Assembly (NCBI GenBank): GCA_019751895.1
Contig: JAIEMU010000140.1
Coordinates: 1,819 to 65,818, forward strand
Length of the DNA stretch: 64,000 nucleotides
Direction: 5' to 3'
From: Sphingobacteriaceae bacterium
GTDB lineage: Bacteria > Bacteroidota > Bacteroidia > Sphingobacteriales > Sphingobacteriaceae
Positions 1 through 64,000 of this stretch are shown here, in pieces. The notes below the pieces were generated by a model, which saw only the letters and a program-made list of their open reading frames with translations, ran no database searches and was not told the origin of the DNA. The translations under genes were made by a program, and so were the position numbers. How positions within the stretch are numbered: position 1 is the first letter of the stretch; the number at the start of each line of letters is the position of its first letter.

Positions 1-337
1 AGCCAAATAACCCTGTAGAAATGTGTTTTTCTTCAGCCTCAGTTTTTTTGACAAAACATTTTTTGAAATTTTCTAAAGCATCAATTAACTTAAAATCGGT
101 GCTTTCGTTTTGCAATCCATCAGGAAAGTAGGTTTGCAATTTGTTTTCTTTTAAAATGATACCCGCAACAGGCTCGGCACAAACATAGCTAGTTGCATTT
201 TCTCGACTATGATAGTCTGAACTTTCCAATAAAATAGTATTCGGAAATACATCTCGCAATCGCAAGTAAATGCTAACAGGCGTGGTAATGTCGGCAAGAC
301 ATTTTTTAGAATTGGTATTAATTTGATATGTATTCAT
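1..337 (-). CDS. trpE: Anthranilate synthase component I, 5' part (runs off window)
   Basis: Manual translation from ATG at 337: MNTYQINTNSKKCLADITTPVSIYLRLRDVFPNTILLESSDYHSREN. The ADxxTPV and LLES motifs are typical of TrpE, and a Trp leader precedes it. Confidence 0.9.
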   Translation of the reverse strand, partial: MNTYQINTNSKKCLADITTPVSIYLRLRDVFPNTILLESSDYHSRENATSYVCAEPVAGIILKENKLQTYFPDGLQNESTDFKLIDALENFKKCFVKKTEAEEKHISTGLFG

Positions 338-350
338 TTTCTTTTAAAAT

Positions 351-380
351 AAAAAAACCCAACGAAATTCGTCGGGTTTA
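351..380 (-). terminator. Attenuator terminator hairpin upstream of trpE
   Basis: Minus strand AAACCCGACGAATTTCGTTGGGTTTTTTT: stem-loop plus U-tract between the leader peptide and the trpE start. Confidence 0.8.
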
Positions 381-426
381 ATTGTTAGTTTAGGTTGATA
401 AATTATAATTTAAACAATATGCACAG

Positions 427-489
427 CTACACGAAAACCCTTTTTATAGAATTACCCTGCCAATGCCATGTATGTTTTTTGTTAATCAT
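427..489 (-). CDS. trpL: Trp leader peptide (Bacteroid-trp type attenuator)
   Basis: 20-aa ORF MINKKHTWHWQGNSIKRVFV* with two Trp codons, directly upstream of the terminator and trpE; TACTTTTG -7 box at 496-503. Confidence 0.85.
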   Translation of the reverse strand: MINKKHTWHWQGNSIKRVFV

Positions 490-604
490 CGAACGCAAAA
501 GTATAACTATTTTTTACAAAGAGAAATTTTTAGTGAATTAAATTATTTTAATAAGTAAAAACTGTCACATCACGAAGCTTTCGGAAGGAAAACAGTACAA
601 AAAC

Positions 605-637
605 AAAACCCCTTAATGCGTTTAACATTAAGGGGTT
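605..637 (-). terminator. Intrinsic terminator after tRNA-Met
   Basis: AACCCCTTAATG-loop-CATTAAGGGGTT followed by a T-rich tract on the minus strand. Confidence 0.8.
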
Positions 638-641
638 AGAT

Positions 642-718
642 TGGTAGCGGGGAGCAGAATCGAACTGCCGACCTCAGGGTTATGAATCCTGCGCTCTAAC
701 CATCTGAGCTACCCCGCC
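642..718 (-). tRNA. tRNA-Met (CAT), probably elongator
   Basis: GGCGGGGTAGCTCAGATGGTTAGAGCGCAGGATTCATAACCCTGAGGTCGGCAGTTCGATTCTGCTCCCCGCTACCA: cloverleaf, CAT anticodon, TTCGA T-loop, encoded CCA. Confidence 0.93.
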
Positions 719-805
719 GTTAAAAGTTATTTTTAAGAGTTGCAAATATAGAATAAATTACTTTTCTTTAGAAACAAAATGTAGAAAATTTATAAATTAA
801 TTAAA

Positions 806-1186
806 ATGGCAGATAAAAAGAAGTTCACGATTGAGTATGAAATCAAATCTTCACCACGCATACTTTTTAGTTTTATTAGTGAACCTAATGGTTTGGCTCA
901 ATGGTTTGCAGATGATGTAAATTACAGAGATCAAATCTATACTTTTACTTGGGATGGTGAATCTCAAAAAGCTAAAATGACAAGTTTGAAAGACAATAAG
1001 TCGGTGAAATTTAAGTGGGTTGATGATGAGCCACAGTATTTTTTTGAGATGGAAATTGTGCAAGACGAATTAACCAATGACGTAGCGCTTTCGATAACAG
1101 ATTTTGCAACAGAAGAGACGCTTGATGAAAAAAAATCTATTTGGGACAACCAAATTGATTATTTACTAGGTGTAATTGGCGCCTAA
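806..1186 (+). CDS. START-like/SRPBCC (AHSA1-like) domain protein
   Basis: GLAQWFADDV...FTWDG pattern of Bacteroidota START-like proteins. Confidence 0.75.
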   Translation: MADKKKFTIEYEIKSSPRILFSFISEPNGLAQWFADDVNYRDQIYTFTWDGESQKAKMTSLKDNKSVKFKWVDDEPQYFFEMEIVQDELTNDVALSITDFATEETLDEKKSIWDNQIDYLLGVIGA

Positions 1187-1215
1187 GTTTCGCTTGCTTT
1201 AACTATATTTGTAGC

Positions 1216-2649
1216 TTGAAAAAGATACACATATTTATTATTAAGTCATTTATTAGGCCTTTTATCGTTACGTTTTGTATCGTAATGTTTATCCTATTGA
1301 TGTTTGTGTTGTTTAAATACATAGACGATTTATTAGGTAAAGGCTTAGAATGGTATGTTATTTTTGAAGTGATGTTTTATGCCTCTGCTACAAACGTAGC
1401 CATGGCGTTACCACTCTCTGTTTTGTTGGCTTCCATCATGACCTTCGGAAATCTCGGAGAAAACTATGAATTGGTGGCGATAAAATCGGCAGGTATTTCT
1501 TTGAAAAATGCAATGGCTCCACTTTTTGTGTTGGTCATTGGATTGTCTTTGGCTTCTTTTGCCTTTTCAGATTATATTTTGCCTAAAGCAAATTTAAAAT
1601 ACGGCTCTTTGCTATATGATATTAGAGGCAAAAAACTTTCTTTTATGCTCAAAGAAGGTGTTTTCAACAATAGTATTCCCAATTATTCTATTCGTATTGA
1701 TAAGAAAAGCCCTGATGGGAATTCGCTGTATGGTGTTATGATTTATGACCATACAAGCAATTTGTCAGTTCCCAAAATTATTATTGCCAAAGAAGGAAAG
1801 CTGTACAAAACCAATGGAGACAGTGCGGTTGTTTTCAAACTCAAAGATGGCATTCGGTATGAAGAAGCCTCTGGAAATGGCTCTTATGACCCTAGGCAGC
1901 AATTTTATCGCATGCGTTTTAAAGAAACAGAACAAAAGTTCGATTTTTCGATTTTCAAAATGAAACGAACGGAGGAAAATAGCTTTAAAAACGAAACGCA
2001 AATGTTGAATTTAAAAGGCTTGGTTCACAAACAAGACTCCCTTAAAAAGAATTTAGATAGCACAAATACATACATCAAAAATAGCCTTAGCAGTTATTAC
2101 AAGCAAAGTTATTATGTGAAAGGATACAGTAAAATAAAGACAAAGGCTTTTCCGCTAAAAAAAGGTTCGATTTTAGATGTGATTCCGAAAACAGATAGAT
2201 TAAGAGCTGCGCAATCAGGCTTTGACCAAGCCGAAAGCATTAGGGTGTCTTTAAATAATTTATTGGAAAATCATGCGCAACAGCGCATTGAAATTACCCG
2301 TACAGAGGTAGAGTATCAACGAAAATTTATTTTGGCAGCATCTTGTTTGTTGTTATTTTGTATCGGCGCTCCATTGGGTGCTATTATTCGAAAAGGAGGG
2401 TTAGGGTTGCCCGTTGTGATGGCAGTAGTGTTCTTTTTAATCTTTCATGTGATTAGCGTGGTGTCCGAAAAATCGGCGAAAGAAGGCTCTTTAACGGTGT
2501 TTTTTGGGATGTGGATGGCGATTATTTTACTTACACCCGTAGCGGCTTTTCTTACCTATAAAGCCACGGTCGATTCAGCGCTATTTGATTTGAGTACTTA
2601 TACAAGGAAATTTGCTGCGGTGGGTAATTTGTTTAGGAGAAAGAAATAG
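1216..2649 (+). CDS. lptF: LptF/LptG family LPS export permease
   Basis: 3+3 TM layout; GNLGENYELVAIKSAGIS and IGAPLGAIIRKGG motifs; TTG start. Confidence 0.88.
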   Translation: MKKIHIFIIKSFIRPFIVTFCIVMFILLMFVLFKYIDDLLGKGLEWYVIFEVMFYASATNVAMALPLSVLLASIMTFGNLGENYELVAIKSAGISLKNAMAPLFVLVIGLSLASFAFSDYILPKANLKYGSLLYDIRGKKLSFMLKEGVFNNSIPNYSIRIDKKSPDGNSLYGVMIYDHTSNLSVPKIIIAKEGKLYKTNGDSAVVFKLKDGIRYEEASGNGSYDPRQQFYRMRFKETEQKFDFSIFKMKRTEENSFKNETQMLNLKGLVHKQDSLKKNLDSTNTYIKNSLSSYYKQSYYVKGYSKIKTKAFPLKKGSILDVIPKTDRLRAAQSGFDQAESIRVSLNNLLENHAQQRIEITRTEVEYQRKFILAASCLLLFCIGAPLGAIIRKGGLGLPVVMAVVFFLIFHVISVVSEKSAKEGSLTVFFGMWMAIILLTPVAAFLTYKATVDSALFDLSTYTRKFAAVGNLFRRKK

Positions 2650-2678
2650 ATTTATACCTTTTAAGCAAGATATAAAAC

Positions 2679-2716
2679 AAAAAAACCAAATATGAAAGTC
2701 ATATTTGGTTTTTTTT
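2679..2716. terminator. Bidirectional terminator between convergent lptF and metK
   Basis: AAAAAAACCAAATATGA-AAG-TCATATTTGGTTTTTTTT. Confidence 0.85.
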
Positions 2717-2733
2717 ATAAATGGATTAAAAAT

Positions 2734-3984
2734 TTATAAAGAAAAAGCAGCTTTTACTTGATCTACATAATCTAATTTTTCCCAAGTAAACAGTTCTACC
2801 GTAACCGTTTTTTCTTCGCCGTTCGGTGATTTGAAAGTTTTGGTTATTGTTTCATTTTTACGTCCCATGTGGCCATAAGCCGCTGTTTCGCTGTAAATAG
2901 GGTTTCTTAATTTCAAGCGTTGCTCAATAAAGTATGGGCGCATATCGAATATACTTTCTACAATTTTAGCAATCTCTCCATCGGTTTTGTTTACTTTGTT
3001 GCTTCCATAAGTATTGATGTAAATTCCCATTGGTTTAGCTACACCAATGGCATAACTTACTTGAACCAAAATTTCATCTGCTACGCCAGCCGCAACCAAG
3101 TTTTTAGCGATGTGACGAGTAGCATAAGCCGCACTTCTATCTACTTTGCTTGGGTCTTTTCCGCTAAAAGCGCCACCACCGTGAGCACCTTTGCCTCCGT
3201 AAGTATCTACAATAATTTTTCTACCTGTTAAACCAGTATCTCCGTGAGGACCACCAATTACAAATTTACCCGTTGGGTTGATGTGGTATTGAATTTTATC
3301 GTTGAATAAGTGGGCTACTTGTGGGTTGTTTTTTATAATTCTTGGAATTAAAATCCCTACAATGTCGGATTTTATTTTTGCCAACATTTTTTCTTCAGCA
3401 TCAAAATCATCATGCTGTGTAGAAACCACGATGGCATCGATACGTATAGGCTTGTTGTTGTCGTCGTATTCTAAGGTTACTTGTGATTTTGCATCAGGGC
3501 GTAAATACGTAATTTCTTTGTTTTCACGACGTAAAATTGCCAACTCTTGTAAAATTTTGTGTGATAAATCTAAAGCCAAAGGCATTAAATTTTCGGTTTC
3601 GTTGCTTGCATAACCAAACATCATACCTTGGTCGCCAGCACCTTGTTCTTCTTTGTTGGCTTTATCTACTCCTTGGTTAATGTCTTGCGATTGCTCATGA
3701 ATTGCAGATAAAATACCGCAAGAATTAGCTTCAAACATGTATTCGCTTTTTGTGTAACCAATTTTTTTGATTACATCTCTTGCAATTTGTTGAACATCTA
3801 AATAGGTTTTAGACTTCACTTCTCCTGCCAAGATTACCTGACCAGTAGTTACCAAAGTTTCACAAGCTACCTTTGATTCGGCATCAAAAGCTAGGAAATT
3901 GTCAATTAGGGCATCTGAAATTTGATCTGCAATTTTATCTGGGTGCCCTTCAGATACAGATTCTGATGTAAATAAATACGACAT
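2734..3984 (-). CDS. metK: S-adenosylmethionine synthetase
   Basis: [19 protein letters not shown] and GGGAFSGKD signatures. Confidence 0.98.
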
Positions 3985-4060
3985 TACTTAAATTAATTAA
4001 AAGGTTAAATAATATGTAGGCTGATTCCTGATTAAACAGGCGATAAATAGAAGTGTAGAA

Positions 4061-4134
4061 TTGTTTTAGCACTTTTTTTTAACGTGGTTGCAATCTAATC
4101 TTTGAAATTCAAAGACAATACAAATCAGTCCACT
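4061..4134 (-). ncRNA. SAM-II (long-loop type) riboswitch in the metK leader
   Basis: Minus strand GTGG-ACTGATTT...TTGCAA-CCAC...GCTAAAAC matches the SAM-II core (CUGAUUU / UUGCAA / GCUAAA) with a GTGG/CCAC P1 and an inserted hairpin TCTTTGAATTTCAAAGA; lies upstream of metK. Confidence 0.8.
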
Positions 4135-4192
4135 TTTTATAATGGCACAAAAATACTATTTAATTATTAATAGTCAAAAAATATAGATTAAT

Positions 4193-5089
4193 TTGTGCCA
4201 AAAAATAAAAGACGTGAAAAAGAACATTTTGTTTGTCATTAATCCAATATCTGGCGGAAAATCAAAAAAGGATTTGCCAACGCTTATTCATAATTTTTTA
4301 AATCTTGAAAAATTCAATCCAAGCTATGTTTTTACAGAGTACGAAGGGCACGCTACGGAATTAACAGCAGAGGCTTTAAAAAATGGAATCGATATTGCGG
4401 TGGCTGTGGGTGGAGATGGAACCATCAACGAGGTGGCAACGGCGGTGGTAAAAACAGATAAAATTTTAGGCATTATCCCTTTGGGCTCTGGAAATGGTTT
4501 GGCACGATTTTTAAAAATCCCTTTAAGCGTAAAATCTGCAATTGAGGTGATTAATCAATTAAAAACAGATAAAATTGATACGGCTTTGCTAAATGACAAA
4601 CCATTTTTCAACATGGCAGGCGTAGGTTTCGATGCGCATATTAGTCACGTTTTTGCAGGAAATTCAAAAAGAGGTTTGTCAACCTATATAAAATTAGGGT
4701 TTTCCGAAATTCTGGACTACAAGCCACAGGCGTATCAAATTAACATCGATGGGGTGGATTATCACCAATCTGCTTTCGCAATTAGCATCGCCAATTCATC
4801 TCAGTATGGCAACAATGTGCACATTTCGCCTTTGGCTTCGGTAAAAGACGGTTGGCTTGATGTTTGTATTATTAAACCTTTCGAGCTCTACAAAATGCCT
4901 TTGTTTGCGATGCGTGTTTTGGTAAAAAATGCCGAAAAAAGCAATATGTTGGACATTATTAAAGCTAAAAAAATACAAATTAGCATGGCAAAACCTTCTG
5001 CAATACATTTGGATGGAGAGCCTTCGGGCTTTACAAGCTCGATGAATATTGAAATTAAAGAAAATAGTTTGAATGTGCTGATACCTTAA
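4193..5089 (+). CDS. Diacylglycerol kinase family lipid kinase (YegS/BmrU-like); true start may be GTG at 4214
   Basis: NPISG, GGDGT, PLGSGN and DGE motifs. Confidence 0.9.
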   Translation: MCQKIKDVKKNILFVINPISGGKSKKDLPTLIHNFLNLEKFNPSYVFTEYEGHATELTAEALKNGIDIAVAVGGDGTINEVATAVVKTDKILGIIPLGSGNGLARFLKIPLSVKSAIEVINQLKTDKIDTALLNDKPFFNMAGVGFDAHISHVFAGNSKRGLSTYIKLGFSEILDYKPQAYQINIDGVDYHQSAFAISIANSSQYGNNVHISPLASVKDGWLDVCIIKPFELYKMPLFAMRVLVKNAEKSNMLDIIKAKKIQISMAKPSAIHLDGEPSGFTSSMNIEIKENSLNVLIP

Positions 5090-5101
5090 TATATAATAGT
5101 A

Positions 5102-5455
5102 ATGAAATCTAAAAAAATGGGATTAAACGATTTGGGTGGAATTATGTTTTCAACCGACAGTAATTATGTGTTTGAAAACAACGATAACCTAGAAGACGCA
5201 ACCTTGCCCAATCAGCAACAAGATTTGAGGGTTACCTTGGATAAAAAAAATCGTGGAGGCAAAGCGGTTACTTTAATTACGGGTTTTGTGGGCAGTGCAA
5301 CAGATTTAGAAACCTTAGCTAAAATGCTAAAAACAAAATGTGGTGTAGGTGGGGCCGCAAAAGACAATCAGATACTTATTCAAGGAGATTTTAGAGATAA
5401 GGTGCTCCAAATTTTACAAAAGGAGAATTTTAAAGTTAAAAAAAGCGGCGGCTAG
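5102..5455 (+). CDS. yciH: SUI1/YciH translation initiation factor
   Basis: RGGKAVTLITG...LKTKCGVGG...IQGD. Confidence 0.92.
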   Translation: MKSKKMGLNDLGGIMFSTDSNYVFENNDNLEDATLPNQQQDLRVTLDKKNRGGKAVTLITGFVGSATDLETLAKMLKTKCGVGGAAKDNQILIQGDFRDKVLQILQKENFKVKKSGG

Positions 5456-5588
5456 TTTTTGATATAATTGCCTGATAAAAAGCAATTTGTTTCTTAGTGT
5501 AATACCAACAATAAGTAAATTTTTTTATCAAATCACTTTCATACTCTTAATATGTACTTAACTTTGTCGGATATTTAACTAAAATTTT

Positions 5589-7181
5589 ATGTCTAACTCT
5601 ACAAAAAGTACACCTAATTTAAGCTATTTAAATTTAAATAAAGCGAATGTAAAATACCAATTAACCCCAGCGGAATTGGTAGAAGAAGCGTTGAAAAACA
5701 ACGAAGGCTCTTTGGCCGATTCAGGCGCATTGGCTATCGACACAGGGAAATTTACTGGGCGTTCGCCAAAAGATAGATTTGTTGTTTGTGACGACTTAAC
5801 CGAAAACACCGTTTTTTGGGGCGACATCAATATAAAAATTAGTCCAGCTCATTTTGATGGTTTATTTGAAAAAATGACCAATTACATTGCTCAAAAAGAC
5901 ATTTACGTAAGAGATGCTTATGCTTGCGCCGATGAAAATTATAAAATGAGCATTCGGGTGATTACCGAAAAAGCATATCAAAACTTATTTGCCAACAATT
6001 TGTTTTTGAGATATGATAACAACGAAATGCCAAACACACCCGAATGGACCATTATCGCCATTCCTTCTTTTTTAGCCAATCCAACTGAAGACGGAACTAG
6101 ACAAGAAAATTTTTCAATCTTAAATTTCTCGAAAAAAATTATTTTAATTGGAGGCACCGGCTATACTGGGGAGATTAAAAAAGGCATTTTTTCGGTCTTA
6201 AATTATATTCTTCCCTTGCAAAAAAACACTTTGTCTATGCACTGCTCGGCAAATGTGGGCGATAATGGAGACACAGCCATCTTTTTTGGACTGTCGGGAA
6301 CAGGAAAAACAACCCTATCAGCCGATGCAAGCAGACACTTAATCGGTGATGATGAACATGGCTGGGGAGATAAATCCGTGTTTAACTTTGAAGGCGGTTG
6401 TTATGCCAAATGCGTGGATTTAACCGCAGAAAAAGAACCTGAAATTTTTAATGCCATCAAAACGGGTTCTTTATTAGAAAACATTAACTTTTTTGAGAAC
6501 ACAAACACGGTTGATTTTTCTAATATCGACAAAACCGAAAACACAAGGGTAGCGTATCCTATTAATTACATTGCAAACTCATTAAAACCATCCATCGCAC
6601 CGGTACCTAAAAATATATTTTTCTTAACCGCTGATGCCTTTGGCGTATTGCCTCCAATCTCAAAATTAACACCTGGTCAGGCGATGTTTCACTTCATTTC
6701 TGGCTACACAGCAAAAGTTGCAGGCACAGAGGCGGGTGTAACAGAACCACAGTTGACCTTCTCGGCATGTTTTGGAAAAGCGTTTTTACCATTACACCCT
6801 ACCAAGTACGCAGATTTGTTGGGGAAAAAAATGCAAGAGAATAAAGTTAATGTATGGTTGATAAACACTGGCTGGAGTGGTGGCGCTTATGGTGTAGGAA
6901 AAAGAATGAAATTGGCCTATACCCGAGCAATGATTACTGCGGCATTAAACAATGAACTTGACCAAGTGGAATACGAAATGCATGAAACTTTTGGCTTTAT
7001 GATGCCAAAAAGCTGTCCAAACGTTCCTGCTGAAATATTAAACCCAAGAAATACTTGGGAAGATAAAGCCGCTTATGATGAAAAAGTAAATCAACTGGCG
7101 ATTGCATTTTTAGATAATTTCAAACAATTTGAAGCCTTTTCAAATGACGAAATTTTAGCGGCATTGCCAAAAGTGAAATAA
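5589..7181 (+). CDS. pckA: Phosphoenolpyruvate carboxykinase (ATP)
   Basis: TGRSPKD, GLSGTGKTT, LIGDDEHGW and NFEGGCYAK motifs. Confidence 0.98.
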   Translation: MSNSTKSTPNLSYLNLNKANVKYQLTPAELVEEALKNNEGSLADSGALAIDTGKFTGRSPKDRFVVCDDLTENTVFWGDINIKISPAHFDGLFEKMTNYIAQKDIYVRDAYACADENYKMSIRVITEKAYQNLFANNLFLRYDNNEMPNTPEWTIIAIPSFLANPTEDGTRQENFSILNFSKKIILIGGTGYTGEIKKGIFSVLNYILPLQKNTLSMHCSANVGDNGDTAIFFGLSGTGKTTLSADASRHLIGDDEHGWGDKSVFNFEGGCYAKCVDLTAEKEPEIFNAIKTGSLLENINFFENTNTVDFSNIDKTENTRVAYPINYIANSLKPSIAPVPKNIFFLTADAFGVLPPISKLTPGQAMFHFISGYTAKVAGTEAGVTEPQLTFSACFGKAFLPLHPTKYADLLGKKMQENKVNVWLINTGWSGGAYGVGKRMKLAYTRAMITAALNNELDQVEYEMHETFGFMMPKSCPNVPAEILNPRNTWEDKAAYDEKVNQLAIAFLDNFKQFEAFSNDEILAALPKVK

Positions 7182-7357
7182 TTTAAAAGAAAGAATTAAA
7201 AAATATTTTTGATTTTATATTTGCATATATCTTTTTTTTTCGGTTTAATTGTGAAATTATTTCTGACGAATAAAATAGATGTACTTCAATTCAGAAATAA
7301 ATAAAAACAAATTAGGCTAAAAAATAAAAACATTAACAAAATTAAAAACTAAAAAAA

Positions 7358-8185
7358 ATGTCAAACGCACCAAAAACAGCAGCAGTTAAAAAAGAAAGCT
7401 CAAGCGCATCAGGATTGTTTTCAACCCTAGTAATTCCAATTTGTTTAATCATTGGAGTTTTAATTTTTATGTTTGTAATGGGAGACCCAGCAAACTTTAC
7501 TGACCCATTAGAAAAACATCATCCAAAACCAAACAATTACATGGGTATGGCTTATGCTGGTGGTGTTATTGTGCCAATTTTAGTAGGTATGCTTTTAATG
7601 GTATTCGTGTTTTCTGTTGAGCGTTTAATCGTTATAGGAAAAGCAACAGGTAGTGGTAACTTAGATTCTTTTATCAAAAAAATTCAAGGTTTGTTAAACT
7701 CAAACAACATTGAAGGCGCTATGAGCGAATGTGATAAACAAAAAGGTTCGGTAGCAAACGTTATTAAATCTGGTTTAACTAAATATCGTGAAATGGAAGT
7801 TGACCAAAAAATGGATACTGAGCAAAAATGTTTAGCTATACAAAAATCTATAGAAGAGGCTACAACCTTAGAAATGCCAATGTTAGAGCAAAACTTAACC
7901 ATTATTGCTACATTGGTATCAGTAGGTACGTTATTAGGATTAATGGGTACTGTATCGGGTATGATTAAAGCCTTCGCAGGTTTGGCAAATTCAGGCGCAC
8001 CAGATCAAGCCGCATTAGCAAACGGTATTTCTGAAGCATTGATAAACACCTTAACAGGTATCAGTACCTCTGCCTTGGCAATTATCATGTACAATGTACT
8101 TACTTCTAAAATAGATAAATTGACTTATGCTATTGATGAGGCTGGTTTTAGCATCGTACAAACTTACGCTAGCACCCATAAATAA
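7358..8185 (+). CDS. exbB: MotA/TolQ/ExbB proton channel
   Basis: LLGLMGTVSGMIKAF...GISEALINT. Confidence 0.92.
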   Translation: MSNAPKTAAVKKESSSASGLFSTLVIPICLIIGVLIFMFVMGDPANFTDPLEKHHPKPNNYMGMAYAGGVIVPILVGMLLMVFVFSVERLIVIGKATGSGNLDSFIKKIQGLLNSNNIEGAMSECDKQKGSVANVIKSGLTKYREMEVDQKMDTEQKCLAIQKSIEEATTLEMPMLEQNLTIIATLVSVGTLLGLMGTVSGMIKAFAGLANSGAPDQAALANGISEALINTLTGISTSALAIIMYNVLTSKIDKLTYAIDEAGFSIVQTYASTHK

Positions 8186-8266
8186 AAATTATTTTATTTT
8201 TTTACTGGTTTTTATTGAAAACCAGAAAAATTAACATCATTACTAAAATAAATAATTTTTAATATT

Positions 8267-8890
8267 ATGGCAAGAGCAAAAGTTCCAAGAAAAAGCACAG
8301 CGATAGATATGACCGCTATGTGCGATGTGGCTTTCTTGTTGTTAACATTTTTTATATTAACAGCAACAGCCCGCCAACCAGACCCTGCAAATATTACAAC
8401 GCCTACTTCTACTTACGAAATAAAAGTTCCAGATAAAGATCTTGCGATATTGAGTATTGGTCATGGAAAAGTTTTCTTTGAAGTAATCGGTCAAGACATT
8501 AAGAGATATACCCTAGAAAAAATGGGTGAAACTTATGGCGTAACCTTTTCTGAAGAAGAGAAAAAACGTTTTGCTGTGTTAGGTTCTTTTGGTGTTCCAA
8601 TGAACCAGTTGAAGAATTTCATCAACATGAATGGTGAAGAACGTACCAAAACAACCATACAAACAGGTATTCCTACTTCGGATAGCACTTCTCGTGGAGA
8701 GTTGTATCAGTGGGTGTTACAATCGAGAATGGCTGTTGCAGCGTTACACAACGAGCGTATGAGTATCAGTATTAAAGGAGATTCGAAAGAAGAATATCCT
8801 ACGGTTAGAAAAATAATTGACATTCTACAAAAGCAAAAACAAAACAAATTTAGTTTAATCACCTCTCCAGAAGGAGCACCAAAAAAATAG
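8267..8890 (+). CDS. exbD: ExbD/TolR biopolymer transport protein (copy 1)
   Basis: IDMTAMCDVAFLLLTFFI TM with conserved Asp. Confidence 0.9.
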   Translation: MARAKVPRKSTAIDMTAMCDVAFLLLTFFILTATARQPDPANITTPTSTYEIKVPDKDLAILSIGHGKVFFEVIGQDIKRYTLEKMGETYGVTFSEEEKKRFAVLGSFGVPMNQLKNFINMNGEERTKTTIQTGIPTSDSTSRGELYQWVLQSRMAVAALHNERMSISIKGDSKEEYPTVRKIIDILQKQKQNKFSLITSPEGAPKK

Positions 8891-8894
8891 TAAG

Positions 8895-9443
8895 ATGGCA
8901 GAATTAGACACCTCCGGCGGGGGTAAAAAAGGTGGAAAAGTAAGGAGTAAAAAGCAATCAACCAGAGTAGATTTAACAGCGATGGTGGATTTAGCCTTCT
9001 TATTAATTACGTTTTTTATGTTAACCACAACACTATCTAAGCCCCTAGCAATGGAAATTGTTAAGCCAGATAAGGATGTTAAAAATAAAGACAATAAATT
9101 AGAGTTAAAAGCGTCTTCAACGATGACAATTTTGTTGGGTAAAGACAATAAATTAGCTTGGTACATGGGTGAAGCTGGTAAAAGCGCACCAACAATTGTT
9201 TCTTTCAATCAAATTAGAGCAGATATATTGGCTAATAAAAAGAAAGTAGCAGATATTGGTAATCCTAAAATGTCTTTAACGGTGATCATAAAACCTACAA
9301 GTGGATGTAATTATCAGAATTTTGTGGACATAATGGATGAGCTTAACATTGCAAAAATTGTTAATGCACCATCAATTGACGATGATCCAGAGCATTTGCT
9401 AGAAGGCGAAAAGCAAGCGATGAAAGCTGCTGGAATTTTATAA
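8895..9443 (+). CDS. exbD: ExbD/TolR biopolymer transport protein (copy 2)
   Basis: VDLTAMVDLAFLLITFFM. Confidence 0.9.
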   Translation: MAELDTSGGGKKGGKVRSKKQSTRVDLTAMVDLAFLLITFFMLTTTLSKPLAMEIVKPDKDVKNKDNKLELKASSTMTILLGKDNKLAWYMGEAGKSAPTIVSFNQIRADILANKKKVADIGNPKMSLTVIIKPTSGCNYQNFVDIMDELNIAKIVNAPSIDDDPEHLLEGEKQAMKAAGIL

Positions 9444-9462
9444 CAATTTAAAAATATTAACC

Positions 9463-10287
9463 ATGTTAGGATCTAAAATAGATTTATTTAGAAAAGAATG
9501 GCTTGATGTTGTATTTGTAAACAAAAATAAAAATTACGGAGCTTACGATCTTCGTAGTCAAAATGCAAGCAACACAACAAGAGCTTTGCTTTTTACTTCA
9601 TCTGTATTTTTGGGGTTGTTTTTTGCACCTTACATTTACAATAAAGTAAAAGGTCTTTTACCTGAGCCACCAAAAGAGGTGCAAAAGGAGATAACCATGT
9701 TGCCTCCTCCTCCGGTAGATGACAAAAAACCATTGCCTCCACCGGTAGAGCCACCTCCACCAAAAGAGGACCAAGTGAAATTTCCTCCTCCAATTGTAAA
9801 ACCGGATGATCAGGTAAGGGATGAAGAACCACCAAAAGTTGCAGATTTGCAAAAAGCAGATCCAGGACAAAAAACTGTTGAAGGTAATCCTGATGCAGAT
9901 ATCGTTGTGGTAGAAGCAGTTGGTGAAGGACCAAAACAAGCAGTTGTAGTTGAAGATAATAAAGTTTACGACTATGTAAGTTTAGAAGCGCAACCAGGTT
10001 ATCCAGGTGGAATGTCTAAATTTTACGAATACGTTGGTAAATCAGTAAGATATCCTCCTATGGCACAAGAGTCTGGCTTGCAAGGAAAAGTTTTTGTTTC
10101 TTTTGTAATTGAAAAAGATGGAAGCTTAACCGACGTTCGTGTAGAAAGAAAGATAGGTGGTGGTTTAGACGAAGAAGCAATCAGAGTATTGAAGGGAAGT
10201 AAAAGATGGCAACCTGGTATGCAAAATGGTAGTCCAGTGCGTGTTAAGTATAACATTCCAATTAATTTCACATTAGCTGAACAATAA
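9463..10287 (+). CDS. tonB: Energy transducer TonB
   Basis: N-terminal TM, Pro-rich linker, C-terminal YP...QGKVFVSFVIEKDG TonB_C domain. Confidence 0.92.
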   Translation: MLGSKIDLFRKEWLDVVFVNKNKNYGAYDLRSQNASNTTRALLFTSSVFLGLFFAPYIYNKVKGLLPEPPKEVQKEITMLPPPPVDDKKPLPPPVEPPPPKEDQVKFPPPIVKPDDQVRDEEPPKVADLQKADPGQKTVEGNPDADIVVVEAVGEGPKQAVVVEDNKVYDYVSLEAQPGYPGGMSKFYEYVGKSVRYPPMAQESGLQGKVFVSFVIEKDGSLTDVRVERKIGGGLDEEAIRVLKGSKRWQPGMQNGSPVRVKYNIPINFTLAEQ

Positions 10288-10294
10288 AAAGAAG

Positions 10295-10540
10295 ATGCTA
10301 AATTTTGAATTTTTTAAACAGAAATCGCCACAACAGCGATTTCTGTTTATTTTAGGCCTAGTGATGATGTTCGTATATTTCGGTATCGGCATTATGGTTA
10401 TTTTTTTTAACAATGTATTGCGAATTGACACAGCTAAGCTGAAAGACAATTATCGCATTGCTTTTGGGGTTTTATTAATCGTTTATGCAATTTTTAGGTT
10501 TAGTCGATTATTAATAAAAAAACAAGATGATGAAGTTTAG
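10295..10540 (+). CDS. Small two-TM membrane protein of unknown function
   Basis: Two hydrophobic helices; tightly packed in the exbB-tonB operon and overlaps the next gene. Confidence 0.7.
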   Translation: MLNFEFFKQKSPQQRFLFILGLVMMFVYFGIGIMVIFFNNVLRIDTAKLKDNYRIAFGVLLIVYAIFRFSRLLIKKQDDEV

Positions 10541-11423
10541 TTACTTGAGTTTACTTGTTTTTTTATTTCTTTTTTCGTGCCGAAGCCCTAAGAAAAATGA
10601 AGTGACCCAAAGCCGCACCACAGGCGAAACCAGCATATTGGTAGATGAATCTTTTGCGCAGGTTTTAGATGCACAAATACAGGTTTTTTCTGTTGAGTAT
10701 CCAAACGCAACGGTAAAATCAATTTTAGAAAATGAAAACAAAATTATGCCTTTGTTTTTGAATCGAAAAATTAAAGCTGCGGTTCTTTCTAGAATGCTGA
10801 CCGATAAAGAACAAAAAAACTATACATCAAAAGGTATAATTGTGTACACGGATCGCTTTGCGATAGATGGAATTGCTTTAATCACCAACAAAGAAAATGC
10901 GGATAGCACCATTAATAGCCAAGATATTATTTCTATTTTGAAAGGTGAAAACCCCAAAGGAATAAATTTAGTGTTTGATAATCCACATTCAAGCACATTA
11001 CGTTATTTTAAAGATTTAGCGAAGATTAAAGATTTGCCTAATAAGCATATTTTTACACTTCAAAATAGCAACGAAGTGATTAAGTACATTGCTTCGCATC
11101 AAAACTATGTGGGCGTGATAGGTGTAAATTGGCTGTATAACAATGAAAAATCTATTCAAGCGCAATTACTAAAAATAAAAACGATGGCTGTGAAAAATTC
11201 AGATGACAAAGAATATTACAAGCCTACACAAGAAAATTTAATAAGTGGTAGGTATCCTTTTTTAAGGAATATTTACATTTTAAACGCCGAGGGGAATGGA
11301 AACTTGGGTACAGGTTTTGCAAATTGGTTGTGCAGTCCAAGAGGGCAGTTGATTGTTTTGAAATCAGGATTGGCACCACATAAATTAAATCCAAGAGAAT
11401 TAAACATAAAAACAAACAAATAA
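10527..11423 (+). CDS. PstS-like substrate-binding lipoprotein (PBP superfamily)
   Basis: Lipobox LFLFSC; AIDGIALITN and GRYPFLRNIY PstS-family motifs. Confidence 0.8.
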   Translation: MMKFSYLSLLVFLFLFSCRSPKKNEVTQSRTTGETSILVDESFAQVLDAQIQVFSVEYPNATVKSILENENKIMPLFLNRKIKAAVLSRMLTDKEQKNYTSKGIIVYTDRFAIDGIALITNKENADSTINSQDIISILKGENPKGINLVFDNPHSSTLRYFKDLAKIKDLPNKHIFTLQNSNEVIKYIASHQNYVGVIGVNWLYNNEKSIQAQLLKIKTMAVKNSDDKEYYKPTQENLISGRYPFLRNIYILNAEGNGNLGTGFANWLCSPRGQLIVLKSGLAPHKLNPRELNIKTNK

Positions 11424-11439
11424 ATATTATATTCGAACC

Positions 11440-13185
11440 ATGAAAAAGGTAATAAAAACAATGAGCCTTAGTTTTGGGCTTTTAACGATGGGTTCAATTG
11501 CAAATGCACAAAGTTTGGCAGATGCAAACAAAGCAATTGACGCAGAGCAGTTTCACAAAGCAAAAACAATGTTGAAACAATTGGTAACCAATCAACCAAA
11601 AAAGGGAGATAATTATTTCCACTTGGGTAGAGTGTATTTGTTGACCGACAATTTAGATTCGGCGGTAGTGACTTTTAACAATGGTTTGTTGGCTGATCCA
11701 AAAAATGAATTGAACTATGTAGGTTTGGGACAAGCAAGTTTGCATAAAAACGACCATAGTGCTGCCAAAAGCAATTTTGACAAAGCAATGGAAAGAGGAA
11801 ATAAGAGTTATAAAACTAATTTATACATAGGAAAAGCGTATTTATCGGTAGCTAAACCTGAAGACCCTAAAGCTCCTAAAGCGGATTTTAATACGGCATT
11901 GACGTATTTGAAAAAAGCAGATTCATTAGAAGTTAAAGATTTAGATGCTGAAGTATTTATCGCTTTGGGCGATTGTTTTGCTTTGCAAAGCAAAAACAGT
12001 GAAGCATATACGCCATACAACACTGCAAAAGGCATTGATGGAACCTTGGCAAGACCAGATGTTCAAATTGGACGTATGTTTAAACAAGCAAGAAACTGGG
12101 TAGATGCAGAGCGTCAATTGAAAAGTGCAATTGAATTGGATGCAAATTATGGACCTGCTTATCGTGAATTGGCTGAATTGTATTTGCAATGGGCTAGTTT
12201 TAAACCAACAGACCCTAAAATGGCTTTGGCATTAACCAATTATAAAAAATACATAGACTTAACGGATTATTCATTTGAATCAAAATTGAGATATGCACAG
12301 TTTTTAATTTATGCACAAGATTTTAAAGGTTTAACAGCTAGTTTAAATGATTTGAATGCAGGAAAAGTGCCTGAAGAAAAGAAAATGTTTATTTCTCGTT
12401 TCAAAGGATATTCGGAATATGAAAATGGAAATTATAACGAGAGTTTAAATTCATTAAACAGCCTATTTTCGCAATCGAACGAGAAGTCTAAAATATTTGC
12501 TTCAGATTATAAATATTTAGGTAGAGCGCAATTTAAAACAGGTGCGGATAGTTTAGCGGTTTTAACTTTCAAAAAAGGTGCTGCTATTGATTCAACATTG
12601 ACAGATGAAATGTCGGATGTAGCTAAGAAATTGGCGAAAGATAAAAAATATGCTCAAGCGGCAGATGCATTTCGTTTTATGATTGCTAAAAATCCAAAAA
12701 GCCCAAGTACAGCTACCAATTACTTCTTTTTAGGGCAATATAATTTCTATAATCACATGTTTTTAGACAAAGCGGTTAAAGAATTAAACAAAGGATTGTT
12801 GGTTGAAGCTGATTCGGCAATGAGTTATGTAAACAGAGTGAGTCCTGAATTTATAGGTGCTTATTCATTGAGAGCAAAAATCAATAATGCAATGGACACT
12901 ACGAGCCCACAAGTTGGTTTGGCAAATCCATACTATGAAAAATTTATTGAATTGGCAACTGCAACACCTGAAAAAGCTACAGCTAATGCTAAAGCTTTAG
13001 CATCTGCTTATGATTCTTTAGGATATTTTTATATGGATACGGACAAAGAAAAAGCAAAGGATTATTTCAATAAATCATTAGCCATTAATCCTGTAAATGA
13101 TTTTGCAACAAAAAATCTTCAGTTTTTAAATGGTCCAGTTGCGCCAGCAGCACCAAGTGCACCTAAAAAGCCGATAAAAAAATAG
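11440..13185 (+). CDS. Exported tetratricopeptide repeat protein
   Basis: Signal peptide (ANA/QS) and multiple TPR-like helical repeats. Confidence 0.85.
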   Translation: MKKVIKTMSLSFGLLTMGSIANAQSLADANKAIDAEQFHKAKTMLKQLVTNQPKKGDNYFHLGRVYLLTDNLDSAVVTFNNGLLADPKNELNYVGLGQASLHKNDHSAAKSNFDKAMERGNKSYKTNLYIGKAYLSVAKPEDPKAPKADFNTALTYLKKADSLEVKDLDAEVFIALGDCFALQSKNSEAYTPYNTAKGIDGTLARPDVQIGRMFKQARNWVDAERQLKSAIELDANYGPAYRELAELYLQWASFKPTDPKMALALTNYKKYIDLTDYSFESKLRYAQFLIYAQDFKGLTASLNDLNAGKVPEEKKMFISRFKGYSEYENGNYNESLNSLNSLFSQSNEKSKIFASDYKYLGRAQFKTGADSLAVLTFKKGAAIDSTLTDEMSDVAKKLAKDKKYAQAADAFRFMIAKNPKSPSTATNYFFLGQYNFYNHMFLDKAVKELNKGLLVEADSAMSYVNRVSPEFIGAYSLRAKINNAMDTTSPQVGLANPYYEKFIELATATPEKATANAKALASAYDSLGYFYMDTDKEKAKDYFNKSLAINPVNDFATKNLQFLNGPVAPAAPSAPKKPIKK

Positions 13186-13204
13186 GTTTTGAAATAAAGG
13201 AGAC

Positions 13205-13245
13205 AAAAAAATAAGGTTCAATTTTTAGTTGAACCTTATTTTTTT
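13205..13245. terminator. Bidirectional terminator
   Basis: AAAAAAATAAGGTTCAA-loop-TTGAACCTTATTTTTTT between convergent genes. Confidence 0.85.
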
Positions 13246-13258
13246 GCAATAAATTTAA

Positions 13259-13597
13259 TTAACTTTTAGGATACAATAAACTAAAAACAGTTTTTACGAT
13301 AGATAAAATCAAAGCTAATTTTACAGCAGCAAGAAAAGCGACTTTGAAACCAGGCAAGAAATAACTTACCAATAACACCATTAAGACACTAATTAAAAAC
13401 GAAACACTCCCTAAGGTAAAGAAGTTGATAGGGAAGGTAACGAGCCTTAAAACAGCCCCTATGGTCATGTTTGCTAAAGCAATACAAACGGTAGCGATGA
13501 TAGCCGTTTGAAAATTGATAACCACAACTCCCGAGATGAAATGATGGGCAAAATAAATAATTAGCCCTAAAAGTAAAGTTTCGATAATGTACTTCAT
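13259..13597 (-). CDS. Phage-holin-family (YvlD-like) 4-TM membrane protein
   Basis: LRLVTFPINFFTLG motif; four hydrophobic segments. Confidence 0.75.
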   Translation of the reverse strand: MKYIIETLLLGLIIYFAHHFISGVVVINFQTAIIATVCIALANMTIGAVLRLVTFPINFFTLGSVSFLISVLMVLLVSYFLPGFKVAFLAAVKLALILSIVKTVFSLLYPKS

Positions 13598-13667
13598 ATT
13601 TTTTTATTTTTTTTGTTCGGATAAAGGTAAAAAGATTATTTTTATATTCATTTAAACCTATTTTAAA

Positions 13668-14702
13668 TTGATGCAAGCCCAATATAAAACCTTCGATTTG
13701 TTATTAAAACACACGTTTTCGATTGCCAACTTTTCGAGAAATCATACACCCGTAGTCTTATTGAAACTACTGTATGAAGGTTGCGAAGGCTTTGGTGAGG
13801 CGTCTATGGTTCCTTATTTGGGCGAGAACAGTGAAACGGCGATTGATTTTTTAAACAAAGTAGATTGGCAAAATTTTAAGTTTCCATTTGATTTTAAAGA
13901 AGTGAATGCGTACTTAGATTCAATTGCTGAAGGAAATACGGCTGTGAAAGCAGCAATAGATATAGCCTTAAATGATTTGCAAGGAAAATTAGTAGAAAAG
14001 CCTTGTTATGCGCTTTATGGCGCTCAACCTTCGGCTATGCCCGTTACTTCTTATACTTTAGGCATGGATACTTTATCTGTAATCAAACAGAAATTGATGG
14101 ATGCGCAAGATTTTAGGGCAATTAAAGTAAAGTTAGGCTCTGCCGATGACAAGGCAATTATAAAAACGATTAGAAACATAACTCAGTTGCCCTTGTATGT
14201 GGATGCCAATCAAGGTTGGTTGGACAAAGAAAGGGCTTTAGATTTGATCCATTGGCTGGCGGAACAGGGCGTGGAATTGGTAGAACAGCCGATGGCGAAA
14301 TTAGATATTGAAGGCAATGCTTGGCTTACCGAGCGAAGTCCCATTCCGATAATAGCCGATGAATCGGTTCAACGATTAAAAAATATTTCCTCAATTAAGG
14401 GAGCTTATCATGGTATTAATATTAAGTTGATGAAAAGCACAGGCATGTATGAAGCACATCAAATGATTTTAGAAGCCCGCAAATTGGGCATGAAAATATT
14501 GATTGGCTGTATGAGCGAAACCAGTTGTGCAAGTTTGGCAGCCGCCGCTTTAGCTCCCTTATGCGATTGGGCAGATATTGATGGGCCGTGGCTTACCCAA
14601 AACAACCCTTTTGAAACGCCAATATTGGCAAATGGAAAATACCAATTGACCCAAGCTTCGGGTTTAGGTTTGTCGAGTTTAAAAAGCGGTTTTTGGAGTT
14701 AA
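13668..14702 (+). CDS. L-Ala-D/L-Glu dipeptide epimerase (enolase superfamily)
   Basis: KVK, DANQGW, EQP, ADES, NIKLMK and DxDG motifs. Confidence 0.9.
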   Translation: MMQAQYKTFDLLLKHTFSIANFSRNHTPVVLLKLLYEGCEGFGEASMVPYLGENSETAIDFLNKVDWQNFKFPFDFKEVNAYLDSIAEGNTAVKAAIDIALNDLQGKLVEKPCYALYGAQPSAMPVTSYTLGMDTLSVIKQKLMDAQDFRAIKVKLGSADDKAIIKTIRNITQLPLYVDANQGWLDKERALDLIHWLAEQGVELVEQPMAKLDIEGNAWLTERSPIPIIADESVQRLKNISSIKGAYHGINIKLMKSTGMYEAHQMILEARKLGMKILIGCMSETSCASLAAAALAPLCDWADIDGPWLTQNNPFETPILANGKYQLTQASGLGLSSLKSGFWS

Positions 14703-14706
14703 AAGA

Positions 14707-15438
14707 TTAGTTTTTTGCTTCAATTTGTTTGTAAAACTTTTCTCTGTAAGTGTCGCCTATCGGAATTACTTTGTCCTCGATGTTGATGCGACTGCGCTCA
14801 ATATTTTTAATTTTATCAATGGCAATGATGTAAGATTTATGCACACGAATAAATTGAGAAATAGGTAAAGTTTCTTCCATTTTTTTCATGTTTTGCAAAG
14901 TAATCACACGTTCGGTTTTGGTGAAAATAGAAATATAATCCTTCAATCCTTCGATGTATAAAATATCTATCAAAGCAATTTTTTGAATTTTATGTTCTGT
15001 TTTTACGAAAATAAAATCCTGAACAGCAGCATTTTGATTGCTTTGTGTTGCGCTCGAACTTGCTGCCACACTTTCGATGGGTTTTAGCTTATTTGCAACC
15101 TTTTCTACGGCTTTATAAAAACGATCGAAAGCAATAGGCTTGAGTAGATAATCAGCCACATTGAGGTCGTAACTTTCCAATGCATATTGAGAATAAGCGG
15201 TGGTCAGGATGTAATTTGTTTTGTTGCCAGCTATTTTCACAAATTGAATACCCGTAAGCTCAGGCATTTGAATGTCTAAGAACACCAAATCAATTCCGCC
15301 TGCTTGGACCAATTCTAAAGCTTCTAAAGGATTTTCGGTACGTTTTACAAGTTCTAAAAAAGGAGTTTTAGCAATGTAATCTTCAATAATATCCAATGCC
15401 AATGGTTCGTCATCTACGGCAATACATTTTAATTTCAT
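14707..15438 (-). CDS. LytTR family response regulator
   Basis: VDDEP/FLDIQMP receiver domain plus FIRVHKSY LytTR domain. Confidence 0.95.
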   Translation of the reverse strand: MKLKCIAVDDEPLALDIIEDYIAKTPFLELVKRTENPLEALELVQAGGIDLVFLDIQMPELTGIQFVKIAGNKTNYILTTAYSQYALESYDLNVADYLLKPIAFDRFYKAVEKVANKLKPIESVAASSSATQSNQNAAVQDFIFVKTEHKIQKIALIDILYIEGLKDYISIFTKTERVITLQNMKKMEETLPISQFIRVHKSYIIAIDKIKNIERSRINIEDKVIPIGDTYREKFYKQIEAKN

Positions 15439-16472
15439 AGTTGTAATATTAGTTCGGTGGTGTAGTGTGTTGGCGAATTTACAACATTCAGTTGATACCT
15501 TTCAGGATACATGATTTCTAGCCTGCGGTCAACGTTGTTTAAGCCCACGCCGCCAATTCCATCTTTATTTTGGTTGTTTTTTTTGTTGCTTATGCTAAAG
15601 TGTAAAATTTCGGTATTGGCAATGATATTAATTTTTATTGGGTTTTTGCTGTCGTTTGCAACACCATGTTTAAAAGCATTTTCGATGAAAGAAATCAAGA
15701 TTAAAGGTACAATTTTTTGATGACCGATAACCCCTTCGGAATTGACAGATACAAAAACACCCTCTTTAAACCGTAAGTTTTGCAAGGCAATATAGTTGTT
15801 TAAATACTCTAATTCTTTACTTAAAGACACTTTTTCGTCGTTACTTTCATAAATCATGTAACGCATGATGTCGGATAATTTTAAGATGGCATCAGCGGTT
15901 TGATCTGATTTTTGGTAGGCTAATGAATAGATATTATTTAATGAATTGAACAAAAAATGAGGATTTAATTGTGATTTTAAAAAAGCCAATTCCATTTCTT
16001 TTTTCTCACTTTCCAAGTTTCGTTGGTTGCGACGATGAATAAATGAATCGATGGTGAACCGTAAAAGCGAACTAATTACGACCAAAAACCCAGTTACAAA
16101 AACACTATTGATGATAAATGAAGAATAAGAAATGGTATGATGTTTTTTATTTTTTACATATTCTAAAACAATTTCTCGGTTGAGCAAAGCGACTGCAAAC
16201 TTGATTAAAATAATAACTGCTGAAAGTAGTATTAAACTGGCAATATAGACCCAAGTTTTTTGTTTTTCGAGTATAAAATAGGGAATAAGCGCTTGATAAT
16301 TTACATAAAACAAGATAAGATTGATAATACCATAATAGCCAAAATACACGATTATACTATATGCAGATATTGCTTCTTCACTTTTATATGTCGAAAGCAC
16401 ACAAAGAAATATAATAACCGCCCAAAATACCACATGCAAGGCAACGCCACCTGTATTGATTTTTCTTTCCAT
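15435..16472 (-). CDS. LytS-type sensor histidine kinase
   Basis: LKSQLNPHFLFNSLN, ENAFKHG and GVGL motifs; N-terminal TMs. Confidence 0.95.
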   Translation of the reverse strand: MERKINTGGVALHVVFWAVIIFLCVLSTYKSEEAISAYSIIVYFGYYGIINLILFYVNYQALIPYFILEKQKTWVYIASLILLSAVIILIKFAVALLNREIVLEYVKNKKHHTISYSSFIINSVFVTGFLVVISSLLRFTIDSFIHRRNQRNLESEKKEMELAFLKSQLNPHFLFNSLNNIYSLAYQKSDQTADAILKLSDIMRYMIYESNDEKVSLSKELEYLNNYIALQNLRFKEGVFVSVNSEGVIGHQKIVPLILISFIENAFKHGVANDSKNPIKINIIANTEILHFSISNKKNNQNKDGIGGVGLNNVDRRLEIMYPERYQLNVVNSPTHYTTELILQL

Positions 16473-16510
16473 TTTTTTAATTTTTTACGCTCACAAAGTA
16501 TAAAAACTTC

Positions 16511-16560
16511 ACAAATTAACCTATCTCAATCGACAAACGGGCAAAATTTTTATACAAACG
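16511..16560 (+). promoter_or_regulatory. Putative LytTR direct-repeat binding site
   Basis: ACAAAT/ACAAACG/ACAAACG at 16511, 16533 and 16554 (22- and 21-bp spacing), next to a LytTR two-component system. Confidence 0.5.
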
Positions 16561-16708
16561 CCAAATTAGAGGGTGTAAATAGATAAACAGCCCTTTTTTC
16601 CCGTTGGTATATAATTTTAAATGCTTGGTATAATACATTTTAGCGGGTGTTATTTTTTGGTTCTATTTGTTCAACGAAAGAAAATAAACCAATTTAAAAA
16701 ATACAACC

Positions 16709-16879
16709 ATGAAAAATTTATCAAATGTATCGCCTTTTTTAATGTTATTATTGCCTGTTTTTTTTGTAATGGCTTTGTCAATGAATGTTGGCAACAAAAG
16801 CAATGAAGAAGTGGTTTTGAAAACCAAAAACACAACCACAGGTTTGTTAATCAAAACAGCAGGTCAATTTGTAAAATAG
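16709..16879 (+). CDS. Small 56-aa single-TM/secreted protein (below the ORF-track cutoff)
   Basis: MKNLSNVSPFLMLLLPVFFVMALSMNVGNKSNEEVVLKTKNTTTGLLIKTAGQFVK*, with an A-rich translation-initiation region typical of Bacteroidota. Confidence 0.65.
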   Translation: MKNLSNVSPFLMLLLPVFFVMALSMNVGNKSNEEVVLKTKNTTTGLLIKTAGQFVK

Positions 16880-16916
16880 CAACATTTTTTTATCTTTGAT
16901 TTTAAACCAATTGAAG

Positions 16917-17369
16917 ATGGAAAACATATTCTCAACAGCGGTGAGCGAGCAGGTAATTGCTCGTATTCATCAGTTAAATAGCGGTTCTCAACCACAATGG
17001 GGTAAGATGAATGTAGCGCAAATGTTGGCGCATTGCAATGTTACCTACGCTTTGGTTTACGACCAAAGTATTCCTAAATCAAACGCCTTTACAAAGTTTT
17101 TGTTGAAGCTTTTTGTCAAAAAAGCGGTGGTTAGTGAAACCCCTTTCAAAAAAAGTAGCGCCACAGCGCCTATTTTTATCATTAAAGACGCTAAAGAATT
17201 TGATGCCGAAAAGCAAAAGCTTGTCAAAAACATCCAAAAAACACAAGCTTTGGGCGAAAATCATTTTGAAGGAAAAGAATCACATTCTTTTGGCAAACTA
17301 ACTAGCCAAGAATGGAACAATATGTTTTACAAACATCTTGACCACCATCTGCGTCAGTTTGGGGTTTAA
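16917..17369 (+). CDS. DUF1569 / DinB-like protein
   Basis: WGKMNVAQMLAHC...HSFGKLT..W...YKHLDHHLRQFGV; ATG 16917 lies downstream of a TATCTTTG box. Confidence 0.85.
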   Translation: MENIFSTAVSEQVIARIHQLNSGSQPQWGKMNVAQMLAHCNVTYALVYDQSIPKSNAFTKFLLKLFVKKAVVSETPFKKSSATAPIFIIKDAKEFDAEKQKLVKNIQKTQALGENHFEGKESHSFGKLTSQEWNNMFYKHLDHHLRQFGV

Positions 17370-18313
17370 CGATTTATAAATAGGGCGCTTCTTGTTTGTA
17401 TTAATTTTTTATATTGAACTTTGTTTTCATCATTTAAAAAAGAGCTTTCAATCTTTAAAATGGCTTTTGGAAGCCAAGGAGCAATTTTTTTGTAAACCGA
17501 ATTTATTTGTTTTTCGGTCAGTTTTAAGACCTCTCCAAATCTATCAAAATAACCTTTGTCAAAATTTTTTCTTTTCCCACCCAATAAGAGTGCAGTGTCG
17601 TCTATGTCCTTTGGTAGGATGATTTTTACATTTAGTAAATCGTAAGCTGGAGATAAAACCCAACCCATTTCAGAAAGCCACATAGAGAAATTTTTCAGGT
17701 GCATATCGTTATTGCCAATTATAAAATTGAATAAGGCTAGTTCAAAAAATCGCAATTTATCCATTAAAGTGTTTGCTGACAATTCGCCTAATGTTTTTCC
17801 AAGTTTTTCCATCGTCCCTAAATACTTGTCTTCTAGTTCTAAGATTTGTAAAAAGTCTATCATGTGTATTTTGTCATTGTTTTTTTTTCGGTCAATCCGC
17901 TTTGTAATGTAGCATAATTCACCCGAAGCCAGTCTAATCATGTTTGTAGGTACTACATCTATCTTAAATAGTTCAGCCAACTTCATAGATAAATGTTCAT
18001 TTTCTGGCATTTGATTGAATCTTGAATTTTGTGGTTTCAAAATATACAATCCTTCTAATGCGTCCATAATGGTTAAGCGACTTTTATGTTTGTCTTTTAA
18101 ATTATTTTTTATCCAGCCAAGAGATAATTTTGGTTGCACACCAGGCACAGTTATCGACAACTCCACCGTTTGTTTAGCTAATTTTTCCATTTCATCTAAA
18201 CGATAAAGTAACTCGGGAGCCGACTTCGTTCCATAGAACTTTTCGATACACTTCTGATGATAATCAACGGTGTTTATTTCTAATTCTTTATAACAACTCA
18301 AACACTTAGTCAT
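17366..18313 (-). CDS. hipT: HipA/HipT-like Ser/Thr kinase toxin
   Basis: GVQPK P-loop, GNNDMHLKNFS, LSPAYDL; lacks the HipA N-terminal subdomain, which is encoded separately. Confidence 0.88.
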   Translation of the reverse strand: MTKCLSCYKELEINTVDYHQKCIEKFYGTKSAPELLYRLDEMEKLAKQTVELSITVPGVQPKLSLGWIKNNLKDKHKSRLTIMDALEGLYILKPQNSRFNQMPENEHLSMKLAELFKIDVVPTNMIRLASGELCYITKRIDRKKNNDKIHMIDFLQILELEDKYLGTMEKLGKTLGELSANTLMDKLRFFELALFNFIIGNNDMHLKNFSMWLSEMGWVLSPAYDLLNVKIILPKDIDDTALLLGGKRKNFDKGYFDRFGEVLKLTEKQINSVYKKIAPWLPKAILKIESSFLNDENKVQYKKLIQTRSALFINR

Positions 18314-18641
18314 TTAGTTTTTCTTTTATAACGTGAACACTAACAGCTCCTATTGTATTTTGACAACAAGCCAACAACAAGCCCATTCGATCATTTTTTT
18401 GTATTTTCCAGCCTTCTGTAGCAATGGACAATAACCATCCCTCCGGAATTAACCCATCGAAAAACGGAAAAAGTCGCTTGCTTTTATATGGAATACGGCT
18501 AACAGGCATTTGAAAAGTAATAAATAAATTGGGGTAATTTTGTATATAATCAGCATCATATACATATTCGTATTCGCCGGTTTCTAATTCTTTTAGCACA
18601 CCTGCAACAACATTGTTATATTTAATAATTGCTTGTCTCAT
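18306..18641 (-). CDS. hipS: HipA N-terminal domain protein (HipS-like antitoxin)
   Basis: LFPFFDGLIPEGWL...LL....QNTIGAVSV. Confidence 0.88.
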   Translation of the reverse strand: MRQAIIKYNNVVAGVLKELETGEYEYVYDADYIQNYPNLFITFQMPVSRIPYKSKRLFPFFDGLIPEGWLLSIATEGWKIQKNDRMGLLLACCQNTIGAVSVHVIKEKLND

Positions 18642-18841
18642 TGTTGTTTTTCATTTATTGGGCCTAAAGTATGACCAAACATTTTCAATACTTGATTTAC
18701 TTTCGATAAACTCAAATTGTCTTTTCCTTGTTCTATCTTTCTTATTACGGTTAATGCTACGCCGGATTTCATTGCTAAATCTTCTTGCGTTAACTTTGAT
18801 TGTTTTCGTCTGGTTTTAATAAATGTAGATATTTCTTTCAT
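18638..18841 (-). CDS. hipB: HipB-like HTH (y4mF family) regulator
   Basis: Xre HTH LTQEDLA..SGV....IRKIEQGK; probable start MKEISTF at 18841. Confidence 0.88.
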   Translation of the reverse strand: MKEISTFIKTRRKQSKLTQEDLAMKSGVALTVIRKIEQGKDNLSLSKVNQVLKMFGHTLGPINEKQQ

Positions 18842-18844
18842 TTT

Positions 18845-18942
18845 TATATGCTTTAACATACAAAAGTAGTGATTTTTAATTTATTATATCTTATTGCATA
18901 TATTTTTTTAATTTTCTACGTTTTTATATCTTATTGCATATA
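18845..18942. promoter_or_regulatory. Three HipB-type operators at exact 40-bp period
   Basis: TATAT-N8-ATA(T/C)A at 18845-18862, 18885-18902 and 18925-18942; the last two are identical (TATATCTTATTGCATATA). Confidence 0.75.
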
Positions 18943-19076
18943 GATTTAAAATTAATTTTCAGTAAACCTAGCGCCAATTTAAAAACATTAGCGTCCTAAT
19001 TTACAAACAGATAAAATTTACAATCAAAAATCAAATTAAATTCTGTAGCTTTGCGCCAAATTCATTAAGCGCATTT

Positions 19077-20885
19077 ATGCAAAAAATTAGAAACATAGCT
19101 ATTATAGCTCACGTTGACCACGGTAAAACTACTTTGGTTGATAAAATTTTACACTCTTGTTCTATTTTTCGTGACAACGAAAAAACAGGAGATTTGATAT
19201 TAGACAACAACGATTTAGAGCGTGAACGTGGAATTACGATTGTTTCTAAAAACGTGTCGGTACAATACAAAGATGTAAAAATCAACATTATTGACACCCC
19301 TGGTCACGCCGATTTTGGTGGTGAAGTGGAACGTGTATTGAAAATGGCAGATGGCGTATTGTTGTTGTGTGATGCCTTTGAGGGAGCGATGCCACAAACT
19401 CGTTTTGTGACGCAAAAAGCACTTTCATTAGGGCTGAAGCCGATTGTAGTTGTAAACAAAGTTGACAAAGAAAACTGTCGCCCAGAGGAAGTTTATGAAC
19501 AAATTTTCGAATTGTTTTTCAACCTTGAAGCAACCGAAGATCAATTAGATTTCCCAGTAATCTATGGTTCATCAAAACAAGGATGGATGAGCACCGATTG
19601 GAAAGTACCTACAACCGACATTTTTGCCTTGTTGGATGCTGTAGTAAAAAATATTCCAGCGCCACCGATGTTGGAAGGAACACTACAAATGCAAATCACC
19701 TCTTTAGATTATTCTTCTTTTGTAGGTCGTATTGCCGTTGGACGTGTACACCGTGGTACCATCAAAGAAAACCAACCCGTTACCTTAATCAAGCGTGATG
19801 GTAAAATGGTGAAATCGAGAGTAAAAGAATTATATGTTTTCGAAGGTTTAGGTAAAATTCGTACTACGGAAGTAAAATCAGGAGATATTTGTGCGGTGGT
19901 AGGTATCGAAGGTTTTGATATTGGCGATACCATCGCTGATTTTGATGCCCCAGAGCAATTACCAGTTATCAAAATTGATGAGCCTACGATGAACATGTTG
20001 TTCACCATCAACAACTCACCATTTTTTGGTAAAGAAGGTAAATTTGTAACCTCTCAACGTATTAAAGAACGTTTGTACAAAGAGATGGAGAAAAATCTAG
20101 CTTTAAAAGTAGTAGAAACCGAATCTCCAGATGCATATTTGGTTTACGGACGTGGAATTCTCCATTTATCGGTATTGATAGAAACCATGCGTCGTGAAGG
20201 ATATGAATTGCAGGTTGGGCAACCACAGGTAATTGTAAAAGAAATTGACGGCAAGAAATGTGAGCCAGTTGAAACTTTAATTGTGGATGTACCTGGTGAT
20301 GTAGCAGGAAAAGTAATCGAATTGGTTACTCAACGCAAAGGCGAATTGTTAATCATGGAACCAAAAGGAGATTTACAACACTTAGAATTTGAAATCCCTG
20401 CTCGTGGTATTATCGGATTGCGTAATAACGTATTGACCGCAACTGCCGGAGAAGCCATTATGGCGCATCGTTTCAAAGCGTATGAGCCTTGGAAAGGAGT
20501 AATTCCAGGACGTTTGAATGGTGTATTGGTATCGATGGAAAAAGGACAAACGACGGCTTACTCGATAGATAAATTGCAAGATAGAGGTCGTTTCTTTGTA
20601 GATCCAGGTGTAGATGTTTACGAAGGTCAAATTATGGGAGAGCACATCCGTGATAACGATTTAGTAGTAAACGTGGTGAAAGGTAAAGCCTTAACCAATA
20701 TGCGTGCTTCTGGTACGGACGACAATACTCGTATTGCGCCAGCCATTAAGTTTTCGTTAGAAGAGGCGATGGAATATATCCAAGCCGACGAGTATATCGA
20801 AGTAACGCCGCAAAGTATGCGTTTGCGTAAAATATATTTGAACGAAAATGAACGTAAAATCAATGCAAAAAGATTTCAATCGTAA
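19077..20885 (+). CDS. typA: Translational GTPase TypA/BipA
   Basis: [24 protein letters not shown] and C-terminal EVTP motifs. Confidence 0.98.
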
Positions 20886-20909
20886 TTAAATTGAAATTTA
20901 ATATACTGA

Positions 20910-20941
20910 AAGCCTGTAAGTTTCTGCTTACAGGCTTTTTT
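20910..20941 (+). terminator. Intrinsic terminator after typA
   Basis: AAAGCCTGTAAG-TTTCTG-CTTACAGGCTTTTT. Confidence 0.85.
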
Positions 20942-21041
20942 GTTTACAAAGTGAAATTGTATTTTCACAATTGTATAGTTGATGCTATATTTTGTATTTT
21001 TGTAATCTCATACCTTATACATTCAATTAAATTAGTTTATT

Positions 21042-21263
21042 ATGGGCGTAATAAATATCAAAGCATACACTGCCGACACCATGCAAATTGATGCAATAAA
21101 AGCATTTATGAAGGCATTAAAAATCAAATTTGAAGTTTCTAAAGAAACTGAAAAACCCTATAATGAAGAATTTGTAAAAAAAATAAAGCAAGGTGATAAA
21201 GAGTTTGCAGAAGGAAAAGGAATAAAAATGTCTGTTTCCGAATTTAAGGCTTTATGCAAATAG
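21042..21263 (+). CDS. Putative antitoxin (DUF2683-like)
   Basis: AIKAFMKALKIKFE...PYNEEFVKKI; overlaps the downstream Txe/YoeB gene. Confidence 0.75.
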   Translation: MGVINIKAYTADTMQIDAIKAFMKALKIKFEVSKETEKPYNEEFVKKIKQGDKEFAEGKGIKMSVSEFKALCK

Positions 21264-21514
21264 AACTTACTGCTGAAGCACAAGCTCATCTTGTTTATTG
21301 GAAAAAAATAGGCAACAAATCAATTTTGAATAAAATTGAAAAGCTTACGGACGCTATTTTAGAAAACCCATTTACGGGAATCGGCAAACCCGAAGCTTTA
21401 AAACATGAACTCGCTCCAAAATGGTCAAGACGAATTAATGGAGAACATCGCTATGTATATTTAGCTACGGAACAGACACTCTTTGTATATTCGCTCAAAG
21501 GTCATTACGCGTAA
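21254..21514 (+). CDS. yoeB: Txe/YoeB family toxin
   Basis: PFTGIGKPEALKH...WSRRI..EHR...SLKGHY. Confidence 0.92.
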   Translation: MQIELTAEAQAHLVYWKKIGNKSILNKIEKLTDAILENPFTGIGKPEALKHELAPKWSRRINGEHRYVYLATEQTLFVYSLKGHYA

Positions 21515-21618
21515 AATAAAAGCTAGTTTTTTATAGCATTACTTTCATTTTTACATTCAAATGCAAAAAAAAAGGCATTTTGCGCTATATTTGCAATCTA
21601 TTTGAATCATAGACCGCC

Positions 21619-22395
21619 ATGAAAGAGAGATTAGAAAAAATACAAGAAGCGATAGCGCCCCTACAGCAACAAATTGTTAACCATAAAGTTTATGGAGCTA
21701 TTCATACTTTAGCCGATTTGAGGGTGTTTATGGAGCACCATGTTTTTGCCGTGTGGGATTTTATGTCCTTGCTAAAAGCATTACAAAACAATCTTACTTG
21801 CACACAAGTGCCTTGGTTTCCAGTAGGAACGGCAGATACCCGATATTTGATAAACGAAATTGTGACGGGAGAGGAAAGCGATGTGGATGCTTTCGGCGTT
21901 CGTAAAAGTCACTTTGAACTGTACTTGGAAGCGATGCAACAATGCGGCGCCAACACAAAGCCAATTGAAATTTTTGTGGAAGAACTAAAAAAAGGAAATA
22001 ATTTTGCACAAGCCTATCAACAATCCAACACACCACAAGCGGCAAGAGATTTTGTAGATTTTACTTTTCATACAATTGATAGTCAAAAAAATCATTTACA
22101 ATCGGCTGTTTTTACCTTTGGCAGAGAGGATTTGATTCCGAGTATGTTTTTTTCTATCGTAAACGATATTCACCAAAATTTTCCAGACCAAGTTTCCATC
22201 TTTAAGTATTATTTGGAGCGACATATAGAAGTAGATGGCGATCACCATAGTAATTTAGCTTTAGAAATGACCGCCAAATTATGCGGAGATGACGAACACT
22301 TATGGAAAGAAGCTGAGCAAGCTAGTTTACTATCTTTGCAAAAGAGAATTGACTTGTGGGACGGTGCTTATGCAGCCCTACAGGCTAAAAAATAA
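21619..22395 (+). CDS. DUF3050 heme-oxygenase-like fold protein
   Basis: FMEHHVFAVWDFMSLLK, EESD, SHFELY and YLERHIEVDGDHH motifs. Confidence 0.85.
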   Translation: MKERLEKIQEAIAPLQQQIVNHKVYGAIHTLADLRVFMEHHVFAVWDFMSLLKALQNNLTCTQVPWFPVGTADTRYLINEIVTGEESDVDAFGVRKSHFELYLEAMQQCGANTKPIEIFVEELKKGNNFAQAYQQSNTPQAARDFVDFTFHTIDSQKNHLQSAVFTFGREDLIPSMFFSIVNDIHQNFPDQVSIFKYYLERHIEVDGDHHSNLALEMTAKLCGDDEHLWKEAEQASLLSLQKRIDLWDGAYAALQAKK

Positions 22396-22424
22396 TATTA
22401 TAGAAAACTTAAAAAACGCAAAAC

Positions 22425-22667
22425 ATGGCCGTACTACACAAAAAAGAAGAAAAATTAGCTGCAGTATTGGCTAATATGCCTAAAAAATACACTGACGAAC
22501 AATTTGTAGCGCAGTTTATAAAACAATATTCTAAAGACTGGGGCAAAATAAAATCTGCCTACATCAAACAATCTCAAGATAAAGAGCCAGGCACCATCAT
22601 CAACATGCCTAAACCTGAGGTATATTTAATTCAAATGCTTGCACTTTATATACAAAGTAAAGGTTAG
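22425..22667 (+). CDS. Hypothetical protein
   Basis: 80-aa ORF with an A-rich start context, co-oriented with DUF3050. Confidence 0.65.
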   Translation: MAVLHKKEEKLAAVLANMPKKYTDEQFVAQFIKQYSKDWGKIKSAYIKQSQDKEPGTIINMPKPEVYLIQMLALYIQSKG

Positions 22668-22693
22668 TTTTTCGTTTTAGGATGAATGGATGG

Positions 22694-23007
22694 AACACGG
22701 ATAAAACGGGTTTTACACCGATAAATTTCACGCCGATTTCGCTGATGTACGCAGAAAGATATTATTCTTTTTGACCTCCTGAGGCACGAAGAATCTAAAA
22801 AAATAAAGCGATTAGATTCCTCGCTTTGCTCGGAATGACAAAAGGGAAAAGTTTTTTTTAACACACTTTGTCATCCTGAGGAACGAAGGATCTAAACGAA
22901 GAAGGAACACGGATTGTACGGAAAAAACGGATGTTCACGGATTTCCTTCCTTTTTGACCTCCTGAGGCACGAAGAATCTAAACGAAAGCATTTTATTTCA
23001 CGCCGAA
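22694..23007. repeat. Left cluster of REP-like repeats
   Basis: TTTG(AC/TC)(C/A)TCCTGAGG(C/A)ACGAAG(A/G)ATCTAA units at about 22770, 22867 and 22953; an inverted unit at 22812-22842; CACGGAT-type units at about 22694 and 22906-22944. Confidence 0.85.
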
Positions 23008-23127
23008 AATTACTCTGATTTGATTCGGGCTTTTTAAAAAGTCAATCCTTAGTTTTACTTATTTTTATTTTTGTCAAAATATATACATACATTTGAATGT
23101 GTTTTGACATTATATAGCCAGACCAAA

Positions 23128-23586
23128 ATGGGAAAAAAATCTTTACAATTAGCGCAGTTAAACAGCAAAATGCAAGCAATTGCTTCAATAAAAAAAATAA
23201 GTCCTCCGCCTTCAGGTTGGATTAAAGCGTTGCGTAATACTTTGGGGATGACTTTGCAACAATTAGGAAATAAACTGTCGGTTACCAAGCAAAGTGTAGC
23301 CGATTTGGAACGTAGGGAAAAGGAAGGCGCCATCACAATCAAAACATTAAGAGAGGCTGCTAATGCTTTGGAGATGGAACTTGTTTATGGCTTTGTGCCT
23401 AAGCATGGTTCTTTGGAGGCTTTGGTGGACCAAAAAGCCAAGGAGCTAGCCTACAAAATAGTGATGCGTACGGCAAACACGATGAAACTAGAAGATCAAG
23501 AAAACTCTAAAAAGAGAATTGAAGCTGCGATTAAAGAAAAAACAGTAGAAATTAGAAGAGAAATGCCGAAATTTTTATGGGATTAA
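23128..23586 (+). CDS. Mobile mystery protein A (Xre HTH)
   Basis: PPSGWIKALR..LGMT..QLG...E.RE.EG.ITI.TL...A.AL...LVYG...TM.LEDQ...LWD; start MGKKSLQ at 23128. Confidence 0.88.
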   Translation: MGKKSLQLAQLNSKMQAIASIKKISPPPSGWIKALRNTLGMTLQQLGNKLSVTKQSVADLERREKEGAITIKTLREAANALEMELVYGFVPKHGSLEALVDQKAKELAYKIVMRTANTMKLEDQENSKKRIEAAIKEKTVEIRREMPKFLWD

Positions 23587-24167
23587 ACTTCGATTACATA
23601 GATGGACAAACGCCACTAGACGAACAATAGAGCGAGGGACTACTTATTCATTCTATCGCTACAAGAGCCGAGTTGGATGAGTTTGAGCAACAAAATATTG
23701 AACAGGCCATTCAATGGTCTATTGCACGCAATTTTAAATCGGAATTGGTTTTTACAGAAGCTTTTGTTCTTCTGCTACATAAACGAATGTATGCCGATGT
23801 TTGGGCTTGGGCGGGAAAGTTTCGTAGGTCTAATAAAAATATTGGCGTAGCGCATTATCGAATAGCAACAGACCTTAAACAGCTTTTAGATGATGTAACT
23901 TATTGGCATATAAACAAAACATATACTGCTGATGAAATTGCGATAAGGTTAAAACATCGCATTGTAAGCATTCACTGTTTTGCAAATGGAAGGCACAGTC
24001 GTTTATTGGCCGATATTGTGATAGACAAAATATACAAGCAACCTGTTTTTAGTTGGGGCGCAACAAATCTTTCGAACGATGGAAAGGCAAGAGAAAAATA
24101 TCTTAAAGCCGTGAAAGATGCTGATAAAGGCGATTATAGGCTTTTAATTGCTTTTGCGAGGTCTTAA
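23577..24167 (+). pseudogene. Mobile mystery protein B (Fic/DOC family), disrupted
   Basis: MGLNFDYIDGQTPLDEQ*SEGL: in-frame TAG at 23628-23630; the Fic motif reads HCFANGRHSR, missing one NG of HxFxNGNGR. Confidence 0.85.
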
Positions 24168-24404
24168 AAAAACAAAGCGATTAGATTCCTCGCTTTGCTC
24201 GGAATGACAAAAGGAAAAGTTTTTTTAAACGAACTTTGACCTCCTGAGGCACGAAAAATCTAATCGGATATAGGTTGTGTTTTCCTAAAATTGTGCACAT
24301 AATTTGTTTTATTCATTTTGACCTCCTGAGGAACGAAGGATCTAAACGCATATAGATTTGAGACATAACCTTAATCTGCGAGCATCAGCGAAATCTGCGT
24401 GAAA
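24162..24404. repeat. Right cluster of REP-like repeats
   Basis: About 100-bp direct copy of 22794-22895, another unit at 24317-24348, and a 30-bp inverted copy (24375-24404) of 22726-22755. Confidence 0.85.
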
Positions 24405-24772
24405 CCTATTTCAGGACAAGACATTCCGAACGAGGGTGTAGCGAGAAGGACGTTTCTAACGCCTTCTTATTCTTGCTAAATTCCCCTAATTGGAGTAAAC
24501 CTAGCCGCAAATACATTAGCTCCACTCCCCGTTGCAACAGCGTATCACCCCACCTATACGCCGATTTTTGCAAATAGATTTCTATTTTTTTGTTAATATG
24601 TAAAAATTTAACAAAAGATAAATATTTAATAAACAATATTTTAATCACTAAAAAAGCACACTGTGAAACCTTGCTTGTTAAAAATTGTAAAAAAAAATTT
24701 GCTTTTTGTAACAAGAAGATTACATTTGAAATTAATTAACTATTAACTAACAATTAACAAATCAACAAATTT

Positions 24773-27700
24773 ATGAAAAAACTTATATTAAGTTTGTTCA
24801 CGATGGTTATGATTACTGTAAGCGCTTTCGCACAAGATCGTGTCATTACAGGGGTAGTAACCTCAAGTGAAGACGGGCAGCCAATACCAGGTGCCTCAGT
24901 AAAAGTGAAGGGAATTGCCAACCTTGGTGTTACCACCGATGGAAATGGTAAATTTACTTTAACCGTTCCTGAAAAAGGAAAAGCATTAGAAATCTCTTAT
25001 TTAGGATATGCTAATTCAACAGTATCTATCGCCAGCACTACTAATGTAAAAGTTGTTTTAACTTCCGATTCTAAATCTTTAGATGAGGTGGTAATAACGG
25101 CGGGTGGTATTGTTCGTAACAAAAAAGAACAAGGATATGCCTCTACTAAGGTAAGTGCAGAAACTTTAAATGCAGGTAGAGCAACCACTGTTGCAAGTGG
25201 CTTAACAGGAAAAATAGCAGGTTTACAAATTAATCAAGTAGGAAGCGGTGTAAATCCTGATTTTAGAATTGTTTTTAGAGGGAACAGATCTCTTTCAGGA
25301 AATAACCAAGCATTGATTGTAATAGATAATGTTATTTCAACAAGTGAAGTTTTTGCTACATTGAATCCAGAAGATATAGAAGATATAACGGCATTAAACA
25401 GTTCTAGTGGTGCAGCATTATATGGTTCTCAGGCATCTAATGGAGCGTTGTTAGTTACCACTAAAAAAGGGAAAAAAGGCTCTGCACCTACGATTAAAAT
25501 AGCAAATACCTACGCCTTGGAGCAAGTAAGTTTTAATCCAAAAATGCAAAATAAATTTGGAGCAGGAACAGCGCCAAATACAGGAAATAATCAACTTTAC
25601 GAACCGTATGAAAACCAATCTTTTGGACCAGCTTTTGATGGTTCAGATCGTAATGTAGGAAGAGTTTTTGCTGATGGAACTTATCAAGTTTTAAAATATT
25701 CAGCGGTAGATGATAAATTCAAGTTCTGGGAAACAGGTAAATCTAATCAAACCGATTTTTCAATTTCAAGTGGAGATGAAAACTCAACGATGTTTTTATC
25801 GGGACAATATTTAGATGGGACAGGGATTACACCAAAGGATACCTATAATAGGTTGACTACGAGAATGAGTGGAACTAGAAAATTTACTGATAAATTTTCA
25901 ACATCTTACTCTCTTTCTTATGTTGAAAATAAAAGAGATGTATTATCTGTTGGATTTGGTACTGGAAACAATACCAATTCAAGCAACAGTGGAGTTTCTA
26001 CACTATATCAGTATATACTGGGTACACCTGCCAATATTCCGTTATTAAGTTATAAAAATTGGGAAACTGATATTTATGCAAACCCAAATGGATATTTTAA
26101 TGATTATGACGGAAACCCATATTGGTTAATTGATAATTCAAGAGCTAAAATAGCCAACAACTTATTTGCGGGGTCTATTGAATTTAAATATAAAGTTATT
26201 AAGGATTTAGATTTAACCTATAGAGCGGGTATAAATAAGTTTACTTTAACAGGAAAAAGTAGAGAAAGAGGTTTTACTTATACGGACTATGCAAAAACAA
26301 TTAGTGGAGGAAACAGAAAGGATTTGGCTAGTTCAATTGCTGAATTTGAGACAACTACAGGTCAATTTGTTACGGATTTTATTGCAAATTATAAAAAAGA
26401 TATTAAAGATTTCAGTATAAATTTAATTGGCGGAGCTAATTTGAAAACATTTAATTCAAAAACAGTATCAGCAAATGGTACTGCATTGCAAATAGATGAG
26501 TTATACAATTTGTCTAACATTACAGGAAAACCCGATGCTACCGAAAGAAATACCTTGACACGCGATGGAGGGGTGTATTTGGATGCAACTTTTGGTTTTA
26601 AAAAGTATCTTTACTTGCACTTGACAGCAAGAAATGACTGGGATTCTCGTTTAGAAAAACAAAATAGATCTGTTTTTTATCCTGCGGCAGATATGTCTTT
26701 TGTAGCTACGGATGCTTTCCCAGTATTAAAAACAAAAGAATACTTAACGTACTTAAAATTAAGAGCTAGCTATTCAAAAGTAGGTTTAGTGAATTTGGAT
26801 CCATATCAAACTAGCCCGGTGTTTAACTCGGTAACAGGTTTTACGAGTGGTACATTCTATTCTCAAAGTGCTAACTTGGTATCTAATGACTTAAGACCAG
26901 AGATTACTACTGGAATTGAGTTTGGTGCTGATTTTAGATTGTATAAAGATATCGTAGAGGGTTCATTCACGTATTATAAATCTAAATCAGTAGATCAAGT
27001 AATTAGTACGAGCGTTTCGAATTCAACAGGTTTTACTAACTTTTTAACAAATGCAGGTCGTTTGGATAATGAAGGTAAAGAGGTTAAATTATCGGTAAAT
27101 GCAATTAAGACTAAAAATTGGGGATTGACCATTGGAGGAAATTATGCCAATAATGAAAACATCTTAGTAGAGTTATTACCAACGGTAAAAAAAGCGGCAG
27201 TTAATGGAAGTAGTTTGGTTTTTGGTGAAGAAGGAAAACTATTCCCTCAAATCATTGGAACAGATTATGAAAGAGATAGTCAGGGTCGTGTAATTGTAGA
27301 TAGATTAACGGGTAATCCAAAACAGGCAGCAGCAGCTGTAAATTTTGGCAATACTGCTCCTAAACATATTTTAGGTTTAAATCTTGAAGCGAGATGGAAA
27401 GATTTTACAATTTCATCTTTATTCGAATATCGTGGAGGCTATGTACATTATAATTCATCTTCATTTACGTTTGATAGAACAGGTTCTACAGCTCGTTCAG
27501 CATATTACAATAGAGAACGTTTTGTGATGCCTAATTCATCTTATTTAGATCCTGTTTCGGGCGAGTATAAAGAGAATACAAACATCACGGTATCGGACGG
27601 AGGAGCTGGTTTTTGGGCAACTAGTGCTCTTGTAGGTGTAAATAGCAATGGCGTATATTCGGGTAGTTATTGGAAGTGGAGAGAGCTATCTTTTTCTTAC

Positions 27701-27916
27701 AATTTGCCTAGTAAATTGCTTAAGAAAATGGGTGTAATTAAAAGTGCCAAGTTTAGTGCACAAGGTAGAAACTTATTATTATGGACACCAGCATCTAACG
27801 AGTTTTCAGATCCTGATTTTAGTGCGAATGGTACCAATAATGCTCTTGGTGTAGTAAACACAACAATAACTCCCCCTAGTAGATATTTTGGAGGAACAAT
27901 ATCACTTACATTTTAA
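24773..27916 (+). CDS. susC: SusC/RagA TonB-dependent outer membrane transporter
   Basis: Signal peptide, N-terminal extension, LNPEDIE...AALYGSQASNGALLVTTKKG plug motif, C-terminal Phe. Confidence 0.95.
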   Translation: MKKLILSLFTMVMITVSAFAQDRVITGVVTSSEDGQPIPGASVKVKGIANLGVTTDGNGKFTLTVPEKGKALEISYLGYANSTVSIASTTNVKVVLTSDSKSLDEVVITAGGIVRNKKEQGYASTKVSAETLNAGRATTVASGLTGKIAGLQINQVGSGVNPDFRIVFRGNRSLSGNNQALIVIDNVISTSEVFATLNPEDIEDITALNSSSGAALYGSQASNGALLVTTKKGKKGSAPTIKIANTYALEQVSFNPKMQNKFGAGTAPNTGNNQLYEPYENQSFGPAFDGSDRNVGRVFADGTYQVLKYSAVDDKFKFWETGKSNQTDFSISSGDENSTMFLSGQYLDGTGITPKDTYNRLTTRMSGTRKFTDKFSTSYSLSYVENKRDVLSVGFGTGNNTNSSNSGVSTLYQYILGTPANIPLLSYKNWETDIYANPNGYFNDYDGNPYWLIDNSRAKIANNLFAGSIEFKYKVIKDLDLTYRAGINKFTLTGKSRERGFTYTDYAKTISGGNRKDLASSIAEFETTTGQFVTDFIANYKKDIKDFSINLIGGANLKTFNSKTVSANGTALQIDELYNLSNITGKPDATERNTLTRDGGVYLDATFGFKKYLYLHLTARNDWDSRLEKQNRSVFYPAADMSFVATDAFPVLKTKEYLTYLKLRASYSKVGLVNLDPYQTSPVFNSVTGFTSGTFYSQSANLVSNDLRPEITTGIEFGADFRLYKDIVEGSFTYYKSKSVDQVISTSVSNSTGFTNFLTNAGRLDNEGKEVKLSVNAIKTKNWGLTIGGNYANNENILVELLPTVKKAAVNGSSLVFGEEGKLFPQIIGTDYERDSQGRVIVDRLTGNPKQAAAAVNFGNTAPKHILGLNLEARWKDFTISSLFEYRGGYVHYNSSSFTFDRTGSTARSAYYNRERFVMPNSSYLDPVSGEYKENTNITVSDGGAGFWATSALVGVNSNGVYSGSYWKWRELSFSYNLPSKLLKKMGVIKSAKFSAQGRNLLLWTPASNEFSDPDFSANGTNNALGVVNTTITPPSRYFGGTISLTF

Positions 27917-27925
27917 TTCAAAAAA

Positions 27926-29599
27926 ATGAAACACAAATTAAAAATAGCACCAATAATGGTCGCAGCCTTACTTTCTTTCACTTCGTGTAAAAAAGATTAT
28001 TTTGAAATCAATAAAAACCCAAATTTAGCAATAGCAGCACCACCAAAATTGGTTTTTCCTGAGGCGCTTAGATCAACTGCACCACTAATGGTAACGTATC
28101 AAGATTATGGTTCGTGGGTAGTTGGTTATCAGTCAGGAGCCCAAGGTGTATCTTTTTCAGGTACAGTAGGCTATACGCAACAATATACTCATGCTGATTA
28201 CAACACATTGTTCAATAACGCATTTAATAATTTAAAGAATTATCAATATGTGATTAATGCAGCGAAAAGCAATCCAAAAGATGTGCTCTTTTCATCAACT
28301 TCGCGTATAATGAAGTCATTTATTTATCAAATGTTGGTAGATCAGTATGGAGATGTACCTTATACTGATGCTTTACAAGGAAGTAATTTAATTATTCCTA
28401 CTTATGACAAAGCACCAGATATTTATAAATCGTGTATAACAGAAATTAACGAATCAATAGCTTTGCTATTAAAGAATCAAACAAATACTGACGTTAATCC
28501 ATTATCTACTGCTGATATTATGTTTGAAGGAGATATTAGTAAATGGATAAAATTTGCGAATAATATTAAGCTTAGACTTTTGATACGAGCTAAGGATTCT
28601 CCAGAATTGAAAGATTTTGTAACGGCTGAATTTGCTAAATTTCCAACTACAGATGCGTTTTTATTAGAAGACGTTTTGATTAATCCAGGCTATTCTTCAG
28701 CAAGTGATAATATTAATCCAACTTGGAGTACTTATTATGGTACTTTCAATGGTTCAGCTATGGCGGGTATTAGCAGTCAAAGAGTTCCCACTCCATTTAT
28801 ATTAGGATTTTATAATGGGGCTAAATTGAAAGATTTAAGAAGGGGAGCTTTAATTTATAAAAATAGAATAATAAAGGCTGGTGAAGTGGCAGATCCTGCC
28901 CCATTAGTTAATGTTCGACCAGCTTACAGTCAATTAGGTTGGAAAATAGTAGTAAATACACCACAGCAAATAGATGGAACTTTAGATAAAGAGGCTCCTG
29001 CATGGTATACTGGCTCGGGGTCTAAAGCAACCGCAACAGAGGCGCAAGGTATTATTAAAAGTAAATTAGCAGGTCAACCAGTTATGTTAGAATCTGAAAT
29101 ATATTTTTTATTGGCAGAAGCAGCACTTTTAGGCAAGAACTTAAATGGGCTTTCTGATGCGGATAATTTTACCAAAGGTATAGAAGCATCATTTAGATAC
29201 TTATCAAAGTTTGGATCTACTAATGCGGTTAAATCGGGTGAAAATCCAGTAACTGATGCGGCAACATATAAAACAAATAATGCAGGCAACTATTTAGTTG
29301 ATTATTCTTTAGCTAGTTCTACTGAACAAAAATTAGAAGCGATTATTACGCAAAAATATATTGCCCTTAATTTTATACATGGTCATGAGGCTTGGAGTGA
29401 ATTCCGTCGTACAGGTTATCCAAAATCAGATGCATCGACTAATCCAGTTACTAGTTTTAGATCTTTAGAAGGTTTTTCTTCTAGGGCTGACGGTCTTCCT
29501 GTTCGTTTGTTGTATCCTCAAACTGAGATGAATTTAAATTCAAATGCTCCAGTTGGATTGAGTCCGTATAATAACCGTATATTTTGGGATGCCAATTAA
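27926..29599 (+). CDS. susD: SusD/RagB lipoprotein
   Basis: Lipobox FTSC-KKD; YGDVPY, W.KFAN..KLR, IITQKYIA and EAWSEFRRTGYP motifs. Confidence 0.93.
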   Translation: MKHKLKIAPIMVAALLSFTSCKKDYFEINKNPNLAIAAPPKLVFPEALRSTAPLMVTYQDYGSWVVGYQSGAQGVSFSGTVGYTQQYTHADYNTLFNNAFNNLKNYQYVINAAKSNPKDVLFSSTSRIMKSFIYQMLVDQYGDVPYTDALQGSNLIIPTYDKAPDIYKSCITEINESIALLLKNQTNTDVNPLSTADIMFEGDISKWIKFANNIKLRLLIRAKDSPELKDFVTAEFAKFPTTDAFLLEDVLINPGYSSASDNINPTWSTYYGTFNGSAMAGISSQRVPTPFILGFYNGAKLKDLRRGALIYKNRIIKAGEVADPAPLVNVRPAYSQLGWKIVVNTPQQIDGTLDKEAPAWYTGSGSKATATEAQGIIKSKLAGQPVMLESEIYFLLAEAALLGKNLNGLSDADNFTKGIEASFRYLSKFGSTNAVKSGENPVTDAATYKTNNAGNYLVDYSLASSTEQKLEAIITQKYIALNFIHGHEAWSEFRRTGYPKSDASTNPVTSFRSLEGFSSRADGLPVRLLYPQTEMNLNSNAPVGLSPYNNRIFWDAN

Positions 29600-29621
29600 T
29601 TAATTATTTAATATAAAAATC

Positions 29622-30545
29622 ATGAAAAAATATTCAAAAATTATAGCTTTAATGCTAATGTCATTTGTTAGTGTTATAAGTTCTTGTATTAAGCAGGATG
29701 CTATATATAAAGATGGGGGTAACAATGGTATGATACAAATAGATTTACCAACTCATAATATTGCGGCACCTCGTTTATACCCTGTTAAACCAACATCTTT
29801 AATGGTGGAAAAAAGTGTCGATTTTCCTATTACAGTTGAGTATATGGGCACAGAGCCTGCACCTCAAGATGTAACGATAGAGCTTATTTTAAATAATGCC
29901 GCTATTGACGCTTATAATGCCTACATGGATGAAAAAAAGTACACAGGGGATAAGTATGAGGCTTTACCTGCAAATATGTACACTTTACCTACATCATTAA
30001 GCGTTGTGATACCAAAAGGACAAAGAAAAGTAGTGGTGCCAATTACTTGTAACACTACTTTGTTTGACGATACCAAAAAATATGCTTTGGCATTCACAAT
30101 TAAGTCGGTAAGCGCAGGAACAATAAGCGCCAATTATAGTACAGGTTTATACGCCATCACGCGTAATAAATTTGATGGTATTTATACATTGGAAGTAGGA
30201 AGTACGATGGCTAGTTCTAATACTGCAGTAGCAACGGGTTCAATAGCAGGTGTCGCGGATATTAGTTTAATATCTGAGACAGGAGACAGACTTTTATTTG
30301 TGCCTATTTGGGCAGATGGAACAAAGGTTGTTGATTTGGGTAATACAACAATTACAGGCACAGCGGTTTCTGCAGCAGGAAATACAACGCTAAAAAACAC
30401 AGGAACAAATAAGTATGATGCGGCTACTAAAACTTATACGTTAAATTTCCAGTGGCTTTCAAAATCTACATCAGATCCAACAGGAACAACAACTTTTACA
30501 AATACTGCGGTTATGATTTTGAAGTATAAAGGTTCAAGATTTTAA
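29622..30545 (+). CDS. DUF1735-like surface lipoprotein
   Basis: Lipobox ISSC; IDAYN...YEALP..MYTL..V.IPKG...YALAFTI pattern, downstream of susD. Confidence 0.7.
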   Translation: MKKYSKIIALMLMSFVSVISSCIKQDAIYKDGGNNGMIQIDLPTHNIAAPRLYPVKPTSLMVEKSVDFPITVEYMGTEPAPQDVTIELILNNAAIDAYNAYMDEKKYTGDKYEALPANMYTLPTSLSVVIPKGQRKVVVPITCNTTLFDDTKKYALAFTIKSVSAGTISANYSTGLYAITRNKFDGIYTLEVGSTMASSNTAVATGSIAGVADISLISETGDRLLFVPIWADGTKVVDLGNTTITGTAVSAAGNTTLKNTGTNKYDAATKTYTLNFQWLSKSTSDPTGTTTFTNTAVMILKYKGSRF

Positions 30546-30567
30546 GTAAAGTATTTTAATTTTCTCA

Positions 30568-30610
30568 ACCCTCTCACTCAAATTCTATTCGAGTGAGGGG
30601 GTTTATTTTT
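30568..30610 (+). terminator. Terminator of the susCD operon
   Basis: AACCCTCTCACTC-loop-GAGTGAGGGGGTT followed by a T-rich tract. Confidence 0.75.
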
Positions 30611-30696
30611 TAACACATTTTACCCTGAGCGCAGCGAAAGACCTAAGAGGATAAAGGGCAATAATTTTATAGATGTAAAAAAGTGAAGTGTTAATT

Positions 30697-30906
30697 TTTC
30701 GGTCAAAGGCCATGAAAATTAGATGAGCACATTTGCAAAATGCGCTAGTGAGTAAGGGTTTGCAAAACCTACGATTTGGGTTCGACATGACAAATATCGA
30801 ACAGCGGGAGTAAAATTCATGCAGATTTTAATTGGCACTCTATTACATTGCCAACAACCCAATGAATTAGCAGGAAGATAAATTTTATGACAAAGGAAGT
30901 GGCTGA
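30697..30906 (+). repeat. Repeat copy A: 111-bp palindromic core (30697-30807) plus 99-bp right arm (RAYT-like remnant)
   Basis: Direct alignment with copies B and C. Confidence 0.92.
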
Positions 30907-31212
30907 TTAAAGTTGTAAAGTTAATTTTAGGTGTCCTCCTAAGCCAGTTTGGATAATTTTCATCAAGGTCGAAAGTCGAATGTCGCTTGCATTATTTTCA
31001 ATTCGAGAAATATACGATTTGTTTGTTCCGCACTTTTCGGCAAGTTCTTCTTGTGTCATACCAAGTTTATGTCTTGCTTCTTCAAGTAAAACGCCAAGTT
31101 GGAAACTTTCAAATTCTTGCTCCCATTGCTCTCTTTTTTTTGCTCCTCTTTTTCCGTATTTGTTGTCAAGAATTTCGTCAAGCGTTGTGATGTTACTTTC
31201 TTTCGTTTTCAT
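30907..31212 (-). CDS. Xre-HTH antitoxin (HigA-like)
   Basis: LGMTQEELAEKCGTNKSYISRIENNASDIRLSTL; directly downstream of a RelE/Gp49-like gene. Confidence 0.88.
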   Translation of the reverse strand: MKTKESNITTLDEILDNKYGKRGAKKREQWEQEFESFQLGVLLEEARHKLGMTQEELAEKCGTNKSYISRIENNASDIRLSTLMKIIQTGLGGHLKLTLQL

Positions 31213-31534
31213 ATTCTACCTTTATTTTTAAAGCTTTTTCAATTTCAGTTTTTGGTGTTTTTTGAGATTTTTTTTGAAAACCATTTCCTAAAACGACTAG
31301 ATTCCCTTTGTCGAAAAAAGCAAAAATTCTAAAAATGTTTCCACCTAATTCTACCCGAACTTCGAAAAGTCCGTCTGTCCCAGTTATATGGTCAAAATAT
31401 TTTTTAGGAACTCTGTCAATTGTCCGTAACAGATTTAAAGTTCATTCGATTTTTCGTTGAACCTCGTCTGTTTGGTCTTGGTAGAAGTTTAAAAAATATT
31501 TCTTATATGCAACAACTTGTCTTACGGCTTTCAC
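31193..31534 (-). pseudogene. RelE/HigB (Gp49-like) toxin with a nonsense codon
   Basis: Manual translation from GTG 31534: MKAVRQVVAYKKYFLNFYQDQTDEVQRKIE*TLNLLRTIDRVPKKYFDHITGTDGLFEVRVELGGNIFRIFAFFDKGNLVVLGNGFQKKSQKTPKTEIEKALKIKVEYENERK*; single TGA at 31442-31444. Confidence 0.88.
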
Positions 31535-31616
31535 TTTACAAAGTTAACTATTCAGACAACAATGTGCAAACTTTTAAGAGTTGTTTGTTGAGCAATATTG
31601 TTTTAGAGTGGTTGTC

Positions 31617-31775
31617 TTGAAGTAAATCAAACAGTCTGTGACTACCAAGATAGAGGTATTTGTATTTCGGTCAAAGACCATGAAAATTAGATGAGCACAT
31701 TTGCAAAATGCGCTAGTGAGTAAGGGTTTGCAAAACCTACCATTTTGGTTCGATATTTGTAATGTCGAACAGCGG
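31617..31775 (+). repeat. Repeat copy B: 48-bp left arm plus 111-bp core (31665-31775)
   Basis: Direct alignment with copies A and C. Confidence 0.92.
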
Positions 31776-31819
31776 AGGGACTTCGGGATTTCAAATACCG
31801 AAGAGAGAGTGAGGAACTT

Positions 31820-32158
31820 TTACTCGTTTAATAGTACTTCAACTTCTTTTTGTAAAATAGGTAGATTTTTGATGACAATTCCCCAAATTACATCATCAGA
31901 AACGGAATCATATCCATGAATTATTCTATTGCGTACATCAACAATTTTTCTAGCGTTTGAAATTGAAATTTCACCATTTTCTTTAAGAATTCGGCTCATT
32001 GCTTCTCCAATGATTTCGATGTTTCTTTCAATTGCTCTTTTGGTTCTTAAATCATTTTGATAAATTTCAAACATTTTTGGAGTTTCAATAAAGTAACTTT
32101 CAATTTCATTTATTGAGCTTAAAATGTCATAAAGCCAAGTTTTAAGAGAATTATCCAT
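31820..32158 (-). CDS. HepT-like HEPN RNase toxin (DUF86)
   Basis: AIERNIEIIGEA and RNRIIHGY (RX4HXY) motifs. Confidence 0.9.
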   Translation of the reverse strand: MDNSLKTWLYDILSSINEIESYFIETPKMFEIYQNDLRTKRAIERNIEIIGEAMSRILKENGEISISNARKIVDVRNRIIHGYDSVSDDVIWGIVIKNLPILQKEVEVLLNE

Positions 32159-32450
32159 AAATCAATATTTTGCTTTGATTTAATGTTTTTCTAAAATATG
32201 GATTTTTGATAGCTTTTTCTTCTAATAAATCAATACTTCTTTTTAAAATATTTTCAAGGGAAAATTTTAAGTTGTAGTAGTTGTCTCCATAATCTAAAAC
32301 ATCCAAATTTTCAAAATCAACTATCAAATCAACATCGCTTTCGTTGTTGAATTTGTCGGTTAAAACAGATCCAAAAGCGTATAAAGATTTTACTTTGTGC
32401 GCTTTGCATAAATTTAAGATGTCTTTATTGTGATTTTCTAATAAGTTCAT
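32151..32450 (-). CDS. MntA-like minimal nucleotidyltransferase antitoxin
   Basis: FGSVLTDKFNNESDVDL (GSX10DXD); probable start MNLLEN at 32450. Confidence 0.9.
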   Translation of the reverse strand: MNLLENHNKDILNLCKAHKVKSLYAFGSVLTDKFNNESDVDLIVDFENLDVLDYGDNYYNLKFSLENILKRSIDLLEEKAIKNPYFRKTLNQSKILIYG

Positions 32451-32596
32451 GTAATTGTTGATTTTATTCAAAAGTACAAAAAAATAATTAGCCTTCAATT
32501 TTCACTTTTGTTTTTTGCAAAGGCTAAAAATGTTGATGTGCAGAACTAATTTGTTTTTTTACACTATCTAGCGCATTTTTCCGTAGGATAAATGTG

Positions 32597-32854
32597 TTGA
32601 AGTAAATCAAATAGTCTGTGACCGCCAAGATAGTGGTATTTGTATTTCGGTCAAAGACCATGAAAATTAGATGAGCACATTTGCAAAATGCGCTAGTGAG
32701 TAACAGTTTGCAAAACCTACGATTTTGGTTCGAGATTACAAATGCCGAACAGCGGGAGTAAAATTCATACAGATTTTAATTGGCACTCTATTACATTGCC
32801 AACAACCCAATGAATTGGCAGGAAGATAAATTTTATGTCAAGGGAAGTGATTGA
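32597..32854 (+). repeat. Repeat copy C: left arm + core (32645-32755) + right arm (complete element)
   Basis: Shares the left arm with B and the right arm with A. Confidence 0.92.
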
Positions 32855-32956
32855 CTCTCTTCAAAAATTAATGATTCTATCGATTCTAAAAATGGTTTTA
32901 ACCCAATTGTCTAAAAAATAATTTTGTACATTTGGATGAAAAATATTTTGAATAGG

Positions 32957-33163
32957 ATGAGAGTTTTATTAGACATAAAAGATAGCAAGGCCGCCCACTT
33001 AATGGAGGTGCTAAAAGGTTTATCTTACGTAAAAACCAAGACTATTTCTGAAGAAAAAGCTTTTTTGATAGAAGAAGTTAAGGAAGCGGTAGAAGAAATG
33101 AAATTGATTAAAGCAGGCAAAAAGAAAGCTCGGAACGCAGAAGATTTTTTAAATGAGTTATAG
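32957..33163 (+). CDS. Putative antitoxin
   Basis: MRVLLDIKDSKAAHLMEVLKGLSYVK...KEAVEE...GKKKARNAEDFLNEL; overlaps a RelE-like start. Confidence 0.75.
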   Translation: MRVLLDIKDSKAAHLMEVLKGLSYVKTKTISEEKAFLIEEVKEAVEEMKLIKAGKKKARNAEDFLNEL

Positions 33164-33200
33164 TGTTAAATCTATCCAAGTTTTTGAAAAGCAAGCAAAA
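33153..33200 (+). pseudogene. 5' stub of a RelE/HigB-like toxin
   Basis: MSYSVKSIQVFEKQAK resembles RelE/HigB N-termini; similarity then stops and the frame runs into the convergent gene. Confidence 0.6.
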
Positions 33201-33225
33201 AGCTTCTTAATTTACACACGTTATA

Positions 33226-33465
33226 TTATGGTGTTTTTCTTGTTCGCTTTTGTCGAAAAAAATAGGATACTCCAAATATTAAGTTTGCGACTGTGCCAAA
33301 ATAAAGGGTGTAATATTGTTCTTTAGATAAACAAGGAGGACAATTAATATCGTTAATACAAGGCTCACATTGCGGATTGTAATAGATAAACAACGCACAT
33401 AGTATTAGATTAATCGCAATTAATTTTATAAAATGATTACGAATGATTTTAGTTAGTAAAGGCAT
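33226..33465 (-). CDS. Small two-TM protein with a Cys-rich loop
   Basis: TM-PQCEPCINDINCPPCLS-TM. Confidence 0.65.
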   Translation of the reverse strand: MPLLTKIIRNHFIKLIAINLILCALFIYYNPQCEPCINDINCPPCLSKEQYYTLYFGTVANLIFGVSYFFRQKRTRKTP

Positions 33466-33491
33466 GATATTTTCTTTCTAAATCAAAACAC

Positions 33492-33692
33492 TTAACCCTC
33501 CTCAAAAATCTCAACGACTCTACCTACTTGTCCATCTTCCAATCGTACTTTTATGCCTCGACTATGAAAAGGGGCGGAGGTAAGCAATTTTTCTACAATT
33601 CCGCGGGTGCGGTTTCCGTTTCTTTGGTCTTTTTTAAGGATAATATCTACTTCTAATCCTGGGTAAATATCATTTCTATTTTGTCCGTTCAT
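33492..33692 (-). CDS. YwbE/DUF2196 family protein
   Basis: V.I.LKKDQR.G..TRG.V..LLT....H.RGIKVRLEDGQVGRV; start MNGQNR at 33692. Confidence 0.88.
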   Translation of the reverse strand: MNGQNRNDIYPGLEVDIILKKDQRNGNRTRGIVEKLLTSAPFHSRGIKVRLEDGQVGRVVEIFEEG

Positions 33693-33696
33693 TTTT

Positions 33697-35733
33697 TTAT
33701 TTTTCAAACCTTTCGGCAAACATTTTTTCTAAAGCAAACATTTCATCACGTAGGCGGGCAGCGAGTAAAAAGTCCATTTCTTTGGCTGCGGTGGTCATCT
33801 CTTTGCGGGTTTTGGCAATGGTTTTTTCCAAATCGGTTTTGCTCATAAATTGTACCACAGGGTCGGCGGCAATGCTGATTTGGTTCGTTTCTTGATACTT
33901 TTTAACATGCGCTTTGTTGTCCGAAAAATCCAAAACCGAACTTTGTTCAATAATTTCTTCTTTAGATTTGCCAACCGTTTTGGGTGTAATGTTGTGTTCG
34001 AGGTTATAGGCAATTTGTTTTTCTCTACGTCTATTGGTTTCGTCTATGGTGCGTTGCATCGACTGAGTCATGTTATCGGCATACATAATCACACGTCCTC
34101 GGTCGTTTCTAGCGGCTCTGCCAATGGTTTGTATCAAAGCCCTGTCCGAACGTAGAAAACCCTCTTTGTCGGCGTCTAAAATCGCTACTAAACTTACTTC
34201 AGGCAAATCCAATCCTTCTCTCAATAAGTTGATACCTATCAAAACATCAAATTCTCCTAAACGCAATCCTCTTAAAATTTCTACACGTTCCAAAGTTTTC
34301 ACTTCCGAGTGGATGTATCGACATTTTATATTTAACCTGTCCATGTATTTGGTTAATTCTTCCGCCATGCGCTTGGTAAGCGTGGTGACTAAAATACGGT
34401 CGCCCATTTTGATGGTTTTGTCGATTTCGTCCAACAAATCATCTACTTGGTTGATGGCAGGTTTTACCTCAATTAAGGGGTCTAACAATCCCGTAGGTCG
34501 GATCACTTGCTCAATGATGTGTCCATTTGTTTTTTGTAGTTCATAGTCGGCTGGTGTTGCACTTACATAAACCGTTTGTGGAGCAAGGGACTCGAATTCT
34601 TCAAAATTTAAAGGTCGGTTGTCTAAAGCCGAAGGCAATCGAAAACCATATTCTACCAAAGATAGTTTTCGGGAGCGGTCGCCGCCATACATGGCTCTAA
34701 TTTGAGGGACGGTAACGTGACTTTCGTCTATCACCATCAGGTAATCATCTGGAAAATAATCGAGTAAGCAGAAAGGTCTCATGCCTTGCGATCTTCCATC
34801 AAAAAAACGAGAGTAATTTTCTATACCCGAACAATAGCCCAATTCTTTCATCATTTCGATGTCGAAATTTACCCTTTCTTCCAATCTTTTGGCTTCTAGC
34901 CGATGACCATCGTTGTCGAGTTGCGTTTTTCGTATTTCCAACTCTTGTTGAATAGCCCAAATGGCATCATTAAATTTTTCTTTTGGTGTAACGAACAAAT
35001 TAGCAGGATACAAAGCCATTTCGGTAAATTTTTCGATGGTTTTGCCGGTGGCATAATCTATTTCGCTCAATTCTTCTATCTCATCGCCAAAAAACGAAAT
35101 GCGATAGGCGCAATCTAAATAAGCAGGGAAAACATCTACGGTATCTCCCTTAACCCTAAAAGTACCTCGCTTGAAATCGTCGATGGTTCGGGCGTATAAA
35201 ATTTGAACTAAAGTATGTAAAAAAGTGTTTCTTGATATTTTTTGCCCCACGGCAAAGCGAAATACAGATTTCGAAAAATCTTCGGGATTTCCCATACCAT
35301 AAATGCAAGAGATAGAAGAAACGACAATCAAATCTCTTCTGCCACTCATCAAAGAGGAGGTGGTGCGCAAACGCAATTTCTCAATCTCTTCATTGATACT
35401 TAAATCTTTTTCGATGTAGGTATTGGTACTTGCTATAAAAGCTTCGGGCTGATAATAATCGTAGTAGGAAACAAAATAATTGACCGAATTTTCAGGAAAA
35501 AACTGTTTAAACTCGCCATATAACTGAGCGGCTAAGGTTTTGTTGTGGCTTAAAATTAGCGTAGGCTTTTGGGTTTCTGCAATGAGGTTGGCAATGGTAA
35601 AAGTTTTGCCGGAACCTGTTACGCCTAACAAAGTTTGGTAATTTTCGTTGGCTTCTACTCCTTGTACCAATTGTTTGATGGCCGTTGGTTGGTCGCCGGT
35701 TGGCTTGTAATCGGATACGAGTTTAAATTTCAT
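33697..35733 (-). CDS. uvrB: Excinuclease ABC subunit B
   Basis: PTGDQP, GVTGSGKT, YYDYYQPEA, DESH and INLLREGLD motifs; start MKFKL at 35733. Confidence 0.98.
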   Translation of the reverse strand: MKFKLVSDYKPTGDQPTAIKQLVQGVEANENYQTLLGVTGSGKTFTIANLIAETQKPTLILSHNKTLAAQLYGEFKQFFPENSVNYFVSYYDYYQPEAFIASTNTYIEKDLSINEEIEKLRLRTTSSLMSGRRDLIVVSSISCIYGMGNPEDFSKSVFRFAVGQKISRNTFLHTLVQILYARTIDDFKRGTFRVKGDTVDVFPAYLDCAYRISFFGDEIEELSEIDYATGKTIEKFTEMALYPANLFVTPKEKFNDAIWAIQQELEIRKTQLDNDGHRLEAKRLEERVNFDIEMMKELGYCSGIENYSRFFDGRSQGMRPFCLLDYFPDDYLMVIDESHVTVPQIRAMYGGDRSRKLSLVEYGFRLPSALDNRPLNFEEFESLAPQTVYVSATPADYELQKTNGHIIEQVIRPTGLLDPLIEVKPAINQVDDLLDEIDKTIKMGDRILVTTLTKRMAEELTKYMDRLNIKCRYIHSEVKTLERVEILRGLRLGEFDVLIGINLLREGLDLPEVSLVAILDADKEGFLRSDRALIQTIGRAARNDRGRVIMYADNMTQSMQRTIDETNRRREKQIAYNLEHNITPKTVGKSKEEIIEQSSVLDFSDNKAHVKKYQETNQISIAADPVVQFMSKTDLEKTIAKTRKEMTTAAKEMDFLLAARLRDEMFALEKMFAERFEK

Positions 35734-35800
35734 AGTTCGCAAAGTTAAGCTACTCTTTTGATTATGCAAAGCATCGTCAAGAAATAGATTTCTGCCGCAT

Positions 35801-35848
35801 AAAAAAAGCGATGCAATCGTTATTTGACTGCATCGCTTTCTGTTTTTT
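35801..35848 (-). terminator. Terminator after the M1 peptidase
   Basis: AAAGCGATGCAGTC-loop-GATTGCATCGCTTTTTTT on the minus strand. Confidence 0.8.
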
Positions 35849-35864
35849 AAAATTCAGCTTGAAT

Positions 35865-38246
35865 TTATTTTTTCTTTTCTAATTGCATTGGGTTTGAACC
35901 AACGGATTGACCTCTTGCTGGCGCAGCAGCACTACGAGCTTTAAACAATTGTAGTTTTGAAACTTCAGCAGCTTCGGCACCCCAAACGTTGTTTTTCTCA
36001 TCAATATCTGCTGTTTCACGCATTGGGTCTAATTTTATAGAAGCCACTTCTTTGTCGTGAACATAAAATTTAGATGTTTTTTGTTCATTGAGTCTCCAAA
36101 TTTGCGCTGGGATTTTATCGGTCCAAGTGCTACCGTCTTTGAACGTAAATTGAACGATAATTGGCATCACTAAACCGCCTTTATTGCTAAAATGGACTTC
36201 ATAGAAAAACTTATTGCTGTATTTTTCCTTTTCCTCTGCGGTAAATTCTTCGGCAGGTAAAATAGCAGGCTCAGGCATTTTTTTGTTAGCCAAAGTGGTG
36301 TCTATTTGTACCAAACCACGGGTATATTTCCAATAAAAATCTCTAGCTTCTAAGTCTGTATCGGTATAAAACTTGCGATTTTCGGCTCTATTTCTAATTT
36401 TAGAAATGTCCTCAAATGCGTTTACCATTGGTTTGTCTATTCCTTTTGGTTTTCTGCTTTCAGGTTTAGAAATCGCAGCATTGAAATCTGCTTTGGCATA
36501 TTTTACGCTGTCCAATGCAATATCACATGGGTCGGTGGTATAAAACCAACCTCTCCAAAACCAATCTAAATCTTCGCCGCTGGCATCTTCCATGGTTCTG
36601 AATAAATCGGCAGGAGTAGGGTGTTTGAACGCCCAACGTCTCGAATATTCTTTAAAAGCATAGTCAAATAATTCTCTACCCATAATGGTTTCACGCAAAA
36701 TGTTTAATCCTGTTGCAGGTTTTGAATACGCGTTTGGACCAAAATTTACGATGTTTTCAGAATTTGACATGATAGGCTCCAACTGATCTTTTGGCAATTT
36801 CATGTAGTTTACAATCGTATGTGCAGGACCTTTTTTGCTTGGGAATTTGTTGTCCCAAAGTTCTTCGGTTAAATATTCAACAAAAGAGTTCAAACCTTCG
36901 TCCATCCAACTCCATTGACGCTCGTCACTATTGATAATCATCGGGAAAAAGTTGTGTCCAACTTCGTGAATGACTACGCCCAACATTCCGTTTTTAGTAG
37001 CTTCGCTGTAAGTTCCGTCTGCATCGGTACGACCATAGTTAAAGCAAATCATTGGATATTCCATTCCGTTGGCAGCTTCAACACTTTGCGCTACTGGGTA
37101 TGGATAAGGAATGGTAAAATCTGAATAGGTTTTGATGGTATGCGCAACGGCACGAGTAGAAAATTTGCGGTACAAATTGTAGGCTTCTTTTCCGTAAAAA
37201 CTCATGCACATCACTTTATTGCCTTCAATGTCTTGTGCCATGGCATCCCAAACAAACTTTGGAGAAGAACCCCAAGCAAAATCACGAACATTGTTGGCTT
37301 CAAAAATCCAAGTTTTTTTAGCTTCGGTGTTGTTTTTTTCTGCATTTTTAGCTTCTGCAAGCGTTACCACTTCAACAGGAGCATTTGCATTTTTAGCTTT
37401 TTGGTAGCGCTCCAATTGTACTGGAGTTAAAACAGAATCGTAGTTTTTACATTCTCCTGTTGAGGTAACCATGTGGTCAGCAGGAACAACCATTTTTACT
37501 TTAAAGTTTCCAAAAGTTAAAGCAAATTCACCTCTTCCTGTAAATTGATGATTTTGCCATCCTTGAAAATCGCTATACACACACAAGCGTGGATACCATT
37601 GTGTCATCGTAAAAATGTAATTTTTATCCTCAGGGAAGTATTCATATCCTCCACGACCACCACCAGCTATTCTGTCTGTGATTTTGTAATTCCAATCTAC
37701 GTTGAAAACGAATTTCTCGCCAGATTTTAGCGCAGGAATTTCAACACGCATCATGGTTTTGTTGACGGTATATTTTAATTTTTTACCATTTATATCGCTA
37801 ATGTTTACGATGTTGATGCCTTGTCCATTGTCTAAATTTTTATCCACAGATTTATCTAAAGCTGTAGTGCTTATTTTAGAGGGCATTTTGCTAGCGCTTT
37901 GGTAATTGGCGTTTTTTAAGTTGTTGTGCTCATTTTCATCCAATTGCAACCATAAATAAGTCAGCACATCGGGCGAATTGTTGAAATAGGTAATGGTTTC
38001 GCTACCTGTAAGAAGTTGCTTTTTTTCATCCAATTCACAATTGATGTTGTAATCGACTTTTTGTTGCCAATATTTTACACCTGCAGCGCCACTTGCCGTA
38101 CGTTGTTCGTTTGGCGTAGGCAAAATACCACCCAGTTGTTCAAATTTGTTTCCGTGGTTACTTCCAGGATTGTGGAGGATGTTTTGGGCGCTGGTGGTTT
38201 GGCTGTAAATGGCGAGCACCAAGGCGCATTTGAAAATTTTATTCAT
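35865..38246 (-). CDS. Exported M1 family zinc aminopeptidase
   Basis: NGMEYP, HEVGH...WMDEG (HEXXH+E); signal peptide. Confidence 0.93.
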   Translation of the reverse strand: MNKIFKCALVLAIYSQTTSAQNILHNPGSNHGNKFEQLGGILPTPNEQRTASGAAGVKYWQQKVDYNINCELDEKKQLLTGSETITYFNNSPDVLTYLWLQLDENEHNNLKNANYQSASKMPSKISTTALDKSVDKNLDNGQGINIVNISDINGKKLKYTVNKTMMRVEIPALKSGEKFVFNVDWNYKITDRIAGGGRGGYEYFPEDKNYIFTMTQWYPRLCVYSDFQGWQNHQFTGRGEFALTFGNFKVKMVVPADHMVTSTGECKNYDSVLTPVQLERYQKAKNANAPVEVVTLAEAKNAEKNNTEAKKTWIFEANNVRDFAWGSSPKFVWDAMAQDIEGNKVMCMSFYGKEAYNLYRKFSTRAVAHTIKTYSDFTIPYPYPVAQSVEAANGMEYPMICFNYGRTDADGTYSEATKNGMLGVVIHEVGHNFFPMIINSDERQWSWMDEGLNSFVEYLTEELWDNKFPSKKGPAHTIVNYMKLPKDQLEPIMSNSENIVNFGPNAYSKPATGLNILRETIMGRELFDYAFKEYSRRWAFKHPTPADLFRTMEDASGEDLDWFWRGWFYTTDPCDIALDSVKYAKADFNAAISKPESRKPKGIDKPMVNAFEDISKIRNRAENRKFYTDTDLEARDFYWKYTRGLVQIDTTLANKKMPEPAILPAEEFTAEEKEKYSNKFFYEVHFSNKGGLVMPIIVQFTFKDGSTWTDKIPAQIWRLNEQKTSKFYVHDKEVASIKLDPMRETADIDEKNNVWGAEAAEVSKLQLFKARSAAAPARGQSVGSNPMQLEKKK

Positions 38247-38252
38247 ATTTTT

Positions 38253-38846
38253 TTAGTTTAGTAATAAAGGGAATCTTTCTAAAGCCATTTTTAAGGCCAA
38301 GCCAAATACACAAGCAGAAACAAATAGTGTCCAATCTGCTTTTTTAACTCTAAATAATCCGACTGTTATGCCGCAAACAAGTAATATAATGGCCACAAAT
38401 AAGAGCTGACCAATCTCTAAACCAAGGTTGAAACCAAATAAATTCCAACCGATGGATTGATCGTTGGTGAGCATAATTCGTATAGAGTTGGCAAAGCCCA
38501 TGCCGTGTATCAGTCCAAAGCCTAAGGCAAAGTAATAATTTAAGTTTAATGTGCTGTATATTAGCCTTTTTCTAATGATGTTGATAAATGCGGTAATGAA
38601 AATAGTGCAAGGGATTAAAAACTCAACCCATTTGCTCGAAAAACGAAAAATATCTAAACTGCTTAATACAAGCGTAAAAGAGTGCCCAATGGTAAAGGCT
38701 GTAACCAAAATAAAAACTTTTTTTAAATCTTTGTAATTGTAAACCGCAACCAAGGCAAGGATAAACAACTGATGGTCTAAGGCATCTAAACTCACAATAT
38801 GTGACCAACCTAATTTAAAATAAAATAAAAAATCGTTTAGCGGCAT
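38253..38846 (-). CDS. HupE/UreJ family membrane protein
   Basis: G..HI....DH.LF, TAFTIGHS, FGLIHGMGFA and FNLGLEIGQ motifs. Confidence 0.9.
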   Translation of the reverse strand: MPLNDFLFYFKLGWSHIVSLDALDHQLFILALVAVYNYKDLKKVFILVTAFTIGHSFTLVLSSLDIFRFSSKWVEFLIPCTIFITAFINIIRKRLIYSTLNLNYYFALGFGLIHGMGFANSIRIMLTNDQSIGWNLFGFNLGLEIGQLLFVAIILLVCGITVGLFRVKKADWTLFVSACVFGLALKMALERFPLLLN

Positions 38847-38865
38847 TTGTTAATGATTTATTAAG

Positions 38866-39441
38866 ATGTCTTTGCTATTTTTGAACGCTAAAAGTATATT
38901 TTTTTTTTTCACTAAACAAATTTTTATTTCGATGTTTTATTTGTATGCTAATTTGCTCGTCTCTTTCTTTTTAAATTTTGAATCCTCGAACATAAAAAAT
39001 AGGCACCCTCTACATGTGAGCTCAACCGATGTGGTTTACAATGCAAAAGAAAAAAGTTTAGAAATTAATTGTAAAATTTTTACAGACGATTTTGAAAACG
39101 CTTTGCGCAAAAATTACAAAACAAAAGTAGATTTGATAGGTGTTAAATTTCAAAAAAACATGGATGTTTTGGTTAAAAAATATCTAGAAACGCATTTGCA
39201 AATTGAGGTTAATGGGCATAAATCGGCACCAAATTATATAGGATTTGAAATTGACAATGAATCGGTTAGTGTGTATTTTGAAATTGACAATGTAAATTCT
39301 TTGAAAGAGTTGAAGTTTTCTAATACTATTTTGTATGACCTTTTTGACGACCAAATGAATTTAATAAATGTAGAAAATAACAATATCCGAAAAACAGCTC
39401 GCCTAGCTTACCCAAACAAATATCAAGTTTTATTATTCTAA
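38866..39441 (+). CDS. DUF6702-like exported protein (start may be ATG 38932)
   Basis: HPLHVS...F.DDFE.AL...N.IL...FDDQ.N. Confidence 0.75.
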   Translation: MSLLFLNAKSIFFFFTKQIFISMFYLYANLLVSFFLNFESSNIKNRHPLHVSSTDVVYNAKEKSLEINCKIFTDDFENALRKNYKTKVDLIGVKFQKNMDVLVKKYLETHLQIEVNGHKSAPNYIGFEIDNESVSVYFEIDNVNSLKELKFSNTILYDLFDDQMNLINVENNNIRKTARLAYPNKYQVLLF

Positions 39442-39536
39442 GTGTAACGAAAATGTTACACACAATTGTGGATAACTCTGAATATTTTTACATAAGTTTG
39501 TTTCTAGTTTAGGTTTATACTGAAATTTTAAAAGCT

Positions 39537-42500
39537 ATGAAGTCGTTAAAATCAATTTTGTTTGTGCTACTATGTTTAGCGGGAACAAGCGCTTTTGCGC
39601 AAACAATAACACCTGGGAACGTAGGCGCTGGTCCATACACTCCGGGTTCTGATTTAACAGTTCCAATCACTTTTTCAGGGCCTGCGATGGCAATAACTGA
39701 AACAATTGTAGTGTATCTTTCAGATAAAAACGGGAGTTTTGCAGTGCCTGGTCGAATTGGGGAATTTCCTACTTTTTATAGCACTTTTGTGAATACACAA
39801 CTTATTGGGGATACATCAGATGGAACGGGATATAAAGTTAAAGTGATACGCTCAAGTCAAGCAAATGTACCTGGGTTATTAACCGCTGCCCTTGCTGCTG
39901 CAACGGCTTCAAATTCTTTTACAATTAAAACCGGCACAGCGATTAATGTAAGCACTACAATCACGGACAGTAAATTCGTAACATCAAATTCAGATGTTTA
40001 TAGAACTAAATATGACGAAAACGCAACCTTTTCTATAAAACTTAATGCGCCAAATGGTTCAACAACCACGGCAACTTTGAAAAATGAGATTACAGGAGCT
40101 TCTACTACACATACTTTTGCAAGTACAAACTCAACGCTTAATTTTGAATCTGACGGTGCTCATTCCACGCTAAAGTTAACAACAACTTTAGGAGGAAATG
40201 TAGCTACAAAATCATATTTGCTCATAAATAATCCTCAAATCAACTCACTGAGTGTCGCTTCAGGAGCAAAACCTTGTTTACCTATTACACAAGCAGAAAT
40301 GATCATAAACACTGATCCTGGAGTAGGTGGTATAGGAAAAAATTACCCTGGAACCTATTATAATGTAGATTGGAGTGATTCCAAAGAAGCGAAAAACTAC
40401 ACTTTTCAACAATTAAAAGCAGATGGTGGGCGAATTAAATCAAATTACGAAAAATCTTCTTGTTTGTTCGATCCAGCTAATGGTTACCCAGTGAAATCAA
40501 TACCTACAAATCATCTTTTTACAGAAGATGGTCAGTCTCTTTCTACATTCGTAAAAGTGAGCGCTAAATCAACAACTAAAATTCAAACCGATACTAAGGT
40601 TTGCGTAAACCAGCCCGCAACATTTGAAAACAAGACAGTTCTTGAGGGAGATGCCGAAAAGCCAGGTTGTTTAAAGGATTATACATTTAGTTGGTATGAT
40701 GGAGCTACAAAAATTGGAGAAACTAAAAACAATGACCCTTTTACATATACCTTTACTACTAAAGGAGAAAAAACAATTACCGTAAAAGGTACTGCGTCTT
40801 CAACTTGTGATCCAGATGATTTTGTGTTTAAAATTTGTGCAGAGCAAGCTCCTTTAGCTAAATTTACAACAAGTAAGGCTTCGCCGATTTGTACGAATGA
40901 AGTTTTGACGATTACTGACTCCTCTACAACGGATAATACGTGTAGTGAGAAGCAAAAAAGAGAGTGGAGCGTTACGCCAAATGCGGGTTGGCAATTTACA
41001 GGTGGCACCGATGCTGCCAGTACGGATCCAAAATTTAATTTTACTGAGGCCAATATTTATACCATTACTTTAAAAATACCTGGCAATTTTTGTGCAGATG
41101 CTATTACAAGCACAATCGTTACGGTGAATACACCGCCTAAAATTTCGATGTCTGCCAATGCGAATGTATGTACTTTAGACCCACTTACTTTTGGCCCAAA
41201 CTCAGGAATTACCACTACAGCATTTTCAGGAACTGCTATTGAGGTGGCAGATACTTATACTTGGGCGGTTACGGGCGGTACCTTCTCTTTCACAAGTGGG
41301 AATGCGAACTCTAAATTCCCAACAATTAAATTCAACGAGTATAAGTCTTATACTGTATCGGTTACGCATAAAAACAATTGTGCCACCCTTGTTCAAACGC
41401 AAACCTTAACTTTTTTAAATGCTCCAAAAATAAGTGCAGGTAATGACATCGTAGTTTGTTCGGATGTTAGTCCTATACTTACTGGAGTGCAGACAGGTAC
41501 TTCTGTATCTGTTCAGTGGCTGGGCGGAGCAGGTAATTTTAATCCAAGCAGAAATCAGTTAATTACAACCTATACACCCACAGCTGCTGAAAAAGCAGCA
41601 GGAACAGTAACGTTGACATTACGAGCGAATACTGGTTTAGCAACGCCATGTAATATAATCGAAGATGAAATTAAAATCACGATTCGAGAAGAGAATTTGA
41701 TTACAAGCTCAGCAACCAAAACCATTTGTTCTGGAGAAAGTATAGCCTACACACCTACTGCACCAGTAGCCGGAAGTACTTTTGCATGGACGGCTTCTGT
41801 CACCTCAGGCGCTGCAAGTGGTTTTACCTCTTCAGGTACGGGAGCCATCAACGATGTATTGACAAATGTGGGTGCTACGCCTGCCGTAGTTACTTACGTA
41901 ATTAAGGCTACGGCAAATGGTTGCGAAGGCGCTCCATTTTCTTTTAAAGCAACTGTAAATCCTATTCCAGTTTTGTCTACTACTTCATACAGTGATACTA
42001 TCTGTAACAATGCCTCGCCAAATATACAAATGGCATCTACGGTTGCCAATACTACCTACACTTGGACAAGTGTAGCTTCGGCAGGAATTACAGGTAACAC
42101 CAATAACAACAATACTACAGGTAAAATTTCCGACCTATTGGTAAATTCGGGTACTGTGGCAGGAACCGTAACTTATACAATCACACCTTCAGTAAATGGT
42201 TGCGTAGGCTTGCCAAAAATACTTATTATCACCGTAAACCCAACTGCAGTGGTTGCCAATGCTGGGCCAAATCAAAGAGTATGTAGCACTTCAATGGCTA
42301 CACTTGCAGGAAACTCGGCATTGAATAATGTGGGGACTTGGACCTTAACATCGGGTCAAGCTGATGTGGTAATTAGTAACCCTAATTCAGAAAAAACCAC
42401 CGTTACAGGCTTGGTGAATGGAGAAACATACATTTTTAAATGGACGATTGATGCCGCACCTTGCGCAGCCTCTTCAAGTTCCGTAACCATAGAGGTGTAT

Positions 42501-45500
42501 GAAATTGAAAACAATAAAATTAGCACTACTGCAAAACCAACGATATGCAGTGGCGAATCTGTAACGATTACAGGTACTGCTCCAACTGGAGGAACTTTCA
42601 CGTATGTTTGGAGACAAAGCACAAATGATGGACTAACTTGGACAAGCATTGCTGGACAAACAGGTAAAGATTTAACCATTGTACCTACTACAACAACCTT
42701 ATATAGACGAAATGTTAACAATGGCAGTTGTCAAAATTCAAGCGAAGCCATTAAAATAACAGTTCAAGGGGCCATTTCAAATACCATTAGTCTTTCAGGT
42801 TCTCCTTGCGAACCAGGCTTAATTACAGGAAACACACCCTCAGGAGGAACAGGGTCATTTACCTATGCTTGGCAAAAAAGCGAAGATAATGGAGCAACTT
42901 GGTCTATCATTCCTGGTGCAACAGGGCAAGATTTTACACCCAATGCTATTTCTGTAATTACAAAATATCAAAGATTGGTATTAAGTGGTACTTGCGCCAC
43001 CAATACAAGTGTGGCAGTGACACAAAATCCAGTGGTAACGCTTCCTAATGCAGGTACAGACGAAAATATTTGTTTAGATGGTACACCGTTTTTTTTGAAA
43101 GGAAACCAACCTGCTTATGGTACAGGAAAATGGACAAAAACTGCGGGAGGGGGCACCATAACTTTTGTAAATGATACGCAATACAATACACGAGTTAATG
43201 GCATGATAGCGGGACAAACGTATAAATTTGTTTGGACTATTGGAGATGGCGCATCATGTACTAAATCAGATGAAGTAGAAATTACGACCAGCGCTCCTTC
43301 AACAGTCACTTCGATTACGAGTGTCAATACGACTACGGTTTGTAAAACAAATAATAGTGGAAGAATTACCTTAGGGGGTGTTTTAGGAACAGTGTCGCGT
43401 TGGGAAAGCTCAACCGACGGAACCACTTGGACATCGATAGCGAACACAACACCAACTTTAGATTATTCGGCATTAACCGTTACCACCAAATATAGAGGCG
43501 TAGTAAAAAGCGGAGTTTGCGATGAGGTGAAATCTGCAATTTTAGAAATTACGGTAAAAGACCCACCTCCAGTAGCAAATGCAGGTTTAGATCAAGTTTT
43601 GTGTAATAGCACCAGAGCGACCTTAAATGCTGTATCAGCAGGTAGTTATCAGGGTAAATGGACAGAAAAAACGGGTAACGCAGTTACAATTAGTAATCCA
43701 AATCAAAATATAACAACGGTTACAGGTTTGAAGCCGGGGATTAAATATATTTTTGAATGGGAAATAAAAGGAGCACCATGTGATCCAACAGCTGATTCGG
43801 TGACGATAATAGTGGAACGCGTAGAATCAAACACCATCAGCGTGGCTTCAAACGAGGTTTGTGAAGGTAATGGACCAATTACCATTTCTGGCTCAATCGC
43901 AAAATTAGCATCAGGTGTAACCAATATTTCTTATTTGTGGGAAAGTAGTTCAAACGGAACCACTTGGACGGCTATAGCGCCAGCAAGTGCAAATCCAAAT
44001 ATAACGATTACACCTACTCTTGGTGACATGTACTACCGTCGTTCGGCTTCAGAACAAGGCGGAGATTCTTGTTTAGACATTAGCGAAAGTTTAAAAATAA
44101 CTACTTTTTCTGCTATTTCGAATACAATTATTGACCCAGTAGCCAGTTGTGAAATTAAAGAAATAGTGGGAAATGCGCCAAGTGGTGGTGGAAGTGTAGG
44201 GGCTTTTACCTTTAGATGGGAACAAAGTGTAAACTCAGGCCCTTGGACCAACATAGATGGTGCAACTCAACAGAATTATACACCAGCTACCAATATCGAA
44301 AACACTAAATATCGTAGAATTGTAAAAAAAGGAACTTGTATCGAGTCGATTAGTAATGAAGCGATTGAAGAAGCTAAAATTACCATAGCGAATGCAGGAC
44401 AAGACAAAACAATTGTACTTGATTCAAATCCTTTCCGATTGGAAGGGAATACACCAGTTTTTGGCACAGGAAAATGGACTTTACAAAGTGGTCAAGCGGG
44501 TATCACTTTTACAGCAGATACGCAATCAAATACAATCGTAAGTGGAATGATTCCTGGTAAATCATATATATTTAGATGGACCATTTCTAATGGATCGTGT
44601 AGTAATTATGACGATGTTAATATTGTTACCGATGGTCTAACTGAAGGTGGAGTTACGTACACTAATGACCAAACCAATGTGTGTGAAGGCTCAAATAATG
44701 GAACTGTAAAATTAAAAGACTATATTGGAAGTGTTCTACGTTGGGAAAGTTCTACAGACAATGTAAATTGGACTGCGATTAGCAATACAAACACTGAATT
44801 GGTTTTTACAAATATAACGGCTACGACTAGATTTAGAGCGGTTGTAAGGAATGGCTCGGGTGTTCAAGCTAACTCAACGTACACAGAAATTGTTGTAAAA
44901 CCAAAACCACCGATAGCAAACGCAGGAGTGGATCAGTTTTTATGTAGTACAAATAAAGCAACCTTAAACGCTAACTCAGCAGGTTCGGGAGAAGGCGAAT
45001 GGACAATAGTAAGTTCAGAAACAACGGATTCAGGAATTGTAATCACCAATAAAGTTTTACACACAACTACGATAACAGGCTTAGTGGGAGGAAATACCTA
45101 TACACTTTTGTGGACAATTAAAGGCGATCCTTGCCAAGCAACAGCAGACTCAGTAACTATTAAATTAGATGAAATTACAAATAATATTTTATCTACAGCC
45201 AATACAACCGTTTGTGTTGGTTCAGCCCCTTTTGTAATTGAAGGTTCTACTCCACTTGGAATTACACCTGCACAAACTACTTATTCTTGGCAAAGCAGCA
45301 CAGATAATACTACTTGGACTGCTGTTGCGGGTTCTGACATTAATTTAACGGTTAATCCTACAATTACAACTTATTATCGTCGTACTGTAAGCAATGGGAA
45401 TTGTCAAAATATTTCAGGTTCGTTTAAAATTACAGTTTTACCAGTAATCACCAATACCATCAGTGCAGGCACTTCAATGTGTTCAGTTAGCACGATTCAA

Positions 45501-48500
45501 GGTGCTTTACCTACTGGAGGAAACAATGTGTATGATTATACTTGGGAGCAGAGTACCGACAATTCTACTTGGACAACTATAGCTGGCGCTACAAATGTTG
45601 ATTATTTGCCTTTGGCAAAACCAGTGTTAACCTATTATAGAAGAAAAGTGAAAAGCGGCAGCTGCGCAGAAAGTACTAGTAATACTATTTCTCAAAGTGC
45701 TACGCTGACTACTGCCAATGCAGGTTCGGATGAAACCATTTGTTTGACAGATGGAACTACATTTAGATTGAAAGGAAATAAACCAGAGGTTGGTTCTGGA
45801 TCATGGACTTTAAAAAGCGGTCCTTCAGCTGTAACTTTTGGAAGCAGCACTCAAACTAATACCACCATTGTGGGTTTACAGGCGGGTACATACGAATTTA
45901 CTTGGGAAATAACGAATGGCGGATGTGTTAGTAAAGATGATGTAAAACTCGTTGTAGAACCAATTTCTGTAGGCGGTACAACAACAGCAGTAGCGCCAAC
46001 CACTTTATGTGAAGGCACAAATTCAGGGATAATTAATTTGTCAGGGCACTCAGGTACAATTATCCGCTGGGAAAGTAGTACTAATAATGGTGGGTCTTGG
46101 TCGCCAATAGCTAATACAACAACAAGTTATTCTTACAGTAATTTAACCGCCACTACTCAATTTAGAGCGGTTGTGAAAAATGGACTTTGTTCGGAAACAT
46201 TTTCGAGTTCTTCAACTATCGTTGTAAAAGCAACTTTGCCAATTGCGAATGCTGGTTTAGACCAAAATTTATGTAGTGCTACAACAGCAACTTTAAATGG
46301 TAACGCAGCGGGTTCGGGTGTTGGAACATGGACCTTGTCTTCTGGACCAAGTTCAGGCGTAACCATTACCAATAGCAATTTAAACACAAGTACCGTTACA
46401 GGCTTGAAAGGTGGAAATACTTATGTCTTTGTATGGACGATTAGTGGAAGCCCATGTTTTGGAACAGCGGATTCGGTAACAATAAAAATAGATGAAATAC
46501 GAAACAATACAATTTCGACATTAAAAACCACGCTTTGTTCAAGTGCTGGTGCGGTTACTTTGTCTGGATCTACGCCAGTAGGTGTAAGCTCTCCAATTTA
46601 TACTTGGGAACAAAGTTTAGATGATACAGATTGGACGCCTGTTGCTGGTTCAGGAATTAATTTAACGGTTAATCCTACAGTTACAACTTACTATCGCCGT
46701 ATTGTAAGCAATGGTCCTTGTCAAAACGTATCGGGTTCTTTAAAAATAACGGTTTTAATGCCAATTATTAACACAATTACCTTAGCTACTCCGGGTTGTA
46801 CGGTAAGTACTATTTCTGGAAACCCACCTTCAGGTGGCGCAGGTGATTATGGTTTTATTTGGGAGCAAAGTATAGATAATTTAACTTGGACAACCATTGC
46901 AGGTGCTACAGGAAGTGATTATTTGCCGTCGGCAAAAACAGTGATGACTTATTACAGAAGACAGGTAACTAGTGGAGAATGTGAAAATAGCATTAGTAAT
47001 ACGGTCGCACAAAGTGCAACGGTAACTGAAGCGTTTGCAGGTGCAAATGAAACGATTTGTTTAGCAGACGCAGCTACTTTCAGATTGAAAGGTAACTCAC
47101 CTGTGGTTGGAACAGGCTTGTGGTCTGTGAAAAGTGGTCCATCAAGTGTAACTTTTGGAAACGACACTCAAAGTAACACTACCATTGGTGGTTTAATAGC
47201 GGGAACATATACATTCACTTGGAGAATAACAAGTGGCACTTGCGTTAGTCAAAAAGATATGGAACTTGTTGTAGATGCAATCTCTGTGGGTGGCACAACA
47301 GCTACTGCAGGTCAAACCATTGTATGTGAAGGCACAAATTCAGGAACGATTAATTTAACAGGACACACAGGTACAATTACACGTTGGGAAAGCAGTACCA
47401 ATAATGGTGGGTCTTGGTCGCCATTAGCCAATACAACAACAAGTTATTCTTATAGTAACTTAACCACCACTACTCATTTTAGAGCAGTTTTGAAAAGTGG
47501 AATTTGTTCCGAATCATTTTCTGCCAGTACGACCATCGTAGTAAAAGCAACTCCTGCGGTAGCCAATGCGGGAGCGGATCAAAATATTTGTAGCACAACT
47601 ACGGCTACCTTAAATGGCAATGCGGCAGGTTCTGGTATTGGAACATGGACAATTTTGTCGCAAACCACGGGCGGTTTTACAATTACAAATCCTAATTTAC
47701 AATCAACTACGGTTACAGGTTTAAAAGGCGGAAACACCTATGTGTTTTTATGGACCATTACTGGTAGCCCATGTGTTGCTACTGCCGATTCTGTAACGAT
47801 AATAGTAGGTGAAATTAGTAACAATTCTATTTCTACAGCAAAAGCTACCCTTTGTTCAAATCCAGGGGCAATTATCCTATCGGGTTCTACGCCAGTAGGT
47901 GTAACCTCTCCAATTTATACTTGGGAACAAAGCATAGACAATAGTAATTGGACGCCCCTTGCTGGCTCAGCAATTAGTTTAACGGTTAATCCTACAGCAG
48001 AGACTTACTATCGTCGTATTGTAAGCAATGGCGTTTGTCAAAACGTATCAGGCTCTTTAAAAATCACCGTTTTAGCTCCAATTGTTAATACAATTACGTT
48101 AGCTACTCCGGGTTGTGTAGTGAGCAATATTTCAGGAAACGAGCCTTCGGGTGGCGCAGGTGGTTATGGTTTTATTTGGGAGCAAAGCACAGATAATTTA
48201 ACTTGGACAACCATTGCGGGCGCTACAGGAAGAGACTATTTGCCGTCGGCAAAAACAGTGATGACTTATTACAGAAGACAAGTAACTAGTGGAGATTGTG
48301 AAAACAGCATTAGTAATACGGTCGCACAAAGTGCATCAGTAACCAAAGCACTTGCAGGTGCTGATGAAATAATTTGTTTAGCAGACGCAACTACTTTCAG
48401 ATTGAAAGGTAATTCACCTGCGGTTGGTGCGGGATTATGGACGCTAACTTCTGGTCAGACGGGAATAGGATTTGGAAGCAGTTCGCAATCTAATACCACC

Positions 48501-51500
48501 ATCACAGGTTTGACCGTGGGCACTTATACGTTTAAGTGGACAATTACAAGTAACGGATGTTTTGATGAAGATGAGGTAAATATTAAAGTAGATGCAAATT
48601 CTGTGGGTGGCATAACAGCTACTGCAGGACAAACCACGGTATGCGAAGGTGTAAATACAGGAACGATTGATTTAACAGGTAGCACGGGTTCAATTACCCG
48701 TTGGGAAAGCAGCACCAATAATGGCGTGTCTTGGTCGCCGATAGCCAACACGGTGCCAAATTATACCTATAACAATTTAACCACAACCACTCATTTTAGA
48801 GCAGTTTTGAAAAGTGGTGCTTGTTCAGAAACATTTTCAACGAGTACAACCATTATTGTAAAAGCAACCCCTGCGATAGCAAATGCAGGTTTAGATCAAT
48901 ATTTATGTGGCACTACTATCGCTACCTTAAATGCTAATGAAGCAGGATCGGGTATAGGAACATGGATAATTAAATCGCAAACTGCTGGCGGAGCTACGAT
49001 TACAAATCCTAATTTAAATACAAGTACCATTACGGGTTTGATTGGCGGAAACACTTACGTGCTTGAATGGACGGTAGCGGGTTTGCCATGTGCGAGTACT
49101 GCAGATACAATGACGATTAAAATAGATGAAATTAGCAACAATATATTAACAACGCCAAAAAGTTCGGTTTGTATTGGAACTGGTGCAGTAACTATTGTTG
49201 GTTCTGTAGCTTTAGGGGTAAGCTCTCCTACTTACATCTGGCAAAGTAGCCCTGACAAAACTGTTTGGACAAATATTTCTGGTGCAACAACGATTAGTTA
49301 TGCATTAACACCAACTGTTACGGCTTTTTACCGTCGTATAGTAAGTAATGGAACTTGTCAAAATACATCTGGACCTATCGAAATAAAAGTTTTAGACGCC
49401 ATCGTAAACACGATTAGTGTGCCACCGGTGGCCGTTTGTGCGCCAAGTACGGTTTCTGGAAACAATCCAACCGGCGGAACGGGTATTTATCAATATGCTT
49501 GGGAACAAAGTATTGATAATGGTGCTAATTGGACAGTAATTGTGGGCGAAACGAACAGAGATTATGTGCCTACTGCAATTACCAAAGACACTAAATTCCG
49601 TAGGCTTGTAACCAGTGGGGAATGTGGAGTGAGTATGAGTAATGAAGTTTCTCAAAATGCCGTACCTACTGTAGCCAACGCTGGTGCAAGCGAAACTATT
49701 TGCGTAGGAACGGCATTCAAATTGAAGGGGAATAAACCATTGGCAGGTACTGGTAAATGGACAAAAACAGCTGGTCCTGCAGGTAGTGCCTTCGTTGACG
49801 ATACTAAATTTGATACCGAAGTAACAGGTTTGGTAGGCGCTGGAACTTATACTTTTAAGTGGACGATATCAAGTGGCTCTTGTAGCACGAATCAAGAAGT
49901 GGTTATTACCACAAGTGCAGCCTCTGTGGGCGGTACCACAACAAGTACAGACCCTCAAACGGTGTGTAGTGGTGCGAACGCTGGAACGATAAGTTTAACC
50001 GGTCAAACTGGAAATGTAGTACGTTGGGAAAGTAGTACCGATGGAGGTTCTAACTGGATAGAAATTGCGAATTCAAATCTAAATTATAGTTACAAAGATT
50101 TAATCACAACCACGAGATTTAGAGCCGTGGTTAAAAATGGAGTGTGTTTAGCTACGAATTCTTCAGTAATTACAATTAATGTAAAACCAGTGCCTGTGGT
50201 TGCCAATGCAGGAATTGATCAAAATTTATGTAGTACTACAACAGCAACTTTAAATGCCAATTCAGCTGGGTCAGATGTAGGTACATGGACATTGCTTTCA
50301 GGGCCAAGTGTGGGTGTAAATATTACAAACATCAACTCTAGTACAACCACCGTAACAGGTTTAGTAAGTGCGCAAAATTATGTGTTTAAATGGACCATTA
50401 CAGGTGCGCCATGTGTGACTACAGAGGATACCGTGACCATAAGAATTGAAGAAATTACAAATAATTTATTAAGTACCGATAACCCAACTATATGTGCGGG
50501 TACGGGAGCTATTACGATAAAAGGAACTACTCCTGTAGGAGTTGCAAGTCCTATTTATATTTGGCAAACGAGTACGGATGCAATTACTTGGTCAAATATT
50601 CCAGGCGAAACAGGAGCTAATTATACACTTACACCTAGTGTAGGCGAAACGTATTTCCGACGAATTGTAAGTAACGGAAGTTGCCAAAACATATCAAGTC
50701 CTTTTATAATCAAAGTTTGGGGGCCCGTAGTAAATACAATCAGTGCGCCTACTGCATCATGTGTGCCAAATATAATCACCGGCAACTCTGCTTCTGGTGG
50801 TAGTGGTTCTTATGTTTATTCTTGGGAAAGTAGTACCGATGGAGGAACAACTTGGTCCACAATCGTTGGCGCTTCAGGCAAAGACTACTTGCCACCTACC
50901 ATTGCAGTAACTACGCAATACCGCAGAATAGTGGTCAGTGGCGAATGCGCAAGAACTGTAAGTTTCCCCGTTAGCCAAAATCCAACGGTAACCACACCGA
51001 ATGCTGGAGAAGATGAAATTATTTGTATAGATGGAACGGCATTTAAATTAAAAGCAAATCAACCGGTTACAGGTGTTGGAAAGTGGACGCAAATTAGCGG
51101 AGTAGCAGGAGCCGTTTTTACAGATGCTTCAAAACATGACACACAAGTATCTGGCTTGGTAGGTGGACAAGACTATGTTTTCAGATGGACAATTTCAAAA
51201 GCGGATTTATCTTGCCCTCTTGCTGATGACGTGAAAATTAAAACCTATTCTGTGTCTAAAGGTGGAACCACAGAATCGCTTGAGCCTAACAGTGTATGCC
51301 AAGGTGTAAACGCTGGAAAAGTAAACCTTACAAATTATGAAGGGGATATTTTAAGATGGGAAACCAGCACCGATGGTGTAAATTGGACAGCAGTCATACC
51401 TAACAATACCAACCCAATCCAAAGTTATTTGAATCTAAATACAACCACTAGATACCGTGCTGTGGTAAAAAATGGCGCTTGTAATGAAGCTTTATCTTCT

Positions 51501-54203
51501 GTTTTTACAGTAACCGTAAAGCCAAAACCTGTAGTTCCAAATGCGGGTCCTGACCAAAACATATGTAGCGCCACTATGATTACTTTAAATGGTAATTCAG
51601 CAGGTTTAGATCTTGGTACTTGGACTTTAATTGAAGGTACGCCGGTAACATTTAGCAATCCAAATGCGCATAATTCGGTGGTAAGTGGTTTGAAAAGTGG
51701 TCAGAAATATAAATTTAGATGGACCATAACAGGGGATCCATGCTTAGCTGCTTTTGATGAGATAGAAATCACTGTAGATGAAATTACTGAAAACATAATC
51801 AATGCGGCTAATTCAGCACTTTGTGCAGGTTCTGGATCATTAACAATTAAAGGTAGTTTGCCAAACATATCTGGAGGAGCAAGCCCAATATACTCATGGC
51901 AGTCTAGTGTCACGGGTTTAGCGTGGATTGATATGGTAGGTGAAAATTCTCAAGATTTAGTGGTTTCTCCTGCGCAAACCACTTTCTATCGTCGTATTGT
52001 GAGCAGTTTAACTTGTTCTAATCCAAGTTCGTTAATTAAAATTGAGGTGGTTCCTGTGATCACGAATAATACCATAAGTAATATATCTCCAATTTGTGCA
52101 GATAGTGGAATTATTGGCTCAACACCATTAGGTGGAAAAAACAGCTATAGTTACAGTTGGGAAGCAAGCACGGATGGTGGCGCCAATTGGACACCTATTG
52201 CGGGAGAAAATGGAAGGGATTACAAGCCTTTAAGTTCAGGATTTTTCCGTAGAGTGGTAACCAGTGGAGTTTGTGTTGATGCAACACCTGGCGTAGCAAT
52301 ACAGGTTAAAAGGCTGACGGCAGAATTTACCTTTACCAAGGATGCATCGTGCCCTAATTTTGTAATTGATGCAGCTAACGTAGTAGCAATTCATTCGCCA
52401 GATAATGAAATTTATGAATGGTATGCAGATGGTGTGCTTATTGGTAATGGACAAATTTTCCCGGGCTATACCATTGTTGAACAAAAGAAAAATGTAGAAA
52501 TATTGTTAAGAGTAAGCAATAGTTTAGGGTGTGTTTATCAAGAGTTTAAACATACGTTTAGCACCAAAAGTGCTATTCCTATACCTGTTTTCACGCAAGA
52601 TGAAACCATTTCGTGTGGGCCTGCAACTATTAACTTCACAAACTTAACTCCGAATATCAATTCGCCATCTTTTAGGTGGACAATTACAGACGGCGCAAAT
52701 TCGCAAAGCAAAAACACTAAAGATTTAGTACATACCTTCCAACCAGATTTGTTAGGGGGTGTGAAAATTTATACTGTGAAATTAGAAGTTACTACGGGTT
52801 GTGGAACGGAACAAACAACCTCAACAGTAGAAATTCGTTCGCAGCCATTAACGCCTAGTTTTTTTGATAATGTGATTAATGGTTGTAACCCTGAGGTTGC
52901 TTTTACCAATACATCTGTGGGGTCAGCAAGTCAGTATAGTTTTGATTTTGGGGATGGTAATACCTATATTTCAACCAACAAGAACGAAATAATTACGCAC
53001 ACTTATACTGTAAATGAAGAAAAAGAGTTTACAATTCAAATGATCGCTGAAAATGGCTGTGGTGTGTCGAACGTTGTTTCTAGAAAAATACGGTTAAGAC
53101 CAAGTTTAATTACAATGGGACTAGAGCCTGCTTCAGGTTCAAGTCTGATAGGGAATGCACCGCTTGATATTAAATTTAAAAATAAAACCATAGGTGCGGT
53201 TGATTATATTTACGAATGGGGAGATAACACCTCTAATGCGTATACAAAATCTGCAGATGACATTAGACATGTTTTTACCAAACCAGGTACATACACGGTT
53301 AAATTACTGGCTTCAAACGAGTGTAATCAACAAGCAATTTCGTTGACTGTTACTGTAGTAGCTATTCCTATCCCAGCTTTTGTAGTTGATAAGCAAAGAG
53401 CGTGTGGGGGTTCAGAATTTTCGTTTAAAAATGCAAGTCAAAATGCAACTAGGTATGAATGGGATTTTGGTGACGGAGGATCCTCTACCGAAATAGATCC
53501 TAAACATACGTTTTCAACTGCAAAAGAATTCTATGATGTGACGCTAACCGCCTACAATGCTTTAGGTCTTAAAGTGTCCACTACAAAGAGTAAGGTGATT
53601 CAAATTCAAGAAACACCTGCTGGTAATTTTACAGTTTCGGGTGTAAATATTACTTCGGACAATACCATTGAAATTCCTAACAAAACATTTAAATTTACCA
53701 ACAATACAGTTGGGGGGACACAATTTGTTTGGAGGTTTGGTAATGGCTCTGTTTCAAGTCAAAAAAATATTGAGCATACATACGATAATATTGGTTCATA
53801 CGTGGTTTCTTTAGAGGTTAGAAATGAATTTAATTGTACCTTGTCAACCTCTCAGACAGTAACTATCAAAGACGTCGTGTGTGAGTTTTATCTTCCAAAT
53901 GCATTTTTACCAGAAAGCGATGATGTTTTGGTAAATAGATTTAAAGGTATTGGCGTGGGTATTCAGTCTTATCTTTTAGTTGTTACCAATAAATTTGGTC
54001 AAGAACTGTGGTCAACCAGCAGTTTAACCGAAGATGGCAAACCTTTAGAAGGTTGGGACGGAACTTACAAAGGACAAGCAGTGCCTGATGGAACTTATTT
54101 CTGGAAAGCTGTTGTTGAATTGAAAAATGGGGAAACTTGGAAAGGAATGACTTATGATTCTTCTCCGCCTAAAACCAGTGGTGTATTTTATTTATTACGA
54201 TGA
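39537..54203 (+). CDS. Giant repetitive surface protein (Ig-like/PKD domains) with a type B T9SS C-terminal domain
   Basis: Signal peptide; ANAG.D..C repeats; PKD WDFGDG motifs; C-terminal YLPNAF.P...N.F...N.FG...GWDG.Y.G...PDGTY.W; followed by PorP/SprF. Confidence 0.92.
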   Translation: MKSLKSILFVLLCLAGTSAFAQTITPGNVGAGPYTPGSDLTVPITFSGPAMAITETIVVYLSDKNGSFAVPGRIGEFPTFYSTFVNTQLIGDTSDGTGYKVKVIRSSQANVPGLLTAALAAATASNSFTIKTGTAINVSTTITDSKFVTSNSDVYRTKYDENATFSIKLNAPNGSTTTATLKNEITGASTTHTFASTNSTLNFESDGAHSTLKLTTTLGGNVATKSYLLINNPQINSLSVASGAKPCLPITQAEMIINTDPGVGGIGKNYPGTYYNVDWSDSKEAKNYTFQQLKADGGRIKSNYEKSSCLFDPANGYPVKSIPTNHLFTEDGQSLSTFVKVSAKSTTKIQTDTKVCVNQPATFENKTVLEGDAEKPGCLKDYTFSWYDGATKIGETKNNDPFTYTFTTKGEKTITVKGTASSTCDPDDFVFKICAEQAPLAKFTTSKASPICTNEVLTITDSSTTDNTCSEKQKREWSVTPNAGWQFTGGTDAASTDPKFNFTEANIYTITLKIPGNFCADAITSTIVTVNTPPKISMSANANVCTLDPLTFGPNSGITTTAFSGTAIEVADTYTWAVTGGTFSFTSGNANSKFPTIKFNEYKSYTVSVTHKNNCATLVQTQTLTFLNAPKISAGNDIVVCSDVSPILTGVQTGTSVSVQWLGGAGNFNPSRNQLITTYTPTAAEKAAGTVTLTLRANTGLATPCNIIEDEIKITIREENLITSSATKTICSGESIAYTPTAPVAGSTFAWTASVTSGAASGFTSSGTGAINDVLTNVGATPAVVTYVIKATANGCEGAPFSFKATVNPIPVLSTTSYSDTICNNASPNIQMASTVANTTYTWTSVASAGITGNTNNNNTTGKISDLLVNSGTVAGTVTYTITPSVNGCVGLPKILIITVNPTAVVANAGPNQRVCSTSMATLAGNSALNNVGTWTLTSGQADVVISNPNSEKTTVTGLVNGETYIFKWTIDAAPCAASSSSVTIEVYEIENNKISTTAKPTICSGESVTITGTAPTGGTFTYVWRQSTNDGLTWTSIAGQTGKDLTIVPTTTTLYRRNVNNGSCQNSSEAIKITVQGAISNTISLSGSPCEPGLITGNTPSGGTGSFTYAWQKSEDNGATWSIIPGATGQDFTPNAISVITKYQRLVLSGTCATNTSVAVTQNPVVTLPNAGTDENICLDGTPFFLKGNQPAYGTGKWTKTAGGGTITFVNDTQYNTRVNGMIAGQTYKFVWTIGDGASCTKSDEVEITTSAPSTVTSITSVNTTTVCKTNNSGRITLGGVLGTVSRWESSTDGTTWTSIANTTPTLDYSALTVTTKYRGVVKSGVCDEVKSAILEITVKDPPPVANAGLDQVLCNSTRATLNAVSAGSYQGKWTEKTGNAVTISNPNQNITTVTGLKPGIKYIFEWEIKGAPCDPTADSVTIIVERVESNTISVASNEVCEGNGPITISGSIAKLASGVTNISYLWESSSNGTTWTAIAPASANPNITITPTLGDMYYRRSASEQGGDSCLDISESLKITTFSAISNTIIDPVASCEIKEIVGNAPSGGGSVGAFTFRWEQSVNSGPWTNIDGATQQNYTPATNIENTKYRRIVKKGTCIESISNEAIEEAKITIANAGQDKTIVLDSNPFRLEGNTPVFGTGKWTLQSGQAGITFTADTQSNTIVSGMIPGKSYIFRWTISNGSCSNYDDVNIVTDGLTEGGVTYTNDQTNVCEGSNNGTVKLKDYIGSVLRWESSTDNVNWTAISNTNTELVFTNITATTRFRAVVRNGSGVQANSTYTEIVVKPKPPIANAGVDQFLCSTNKATLNANSAGSGEGEWTIVSSETTDSGIVITNKVLHTTTITGLVGGNTYTLLWTIKGDPCQATADSVTIKLDEITNNILSTANTTVCVGSAPFVIEGSTPLGITPAQTTYSWQSSTDNTTWTAVAGSDINLTVNPTITTYYRRTVSNGNCQNISGSFKITVLPVITNTISAGTSMCSVSTIQGALPTGGNNVYDYTWEQSTDNSTWTTIAGATNVDYLPLAKPVLTYYRRKVKSGSCAESTSNTISQSATLTTANAGSDETICLTDGTTFRLKGNKPEVGSGSWTLKSGPSAVTFGSSTQTNTTIVGLQAGTYEFTWEITNGGCVSKDDVKLVVEPISVGGTTTAVAPTTLCEGTNSGIINLSGHSGTIIRWESSTNNGGSWSPIANTTTSYSYSNLTATTQFRAVVKNGLCSETFSSSSTIVVKATLPIANAGLDQNLCSATTATLNGNAAGSGVGTWTLSSGPSSGVTITNSNLNTSTVTGLKGGNTYVFVWTISGSPCFGTADSVTIKIDEIRNNTISTLKTTLCSSAGAVTLSGSTPVGVSSPIYTWEQSLDDTDWTPVAGSGINLTVNPTVTTYYRRIVSNGPCQNVSGSLKITVLMPIINTITLATPGCTVSTISGNPPSGGAGDYGFIWEQSIDNLTWTTIAGATGSDYLPSAKTVMTYYRRQVTSGECENSISNTVAQSATVTEAFAGANETICLADAATFRLKGNSPVVGTGLWSVKSGPSSVTFGNDTQSNTTIGGLIAGTYTFTWRITSGTCVSQKDMELVVDAISVGGTTATAGQTIVCEGTNSGTINLTGHTGTITRWESSTNNGGSWSPLANTTTSYSYSNLTTTTHFRAVLKSGICSESFSASTTIVVKATPAVANAGADQNICSTTTATLNGNAAGSGIGTWTILSQTTGGFTITNPNLQSTTVTGLKGGNTYVFLWTITGSPCVATADSVTIIVGEISNNSISTAKATLCSNPGAIILSGSTPVGVTSPIYTWEQSIDNSNWTPLAGSAISLTVNPTAETYYRRIVSNGVCQNVSGSLKITVLAPIVNTITLATPGCVVSNISGNEPSGGAGGYGFIWEQSTDNLTWTTIAGATGRDYLPSAKTVMTYYRRQVTSGDCENSISNTVAQSASVTKALAGADEIICLADATTFRLKGNSPAVGAGLWTLTSGQTGIGFGSSSQSNTTITGLTVGTYTFKWTITSNGCFDEDEVNIKVDANSVGGITATAGQTTVCEGVNTGTIDLTGSTGSITRWESSTNNGVSWSPIANTVPNYTYNNLTTTTHFRAVLKSGACSETFSTSTTIIVKATPAIANAGLDQYLCGTTIATLNANEAGSGIGTWIIKSQTAGGATITNPNLNTSTITGLIGGNTYVLEWTVAGLPCASTADTMTIKIDEISNNILTTPKSSVCIGTGAVTIVGSVALGVSSPTYIWQSSPDKTVWTNISGATTISYALTPTVTAFYRRIVSNGTCQNTSGPIEIKVLDAIVNTISVPPVAVCAPSTVSGNNPTGGTGIYQYAWEQSIDNGANWTVIVGETNRDYVPTAITKDTKFRRLVTSGECGVSMSNEVSQNAVPTVANAGASETICVGTAFKLKGNKPLAGTGKWTKTAGPAGSAFVDDTKFDTEVTGLVGAGTYTFKWTISSGSCSTNQEVVITTSAASVGGTTTSTDPQTVCSGANAGTISLTGQTGNVVRWESSTDGGSNWIEIANSNLNYSYKDLITTTRFRAVVKNGVCLATNSSVITINVKPVPVVANAGIDQNLCSTTTATLNANSAGSDVGTWTLLSGPSVGVNITNINSSTTTVTGLVSAQNYVFKWTITGAPCVTTEDTVTIRIEEITNNLLSTDNPTICAGTGAITIKGTTPVGVASPIYIWQTSTDAITWSNIPGETGANYTLTPSVGETYFRRIVSNGSCQNISSPFIIKVWGPVVNTISAPTASCVPNIITGNSASGGSGSYVYSWESSTDGGTTWSTIVGASGKDYLPPTIAVTTQYRRIVVSGECARTVSFPVSQNPTVTTPNAGEDEIICIDGTAFKLKANQPVTGVGKWTQISGVAGAVFTDASKHDTQVSGLVGGQDYVFRWTISKADLSCPLADDVKIKTYSVSKGGTTESLEPNSVCQGVNAGKVNLTNYEGDILRWETSTDGVNWTAVIPNNTNPIQSYLNLNTTTRYRAVVKNGACNEALSSVFTVTVKPKPVVPNAGPDQNICSATMITLNGNSAGLDLGTWTLIEGTPVTFSNPNAHNSVVSGLKSGQKYKFRWTITGDPCLAAFDEIEITVDEITENIINAANSALCAGSGSLTIKGSLPNISGGASPIYSWQSSVTGLAWIDMVGENSQDLVVSPAQTTFYRRIVSSLTCSNPSSLIKIEVVPVITNNTISNISPICADSGIIGSTPLGGKNSYSYSWEASTDGGANWTPIAGENGRDYKPLSSGFFRRVVTSGVCVDATPGVAIQVKRLTAEFTFTKDASCPNFVIDAANVVAIHSPDNEIYEWYADGVLIGNGQIFPGYTIVEQKKNVEILLRVSNSLGCVYQEFKHTFSTKSAIPIPVFTQDETISCGPATINFTNLTPNINSPSFRWTITDGANSQSKNTKDLVHTFQPDLLGGVKIYTVKLEVTTGCGTEQTTSTVEIRSQPLTPSFFDNVINGCNPEVAFTNTSVGSASQYSFDFGDGNTYISTNKNEIITHTYTVNEEKEFTIQMIAENGCGVSNVVSRKIRLRPSLITMGLEPASGSSLIGNAPLDIKFKNKTIGAVDYIYEWGDNTSNAYTKSADDIRHVFTKPGTYTVKLLASNECNQQAISLTVTVVAIPIPAFVVDKQRACGGSEFSFKNASQNATRYEWDFGDGGSSTEIDPKHTFSTAKEFYDVTLTAYNALGLKVSTTKSKVIQIQETPAGNFTVSGVNITSDNTIEIPNKTFKFTNNTVGGTQFVWRFGNGSVSSQKNIEHTYDNIGSYVVSLEVRNEFNCTLSTSQTVTIKDVVCEFYLPNAFLPESDDVLVNRFKGIGVGIQSYLLVVTNKFGQELWSTSSLTEDGKPLEGWDGTYKGQAVPDGTYFWKAVVELKNGETWKGMTYDSSPPKTSGVFYLLR
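42250..52300 (+). repeat. Intragenic tandem super-repeats, about 1320 bp (about 440 aa) x about 7.5
   Basis: NAG.(D/N)Q..C module starts near 42258, 43577, 44916, 46246, 47562, 48880, 50202 and 51537; near-identical DNA at 46924 and 48241. Confidence 0.85.
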
Positions 54204-55219
54204 TAAAAAAACAGATATTACTTTTATTTTTTTTAAACACAATGGGTTTTAGTGCTTTCGCACAAGACCCATTGTTTTCACAGTTTTTTAATGCTCCATC
54301 GTACCTAAATCCTTCTTTGGTAGGGCAGTTTGATGGAGATTATAGAGTTAGTGTAATTTATAAAAACCAGCTTTCTGTAGCAAATGGAGAATTGACTTAT
54401 CTCAATGCTTTAGCTGATTTTTATATTCCAAATTTTGGGTCTTTAGGTATTTCTTTCAATCGCAGTAGCGAGGGAATAGCACTTTTAAATCGGAATAACT
54501 TTGCTTTAACGTATGCCTATGAGCTAAAAAATGACTATTTCACATCTTCTTTTGGTATTGAGGGAGGCATTTCTAATCGTTCTATTATTTTTAGAAAATT
54601 AATTTTTGCCGATCAAATTATTCCAGAAATAGGTGTCGTAGGCGGAAGTGTATCGGGTGTTTCACCTACTGTAGATTCTAGTCCCTTTTTTGATGCTGGG
54701 GCTGGGGCTTCTATTGTTTTTTCTGACTTTTTTTTAGGAGCCGCTTACCATCATTTAAATAGTCCTGTGCAGTCTTTTGTTGGGGGTAAATCTACGCTAT
54801 CACCTCGTCTTACTCTTAATGCAAGTTATCGTTTCGCTTTAAATCAATATTCAAGTTATTATACCGACAATAACATTTATGTAATTCCTTCGGTGGTGTA
54901 TTATTCGCAAAATTACTCTAAGTCACTAAGTACAGGTTTGCAATTGAAATACAAAACTTTTAACGCAGGCGCATGGTACCGCTCCAATACTCAAGGTGGG
55001 GCAGATGCACTTGTATTTTCTTTGGTTTATACGCTTTCATTAAGAAGTGAAGACGGCGAGTCTTTACGCATGGGTTATAGTCATGACACCAACACTTCCA
55101 AAACTGGGAATGATCAAATTAGAGGTAATAATGAGTTTAGTGTGGGCTATCAAAAATATTGGGCAACCAGTAGTCGATTTGGCGTAGGAAATGGTTTGCG
55201 TTGTTTTAACTTTTATTAA
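54200..55219 (+). CDS. porP: PorP/SprF family T9SS beta-barrel
   Basis: AQDPLFSQFFNAP.YLNP...Y.NQ...GYS.D...EFS; start overlaps the adhesin stop (ATGA). Confidence 0.9.
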   Translation: MIKKQILLLFFLNTMGFSAFAQDPLFSQFFNAPSYLNPSLVGQFDGDYRVSVIYKNQLSVANGELTYLNALADFYIPNFGSLGISFNRSSEGIALLNRNNFALTYAYELKNDYFTSSFGIEGGISNRSIIFRKLIFADQIIPEIGVVGGSVSGVSPTVDSSPFFDAGAGASIVFSDFFLGAAYHHLNSPVQSFVGGKSTLSPRLTLNASYRFALNQYSSYYTDNNIYVIPSVVYYSQNYSKSLSTGLQLKYKTFNAGAWYRSNTQGGADALVFSLVYTLSLRSEDGESLRMGYSHDTNTSKTGNDQIRGNNEFSVGYQKYWATSSRFGVGNGLRCFNFY

Positions 55220-57759
55220 TCTGTTGGGTTTACCTGTCTAATTTTTAAGGAGTGTTGCGCTTGTTCAAGGCTTTGTTTGCTAATGATTTCTATTGGATAG
55301 TTTTTGTTGGGCAATAGGTCAAAATAATTATCGCTAAAATGTGCTTTTTCGTCATTTTTTAGCGACAAAAATACATTTTTCACCAATTGTTTGCTTCTTA
55401 AAATTAAGCCTGATTTACCATCTTTTTTTACCCATTTTATGTCTATTTTTGGAGCAGTTAAGGAAAGGTTTTTTACGGCCGTAAAATAGTGTAAGGCTGA
55501 AGCGATGGATTGTTTATTTTGTATCAATTCTAGGGCAACAAATTCTTTGTTTTCATCGCTAATGTGTAACTCTTTTTTGGCTATTTGCAGTGTTTTTACG
55601 CCATTTGCCGGAATTTGTACGGAAATTTTTCTTAACAATTTGTTTTCGCCATCCATCGTCCATCTTTGTAAATTCAAATCGGCAGTAAATTGGCTTTGTT
55701 TGTCCGATACGATGTAAATCATCAAACTATCCTTGGTCGATTTTGCGCTAATAAGAATGGGCTGGTATGCTTTTTTAATGAAATATTGTGCGGCTTTCCA
55801 TTGCCCATTGTGTGAAATTGTTGACCATGAAATGGCAGGCCAACAATCATTTTGTTGCCATACCAAAGTACCCATGTTGTAAGGCATGGCACTTCTATTG
55901 CTTTCTATCGCCATTTTCATTCCTTCGGCTTGTTGCAATTGACTTAAATACACAAATTGTTCAAAGCTTTTAGGTTTTTGATAATACCAATCCATATATT
56001 TTTCTAACAATTGATTGCCTTTGTAGCTTTTTTGGCGCTTCACCAACACCGAATCGCTTATTTTTGGGTCTTTGTTTTTGCTAATTTCTTGGAGTGTTTC
56101 CCACGAAGGGAACGACTGAAAACCAAATTCGCTATTAAATCGAGGCACATGACTTTGATAGGCTTCAAAAGGTTGTTCGCCGTGGTAAATGCCCCAATAA
56201 TGGTTGTCTCCTTTTTTAAAATCTTCGGGTTTCCCCCAATTGCTGATGGGTGATGAATGGAAATAAAAGCGTTGCTTGTCGTGTTTTTTTACAAGTTTTG
56301 GTAGCAAATTTTTAAACAATTTGTCATAGCCATTAATTAAATTTAGACTGTCTTTTTCGCTGTATTGATAGGTTTTTTGCCATCCCCAATTTTTCCAACC
56401 TACGGCTATTTCATTGTTTCCACACCACATCGCCAAACTGGGGTGGTTTTGTATCCGCTGGATATTATCGGTAGCTTCTTGTGCTACATTCTCTAGAAAT
56501 TCCGCATCGCTAGGATACATTGTACAAGCAAACATAAAATCTTGCCAAACCATGATTCCTTTTTCATCGGCAAGGTCGTAAAAAGCGTCACTGCCATACG
56601 TTCCTCCGCCCCAAACGCGTATCATATTGTAATTGCTTTCTTGCATCGCATTAAACAATGGGCGCAATTGCTGGGTTTCTTGGTTGTCAATCAGACTTTG
56701 AGTAGGCACAAAATTACTTCCTTTGATGAAAACGGGTTTGTCGTTTACTTTTACATAAAAACTTTCGCCAATGGGGTCGGGTTTGTTCACCACTTCAATC
56801 TTCCTAACGCCTACCTTTACTTCTTTTTGGTCGCAAATAACGCCATTTTTACGAACCACAAATGCCAAACGATACAAATGCGCTTTGCCTAAGCCATTCG
56901 GCCACCACAATTTTGGATTTTGTATAGAAAAAGGAACATTAATTGCTTCTGTTTGGCTTTTTAATTCAATTTTTTTGTTAGCAAGCACTTGTTTGCTTTT
57001 TTGGTCTATGATTTCCAAATTATAAACCCCATTTTTTGTGCATTGTAAATTGAATAGGGCTTGATAATCTGCTTTTTTAGCGTTTAAATCTATTAAGTTC
57101 AGCTGTATGGGTTCAAGTTTTGCATTCGACCAAGTTTGCAAATACACAGGTTTGATAATCCCGACGGTGAGTAGTTTTGGGGCAAAATCCCAACCAAACT
57201 GATAAGGTGCTTTGCGAATAAAAGGACTGATTTTGGTGCTGCCAATTTCATTGTCGGCGGGGTAGCGAATAGCTGAACCGATGGATTGTATAATTCCTTC
57301 ATCTACAGTGGATTTAAAAATTACTTTAATTTCATTTTTGCCCAATCGCAGTTGTGGTTTTGCATTTATTGTCCATTTTCTAAACATATTGTTGGCTTTC
57401 AATACCGATACATGGTTTATAAACACCTCGGCATAAGTGTCTAAGCCTTCAAACACAAGTTCTATGTTTTCTTTTTCCAATTGCGCCTTACTGATTTCCA
57501 AACTTTTGCGATAAGCCCATTCCTGCTCGGCTACCCAATCTATTTTTTCGCTTTGATTGGCGAGGTAGGGATGCGCAATTTTTTTGTGTATCAATAAATC
57601 ATTTTGCACACAGCCAGGCACTTGTGCTTTATATACATTGGCGGTTTTTAATTGTTGAACCGACCAGCCACTGTGCAGTGAAAGGCTGGTTTTTTGTGCA
57701 AATAAGGGGCTAAAAATGCTTGTAATTAGTGTGCATAGTAATAAACGATTCACGAACAT
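55216..57759 (-). CDS. GH2 beta-mannosidase-like glycosidase
   Basis: FEGLDT, RKAPYQFGWDF, NMIRVWGGG, WCGNNE and SEFGFQS motifs. Confidence 0.92.
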   Translation of the reverse strand: MFVNRLLLCTLITSIFSPLFAQKTSLSLHSGWSVQQLKTANVYKAQVPGCVQNDLLIHKKIAHPYLANQSEKIDWVAEQEWAYRKSLEISKAQLEKENIELVFEGLDTYAEVFINHVSVLKANNMFRKWTINAKPQLRLGKNEIKVIFKSTVDEGIIQSIGSAIRYPADNEIGSTKISPFIRKAPYQFGWDFAPKLLTVGIIKPVYLQTWSNAKLEPIQLNLIDLNAKKADYQALFNLQCTKNGVYNLEIIDQKSKQVLANKKIELKSQTEAINVPFSIQNPKLWWPNGLGKAHLYRLAFVVRKNGVICDQKEVKVGVRKIEVVNKPDPIGESFYVKVNDKPVFIKGSNFVPTQSLIDNQETQQLRPLFNAMQESNYNMIRVWGGGTYGSDAFYDLADEKGIMVWQDFMFACTMYPSDAEFLENVAQEATDNIQRIQNHPSLAMWCGNNEIAVGWKNWGWQKTYQYSEKDSLNLINGYDKLFKNLLPKLVKKHDKQRFYFHSSPISNWGKPEDFKKGDNHYWGIYHGEQPFEAYQSHVPRFNSEFGFQSFPSWETLQEISKNKDPKISDSVLVKRQKSYKGNQLLEKYMDWYYQKPKSFEQFVYLSQLQQAEGMKMAIESNRSAMPYNMGTLVWQQNDCWPAISWSTISHNGQWKAAQYFIKKAYQPILISAKSTKDSLMIYIVSDKQSQFTADLNLQRWTMDGENKLLRKISVQIPANGVKTLQIAKKELHISDENKEFVALELIQNKQSIASALHYFTAVKNLSLTAPKIDIKWVKKDGKSGLILRSKQLVKNVFLSLKNDEKAHFSDNYFDLLPNKNYPIEIISKQSLEQAQHSLKIRQVNPTD

Positions 57760-57832
57760 TGAATTTCAATTTAGGGTAAAAAATTAGCAACACAAAGTAA
57801 ACAATTATTGTTAAAATACATAGCTTTGTTTT

Positions 57833-59263
57833 ATGAATCAAAAAGAGCAGATTTCCATTTTCGATATTTTTAAAATAGGCATAGGACCTTCAAGTTCACA
57901 TACTTTAGGGCCTTGGCGGGCGGCACAGCAATTTACTGCTTCCTTGCAAAAAAACAATTTGTTGAACGAGGTGCAACAAGTTAAAGTTTTGCTGTATGGT
58001 TCGTTGGCAAAAACGGGTGTTGGACACGGAACTGATGTAGCCATTTTGTTGGGTTTGGTGGGCGCCGACCCTGTTACTTTTGATGTAAATGCCATCGGCA
58101 GTACCATTGAGCAGATTAAAAAATCCGCAAAGTTGGTACTCAACAACGAAAAAGAAATCGATTTTGTGTATCTAAATGATTTATTGTTTTTATATGCCGA
58201 AAGTTTGCCTTTTCACCCCAACGCAGTTACTTTTCAAGCTTTTTTAAGTAATGGAAAAGCTTTTTCTGAAACCTATTATTCGATAGGTGGAGGCTTTGTG
58301 GTAAAAGAAGGGGATTCGGATGCGGATAAAACTAGTGTTGACCTTCCTTTTCCTGTCGAAAAAGCCAGTGAATTGTTGCATTGGTGTCTTTCTACGGGTT
58401 TAAAAGTAAGCGAAGTGGTGATGGAAAATGAGCATGCTTGGCGAAGTGAAGCCGAAACCAAAGCAAAAGTGATGCAACATTTTGCGGTGATTCGTGATTG
58501 TATTTATCGTGGTTGTCACACGGGTGGGATTTTGCCTGGAGGTTTAGAAGTGGCTCGAAGAGCAGAGAAATTAAACCAACGATTAACCGCCGGTGCGAAG
58601 TATCAAAATTACGACGAGTGGCTTGAAGTAATTAGAAAAGGTGGCAATGGTTTTAATTATACTTTAGATTGGGTAAGTTGTTTCGCACTTGCCGTAAACG
58701 AAGAAAATGCAGCTTTTGGACGGGTTGTTACCGCTCCTACCAATGGGGCGGCAGGGGTTATTCCTGCGGTTTTACAATATTTTATCGCTTTTTGCGACGG
58801 CTATTCTGACGAGAAAATTATTCAATTTATTGCTTGTGCGTCTGAAATTGGTAGTATTTTCAAAAAAGGAGCAACCATTTCTGCGGCAATGGGCGGCTGT
58901 CAAGCTGAAATTGGCGTTTCCTCGGCAATGGCAGCGGCCGCACTTACAGAGTGTTTAGGAGGTTCTCAGCGACAGGTTTTAATGGCGGCCGAAATCGCGA
59001 TGGAACACCACTTGGGTTTAACTTGCGATCCTATTGGTGGCTTGGTTCAAGTGCCTTGCATAGAGCGAAATACAATGGGTGCCATTAAGGCCATTACCGC
59101 CAGTCAGCTCGCTTTGCAAAGCAATCCCGACAAGGCAAAAGTTAGCTTAGATGCCGTAGTCAACACCATGTGGGAAACGGCTTTGGATATGAATTCGAAA
59201 TACAAAGAAACCTCCGATGGAGGATTGGCAACCAACATCCCAATTAGTTTGCCAGAATGCTAA
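57833..59263 (+). CDS. sdaA: L-serine ammonia-lyase (Fe-S, single chain)
   Basis: [26 protein letters not shown] and [16 protein letters not shown] motifs. Confidence 0.96.
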
Positions 59264-59267
59264 ACTT

Positions 59268-59993
59268 TTAAGATTGGGGTGTCGATGTTTCGGTGCTCCA
59301 ATTCATTTCAAATAGCGTTGCCAAGTGTTTTTTGATTCGGGTTTTCACCTCATCCATCGCTACTTCGTGACCCAGCTCTTGCGCTAAACTTGTAACAGCT
59401 TTATCCACAATACCACAAGGTACGATGTGATTGAAATATGAAAGATCGTTGTTTACATTCAGTGCAAAGCCATGCATGGTTACCCACCTGCTGCAACGTA
59501 CACCCATGGCGCATATTTTTCGAGCTTTTGCATTGTCGGCATCTAGCCAAACACCGGTATAGCCTTGGTATCTGCCCGCTTTTAAGCCGTAATCGGCTAA
59601 GGTTAAAATAATTGCTTCCTCCAACTGTCGGAGATACAAATGAATGTCTGTGAAAAAATTGTCTAAATCTAAAATTGGATAACCTACAATTTGCCCTGGG
59701 CCATGGTGCGTAATGTCGCCGCCTCGGTTGGTTTGATGAAAGCTAACACCTTGCGCCGATAATTCGGCTTGATTGAGTAATAAATGTGCAGCTAATCCAC
59801 TTTTTCCTAAAGTATAAACGGGTGGATGTTCGCAAAATATAAGGTAATTGGGGGTTTCAAGTTCGCTGTTGTCGTTTCTATTTTTTATCTTCATCGCAAC
59901 CGTTGCATCAAACAACTCGGCTTGTTTTTGACAAGCATGTTCATAGGCGGTTAATCCCCAATCTTGGCAAATTACGTTTTTGTTTTGTATCAT
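59268..59993 (-). CDS. lipB: Lipoyl(octanoyl) transferase
   Basis: EHPPVYTLG, RGGDITHHGPGQ, HGFALN and IVPCGI motifs; probable start MIQNK at 59993. Confidence 0.95.
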   Translation of the reverse strand: MIQNKNVICQDWGLTAYEHACQKQAELFDATVAMKIKNRNDNSELETPNYLIFCEHPPVYTLGKSGLAAHLLLNQAELSAQGVSFHQTNRGGDITHHGPGQIVGYPILDLDNFFTDIHLYLRQLEEAIILTLADYGLKAGRYQGYTGVWLDADNAKARKICAMGVRCSRWVTMHGFALNVNNDLSYFNHIVPCGIVDKAVTSLAQELGHEVAMDEVKTRIKKHLATLFEMNWSTETSTPQS

Positions 59994-59997
59994 TTTT

Positions 59998-60639
59998 TTA
60001 ATGATTAAGATAAGCAACCATGTAATCGTCGCTTGTTTTGAAATAATTAACTTGTAATGTTTCTGTTCCCGAAGGTAAAATCACAAGGGCTTCTAGTGCG
60101 CCATCTTTTTTAAGTTTAAAGGGCTTGATGTGGATATGTTGTTTAAAATCCAAGCCTTTTTTGCCGTACCATTTATAAATGGCTTCTTTGGCGCACCAAC
60201 ATACGTATAGGCCACAGGTATTGTCGCCAATTTGTTTTTGTGCCAATTCTAAGTCGGTCAAAAATTTATGCTTAACACCTTTTATGCGGTGTTTTATTTG
60301 TTCAATGTCAATCCCCACCGATTGTTTTTTTGAAAGCATTACAGCAGCATAATCTCCTGAATGGCTAAATGAAATGAAGTTTTTATAGTCGGGCAAAAAG
60401 GGTTTGCCATCGGCATCATTTTCGCAAACAATATAGGCGTCGGTAGCCAATAAGCTGCGCAATAAAACACGCACCGCCAACCAGTGTTTTAGTCTGCTTT
60501 CGCTTTTTATTCCAGCTAAGGTATTCAATTCCTCGGCATTGAGTTGCAAAGAAGCGGTTAATTCTTCACTACTTTCTTCAATCTTCCAAATCCCAAAAAC
60601 ACAGTCTTCGCTTAGCGTTTTTTTTAAAATTATCGGCAT
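59998..60639 (-). CDS. 4'-phosphopantetheinyl transferase family protein
   Basis: GKP, SFSHS, VGIDIE and WCAKEA.YK motifs. Confidence 0.9.
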   Translation of the reverse strand: MPIILKKTLSEDCVFGIWKIEESSEELTASLQLNAEELNTLAGIKSESRLKHWLAVRVLLRSLLATDAYIVCENDADGKPFLPDYKNFISFSHSGDYAAVMLSKKQSVGIDIEQIKHRIKGVKHKFLTDLELAQKQIGDNTCGLYVCWCAKEAIYKWYGKKGLDFKQHIHIKPFKLKKDGALEALVILPSGTETLQVNYFKTSDDYMVAYLNH

Positions 60640-60806
60640 TTATTCATTTCAAAATTAAGGATGCAAATTTAAGTCTAAATATTTGTAATTAACCCTCAAT
60701 ATTTTAAAAATCATGATTTCAATTTTTGTCTGTACTAAAAAATCTACTTTAAAAAACAATTCAATTTATTCGTAAATATGTATAAATTGCCAAAAAAAAT
60801 AACGAG

Positions 60807-61577
60807 ATGAATACATTAAAAATTAGCATTAAAGATAGATTGGCGATAGTTACTTTAAATAGACCAAAAGCAAATGCCATCAACAAAGAAATGATGGACG
60901 AGATAAACGAGCTATTTAAAAACCTTTCCCAAGATGAGAACATTGGAGGCGTTATTATAACGGGGCATGAAGGTATTTTTTCCGCAGGTTTGGATTTAAT
61001 CGAATTGTACAATTATAACGAACAAGAGGTTGCTGATTTTTGGAAACAATTCCTTCAGTTTACCGCAAATTTGGTAGCTTTCCAAAAACCGATGATTGCC
61101 GCCATTAACGGACATAGTCCTGCGGGCGGTTGTGTCATTGCCTTGGCTTGTGATTATCGAGTGATGGCAAACGGGAAATATAAAATCGGACTCAACGAAG
61201 TGCCTGTGGGGATTATTGTGCCAGAGAGTATTTTTAGTTTGTACGCCTTTTGGATAGGAGAGGCGCAGGCCAGTAGAAGTTTGCTTGCCGGTAAATTGTT
61301 TGAGCCTGAACAGGCTTTAGCTATTGGATTGGTAGATGAGTTGGTGAACCCAGAAAGTATTTTGACCAATGCTGAACGCAGCATGCGCAAGATGATGGCT
61401 TTTGAAGAAAATACTTGGCAACAATCGAAAATCAATACCCGAAAAAAATTGATGCAAAGTTTAAGTGCCGATCAAAGTGAAACCTTAGCGCTGATGCTCA
61501 AACAATGGTGGGCGCCTCAAACCCGTGAAAATTTAAAACTAATTATTGAAAGTCTAAAACCAAAAAACAATGTATAA
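60807..61577 (+). CDS. Enoyl-CoA hydratase/isomerase family; delta3-delta2 isomerase-like
   Basis: FSAGLDL, INGHSPAGGC and IGLNE motifs. Confidence 0.88.
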   Translation: MNTLKISIKDRLAIVTLNRPKANAINKEMMDEINELFKNLSQDENIGGVIITGHEGIFSAGLDLIELYNYNEQEVADFWKQFLQFTANLVAFQKPMIAAINGHSPAGGCVIALACDYRVMANGKYKIGLNEVPVGIIVPESIFSLYAFWIGEAQASRSLLAGKLFEPEQALAIGLVDELVNPESILTNAERSMRKMMAFEENTWQQSKINTRKKLMQSLSADQSETLALMLKQWWAPQTRENLKLIIESLKPKNNV

Positions 61578-62430
61578 TCAATCAATGTTAAGAGACGATG
61601 CCTTAAAAGGCAAAACCATTGTCATTACTGGCGGCGGTTCAGGCTTAGGAAAATCTATGGGAACCTATTTTTTGCAACTAGGTGCAAACTTAGTCATTAC
61701 AAGTAGGAATTTAGAAAAACTTGAAAAGACTGCGCAAGAAATGCAAGACCTAACGGGGGGTAAAGTATTGGCGGTAGCTTGCGACGTGAGAGAATACAGT
61801 CAGGTAGAAAATTTATTGAATAAGTCTATAGAAAAATTTGGAAGTATAGATTCGTTGATAAATAATGCTGCAGGAAATTTTATTTCCCCTACAGAGCGTT
61901 TGTCTGCCAATGCTTTTTCGGCAGTGATAGACATTGTCTTGAAAGGTTCTGTAAATTGTACATTGGCATTTGGAAAACATTGGATAGCCGAAAAACAAAA
62001 AGCAAACGTGCTGAATATTGTCACTACCTACGCTTTTACGGGTTCGGCTTATGTCGTTCCTTCGGCATGTGCCAAAGGTGGCGTGTTGGCAATGACCCGC
62101 TCGCTTGCTGTAGAGTGGGGCAAGTATGGAATTAGAACCAACGCTATTGCGCCCGGCCCATTTCCTACCAAAGGCGCTTGGGATAAATTGTTGCCAGGAG
62201 AGCTGGCCGAAAAATTTGATTTCAAAAACAGAGTACCTTTAAAGAGAGTAGGTGAACATCAAGAGTTATCAAATTTAGCTGCATTTTTGGTTAGCGATTT
62301 TTCTTCATATATCAATGGCGAGGTGATTACCATCGATGGTGGTGAATGGTTGCAAGGCGCAGGTCAAATGAATGGCTTGGAAATTGTAACTGACCAAATG
62401 TGGGATGCTTTTGCCAAAATGACCCGATAA
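61570..62430 (+). CDS. SDR oxidoreductase, 2,4-dienoyl-CoA reductase-like
   Basis: TGGGSGLG, NNAAGNFISPTERLS and SLAVEWG motifs. Confidence 0.88.
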   Translation: MYNQSMLRDDALKGKTIVITGGGSGLGKSMGTYFLQLGANLVITSRNLEKLEKTAQEMQDLTGGKVLAVACDVREYSQVENLLNKSIEKFGSIDSLINNAAGNFISPTERLSANAFSAVIDIVLKGSVNCTLAFGKHWIAEKQKANVLNIVTTYAFTGSAYVVPSACAKGGVLAMTRSLAVEWGKYGIRTNAIAPGPFPTKGAWDKLLPGELAEKFDFKNRVPLKRVGEHQELSNLAAFLVSDFSSYINGEVITIDGGEWLQGAGQMNGLEIVTDQMWDAFAKMTR

Positions 62431-62550
62431 ATCAAGTTGTTTTTATGTCAAAATGATAAATTGGATTTTGTTTTTTTCTTTTCGCCTTAGCGATGATGTA
62501 TTTTTTTGTACATTTAAAGCTTTTAATAATTTTAAAATCTTTAAACCAAT

Positions 62551-64000
62551 ATGCTACACGTAAATAATGATAAGCCATGTAAAATTGTGTATTCGATTTG
62601 CAAACATGCTTATTTGGGTTATTTGATAGAACCACATATTGTACAGCTCAATCCAAAAGGTGATTTTTCGTTTACTCATCAACGCCTTTTTTCGCATACG
62701 GCAATTCAGTTTTCGAATCACTTGAGTGATTTTGACAGCAAGCTGATTAAAATGTTGGACGAAATAGAACAAGATTATTTAATCAAAAAGTACTATAAAA
62801 AACCAATTCGGGCACATGCCTTTTTTACGACCATTTTTGACGAGAATTTTTTTGCAACCGTTAGACCTAAAATTGAGCGAAAAATAGCCGATGTTTTAGC
62901 GCTTTTGCAAAACAAAGAAGCTTTATTTTTGATGGATAAAGAGGGTTGGCCAGTGGCACAAAAAATAAATTTCGCTAGCCAAGCGGCAACTGTTTTGTTC
63001 CATTTTCGCAGAAACGAAACCGAAACACGGTATTTTCCGACCATCAAATACGATGGTTTTAGGATAGAATTTATGTTCAAAGATGCGCAAATTATCTGCA
63101 ATCAGCCTGCTTGGCTATTGTTGGATGGACAGCTTTATTTTTTTGAACAAGATATTGAAGGCAAAAAGTTGCAGCCTTTTCTCAATAAGCGTTTTATCAG
63201 CATTCCCAAAGCTACGGAAGCTACCTATTTTCAAAAGTTTGTAGCTCCTTTGATAGAAAAATTCCATGTTTATGCCGAGGGTTTTGAGATAAGAACCGAA
63301 AAAAACGAGAACAAGGCCATTTTAAAAGTTATTTATGTGGCAGATGGCATTTCGCAAATTCAGCTTTGCTTTAGTTATGGAAAGCACAATTTTGTGATGG
63401 GAAACGGTCAAAAAGTAACCGTCGATTTGGTGAAAGAGGATGATAACTACGTGTTCACCCGCATCAAAAGAGAGGTAGCTTGGGAACAAGAAAAGTTTGA
63501 TTGGTTGCTAAGCATGGGGTTGAAAAAAGCGAGTGCCTTGTTTTATAATTTAGAAGTAAAGGAAACCTACGAAGGTCAAAATGTTGCTTATGCGGTTATC
63601 AATTGGGTGAATGAACACATCGATGTTTTAACCGAGCAGGGTTTTGAGGTGTTGCAAGAAAACCATGCCAAAAAATTTGTGATTGGCGCCAATAAAATTG
63701 ATTTTGAAATTAAAGAAGAAAACGATTGGTTCGATATTCAGGCGGTGGTATATTTTGGCATTTATCCCATTCCTTTTATTGCGCTAAAAAATTACATTTT
63801 GCACAAGACGAAAGAATTTCCTTTGCCCGATGGAAATATTGCCATTATTCCCGATAGGTGGTTTACGCAATTTAGTGGCTTGTTTAATTTTTCGGAGGGT
63901 GGCAACAGCGATTTGAAACTCAAAAAACACCACATTGGCTTAATAGACGATTTGGCAAGTGACAGCATCGCCCATGTAACTTTGCATCGAAAATTAGAAA
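62551..64000 (+). CDS. Probable SNF2/DEAD-DEAH helicase, N-terminal part (runs off window)
   Basis: Open frame from ATG 62551: MLHVNNDKPCKIVYSICKHAYLGYLIEPH...ENDWFDIQAVVYFG...LPDGNIAIIPDRW, resembling the N-terminal region of Bacteroidota SNF2 proteins; helicase motifs not reached. Confidence 0.65.
   Translation, partial: MLHVNNDKPCKIVYSICKHAYLGYLIEPHIVQLNPKGDFSFTHQRLFSHTAIQFSNHLSDFDSKLIKMLDEIEQDYLIKKYYKKPIRAHAFFTTIFDENFFATVRPKIERKIADVLALLQNKEALFLMDKEGWPVAQKINFASQAATVLFHFRRNETETRYFPTIKYDGFRIEFMFKDAQIICNQPAWLLLDGQLYFFEQDIEGKKLQPFLNKRFISIPKATEATYFQKFVAPLIEKFHVYAEGFEIRTEKNENKAILKVIYVADGISQIQLCFSYGKHNFVMGNGQKVTVDLVKEDDNYVFTRIKREVAWEQEKFDWLLSMGLKKASALFYNLEVKETYEGQNVAYAVINWVNEHIDVLTEQGFEVLQENHAKKFVIGANKIDFEIKEENDWFDIQAVVYFGIYPIPFIALKNYILHKTKEFPLPDGNIAIIPDRWFTQFSGLFNFSEGGNSDLKLKKHHIGLIDDLASDSIAHVTLHRKLE

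What the first reader, a model, noticed from the sequence alone, without database searches (positions are those of the whole stretch)
30697..33200. Array of TA cassettes separated by three copies of a modular REP-like element: candidate cassette-capture system
Seen: a 111-bp core recurs in direct orientation at 30697, 31665 and 32645 (968 and 980 bp apart). It is built of palindromes: GCACATTTGCAAAATGCGC, GGTTTGCAAAACC and GTTCGA-N11-TCGAAC-AGCGG. Each interval holds exactly one two-gene TA operon (RelE-like/HTH, then MNT/HEPN), and a third TA pair follows copy C. The copies are mosaic: A = core + right arm, B = left arm + core, C = left arm + core + right arm. The first antitoxin's stop codon abuts the end of copy A. 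Inference: unrelated ~0.7-kb TA modules carry conserved ends and are stacked at the core, like an integron array but with REP-type sites and no integrase in the window. The catalyst may be a HUH tyrosine transposase acting in trans.
Basis: partly seen in the sequence, partly recalled or inferred. Interest (0 to 1): 0.85.

Follow-up and report, generated by a model that had tools for sequence, protein, structure and literature searches.

The report
REP mosaics framing toxin-antitoxin modules
Three copies of a composite hairpin repeat really do separate three unrelated toxin-antitoxin gene pairs, but the repeat is built from ordinary Bacteroidota REP-type elements plus a dead transposase-gene stub, so this looks like a recombination-built toxin-antitoxin islet, not a dedicated integron-like capture machine.

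Summary
Three direct copies (92-93% identical over 111 nt) separate a Gp49/HTH pair, an MNT/HepT pair and a third pair.

The "core" is a composite of two independent dispersed repeats:
- X is a roughly 135-nt structured, lineage-specific repeat, with about 10 copies in the genome.
- Y is a two-hairpin REP found across Bacteroidota. Elsewhere it lies near RAYT subclass 2.6 genes.

The "right arm" is the stub of a RAYT subclass 2.4 gene.

Homologous TA cassettes in 129 of 400 family genomes lack these arms. Both RAYT-type sequences are dead: a truncated 2.6 gene and the 2.4 stubs. Cassette polarity is mixed. An attC covariance model does not hit the repeats. So this is neither an integron nor a demonstrated capture system.

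Some features do point to recombination at the repeats:
- X/Y repeats are enriched next to TA genes in this genome.
- The unique X-Y junction occurs three times, so the composite was duplicated as a unit.
- A 57-nt block is almost identical in all copies, while its flanks differ by 6-14%.

I therefore read the locus as a TA islet stacked and reshuffled by recombination in the repeat, with decaying toxins.

The scan has found this pattern before on other Bacteroidota DNA. Side finding: attC-type arrays next to a Xer/IntI-like recombinase are common in this family.

The parts
30697..30753 (+). Copy A, 3' part of repeat X. This is the 57-nt block that is nearly identical in all three copies. X's 5' two thirds are missing here.
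30757..30807 (+). Copy A, repeat Y: a two-hairpin REP. Hairpin 1 is GGTTTGCAAAACC. Hairpin 2 is at 30780-30802, followed by the tail AGCGG.
30808..30906 (+). Right arm of copy A: an internally deleted relic of a RAYT (subclass 2.4, YIxNNP type) gene 3' end. It ends at the relic's own TGA (30904-30906) and carries a TAG in frame.
30907..31212 (-). Cassette 1 antitoxin (HTH_3, HigA/HipB-like), intact.
31196..31534 (-). Cassette 1 toxin (Gp49/RelE-HigB-like). It has an in-frame TGA at 31442-31444 in this assembly; the X1 contig reads TGG there.
31613..31775 (+). Copy B: partial X (its 5' third is missing) plus Y. The hairpin-2 loop is flipped (TGT instead of ACA).
31782..31807 (+). Second REP hairpin of the Y2 subtype, directly after copy B and 12 nt before the HepT stop codon.
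31820..32158 (-). Cassette 2 toxin, HepT (HEPN RNase).
32151..32498 (-). Cassette 2 antitoxin, MNT nucleotidyltransferase. The likely start is the ATG at 32450.
32566..32698 (+). Copy C, complete repeat X. It has 12-bp terminal inverted repeats (CTAGCGCATTTT / AAAATGCGCTAG). The 150-nt stretch 32554-32703 that holds it folds as single-stranded DNA with z = -6.1 (plus strand) and -5.5 (minus strand).
32705..32755 (+). Copy C, repeat Y (two-hairpin REP).
32756..32854 (+). Right arm of copy C: the second copy of the RAYT 2.4 gene relic, ending at its TGA (32852-32854).
32954..33163 (+). Cassette 3 antitoxin. It matches no Pfam or NCBIfam model, but it is paired with a RelE/ParE-type toxin in G188 and G409.
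33153..33205 (+). Cassette 3 toxin stub. About 17 codons are homologous to the 109-aa toxin of G188; the rest is deleted.
22796..22898 (+). Left copy of a roughly 100-nt direct repeat from a different REP family. It flanks the mobile-mystery A/B (HTH + Fic) pair at 23071-24167. The right copy is at 24165-24266. This is the same layout in a second place in the window.

Best explanation
The locus is a small, decaying toxin-antitoxin islet. It was built and is reshuffled by recombination within a composite of ordinary interspersed repeats. It is not a dedicated cassette platform.

Shown: the ancestral composite is X, then Y, then a RAYT-gene stub.
- X is a lineage-specific structured repeat of about 135 nt.
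- Y is a two-hairpin REP of a Bacteroidota-wide family whose cognate enzyme is RAYT subclass 2.6.
- The stub is what remains of a RAYT subclass 2.4 gene.

Shown: the composite was copied as a unit.
- The X-Y junction exists nowhere else in the genome, yet it occurs three times here.
- So the copies arose by duplication of the composite together with TA insertion, not by three separate REP insertions.

Inferred: how the array formed.
- The simplest route is homologous recombination between a chromosomal copy and DNA carrying a TA operon next to the same composite. That DNA could be a circle or fragment from a sister strain or sister chromosome.
- This would be Campbell-type integration or unequal crossover. 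Each event adds one module and one repeat copy.
- Later deletions trimmed copies A and B.

Shown: a 57-nt block of X is almost identical in all copies, while sequence on both sides differs by 6-14%. Inferred: this is the signature of repeated crossover or gene conversion there.

Inferred from knowledge of REPs in enterobacteria: the hairpins probably also end or stabilise the TA transcripts.

Shown: the toxins are being inactivated while the antitoxins persist.
For: Repeat families:
- X and Y occur independently elsewhere in the genome: about 10 X copies (six or seven complete, the rest partial or at contig ends) and 23 Y hairpins. The Y hairpins are mostly convergent Y1/Y2 doublets 105-118 nt apart.
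- A Y-motif scan hit more than 118 loci across Cytophagales, Sphingobacteriales, Chitinophagales, Flavobacteriales and others.
- RAYT 2.6 genes lie within 8 kb of such REPs in 5 of 118 loci, against about 0.2 expected for a single-copy gene, and next to a Y2 copy on G000 contig C13.
- The right arm translates to KIHADFNWHS...NYIANNPMNWQEDKFY and aligns to intact RAYT genes in G038. The motif classes follow Quentin et al. 2018, PMC6006769.

Cassettes are not carried with the arms:
- TA homologues in 129 of 400 family genomes match only from the antitoxin stop codon to about 40 nt upstream of the toxin. The arms are not conserved.
- No Y-type REP lies near them in the 34 loci of other genomes holding homologues of the three cassettes that I inspected.

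Association with TA genes in this genome:
- Both Gp49 toxin genes, the orphan HigA-like antitoxin on C131 and a Bro-N gene on C104 are flanked by X/Y.
- 3 of about 9 TA loci lie next to X/Y, against about 16 of roughly 2000 other intergenic regions. That denominator is my rough estimate, not a gene count. Fisher p = 6e-5.
- A second TA-like pair in the window is flanked by 100-nt direct repeats of another REP family.

Signs of recombination between the copies:
- Divergence is non-uniform: 2 of 171 pooled pairwise differences in the X block against 23 of 162 in Y, p = 3e-6.
- Other samples carry the same flanks with variants swapped between copies. The X4 contig has A's left flank with C-like bases. 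The X1 contig has the cassette-3-linked copy with A-like and B-like bases.
Against: - No empty site, shorter array or excised circle was observed. The only 'skip' joints have 21-28 nt on one side and come from other repeat copies or other organisms.
- No conspecific genome was available. The repeat was not found in 91 same-genus genomes or in the rest of the 400 family genomes searched. The metagenome pattern scan found nothing.
- A 57-nt identical block is short for RecA-dependent exchange. It could instead reflect selection on a functional site, or a site-specific enzyme.
- SNP shuffling among copies could partly be an assembly artefact of short reads.
- The enrichment next to TA genes is also what a targeted insertion mechanism would give.
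Confidence: 0.55

Rival explanations
1. Dedicated single-strand cassette mobilisation. A RAYT (HUH Y1 enzyme) acting in trans cuts at the Y hairpins. These lie in direct orientation on one strand, like the left and right ends of IS200/IS605 elements. It would move hairpin-TA-hairpin units as circular single strands and stack them at the repeat.
For: - The Y hairpins flanking cassettes 1 and 2 are co-oriented.
- Y-type REPs are tied to RAYT 2.6 genes across the phylum.
- A RAYT relic sits inside two of the copies.
- X/Y repeats are enriched at TA and accessory genes in this genome.
- The same layout recurs in other Bacteroidota, according to earlier scan notes that I did not check.
Against: - The only RAYT 2.6 gene found in this genome stops before the catalytic YIHQNP motif, and the 2.4 copies are 99-nt stubs. 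The genome is only 80% complete, so an intact copy could be unassembled.
- Copy boundaries are ragged. A, B and C begin at different points in X, and B ends at the natural end of Y. They are not at one cleavage site.
- Cassette 3 and the C95 pair have the opposite polarity.
- Homologous cassettes in other genomes carry no Y hairpins.
- 118 REP loci elsewhere show no homologue of this window's TA proteins within 1.8 kb of the REP.
- To my knowledge, no RAYT has been shown to move passenger genes.
Confidence: 0.15
2. A degenerate integron, or a Xer-module (pdif-like) array. The repeats would be decayed or variant attC/dif-type sites for a tyrosine recombinase encoded elsewhere.
For: - Homologues of cassette 1 sit in genuine attC-type arrays in G006 and at least 10 other family genomes. 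G006 has a Xer/IntI-like recombinase next to the array.
- G000 itself has two solo attC-like sites.
- X folds with two helices closed by its ends, loosely like an attC site.
- X's 3' end shares a 13-mer (AGCACATTTGCAA) with the G000 attC-like site on C13.
Against: - A covariance model built from 21 attC-like sites finds nothing at the window repeats (best E = 0.79, located elsewhere). nhmmer finds nothing either.
- There are no TAAC...GTTA ends, and no complementarity between the start of a cassette and the start of its own site.
- Only copy C has a complete, foldable X.
- Cassette orientation is mixed.
- No IntI above the curated cut-off, and no homologue of the G006 recombinase, is present in G000.
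- The repeats are direct copies, not the alternating inverted sites of pdif modules.
Confidence: 0.05
3. The repeats are kept for what they do, with no role in gene movement. They would terminate, insulate or stabilise the transcripts of closely packed TA operons. On this view the three copies arose by plain tandem duplication followed by gene replacement.
For: - On the minus strand, the Y hairpins lie just 3' of the cassette 1 and cassette 2 operons, between convergent or tandem genes.
- From my own knowledge, not checked in a paper here: REPs are known to terminate transcription and to protect mRNA 3' ends in E. coli.
- The 57-nt block could be conserved by selection.
Against: - Other X copies in the genome are only 73-86% identical to the array copies over the same block. 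The near-identity of the three array copies is therefore local homogenisation, not general constraint.
- Function alone does not explain why unrelated operons alternate with copies of one unique junction.
- No RNA data were available.
Confidence: 0.15
4. Partly an assembly artefact. The MAG assembler may have threaded repeats wrongly, so the order of the modules, or the assignment of variants to copies A, B and C, could be wrong.
For: - Public contigs from the probable source study break at each copy, and none spans a whole copy.
- The X1 contig disagrees with the window at 7 positions in copy C and 3 in cassette 1.
Against: - Junctions between unique sequence and repeat are seen independently: X1 records 1, 2, 3 and 8; X2 record 14; X3 records 18 and 22 from another study.
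- The junction from copy B's Y through the second hairpin to HepT (31776-31820) is not covered by any listed piece.
- At least three copies with four different unique neighbours must exist, so an array of three modules is unavoidable whatever their order.
Confidence: 0.1

Closest known systems
REP / BIME / REPIN elements and their RAYTs (TnpA_REP). In particular the 'atypical secondary structures' flanking Bacteroidetes RAYT subclass 2.6 (Quentin et al. 2018, PMC6006769; Bertels & Rainey 2011, PMC3116915; Nunvar et al. 2010, PMC2817692).
   Same: - Short extragenic hairpins occur in tens of copies.
- Two subtypes are arranged as inverted doublets about 110 nt apart and as mosaics.
- One copy lies beside a RAYT gene.
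- The family tracks a RAYT subclass across the phylum.
   Different: - Here a composite (X + REP + RAYT stub) is itself triplicated in direct orientation, with one unrelated TA operon between copies.
- Copy number is low: 23 hairpins in 2.3 Mb.
- The cognate RAYT found in this genome is truncated.
Sedentary chromosomal integron arrays and CALINs (for example Vibrio VCR arrays rich in TA cassettes), and the attC-type arrays found here in G006 and other family genomes.
   Same: - Repeats of about 110-290 nt alternate with gene modules of about 0.7 kb.
- Most modules are TA pairs.
- The spacing is similar.
- The same Gp49/HTH cassette family occurs in true attC arrays of relatives.
   Different: - The sites have no R/L box structure and no TAAC/GTTA ends.
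- The attC covariance model gives no hit.
- Only one copy can fold completely.
- Polarity is mixed.
- There is no integron integrase.
- The repeat parts are dispersed singly next to housekeeping genes.
Neisseria intergenic mosaic elements (dRS3/RS arrays) and 'minimal mobile elements'. These are strain-variable cassettes exchanged by homologous recombination. This comparison is from my own knowledge and from earlier scan note e1-731958.
   Same: Mosaics of interspersed repeats mark strain-variable islets. Modules are thought to be swapped by homologous recombination, not by a dedicated enzyme.
   Different: - Different phylum and different repeat families.
- Strain-to-strain swapping is inferred here, not observed.
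[quoted passage not shown] 2009, as summarised in Delihas 2011, PMC3184786).
   Same: A chromosomal TA module sits in an intergenic spot that holds a REP in other strains, and the TA module is decaying.
   Different: That is a single module at a single REP. This is an array with triplicated composite repeats.
pdif modules of Acinetobacter plasmids: TA and resistance modules bounded by XerC/D sites. This comparison is from my own knowledge.
   Same: Small modules, often TA pairs, are stacked between short recombination sites, with no transposase nearby.
   Different: pdif sites are 28-bp Xer sites in alternating orientation. Here the repeats are long, direct and REP-derived.

Membership tests
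REP/BIME/REPIN family (module Y) | A short, imperfectly palindromic extragenic sequence present in many copies per genome. | tested here: met
   There are 23 hairpins of 21-23 nt in about 14 loci of the 2.3-Mb assembly. All those inspected are intergenic.
REP/BIME/REPIN family (module Y) | Occurs as inverted doublets (REPINs) or as mosaics of two subtypes (BIMEs). | tested here: met
   Convergent Y1/Y2 pairs 105-118 nt apart are found on C5, C9, C66, C104 (two pairs) and C168. There is a wider pair on C172 and a tandem pair in copy B.
REP/BIME/REPIN family (module Y) | A cognate RAYT gene flanked by the same hairpins. | tested here: met
   - G000 C13 has a Y2 copy 25-50 nt from the RAYT start.
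- 5 of 118 Y-type loci in other Bacteroidota hold a subclass 2.6 RAYT within 8 kb. In Cyclobacterium roseum (L181) the gene is flanked on both sides.
- The G000 copy is truncated (NF047646, 72 bits against a cut-off of 80).
REP/BIME/REPIN family (module Y) | A conserved GTAG or CGTC tetranucleotide at the foot of the stem. | tested here: not met
   The nearest candidate is CTAy, 8 nt from hairpin 2, and its last base varies. This fits the 'atypical' structures reported for subclass 2.6.
Integron cassette array / CALIN | attC sites: R''-L''...L'-R' imperfect palindromes with AAC...GTT ends. | tested here: not met
   Covariance model R1, built from 21 family attC-like sites, gives no hit on the repeats (best E in the searched stretch 20000-36000 = 0.79, at another position). 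nhmmer also gives no hit.
Integron cassette array / CALIN | The first bases of each cassette are complementary to the start of the attC site at its own 3' end. | tested here: not met
   The rule holds in the G006 array (r2/r3, r3/r4, r5/r6, r6/r7). By inspection, the window junctions J1-J7 show no such relation.
Integron cassette array / CALIN | An integron integrase (IntI) adjacent or in the genome. | tested here: not met
   TIGR02249 gives nothing above its cut-off in G000, and nothing on contig C1. There is no homologue of the G006 recombinase above 35% identity. The genome is 80% complete.
Integron cassette array / CALIN | Cassettes co-oriented, with the site 3' of the gene. | tested here: not met
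   Cassettes 1 and 2 are on the minus strand and cassette 3 on the plus strand. The C95 pair has X at the antitoxin end.
IS200/IS605-type or RAYT-mobilised unit | A functional Y1 HUH transposase with both the HUH and the catalytic Tyr motif. | tested here: not met
   - The C13 gene has the HUH motif (NHIH) but ends before YIHQNP.
- The right-arm copies are 99-nt stubs.
- C7 encodes an IS200-like subclass 1.2 type protein, which is unrelated to Y.
IS200/IS605-type or RAYT-mobilised unit | Fixed cleavage points beside the end hairpins, and a conserved target sequence at each junction. | tested here: inconclusive
   The seven junctions share no motif and the copy boundaries differ. With only three copies, a degenerate site cannot be excluded.
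Type II / type VII toxin-antitoxin modules (the cassettes) | Two small overlapping genes with toxin and antitoxin domains. | tested here: met
   - Gp49 (E = 1e-17) with HTH_3 (E = 3e-13).
- HepT (E = 9e-18) with NTP_transf_2/Polbeta.
- The third pair is confirmed by the intact homologue in G188.
- Toxins 1 and 3 are defective in this assembly.

The most novel reading that the evidence does not exclude
In Bacteroidota, REP-type mosaics such as this X-Y composite may act as portable landing and exchange sites for single-operon addiction and defence modules. Modules would leave and enter as circles through a short identical block (here 57 nt). The catalyst would be a RAYT, or another enzyme encoded elsewhere. 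This would be a REP-based counterpart of the integron that exists alongside the attC-based arrays of the same bacterial family.
Probability: 0.15. Interest if true: 0.8.

Novelty: new variant of a known kind. Interest (0 to 1): 0.45.

Why it matters
How small TA and defence modules move around chromosomes without visible mobile-element genes is an open question.

This locus gives a clean example. One unique composite-repeat junction was copied along with each added module, and one short block has been kept identical. That points to recombination at interspersed repeats as the assembling force.

Together with similar cases the scan has met in other Bacteroidota, it suggests REP clusters are more than passive filler in variable islets.

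It also sets up a natural comparison. The same Gp49/HTH cassette family rides in genuine attC arrays in related genera. Integrons have barely been reported in this phylum.

Tried and rejected
Searches that found nothing:
- Rfam, permissive scan of 30300-33700: only chance-level hits.
- Metagenome pattern scan for the X block: 0 hits.
- Literature search for the Y motif as text: nothing relevant.

Tool not available:
Conspecific contigs therefore could not be fetched by exact protein.

Synteny:
- uvrB-ywbE is conserved in all 20 same-genus regions fetched.
- The downstream region, readable in 19 of them, differs and holds no TA array. There is therefore no informative 'empty site'.

Read laying:
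- The joints 30807->33311, 31769->32707 and 31770->32726 have only 21-28 nt on one side, or foreign inserts.
- I attribute them to other REP copies or other organisms, not to excision products.
- The small-share runs X2-X6 are not used as evidence of habitat.

Readings considered and rejected:
- The flipped hairpin as a programmed invertible switch. Rejected because hairpin 2 is a near-perfect 9+3+9 palindrome. Only the 3-nt loop is inverted (also on C104), which is a common hairpin-mediated template-switch change.
- The similarity of X's 3' end and Y's hairpin 1 to attC boxes as a sign of homology. It is not significant by HMM or covariance model.
- The G038-type RAYT 2.4 as the partner of Y. 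It has no Y-type REPs beside it and does not appear in the 118 REP loci.
- Recoding of the in-frame stops. The two Gp49 genes carry different stop codons (TGA and TAG), so these are ordinary nonsense mutations.


Full report
**1. Observation**

The repeat is real.
- The repeat finder and alignment show three direct copies at 30697-30807, 31665-31775 and 32645-32755, spaced 968 and 980 nt apart and 92-93% identical.
- Copies A and C continue together for 99 nt on the right (6 differences). Copies B and C continue together for 52 nt on the left (5 differences).

The intervening genes are as described, with three corrections.
- Cassette 1 is an HTH_3 antitoxin plus a Gp49/RelE-like toxin. The toxin carries an in-frame TGA at 31442-31444.
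- Cassette 2 is MNT plus HepT.
- Cassette 3, on the other strand, is an antitoxin plus only the first 17 or so codons of a RelE/ParE-type toxin. The full homologue in G188 is 109 aa.
- A contig from run X1, a drinking-water metagenome that is probably the source study, reads TGG instead of TGA. An intact toxin-1 allele therefore exists.

**2. What the repeat is made of**

BLASTN against the window's own genome shows that the 'core' is two independent repeats joined together. The genome is 2.3 Mb in 217 contigs and 80% complete.

Module X:
- It spans 32566-32698 in copy C, the only complete copy at this locus.
- It has 12-bp terminal inverted repeats.
- The 150-nt stretch that holds it folds strongly as single-stranded DNA (z = -6.1).
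- About seven further copies or part-copies exist (C74, C34, C60, C9, C95; partial on C20 and C2). Several lie at contig ends.
- It was not found in 91 same-genus genomes or in the rest of the 400 family genomes searched.

Module Y:
- It has two hairpins. Hairpin 1 is GGTTTGCAAAACC. After about 10 nt comes hairpin 2, with a consensus of TTCGACATT-ACA-AATGTCGAA followed by CAGCGG.
- There are 23 such hairpins of two subtypes in the genome, mostly as convergent doublets 105-118 nt apart. This is classic REPIN/BIME anatomy.
- A degenerate 26-nt pattern for hairpin 2 hit more than 118 loci across many Bacteroidota orders, always with the same two-hairpin layout.
- Five of these 118 loci also hold a small HUH transposase of RAYT subclass 2.6 (YIHQNP motif). 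About 0.2 would be expected by chance.
- In this genome a Y2 copy abuts such a gene on contig C13.
- Quentin et al. [quoted passage not shown]
- Y therefore belongs to that REP family.

The right arm:
- It translates to the C-terminal end of a different RAYT (subclass 2.4, YIxNNP), with an internal deletion of about 18 codons.
- It ends exactly at that gene's stop codon.
- Intact relatives occur in G038.
I confirm both.

**3. Is it a cassette system?**

Against:
- A family-wide BLASTN found homologues of all three cassettes at 65-84% DNA identity in 129 of 400 genomes. Homology runs only from the antitoxin stop codon to about 40 nt upstream of the toxin. The arms are never included.
- None of the 34 loci of other genomes holding homologues of the three cassettes that I inspected has a Y-type hairpin.
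- Y-type REP loci elsewhere show no homologue of this window's TA proteins within 1.8 kb of the REP.
- Polarity is inconsistent: cassette 3 is reversed, and the C95 pair has X at the antitoxin end.
- The copy boundaries are ragged.
- The genome's only subclass 2.6 RAYT is cut off before its catalytic tyrosine motif. The 2.4 copies are stubs. No recombinase lies on the 67-kb contig.

For some causal link between repeats and modules:
- In this genome both Gp49 toxin genes, an orphan HigA-like antitoxin (C131) and a Bro-N gene (C104) are flanked by X/Y.
- 3 of about 9 TA loci lie next to X/Y, against about 16 of roughly 2000 other intergenic regions. That denominator is my rough estimate, not a gene count. 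Fisher p = 6e-5.
- A second TA-like pair in the window (mobile mystery proteins A and B) is bracketed by 100-nt direct repeats of another REP family.
- The X-Y junction is unique to this locus yet present three times, so the composite was duplicated together with module gain.
- Divergence is strikingly uneven. The first 57 nt of the core differ at 2 of 171 pooled pairwise positions, while Y differs at 23 of 162 (p = 3e-6). The outer arms differ by 6-10%.
- Other X copies are only 73-86% identical over that block. The identity is therefore local homogenisation or a repeated crossover point, not general constraint.
- Contigs from other samples combine the same flanks with variants swapped between copies. 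Assembly error could contribute to this.

**4. Integron test**

While tracing cassette 1, I found a real attC-type system in relatives.
- Same-genus genome G006 has nine repeats of about 135 nt on an 11-kb contig. They have TAAC...GTTA ends.
- The bases after GTTA are complementary to the bases before TAAC of the next repeat. This is the cassette rule of integrons.
- The bottom strand folds into R and L helices.
- A second contig carries a 380-aa Xer/IntI-like recombinase followed by four more sites. Its scores are NF040815 194 bits and TIGR02249 178 bits, both below their cut-offs.
- A covariance model of 21 such sites finds them in 36 of 151 family genomes (20 of 37 genera). It also finds them directly after cassette-1 homologues in at least 10 genomes.
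- The same model finds two solo sites in G000 but nothing at the window repeats.

The window array is therefore not an integron array, although its first cassette belongs to a family that travels as an integron-type cassette in relatives.

**5. Best reading**

The locus is a TA islet stacked and reshuffled by recombination within a composite of interspersed repeats, at the relic of a former RAYT 2.4 gene.

A Campbell-type or unequal exchange reproduces the observed mosaic:
- The exchange is between a chromosomal X-Y copy and DNA carrying a TA operon beside the same composite.
- It gives: left flank + core + stub; then cassette 1; then X + core + second hairpin; then cassette 2; then X + core + stub; then cassette 3.
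- Later trimming of A and B is still required.

The steps that are shown:
- composition of the repeat
- duplication of a unique junction
- uneven divergence among the copies
- enrichment next to TA genes
- absence of the arms in other genomes
- dead RAYTs
- decaying toxins

The recombination route itself is inferred.

The main rival is catalysis by a RAYT on the co-oriented hairpins. It is not excluded, because 20% of the genome is missing and no population data could be obtained.

**6. Comparison and novelty**

The parts are known kinds: REP/BIME/REPIN with RAYT, chromosomal TA modules, and TA decay. The arrangement is a variant I did not find described in the papers searched: a triplicated composite with a homogenised block, alternating with unrelated TA operons.

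Earlier notes of this scan report the same theme in at least five other Bacteroidota genomes. I did not re-test those notes.

**Limits**
- The assembly is a short-read MAG.
- The order of cassettes 1 and 2 is unverified.
- Only one read-laying run was allowed.

Noticed in passing
L085 (G006 contig C13, 1-11100) and L105 (G006 contig C14, 4959-10020): A same-genus genome carries an integron-like system.
- A 380-aa Xer/IntI-like tyrosine recombinase, below the curated IntI cut-off, is followed by attC-like sites of about 135 nt with TAAC...GTTA ends. There are at least 13 sites in arrays, plus solo sites.
- The cassettes obey the integron complementarity rule and include four Gp49/HTH TA pairs.
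- Covariance model R1 finds such sites in 36 of 151 genomes of the family (20 of 37 genera), with up to 21 or more per genome.
- IntegronFinder 2.0 (PMC9024848) reports a complete integron in Bacteroidetes only for Salinibacter ruber.
   Followed up: partly
G000 contig C13:23642-23780 (L112:4644-4781, minus strand) and contig C29:696-834: There are two solo attC-like sites in the window's own genome. The C13 site (71.6 bits) was itself one of the 21 sequences the model was built from, so its score is not independent. The C29 site scores 29.5 bits, E = 0.013. The C13 site lies upstream of a NucS-like/DUF4268-type gene, which is followed by a Y2 REP and the truncated RAYT 2.6 gene.
   Followed up: partly
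window 22796-22898 and 24165-24266, around 23071-24167: A mobile mystery protein A/B pair (HTH + Fic; TIGR02612 and TIGR02613) is bracketed by roughly 100-nt direct repeats (94% and 83% identical). These are built from a different REP family, with units of CCTGAGGMACGAAGRATCT. 35-nt inverted repeats lie outside them.
   Followed up: partly
G000 contig C95:4681-4941 and window 31196-31534: Both Gp49-family toxin genes of the genome are full length but interrupted by one nonsense codon each (TAG and TGA). Their HTH antitoxins are intact. The C131 HigA-like antitoxin has no recognisable toxin upstream.
   Followed up: partly
G000 contig C104:2675-3941: A Bro-N-domain gene (2899-3780) is flanked on both sides by the same Y1/Y2 REP doublet. 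It sits next to AAA-ATPase-like genes, in a possible defence islet.
   Followed up: no
G000 contig C9:5962-7845: Two tandem paralogous lipoprotein genes (6132-6827 and 6841-7539) are enclosed by a Y doublet on one side and by a Y2 hairpin plus an X copy on the other.
   Followed up: no
L121 and L117 (Algoriphagus iocasae), L176 (Cecembia rubra), L181 (Cyclobacterium roseum): In other Bacteroidota the Y-type REP forms tandem arrays of larger units, 230-960 nt apart (316-322 nt in Algoriphagus). In Cyclobacterium roseum two co-oriented copies flank an intact RAYT 2.6 gene.
   Followed up: no
window 21254-21514: A YoeB/Txe-type toxin gene lies about 1.5 kb upstream of the mobile mystery pair. The 12 kb around the SusC/SusD locus therefore holds five TA-type modules.
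   Followed up: no

Follow-up and report, generated by a model that had tools for sequence, protein, structure and literature searches.

A relic of a RAYT transposase 3' end in a mosaic repeat with double-hairpin REPs and toxin-antitoxin cassettes

The TnpA_REP transposases of subclass 2.4 (Quentin et al. 2018, PMC6006769), which correspond to RAYT group 4 (Bertels et al. 2017, PMC5581495), have the signature NH[IFV]H, WQ and YIxNNP (PMC6006769, Table 1), and REP insertions inside their genes have been reported (PMC6006769). In the REPtron arrangement, a RAYT gene is flanked by REPs, and REPs also occur as mosaic clusters, the BIMEs (PMC2817692, PMC3733652). For subclass 2.6 of Bacteroidetes, "atypical secondary structures" have been described (PMC6006769). 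Decayed RAYT genes and REP clusters are already known, and the arm of the repeat that is analysed here is a further instance of such a relic.

In the window, which is the whole stretch of 64,000 nt that was analysed, a core repeat is found in three copies (~30645-30807, 31613-31775, and 32593-32755), two of which extend into a 99-nt arm. The core consists of an A/B element and a REP (part C), and toxin-antitoxin cassettes lie between the copies (Table 1), at a locus that extends from susD/E to uvrB. The arm is probably a dead stub of a subclass 2.4 RAYT gene that was truncated at a BIME-like REP cluster and was copied together with this cluster in a local duplication.

Table 1. Coordinates of the repeat modules, of the neighbouring cassettes, and of related features elsewhere in the genome (window positions unless a contig or locus is given)
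Feature	Position	Strand	Remarks
A/B element copy 1	30688..30748	+	right half only clearly homologous
REP (part C) copy 1	30757..30807	+	5-3-5 hairpin, TACGAT, 10-3-10 hairpin 30780-30802, AGCGG
Arm copy 1	30808..30906	+	remnant of a subclass 2.4 RAYT gene (last ~50 codons)
Arm copy 1, deletion junction (52 nt)	near 30840/30841	+	
Arm copy 1, nonsense codon TAG	30868-30870	+	TGG in copy 3
Arm copy 1, original TGA stop	30904-30906	+	
Positions that differ between the arms	30821, 30869, 30890, 30894, 30902, 30903		
HigBA-type cassette	30907..31576	-	between copies 1 and 2
HTH_3 antitoxin	30907-31212	-	intact; stop codon 30907-30909 touches arm end
Gp49/HigB-like toxin	31196-31555	-	one in-frame TGA (…QRKIE*TLNLL…)
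A/B element copy 2	31590..31716	+	left end degenerate; clear homology from 31613
REP (part C) copy 2	31725..31803	+	hairpin 31748-31770, loop TGT, AGCGG; no arm
HepT	31820-32158	-	between copies 2 and 3; cassette 31820..32498
MntA nucleotidyltransferase	32151-32498	-	partner of HepT
A/B element copy 3	32568..32696	+	complete
REP (part C) copy 3	32705..32755	+	hairpin 32728-32750, 2 stem mismatches, AGCGG; abuts arm
Arm copy 3	32756..32854	+	same relic as arm copy 1
Arm copy 3, SKIHTDFNWHS	32757-32789	+	frame +1
Arm copy 3, deletion junction	near 32788/32789	+	
Arm copy 3, YYIANNPMNWQEDKFYVKGSD plus TGA	32789-32854	+	frame 0; TGA 32852-32854
Intact subclass 2.4 RAYT paralogue	L165:2027-2629 (G000:C74:9026-9628)		200 aa; NHIH, WQ, YIINNP
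2.6-type RAYT gene	L002:1390-1797 (G000:C13)	-	NHIH, FWEEGYHGEE; TAA after codon 135
REP family examples	C5:4735-4857; C9:5966-6101 and 7603-7625; C42:8757-8882; C168:1565-1685; C172:1501-1858; others		
Dispersed A/B copies	C34:11650-11945; C9:7650-7910; C74:80-330; C60:60-300		TIR CTAGCGCATT...

RAYT ancestry and decay of the arm

The two arm copies are identical at 93 of 99 positions, and the similarity ends abruptly with their common TGA, 3' of which only 10 of 30 nt agree. With blastn, no copies besides these two were found in the assembly, which comprises 2.32 Mb in 217 contigs; as it is ~80% complete, more arm copies or an intact parent gene could be hidden in the unassembled part. Both arms read SKIH(A/T)DFNWHS in frame +1 and (L)YYIANNPMN(*/W)QEDKFY(DKGSG/VKGSD), followed by the TGA, in frame 0. 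The second of these peptides was followed up with the motif YI.NNP.NW..DKF, which was back-translated to a DNA pattern of 21 fixed and 8 degenerate bases and used to scan 596 Gb of species genomes. It occurs at at least 119 loci, compared with ~0.002 expected by chance according to our own calculation, and the matches listed come nearly all from Bacteroidota. Among the matches listed, the motif is the C-terminus of an ORF, ...WQSRFHDHIIRN..F..I.NYI.NNP.NW..DKF plus 0-10 residues, and these ORFs mostly have a length of ~180-260 aa, with some being truncated or running off the contig end.

Also the first peptide has its counterpart in this family, as (R)KIHADF.WQS recurs just upstream of the motif in L003, L004, L006, L028, L045, L046, and L118, and the arm carries a variant of it, which lies outside the search pattern, at the homologous position. 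The arm reads FNWHS there, with the Q of the WQ motif changed to H in an upstream context, KIHADF.W, that matches the family. The Y motif YIxNNP with the catalytic tyrosine is present as YIANNP in both arm copies, and the stop codon is placed as in family members, within a few codons of DKF. The full-length relatives of the arm carry NH.H, WQ, and YIxNNP, which is the signature of subclass 2.4; they match the NCBIfam model NF047646 (REP_Tyr_transpos) with E-values from 3e-14 to 5e-17, under its 80-bit cut-off, and Pfam Y1_Tnp (PF01797) at the borderline. The 24-aa arm peptide itself is too short for these collections and gave no match in Pfam or NCBIfam. In an hmmsearch with a profile built on 23 full-length homologues that stem from congeneric species, carried out with all filters off on the 128,281 six-frame fragments of the genome, the fragment of arm copy 3 ranked second (E=0.0011, profile positions 171-185 of 186), directly after the intact paralogue of the same genome on C74 (E 5e-75). 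The closest DNA match to the arm, at L063, has 87.5% identity over 48 nt, and when 235 genomes of the genus were searched with the family profile and the resulting loci by blastn with the arm, no full-length parent closer than ~80% was found. Judged from its sequence, the arm is a remnant of a subclass 2.4 gene for a RAYT-type Y1 (HuH) transposase, namely of its 3' end.

Neither tblastn nor hmmsearch detected RAYT-like sequence, such as the N-terminal half with its HuH motif NH[IFV]H, 5' of the arm or at other places in the window. The only weak match in the window, at 13666-13803 (E=1.6), was considered as an N-terminal RAYT remnant and rejected, being antisense inside a 344-aa gene. Some of the related subclass 2.4 proteins (L045:6919-7620, L118:1205-1816, and L006:2607-3215) have low-complexity inserts between HuH and WQ, namely PTGTP-type repeats, NAT repeats, or T/E runs, and these may be translated repeat DNA, like the REP insertions that have been reported for the subclass.

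The arm has lost an internal stretch. Two separate segments of it, nt 3-33 and nt 35-84, match L045 in collinear order, L006 gives a similar picture, and in global alignments to these two loci 52 nt of the homologue, which encode RFHDHIIR...IQN, are absent from the arm. As 52 is not a multiple of 3, the frame changes within the arm, so that the peptide of the WQ region is no longer in frame with the YIxNNP peptide. The endpoints of the deletion are deduced from distant homologues because no close full-length parent was found. Arm copy 1 has in addition a TGG>TAG nonsense change, and the secondary structure of the arm is not above that of shuffles (z = -0.30); the arm is therefore a decayed coding relic that is non-functional now.

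Much of the preliminary description of this locus was thereby borne out. It had seen the 99-bp arm twice with about 6 differences, and these are indeed 6 of 99 positions; the two-frame translations were reproduced in both copies, and the placement of the TGA at the exact end of the repeat agrees with the loss of identity behind it. Its reading of the arm as a RAYT/Y1 transposase 3' end is supported by the motif scan, the hmmsearch, and the collinear DNA matches, and the HIIR-containing stretch that it believed to be deleted corresponds to the 52 nt that are missing in comparison to L045 and L006. The profile comparison that it had proposed turned out two-sided, as the short arm escapes the Pfam and NCBIfam models but is recognised by the profile that was built from the genus.

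A mosaic of separately dispersed modules

Part C, the REP, has a length of 51 nt (e.g. 32705-32755) and is composed of a 5-3-5 hairpin, the spacer TAYGAT, ~4 nt, a 10-3-10 hairpin with the loop RCA, and AGCGG. A strict census gave 22 copies of this family in the genome, while a looser pattern was swamped by AT-rich noise. The main stem shows compensatory changes, with G-C/C-G 6:11 at pair 1, A-T/G-C 11:10 at pair 6, and C-G/A-T/G-C 8:4:5 at pair 7, and the small stem occurs in the variants GGTTT/AAACC, GGATT/AATCC, and GGGTC/GACCC. On C5, C9, C42, C168, and C172, copies form REPIN-like inverted pairs at a distance of ~100 nt. As single-stranded DNA, a canonical copy folds with z = -6.2; in the window, copies 1 and 3, with two stem mismatches each, fold poorly, and the hairpin of copy 1 has the loop ACA and adjoins the arm without any spacer. 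Copy 2 contains a second variant hairpin (31781-31803) and has a DNA fold of z = -4.3. At its first hairpin (31748-31770), the loop is flipped to TGT, compared with ACA in copies 1 and 3; the stem is a near-perfect palindrome, so that only the loop appears flipped, and the flanks keep their orientation. A conserved GTAG (or CGTC) tag is not seen in the family: the hairpins have TAYGAT or nATGAT between them, and CCTAC (= GTAGG) occurs only in a minority of copies. An Rfam scan with E-value thresholds of the region 28000-36000 assigned no RNA family to the repeat.

The A/B element has a length of ~130 nt, is bordered by a terminal inverted repeat (CTAGCGCATT.../...AATGCGCTAG), and contains two REP-like "feet" (GGTC-NNN-GACC) and a hairpin with the loop GCA. 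In the window, copy 1 may have a strongly diverged left half at ~30612-30687. Further A/B copies occur without part C or arm on C34, C74, C9, C60, C20, and C2; the one on C34 lies directly upstream of rpsL (ribosomal protein S12), and some of the dispersed copies have a variable insert between their halves. The junction of A/B element and part C is common to all three window copies, and that of part C and arm to copies 1 and 3. Because the junctions are identical, the window copies descend from one local arrangement and not from independent insertions. Scans of 185,579 species genomes for the exact patterns of the deletion junction and of the A/B-REP junction gave 0 matches elsewhere, as did a scan of metagenome contigs for a 37-nt motif of the arm's 3' part. 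Dispersed copies with identical ends, by which a MITE is recognised, were not found for the arm-bearing repeat, as the ~80% complete assembly holds two of them, both at this locus. On the sequence level, the repeat is a BIME-like mosaic rather than one element, and its A/B and C modules are dispersed independently.

REP partners and origin of the locus

The genome encodes one intact subclass 2.4 RAYT (on C74) and one 2.6-type RAYT (on C13) that is truncated; there is no intact 2.6 gene in the assembly. The C74 gene, which probably starts with GTG and misses Pfam Y1_Tnp by 0.1 bit, has one REP of the part C family ~130 nt downstream, which leaves a link of these REPs to subclass 2.4 conceivable in this genome. 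The C13 gene stops just before the expected tyrosine motif YIHxNP and has a REP of the part C family 25 nt upstream, in inverted orientation. Downstream of it, at L002:1822-1880, a motif of ~23 nt, AAAAACCATAC(G/A)TCCTATTTTTA, is present twice.

The comparison covered 30 loci with 2.6-type genes of the family and 29 loci with 2.4 genes of the genus, the latter taken from genomes other than this one. Genes of the 2.6 type lie between 10-3-10 hairpins, whose loops read TGY at one flank of the gene and RCA at the opposite flank (for example at L124, L138, L141, L143, L146, and L147), and at L141 and L146 the full REP form with small hairpin and AGCG tail is present. Beside the 29 subclass 2.4 loci of the genus, only terminators and no hairpins of the part C type were found, nor were there any such hairpins beside the nearest relatives of the arm, L045, L063, and L118. 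Many 2.4 genes in other orders of Bacteroidota are flanked by a different REP, GTAGAGACG...CGTCTCTAC. These GTAG-tagged REPs, with the consensus GTAGAGACG(N)...CGTCTCTAC, occur often on both sides of the gene (L017, L050, L082, L110, L004, L021, L034, L062, L075, and L088), with Chitinophagales, Saprospiraceae, Bacteroidales, and other groups as hosts. Moreover, the REP beside the arm precedes the relic, although its orientation is the one usual for REPs that follow a RAYT gene. Most likely, this REP is not cognate to the gene from which the arm descends, and the arm would thus be no guide to the mobilising enzyme. The match between the part C architecture and the REPs that flank 2.6-type genes points to a 2.6-type RAYT, and not to the class of the arm's parent, as the likely mobiliser of these REPs.

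Three claims of the preliminary description are not supported in the form in which they were made. The repeat had been regarded as a non-autonomous derivative of one RAYT gene and its REPs, but upstream of SKIH nothing is RAYT-derived and the rest is a mosaic; for a mobility of the arm-bearing repeat, there is no sign in two local copies with junctions that are absent elsewhere; and the arm, which was thought to point to a candidate mobilising enzyme, is of subclass 2.4 whereas the adjoining REP has the architecture of the 2.6 type. The proposed search for full-length RAYT genes with the same REPs was successful only in so far as the C74 gene has one such REP downstream, which the 29 subclass 2.4 loci of the genus lack.

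Only the last ~50 codons are left of the RAYT gene, the HuH half being absent, and the 5' break of the relic lies exactly at the AGCGG tail of the REP. We infer the following order of events, and for the last of them also the mechanism: the RAYT gene would have been truncated at or by the REP cluster, then the stub would have suffered the 52-nt deletion that is common to both copies, and finally the unit of A/B element, REP, and relic would have been duplicated locally, with copies 1 and 3 now being ~6-8% diverged. Copy 2 would have lost the relic or never had it. The part C REPs are predicted to be single-stranded DNA hairpins of the kind that RAYT enzymes handle, and as REP insertions are known within 2.4 genes, a REP-associated truncation is in character for the subclass. 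By analogy to these intragenic REPs (PMC6006769), the REP at the break could also be a cognate insertion.

The tight packing of toxin-antitoxin operons between the repeat copies, where the stop codon of HigA touches the arm, raises the question whether the mosaic repeats are boundaries or recombination sites of a cassette array, integron-like or driven by REPs and RAYTs, with the stub as a part of one boundary variant. The HigBA cassette (~670 nt), whose leader comprises ~20-45 nt depending on the true start, is found again, with both ends unchanged, in further species of the genus, at L206 (G156:C13), L205 (G225), and L207 (G254). G156 has two HigBA cassettes in alternation with a TIR-bearing repeat of 179 nt, and in G254 the cassette is flanked by pieces of this repeat, which would agree with an array. 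However, the 179-nt repeat has no blastn similarity to the mosaic of this genome with its A/B element, the two cassettes of G156 are 90% identical and a plain tandem duplication explains them, an integron integrase was not found in the genome (the best TIGR02249 score is 76.5 bits, with a cut-off of 265), and A/B and REP copies occur also singly, beside housekeeping genes such as rpsL. Such an array is therefore considered unlikely.

It is quite unlikely that a single RAYT gene and its own REPs gave rise to the entire repeat (~260 nt) as a MITE-like, non-autonomous derivative, which the cognate full-length RAYT could still mobilise in trans. Such a derivation would fit with the RAYT origin of the arm, with the REP that abuts it, with the intact C74 gene and its downstream REP of the same family, and with the frequent flanking of 2.4 genes by REPs elsewhere in Bacteroidota. 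Against this stand the restriction of the arm to two copies within 2 kb, the absence of the junction motifs from other genomes and metagenomes, the occurrence of the A/B and C modules apart from each other with boundaries of their own, the "downstream" orientation of a REP that is upstream of the relic, its 2.6-type architecture, and the absence of 5' RAYT sequence.

Even less probable is that the REP-hairpin mosaic forms the junctions of a toxin-antitoxin cassette array in which cassettes are exchanged by a single-strand, RAYT/REP-dependent mechanism, as an integrase-free analogue of an integron. This would explain why unrelated cassettes with sharply conserved ends lie between near-identical repeats here, and why in congeneric species they lie between TIR-bearing repeats of a different kind. 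A merely coincidental resemblance to RAYTs, with the arm as ordinary intergenic repeat DNA, is effectively refuted, since the shortness of both arm peptides and the failure of the arm peptide alone in Pfam and NCBIfam are outweighed by the genome-wide match at the correct C-terminal position of the profile, the second independent match (KIHADF.W.S) in the adjacent frame at the right spacing, the DNA matches to RAYT 3' ends of up to 87.5%, the deletion alignment, and a stop codon where family members stop, few codons from DKF.

Comparison with known RAYT and REP systems

The preferred reading, a dead 2.4 stub that was truncated at a REP cluster and duplicated with it, places the arm next to the subclass 2.4 genes, with which it shares YIANNP, the NW..DKF tail, the position of the stop codon, and KIHADF.W. 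Unlike them, it is dead: it lacks the HuH half and an internal 52 nt, its reading frame is shifted, the WQ motif reads WH, and a nonsense codon interrupts one copy. The intragenic REPs that were reported for the subclass keep the reading frame, whereas the REP here marks a truncation, and it is not of the GTAGAGACG...CGTCTCTAC type that is found by many 2.4 genes. As the stub is of subclass 2.4 and lies beside hairpins that look like partners of subclass 2.6, it should not be used for naming the mobiliser.

With REPtrons and BIMEs, the locus has in common that clustered extragenic palindromic variants lie beside RAYT-derived sequence, and that the REP family is multi-copy, with covariation in the stems and inverted pairs. 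It is different in that the GTAG tag is not conserved, that there is a second small hairpin, and that its RAYT-derived stub belongs to a different subclass. The mosaic nature of the repeat, with modules that are dispersed independently of each other, also has a bearing on how the neighbouring toxin-antitoxin cassettes are to be read.

As to subclass 2.6 (RAYT group 5), genes with NH[ILV]H ... YIHxNPV(R/K)AG in related Flavobacteriaceae genomes have inverted 10-3-10 hairpins on both sides, but the C13 member in this genome ends after codon 135, ahead of the tyrosine motif. A double-hairpin REP family with covariation is documented in this small Flavobacteriaceae genome, where the single 2.6-type RAYT is truncated, and the REPs could be outliving their transposase there. 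The second small hairpin of part C matches the "atypical secondary structures" that were reported for subclass 2.6.
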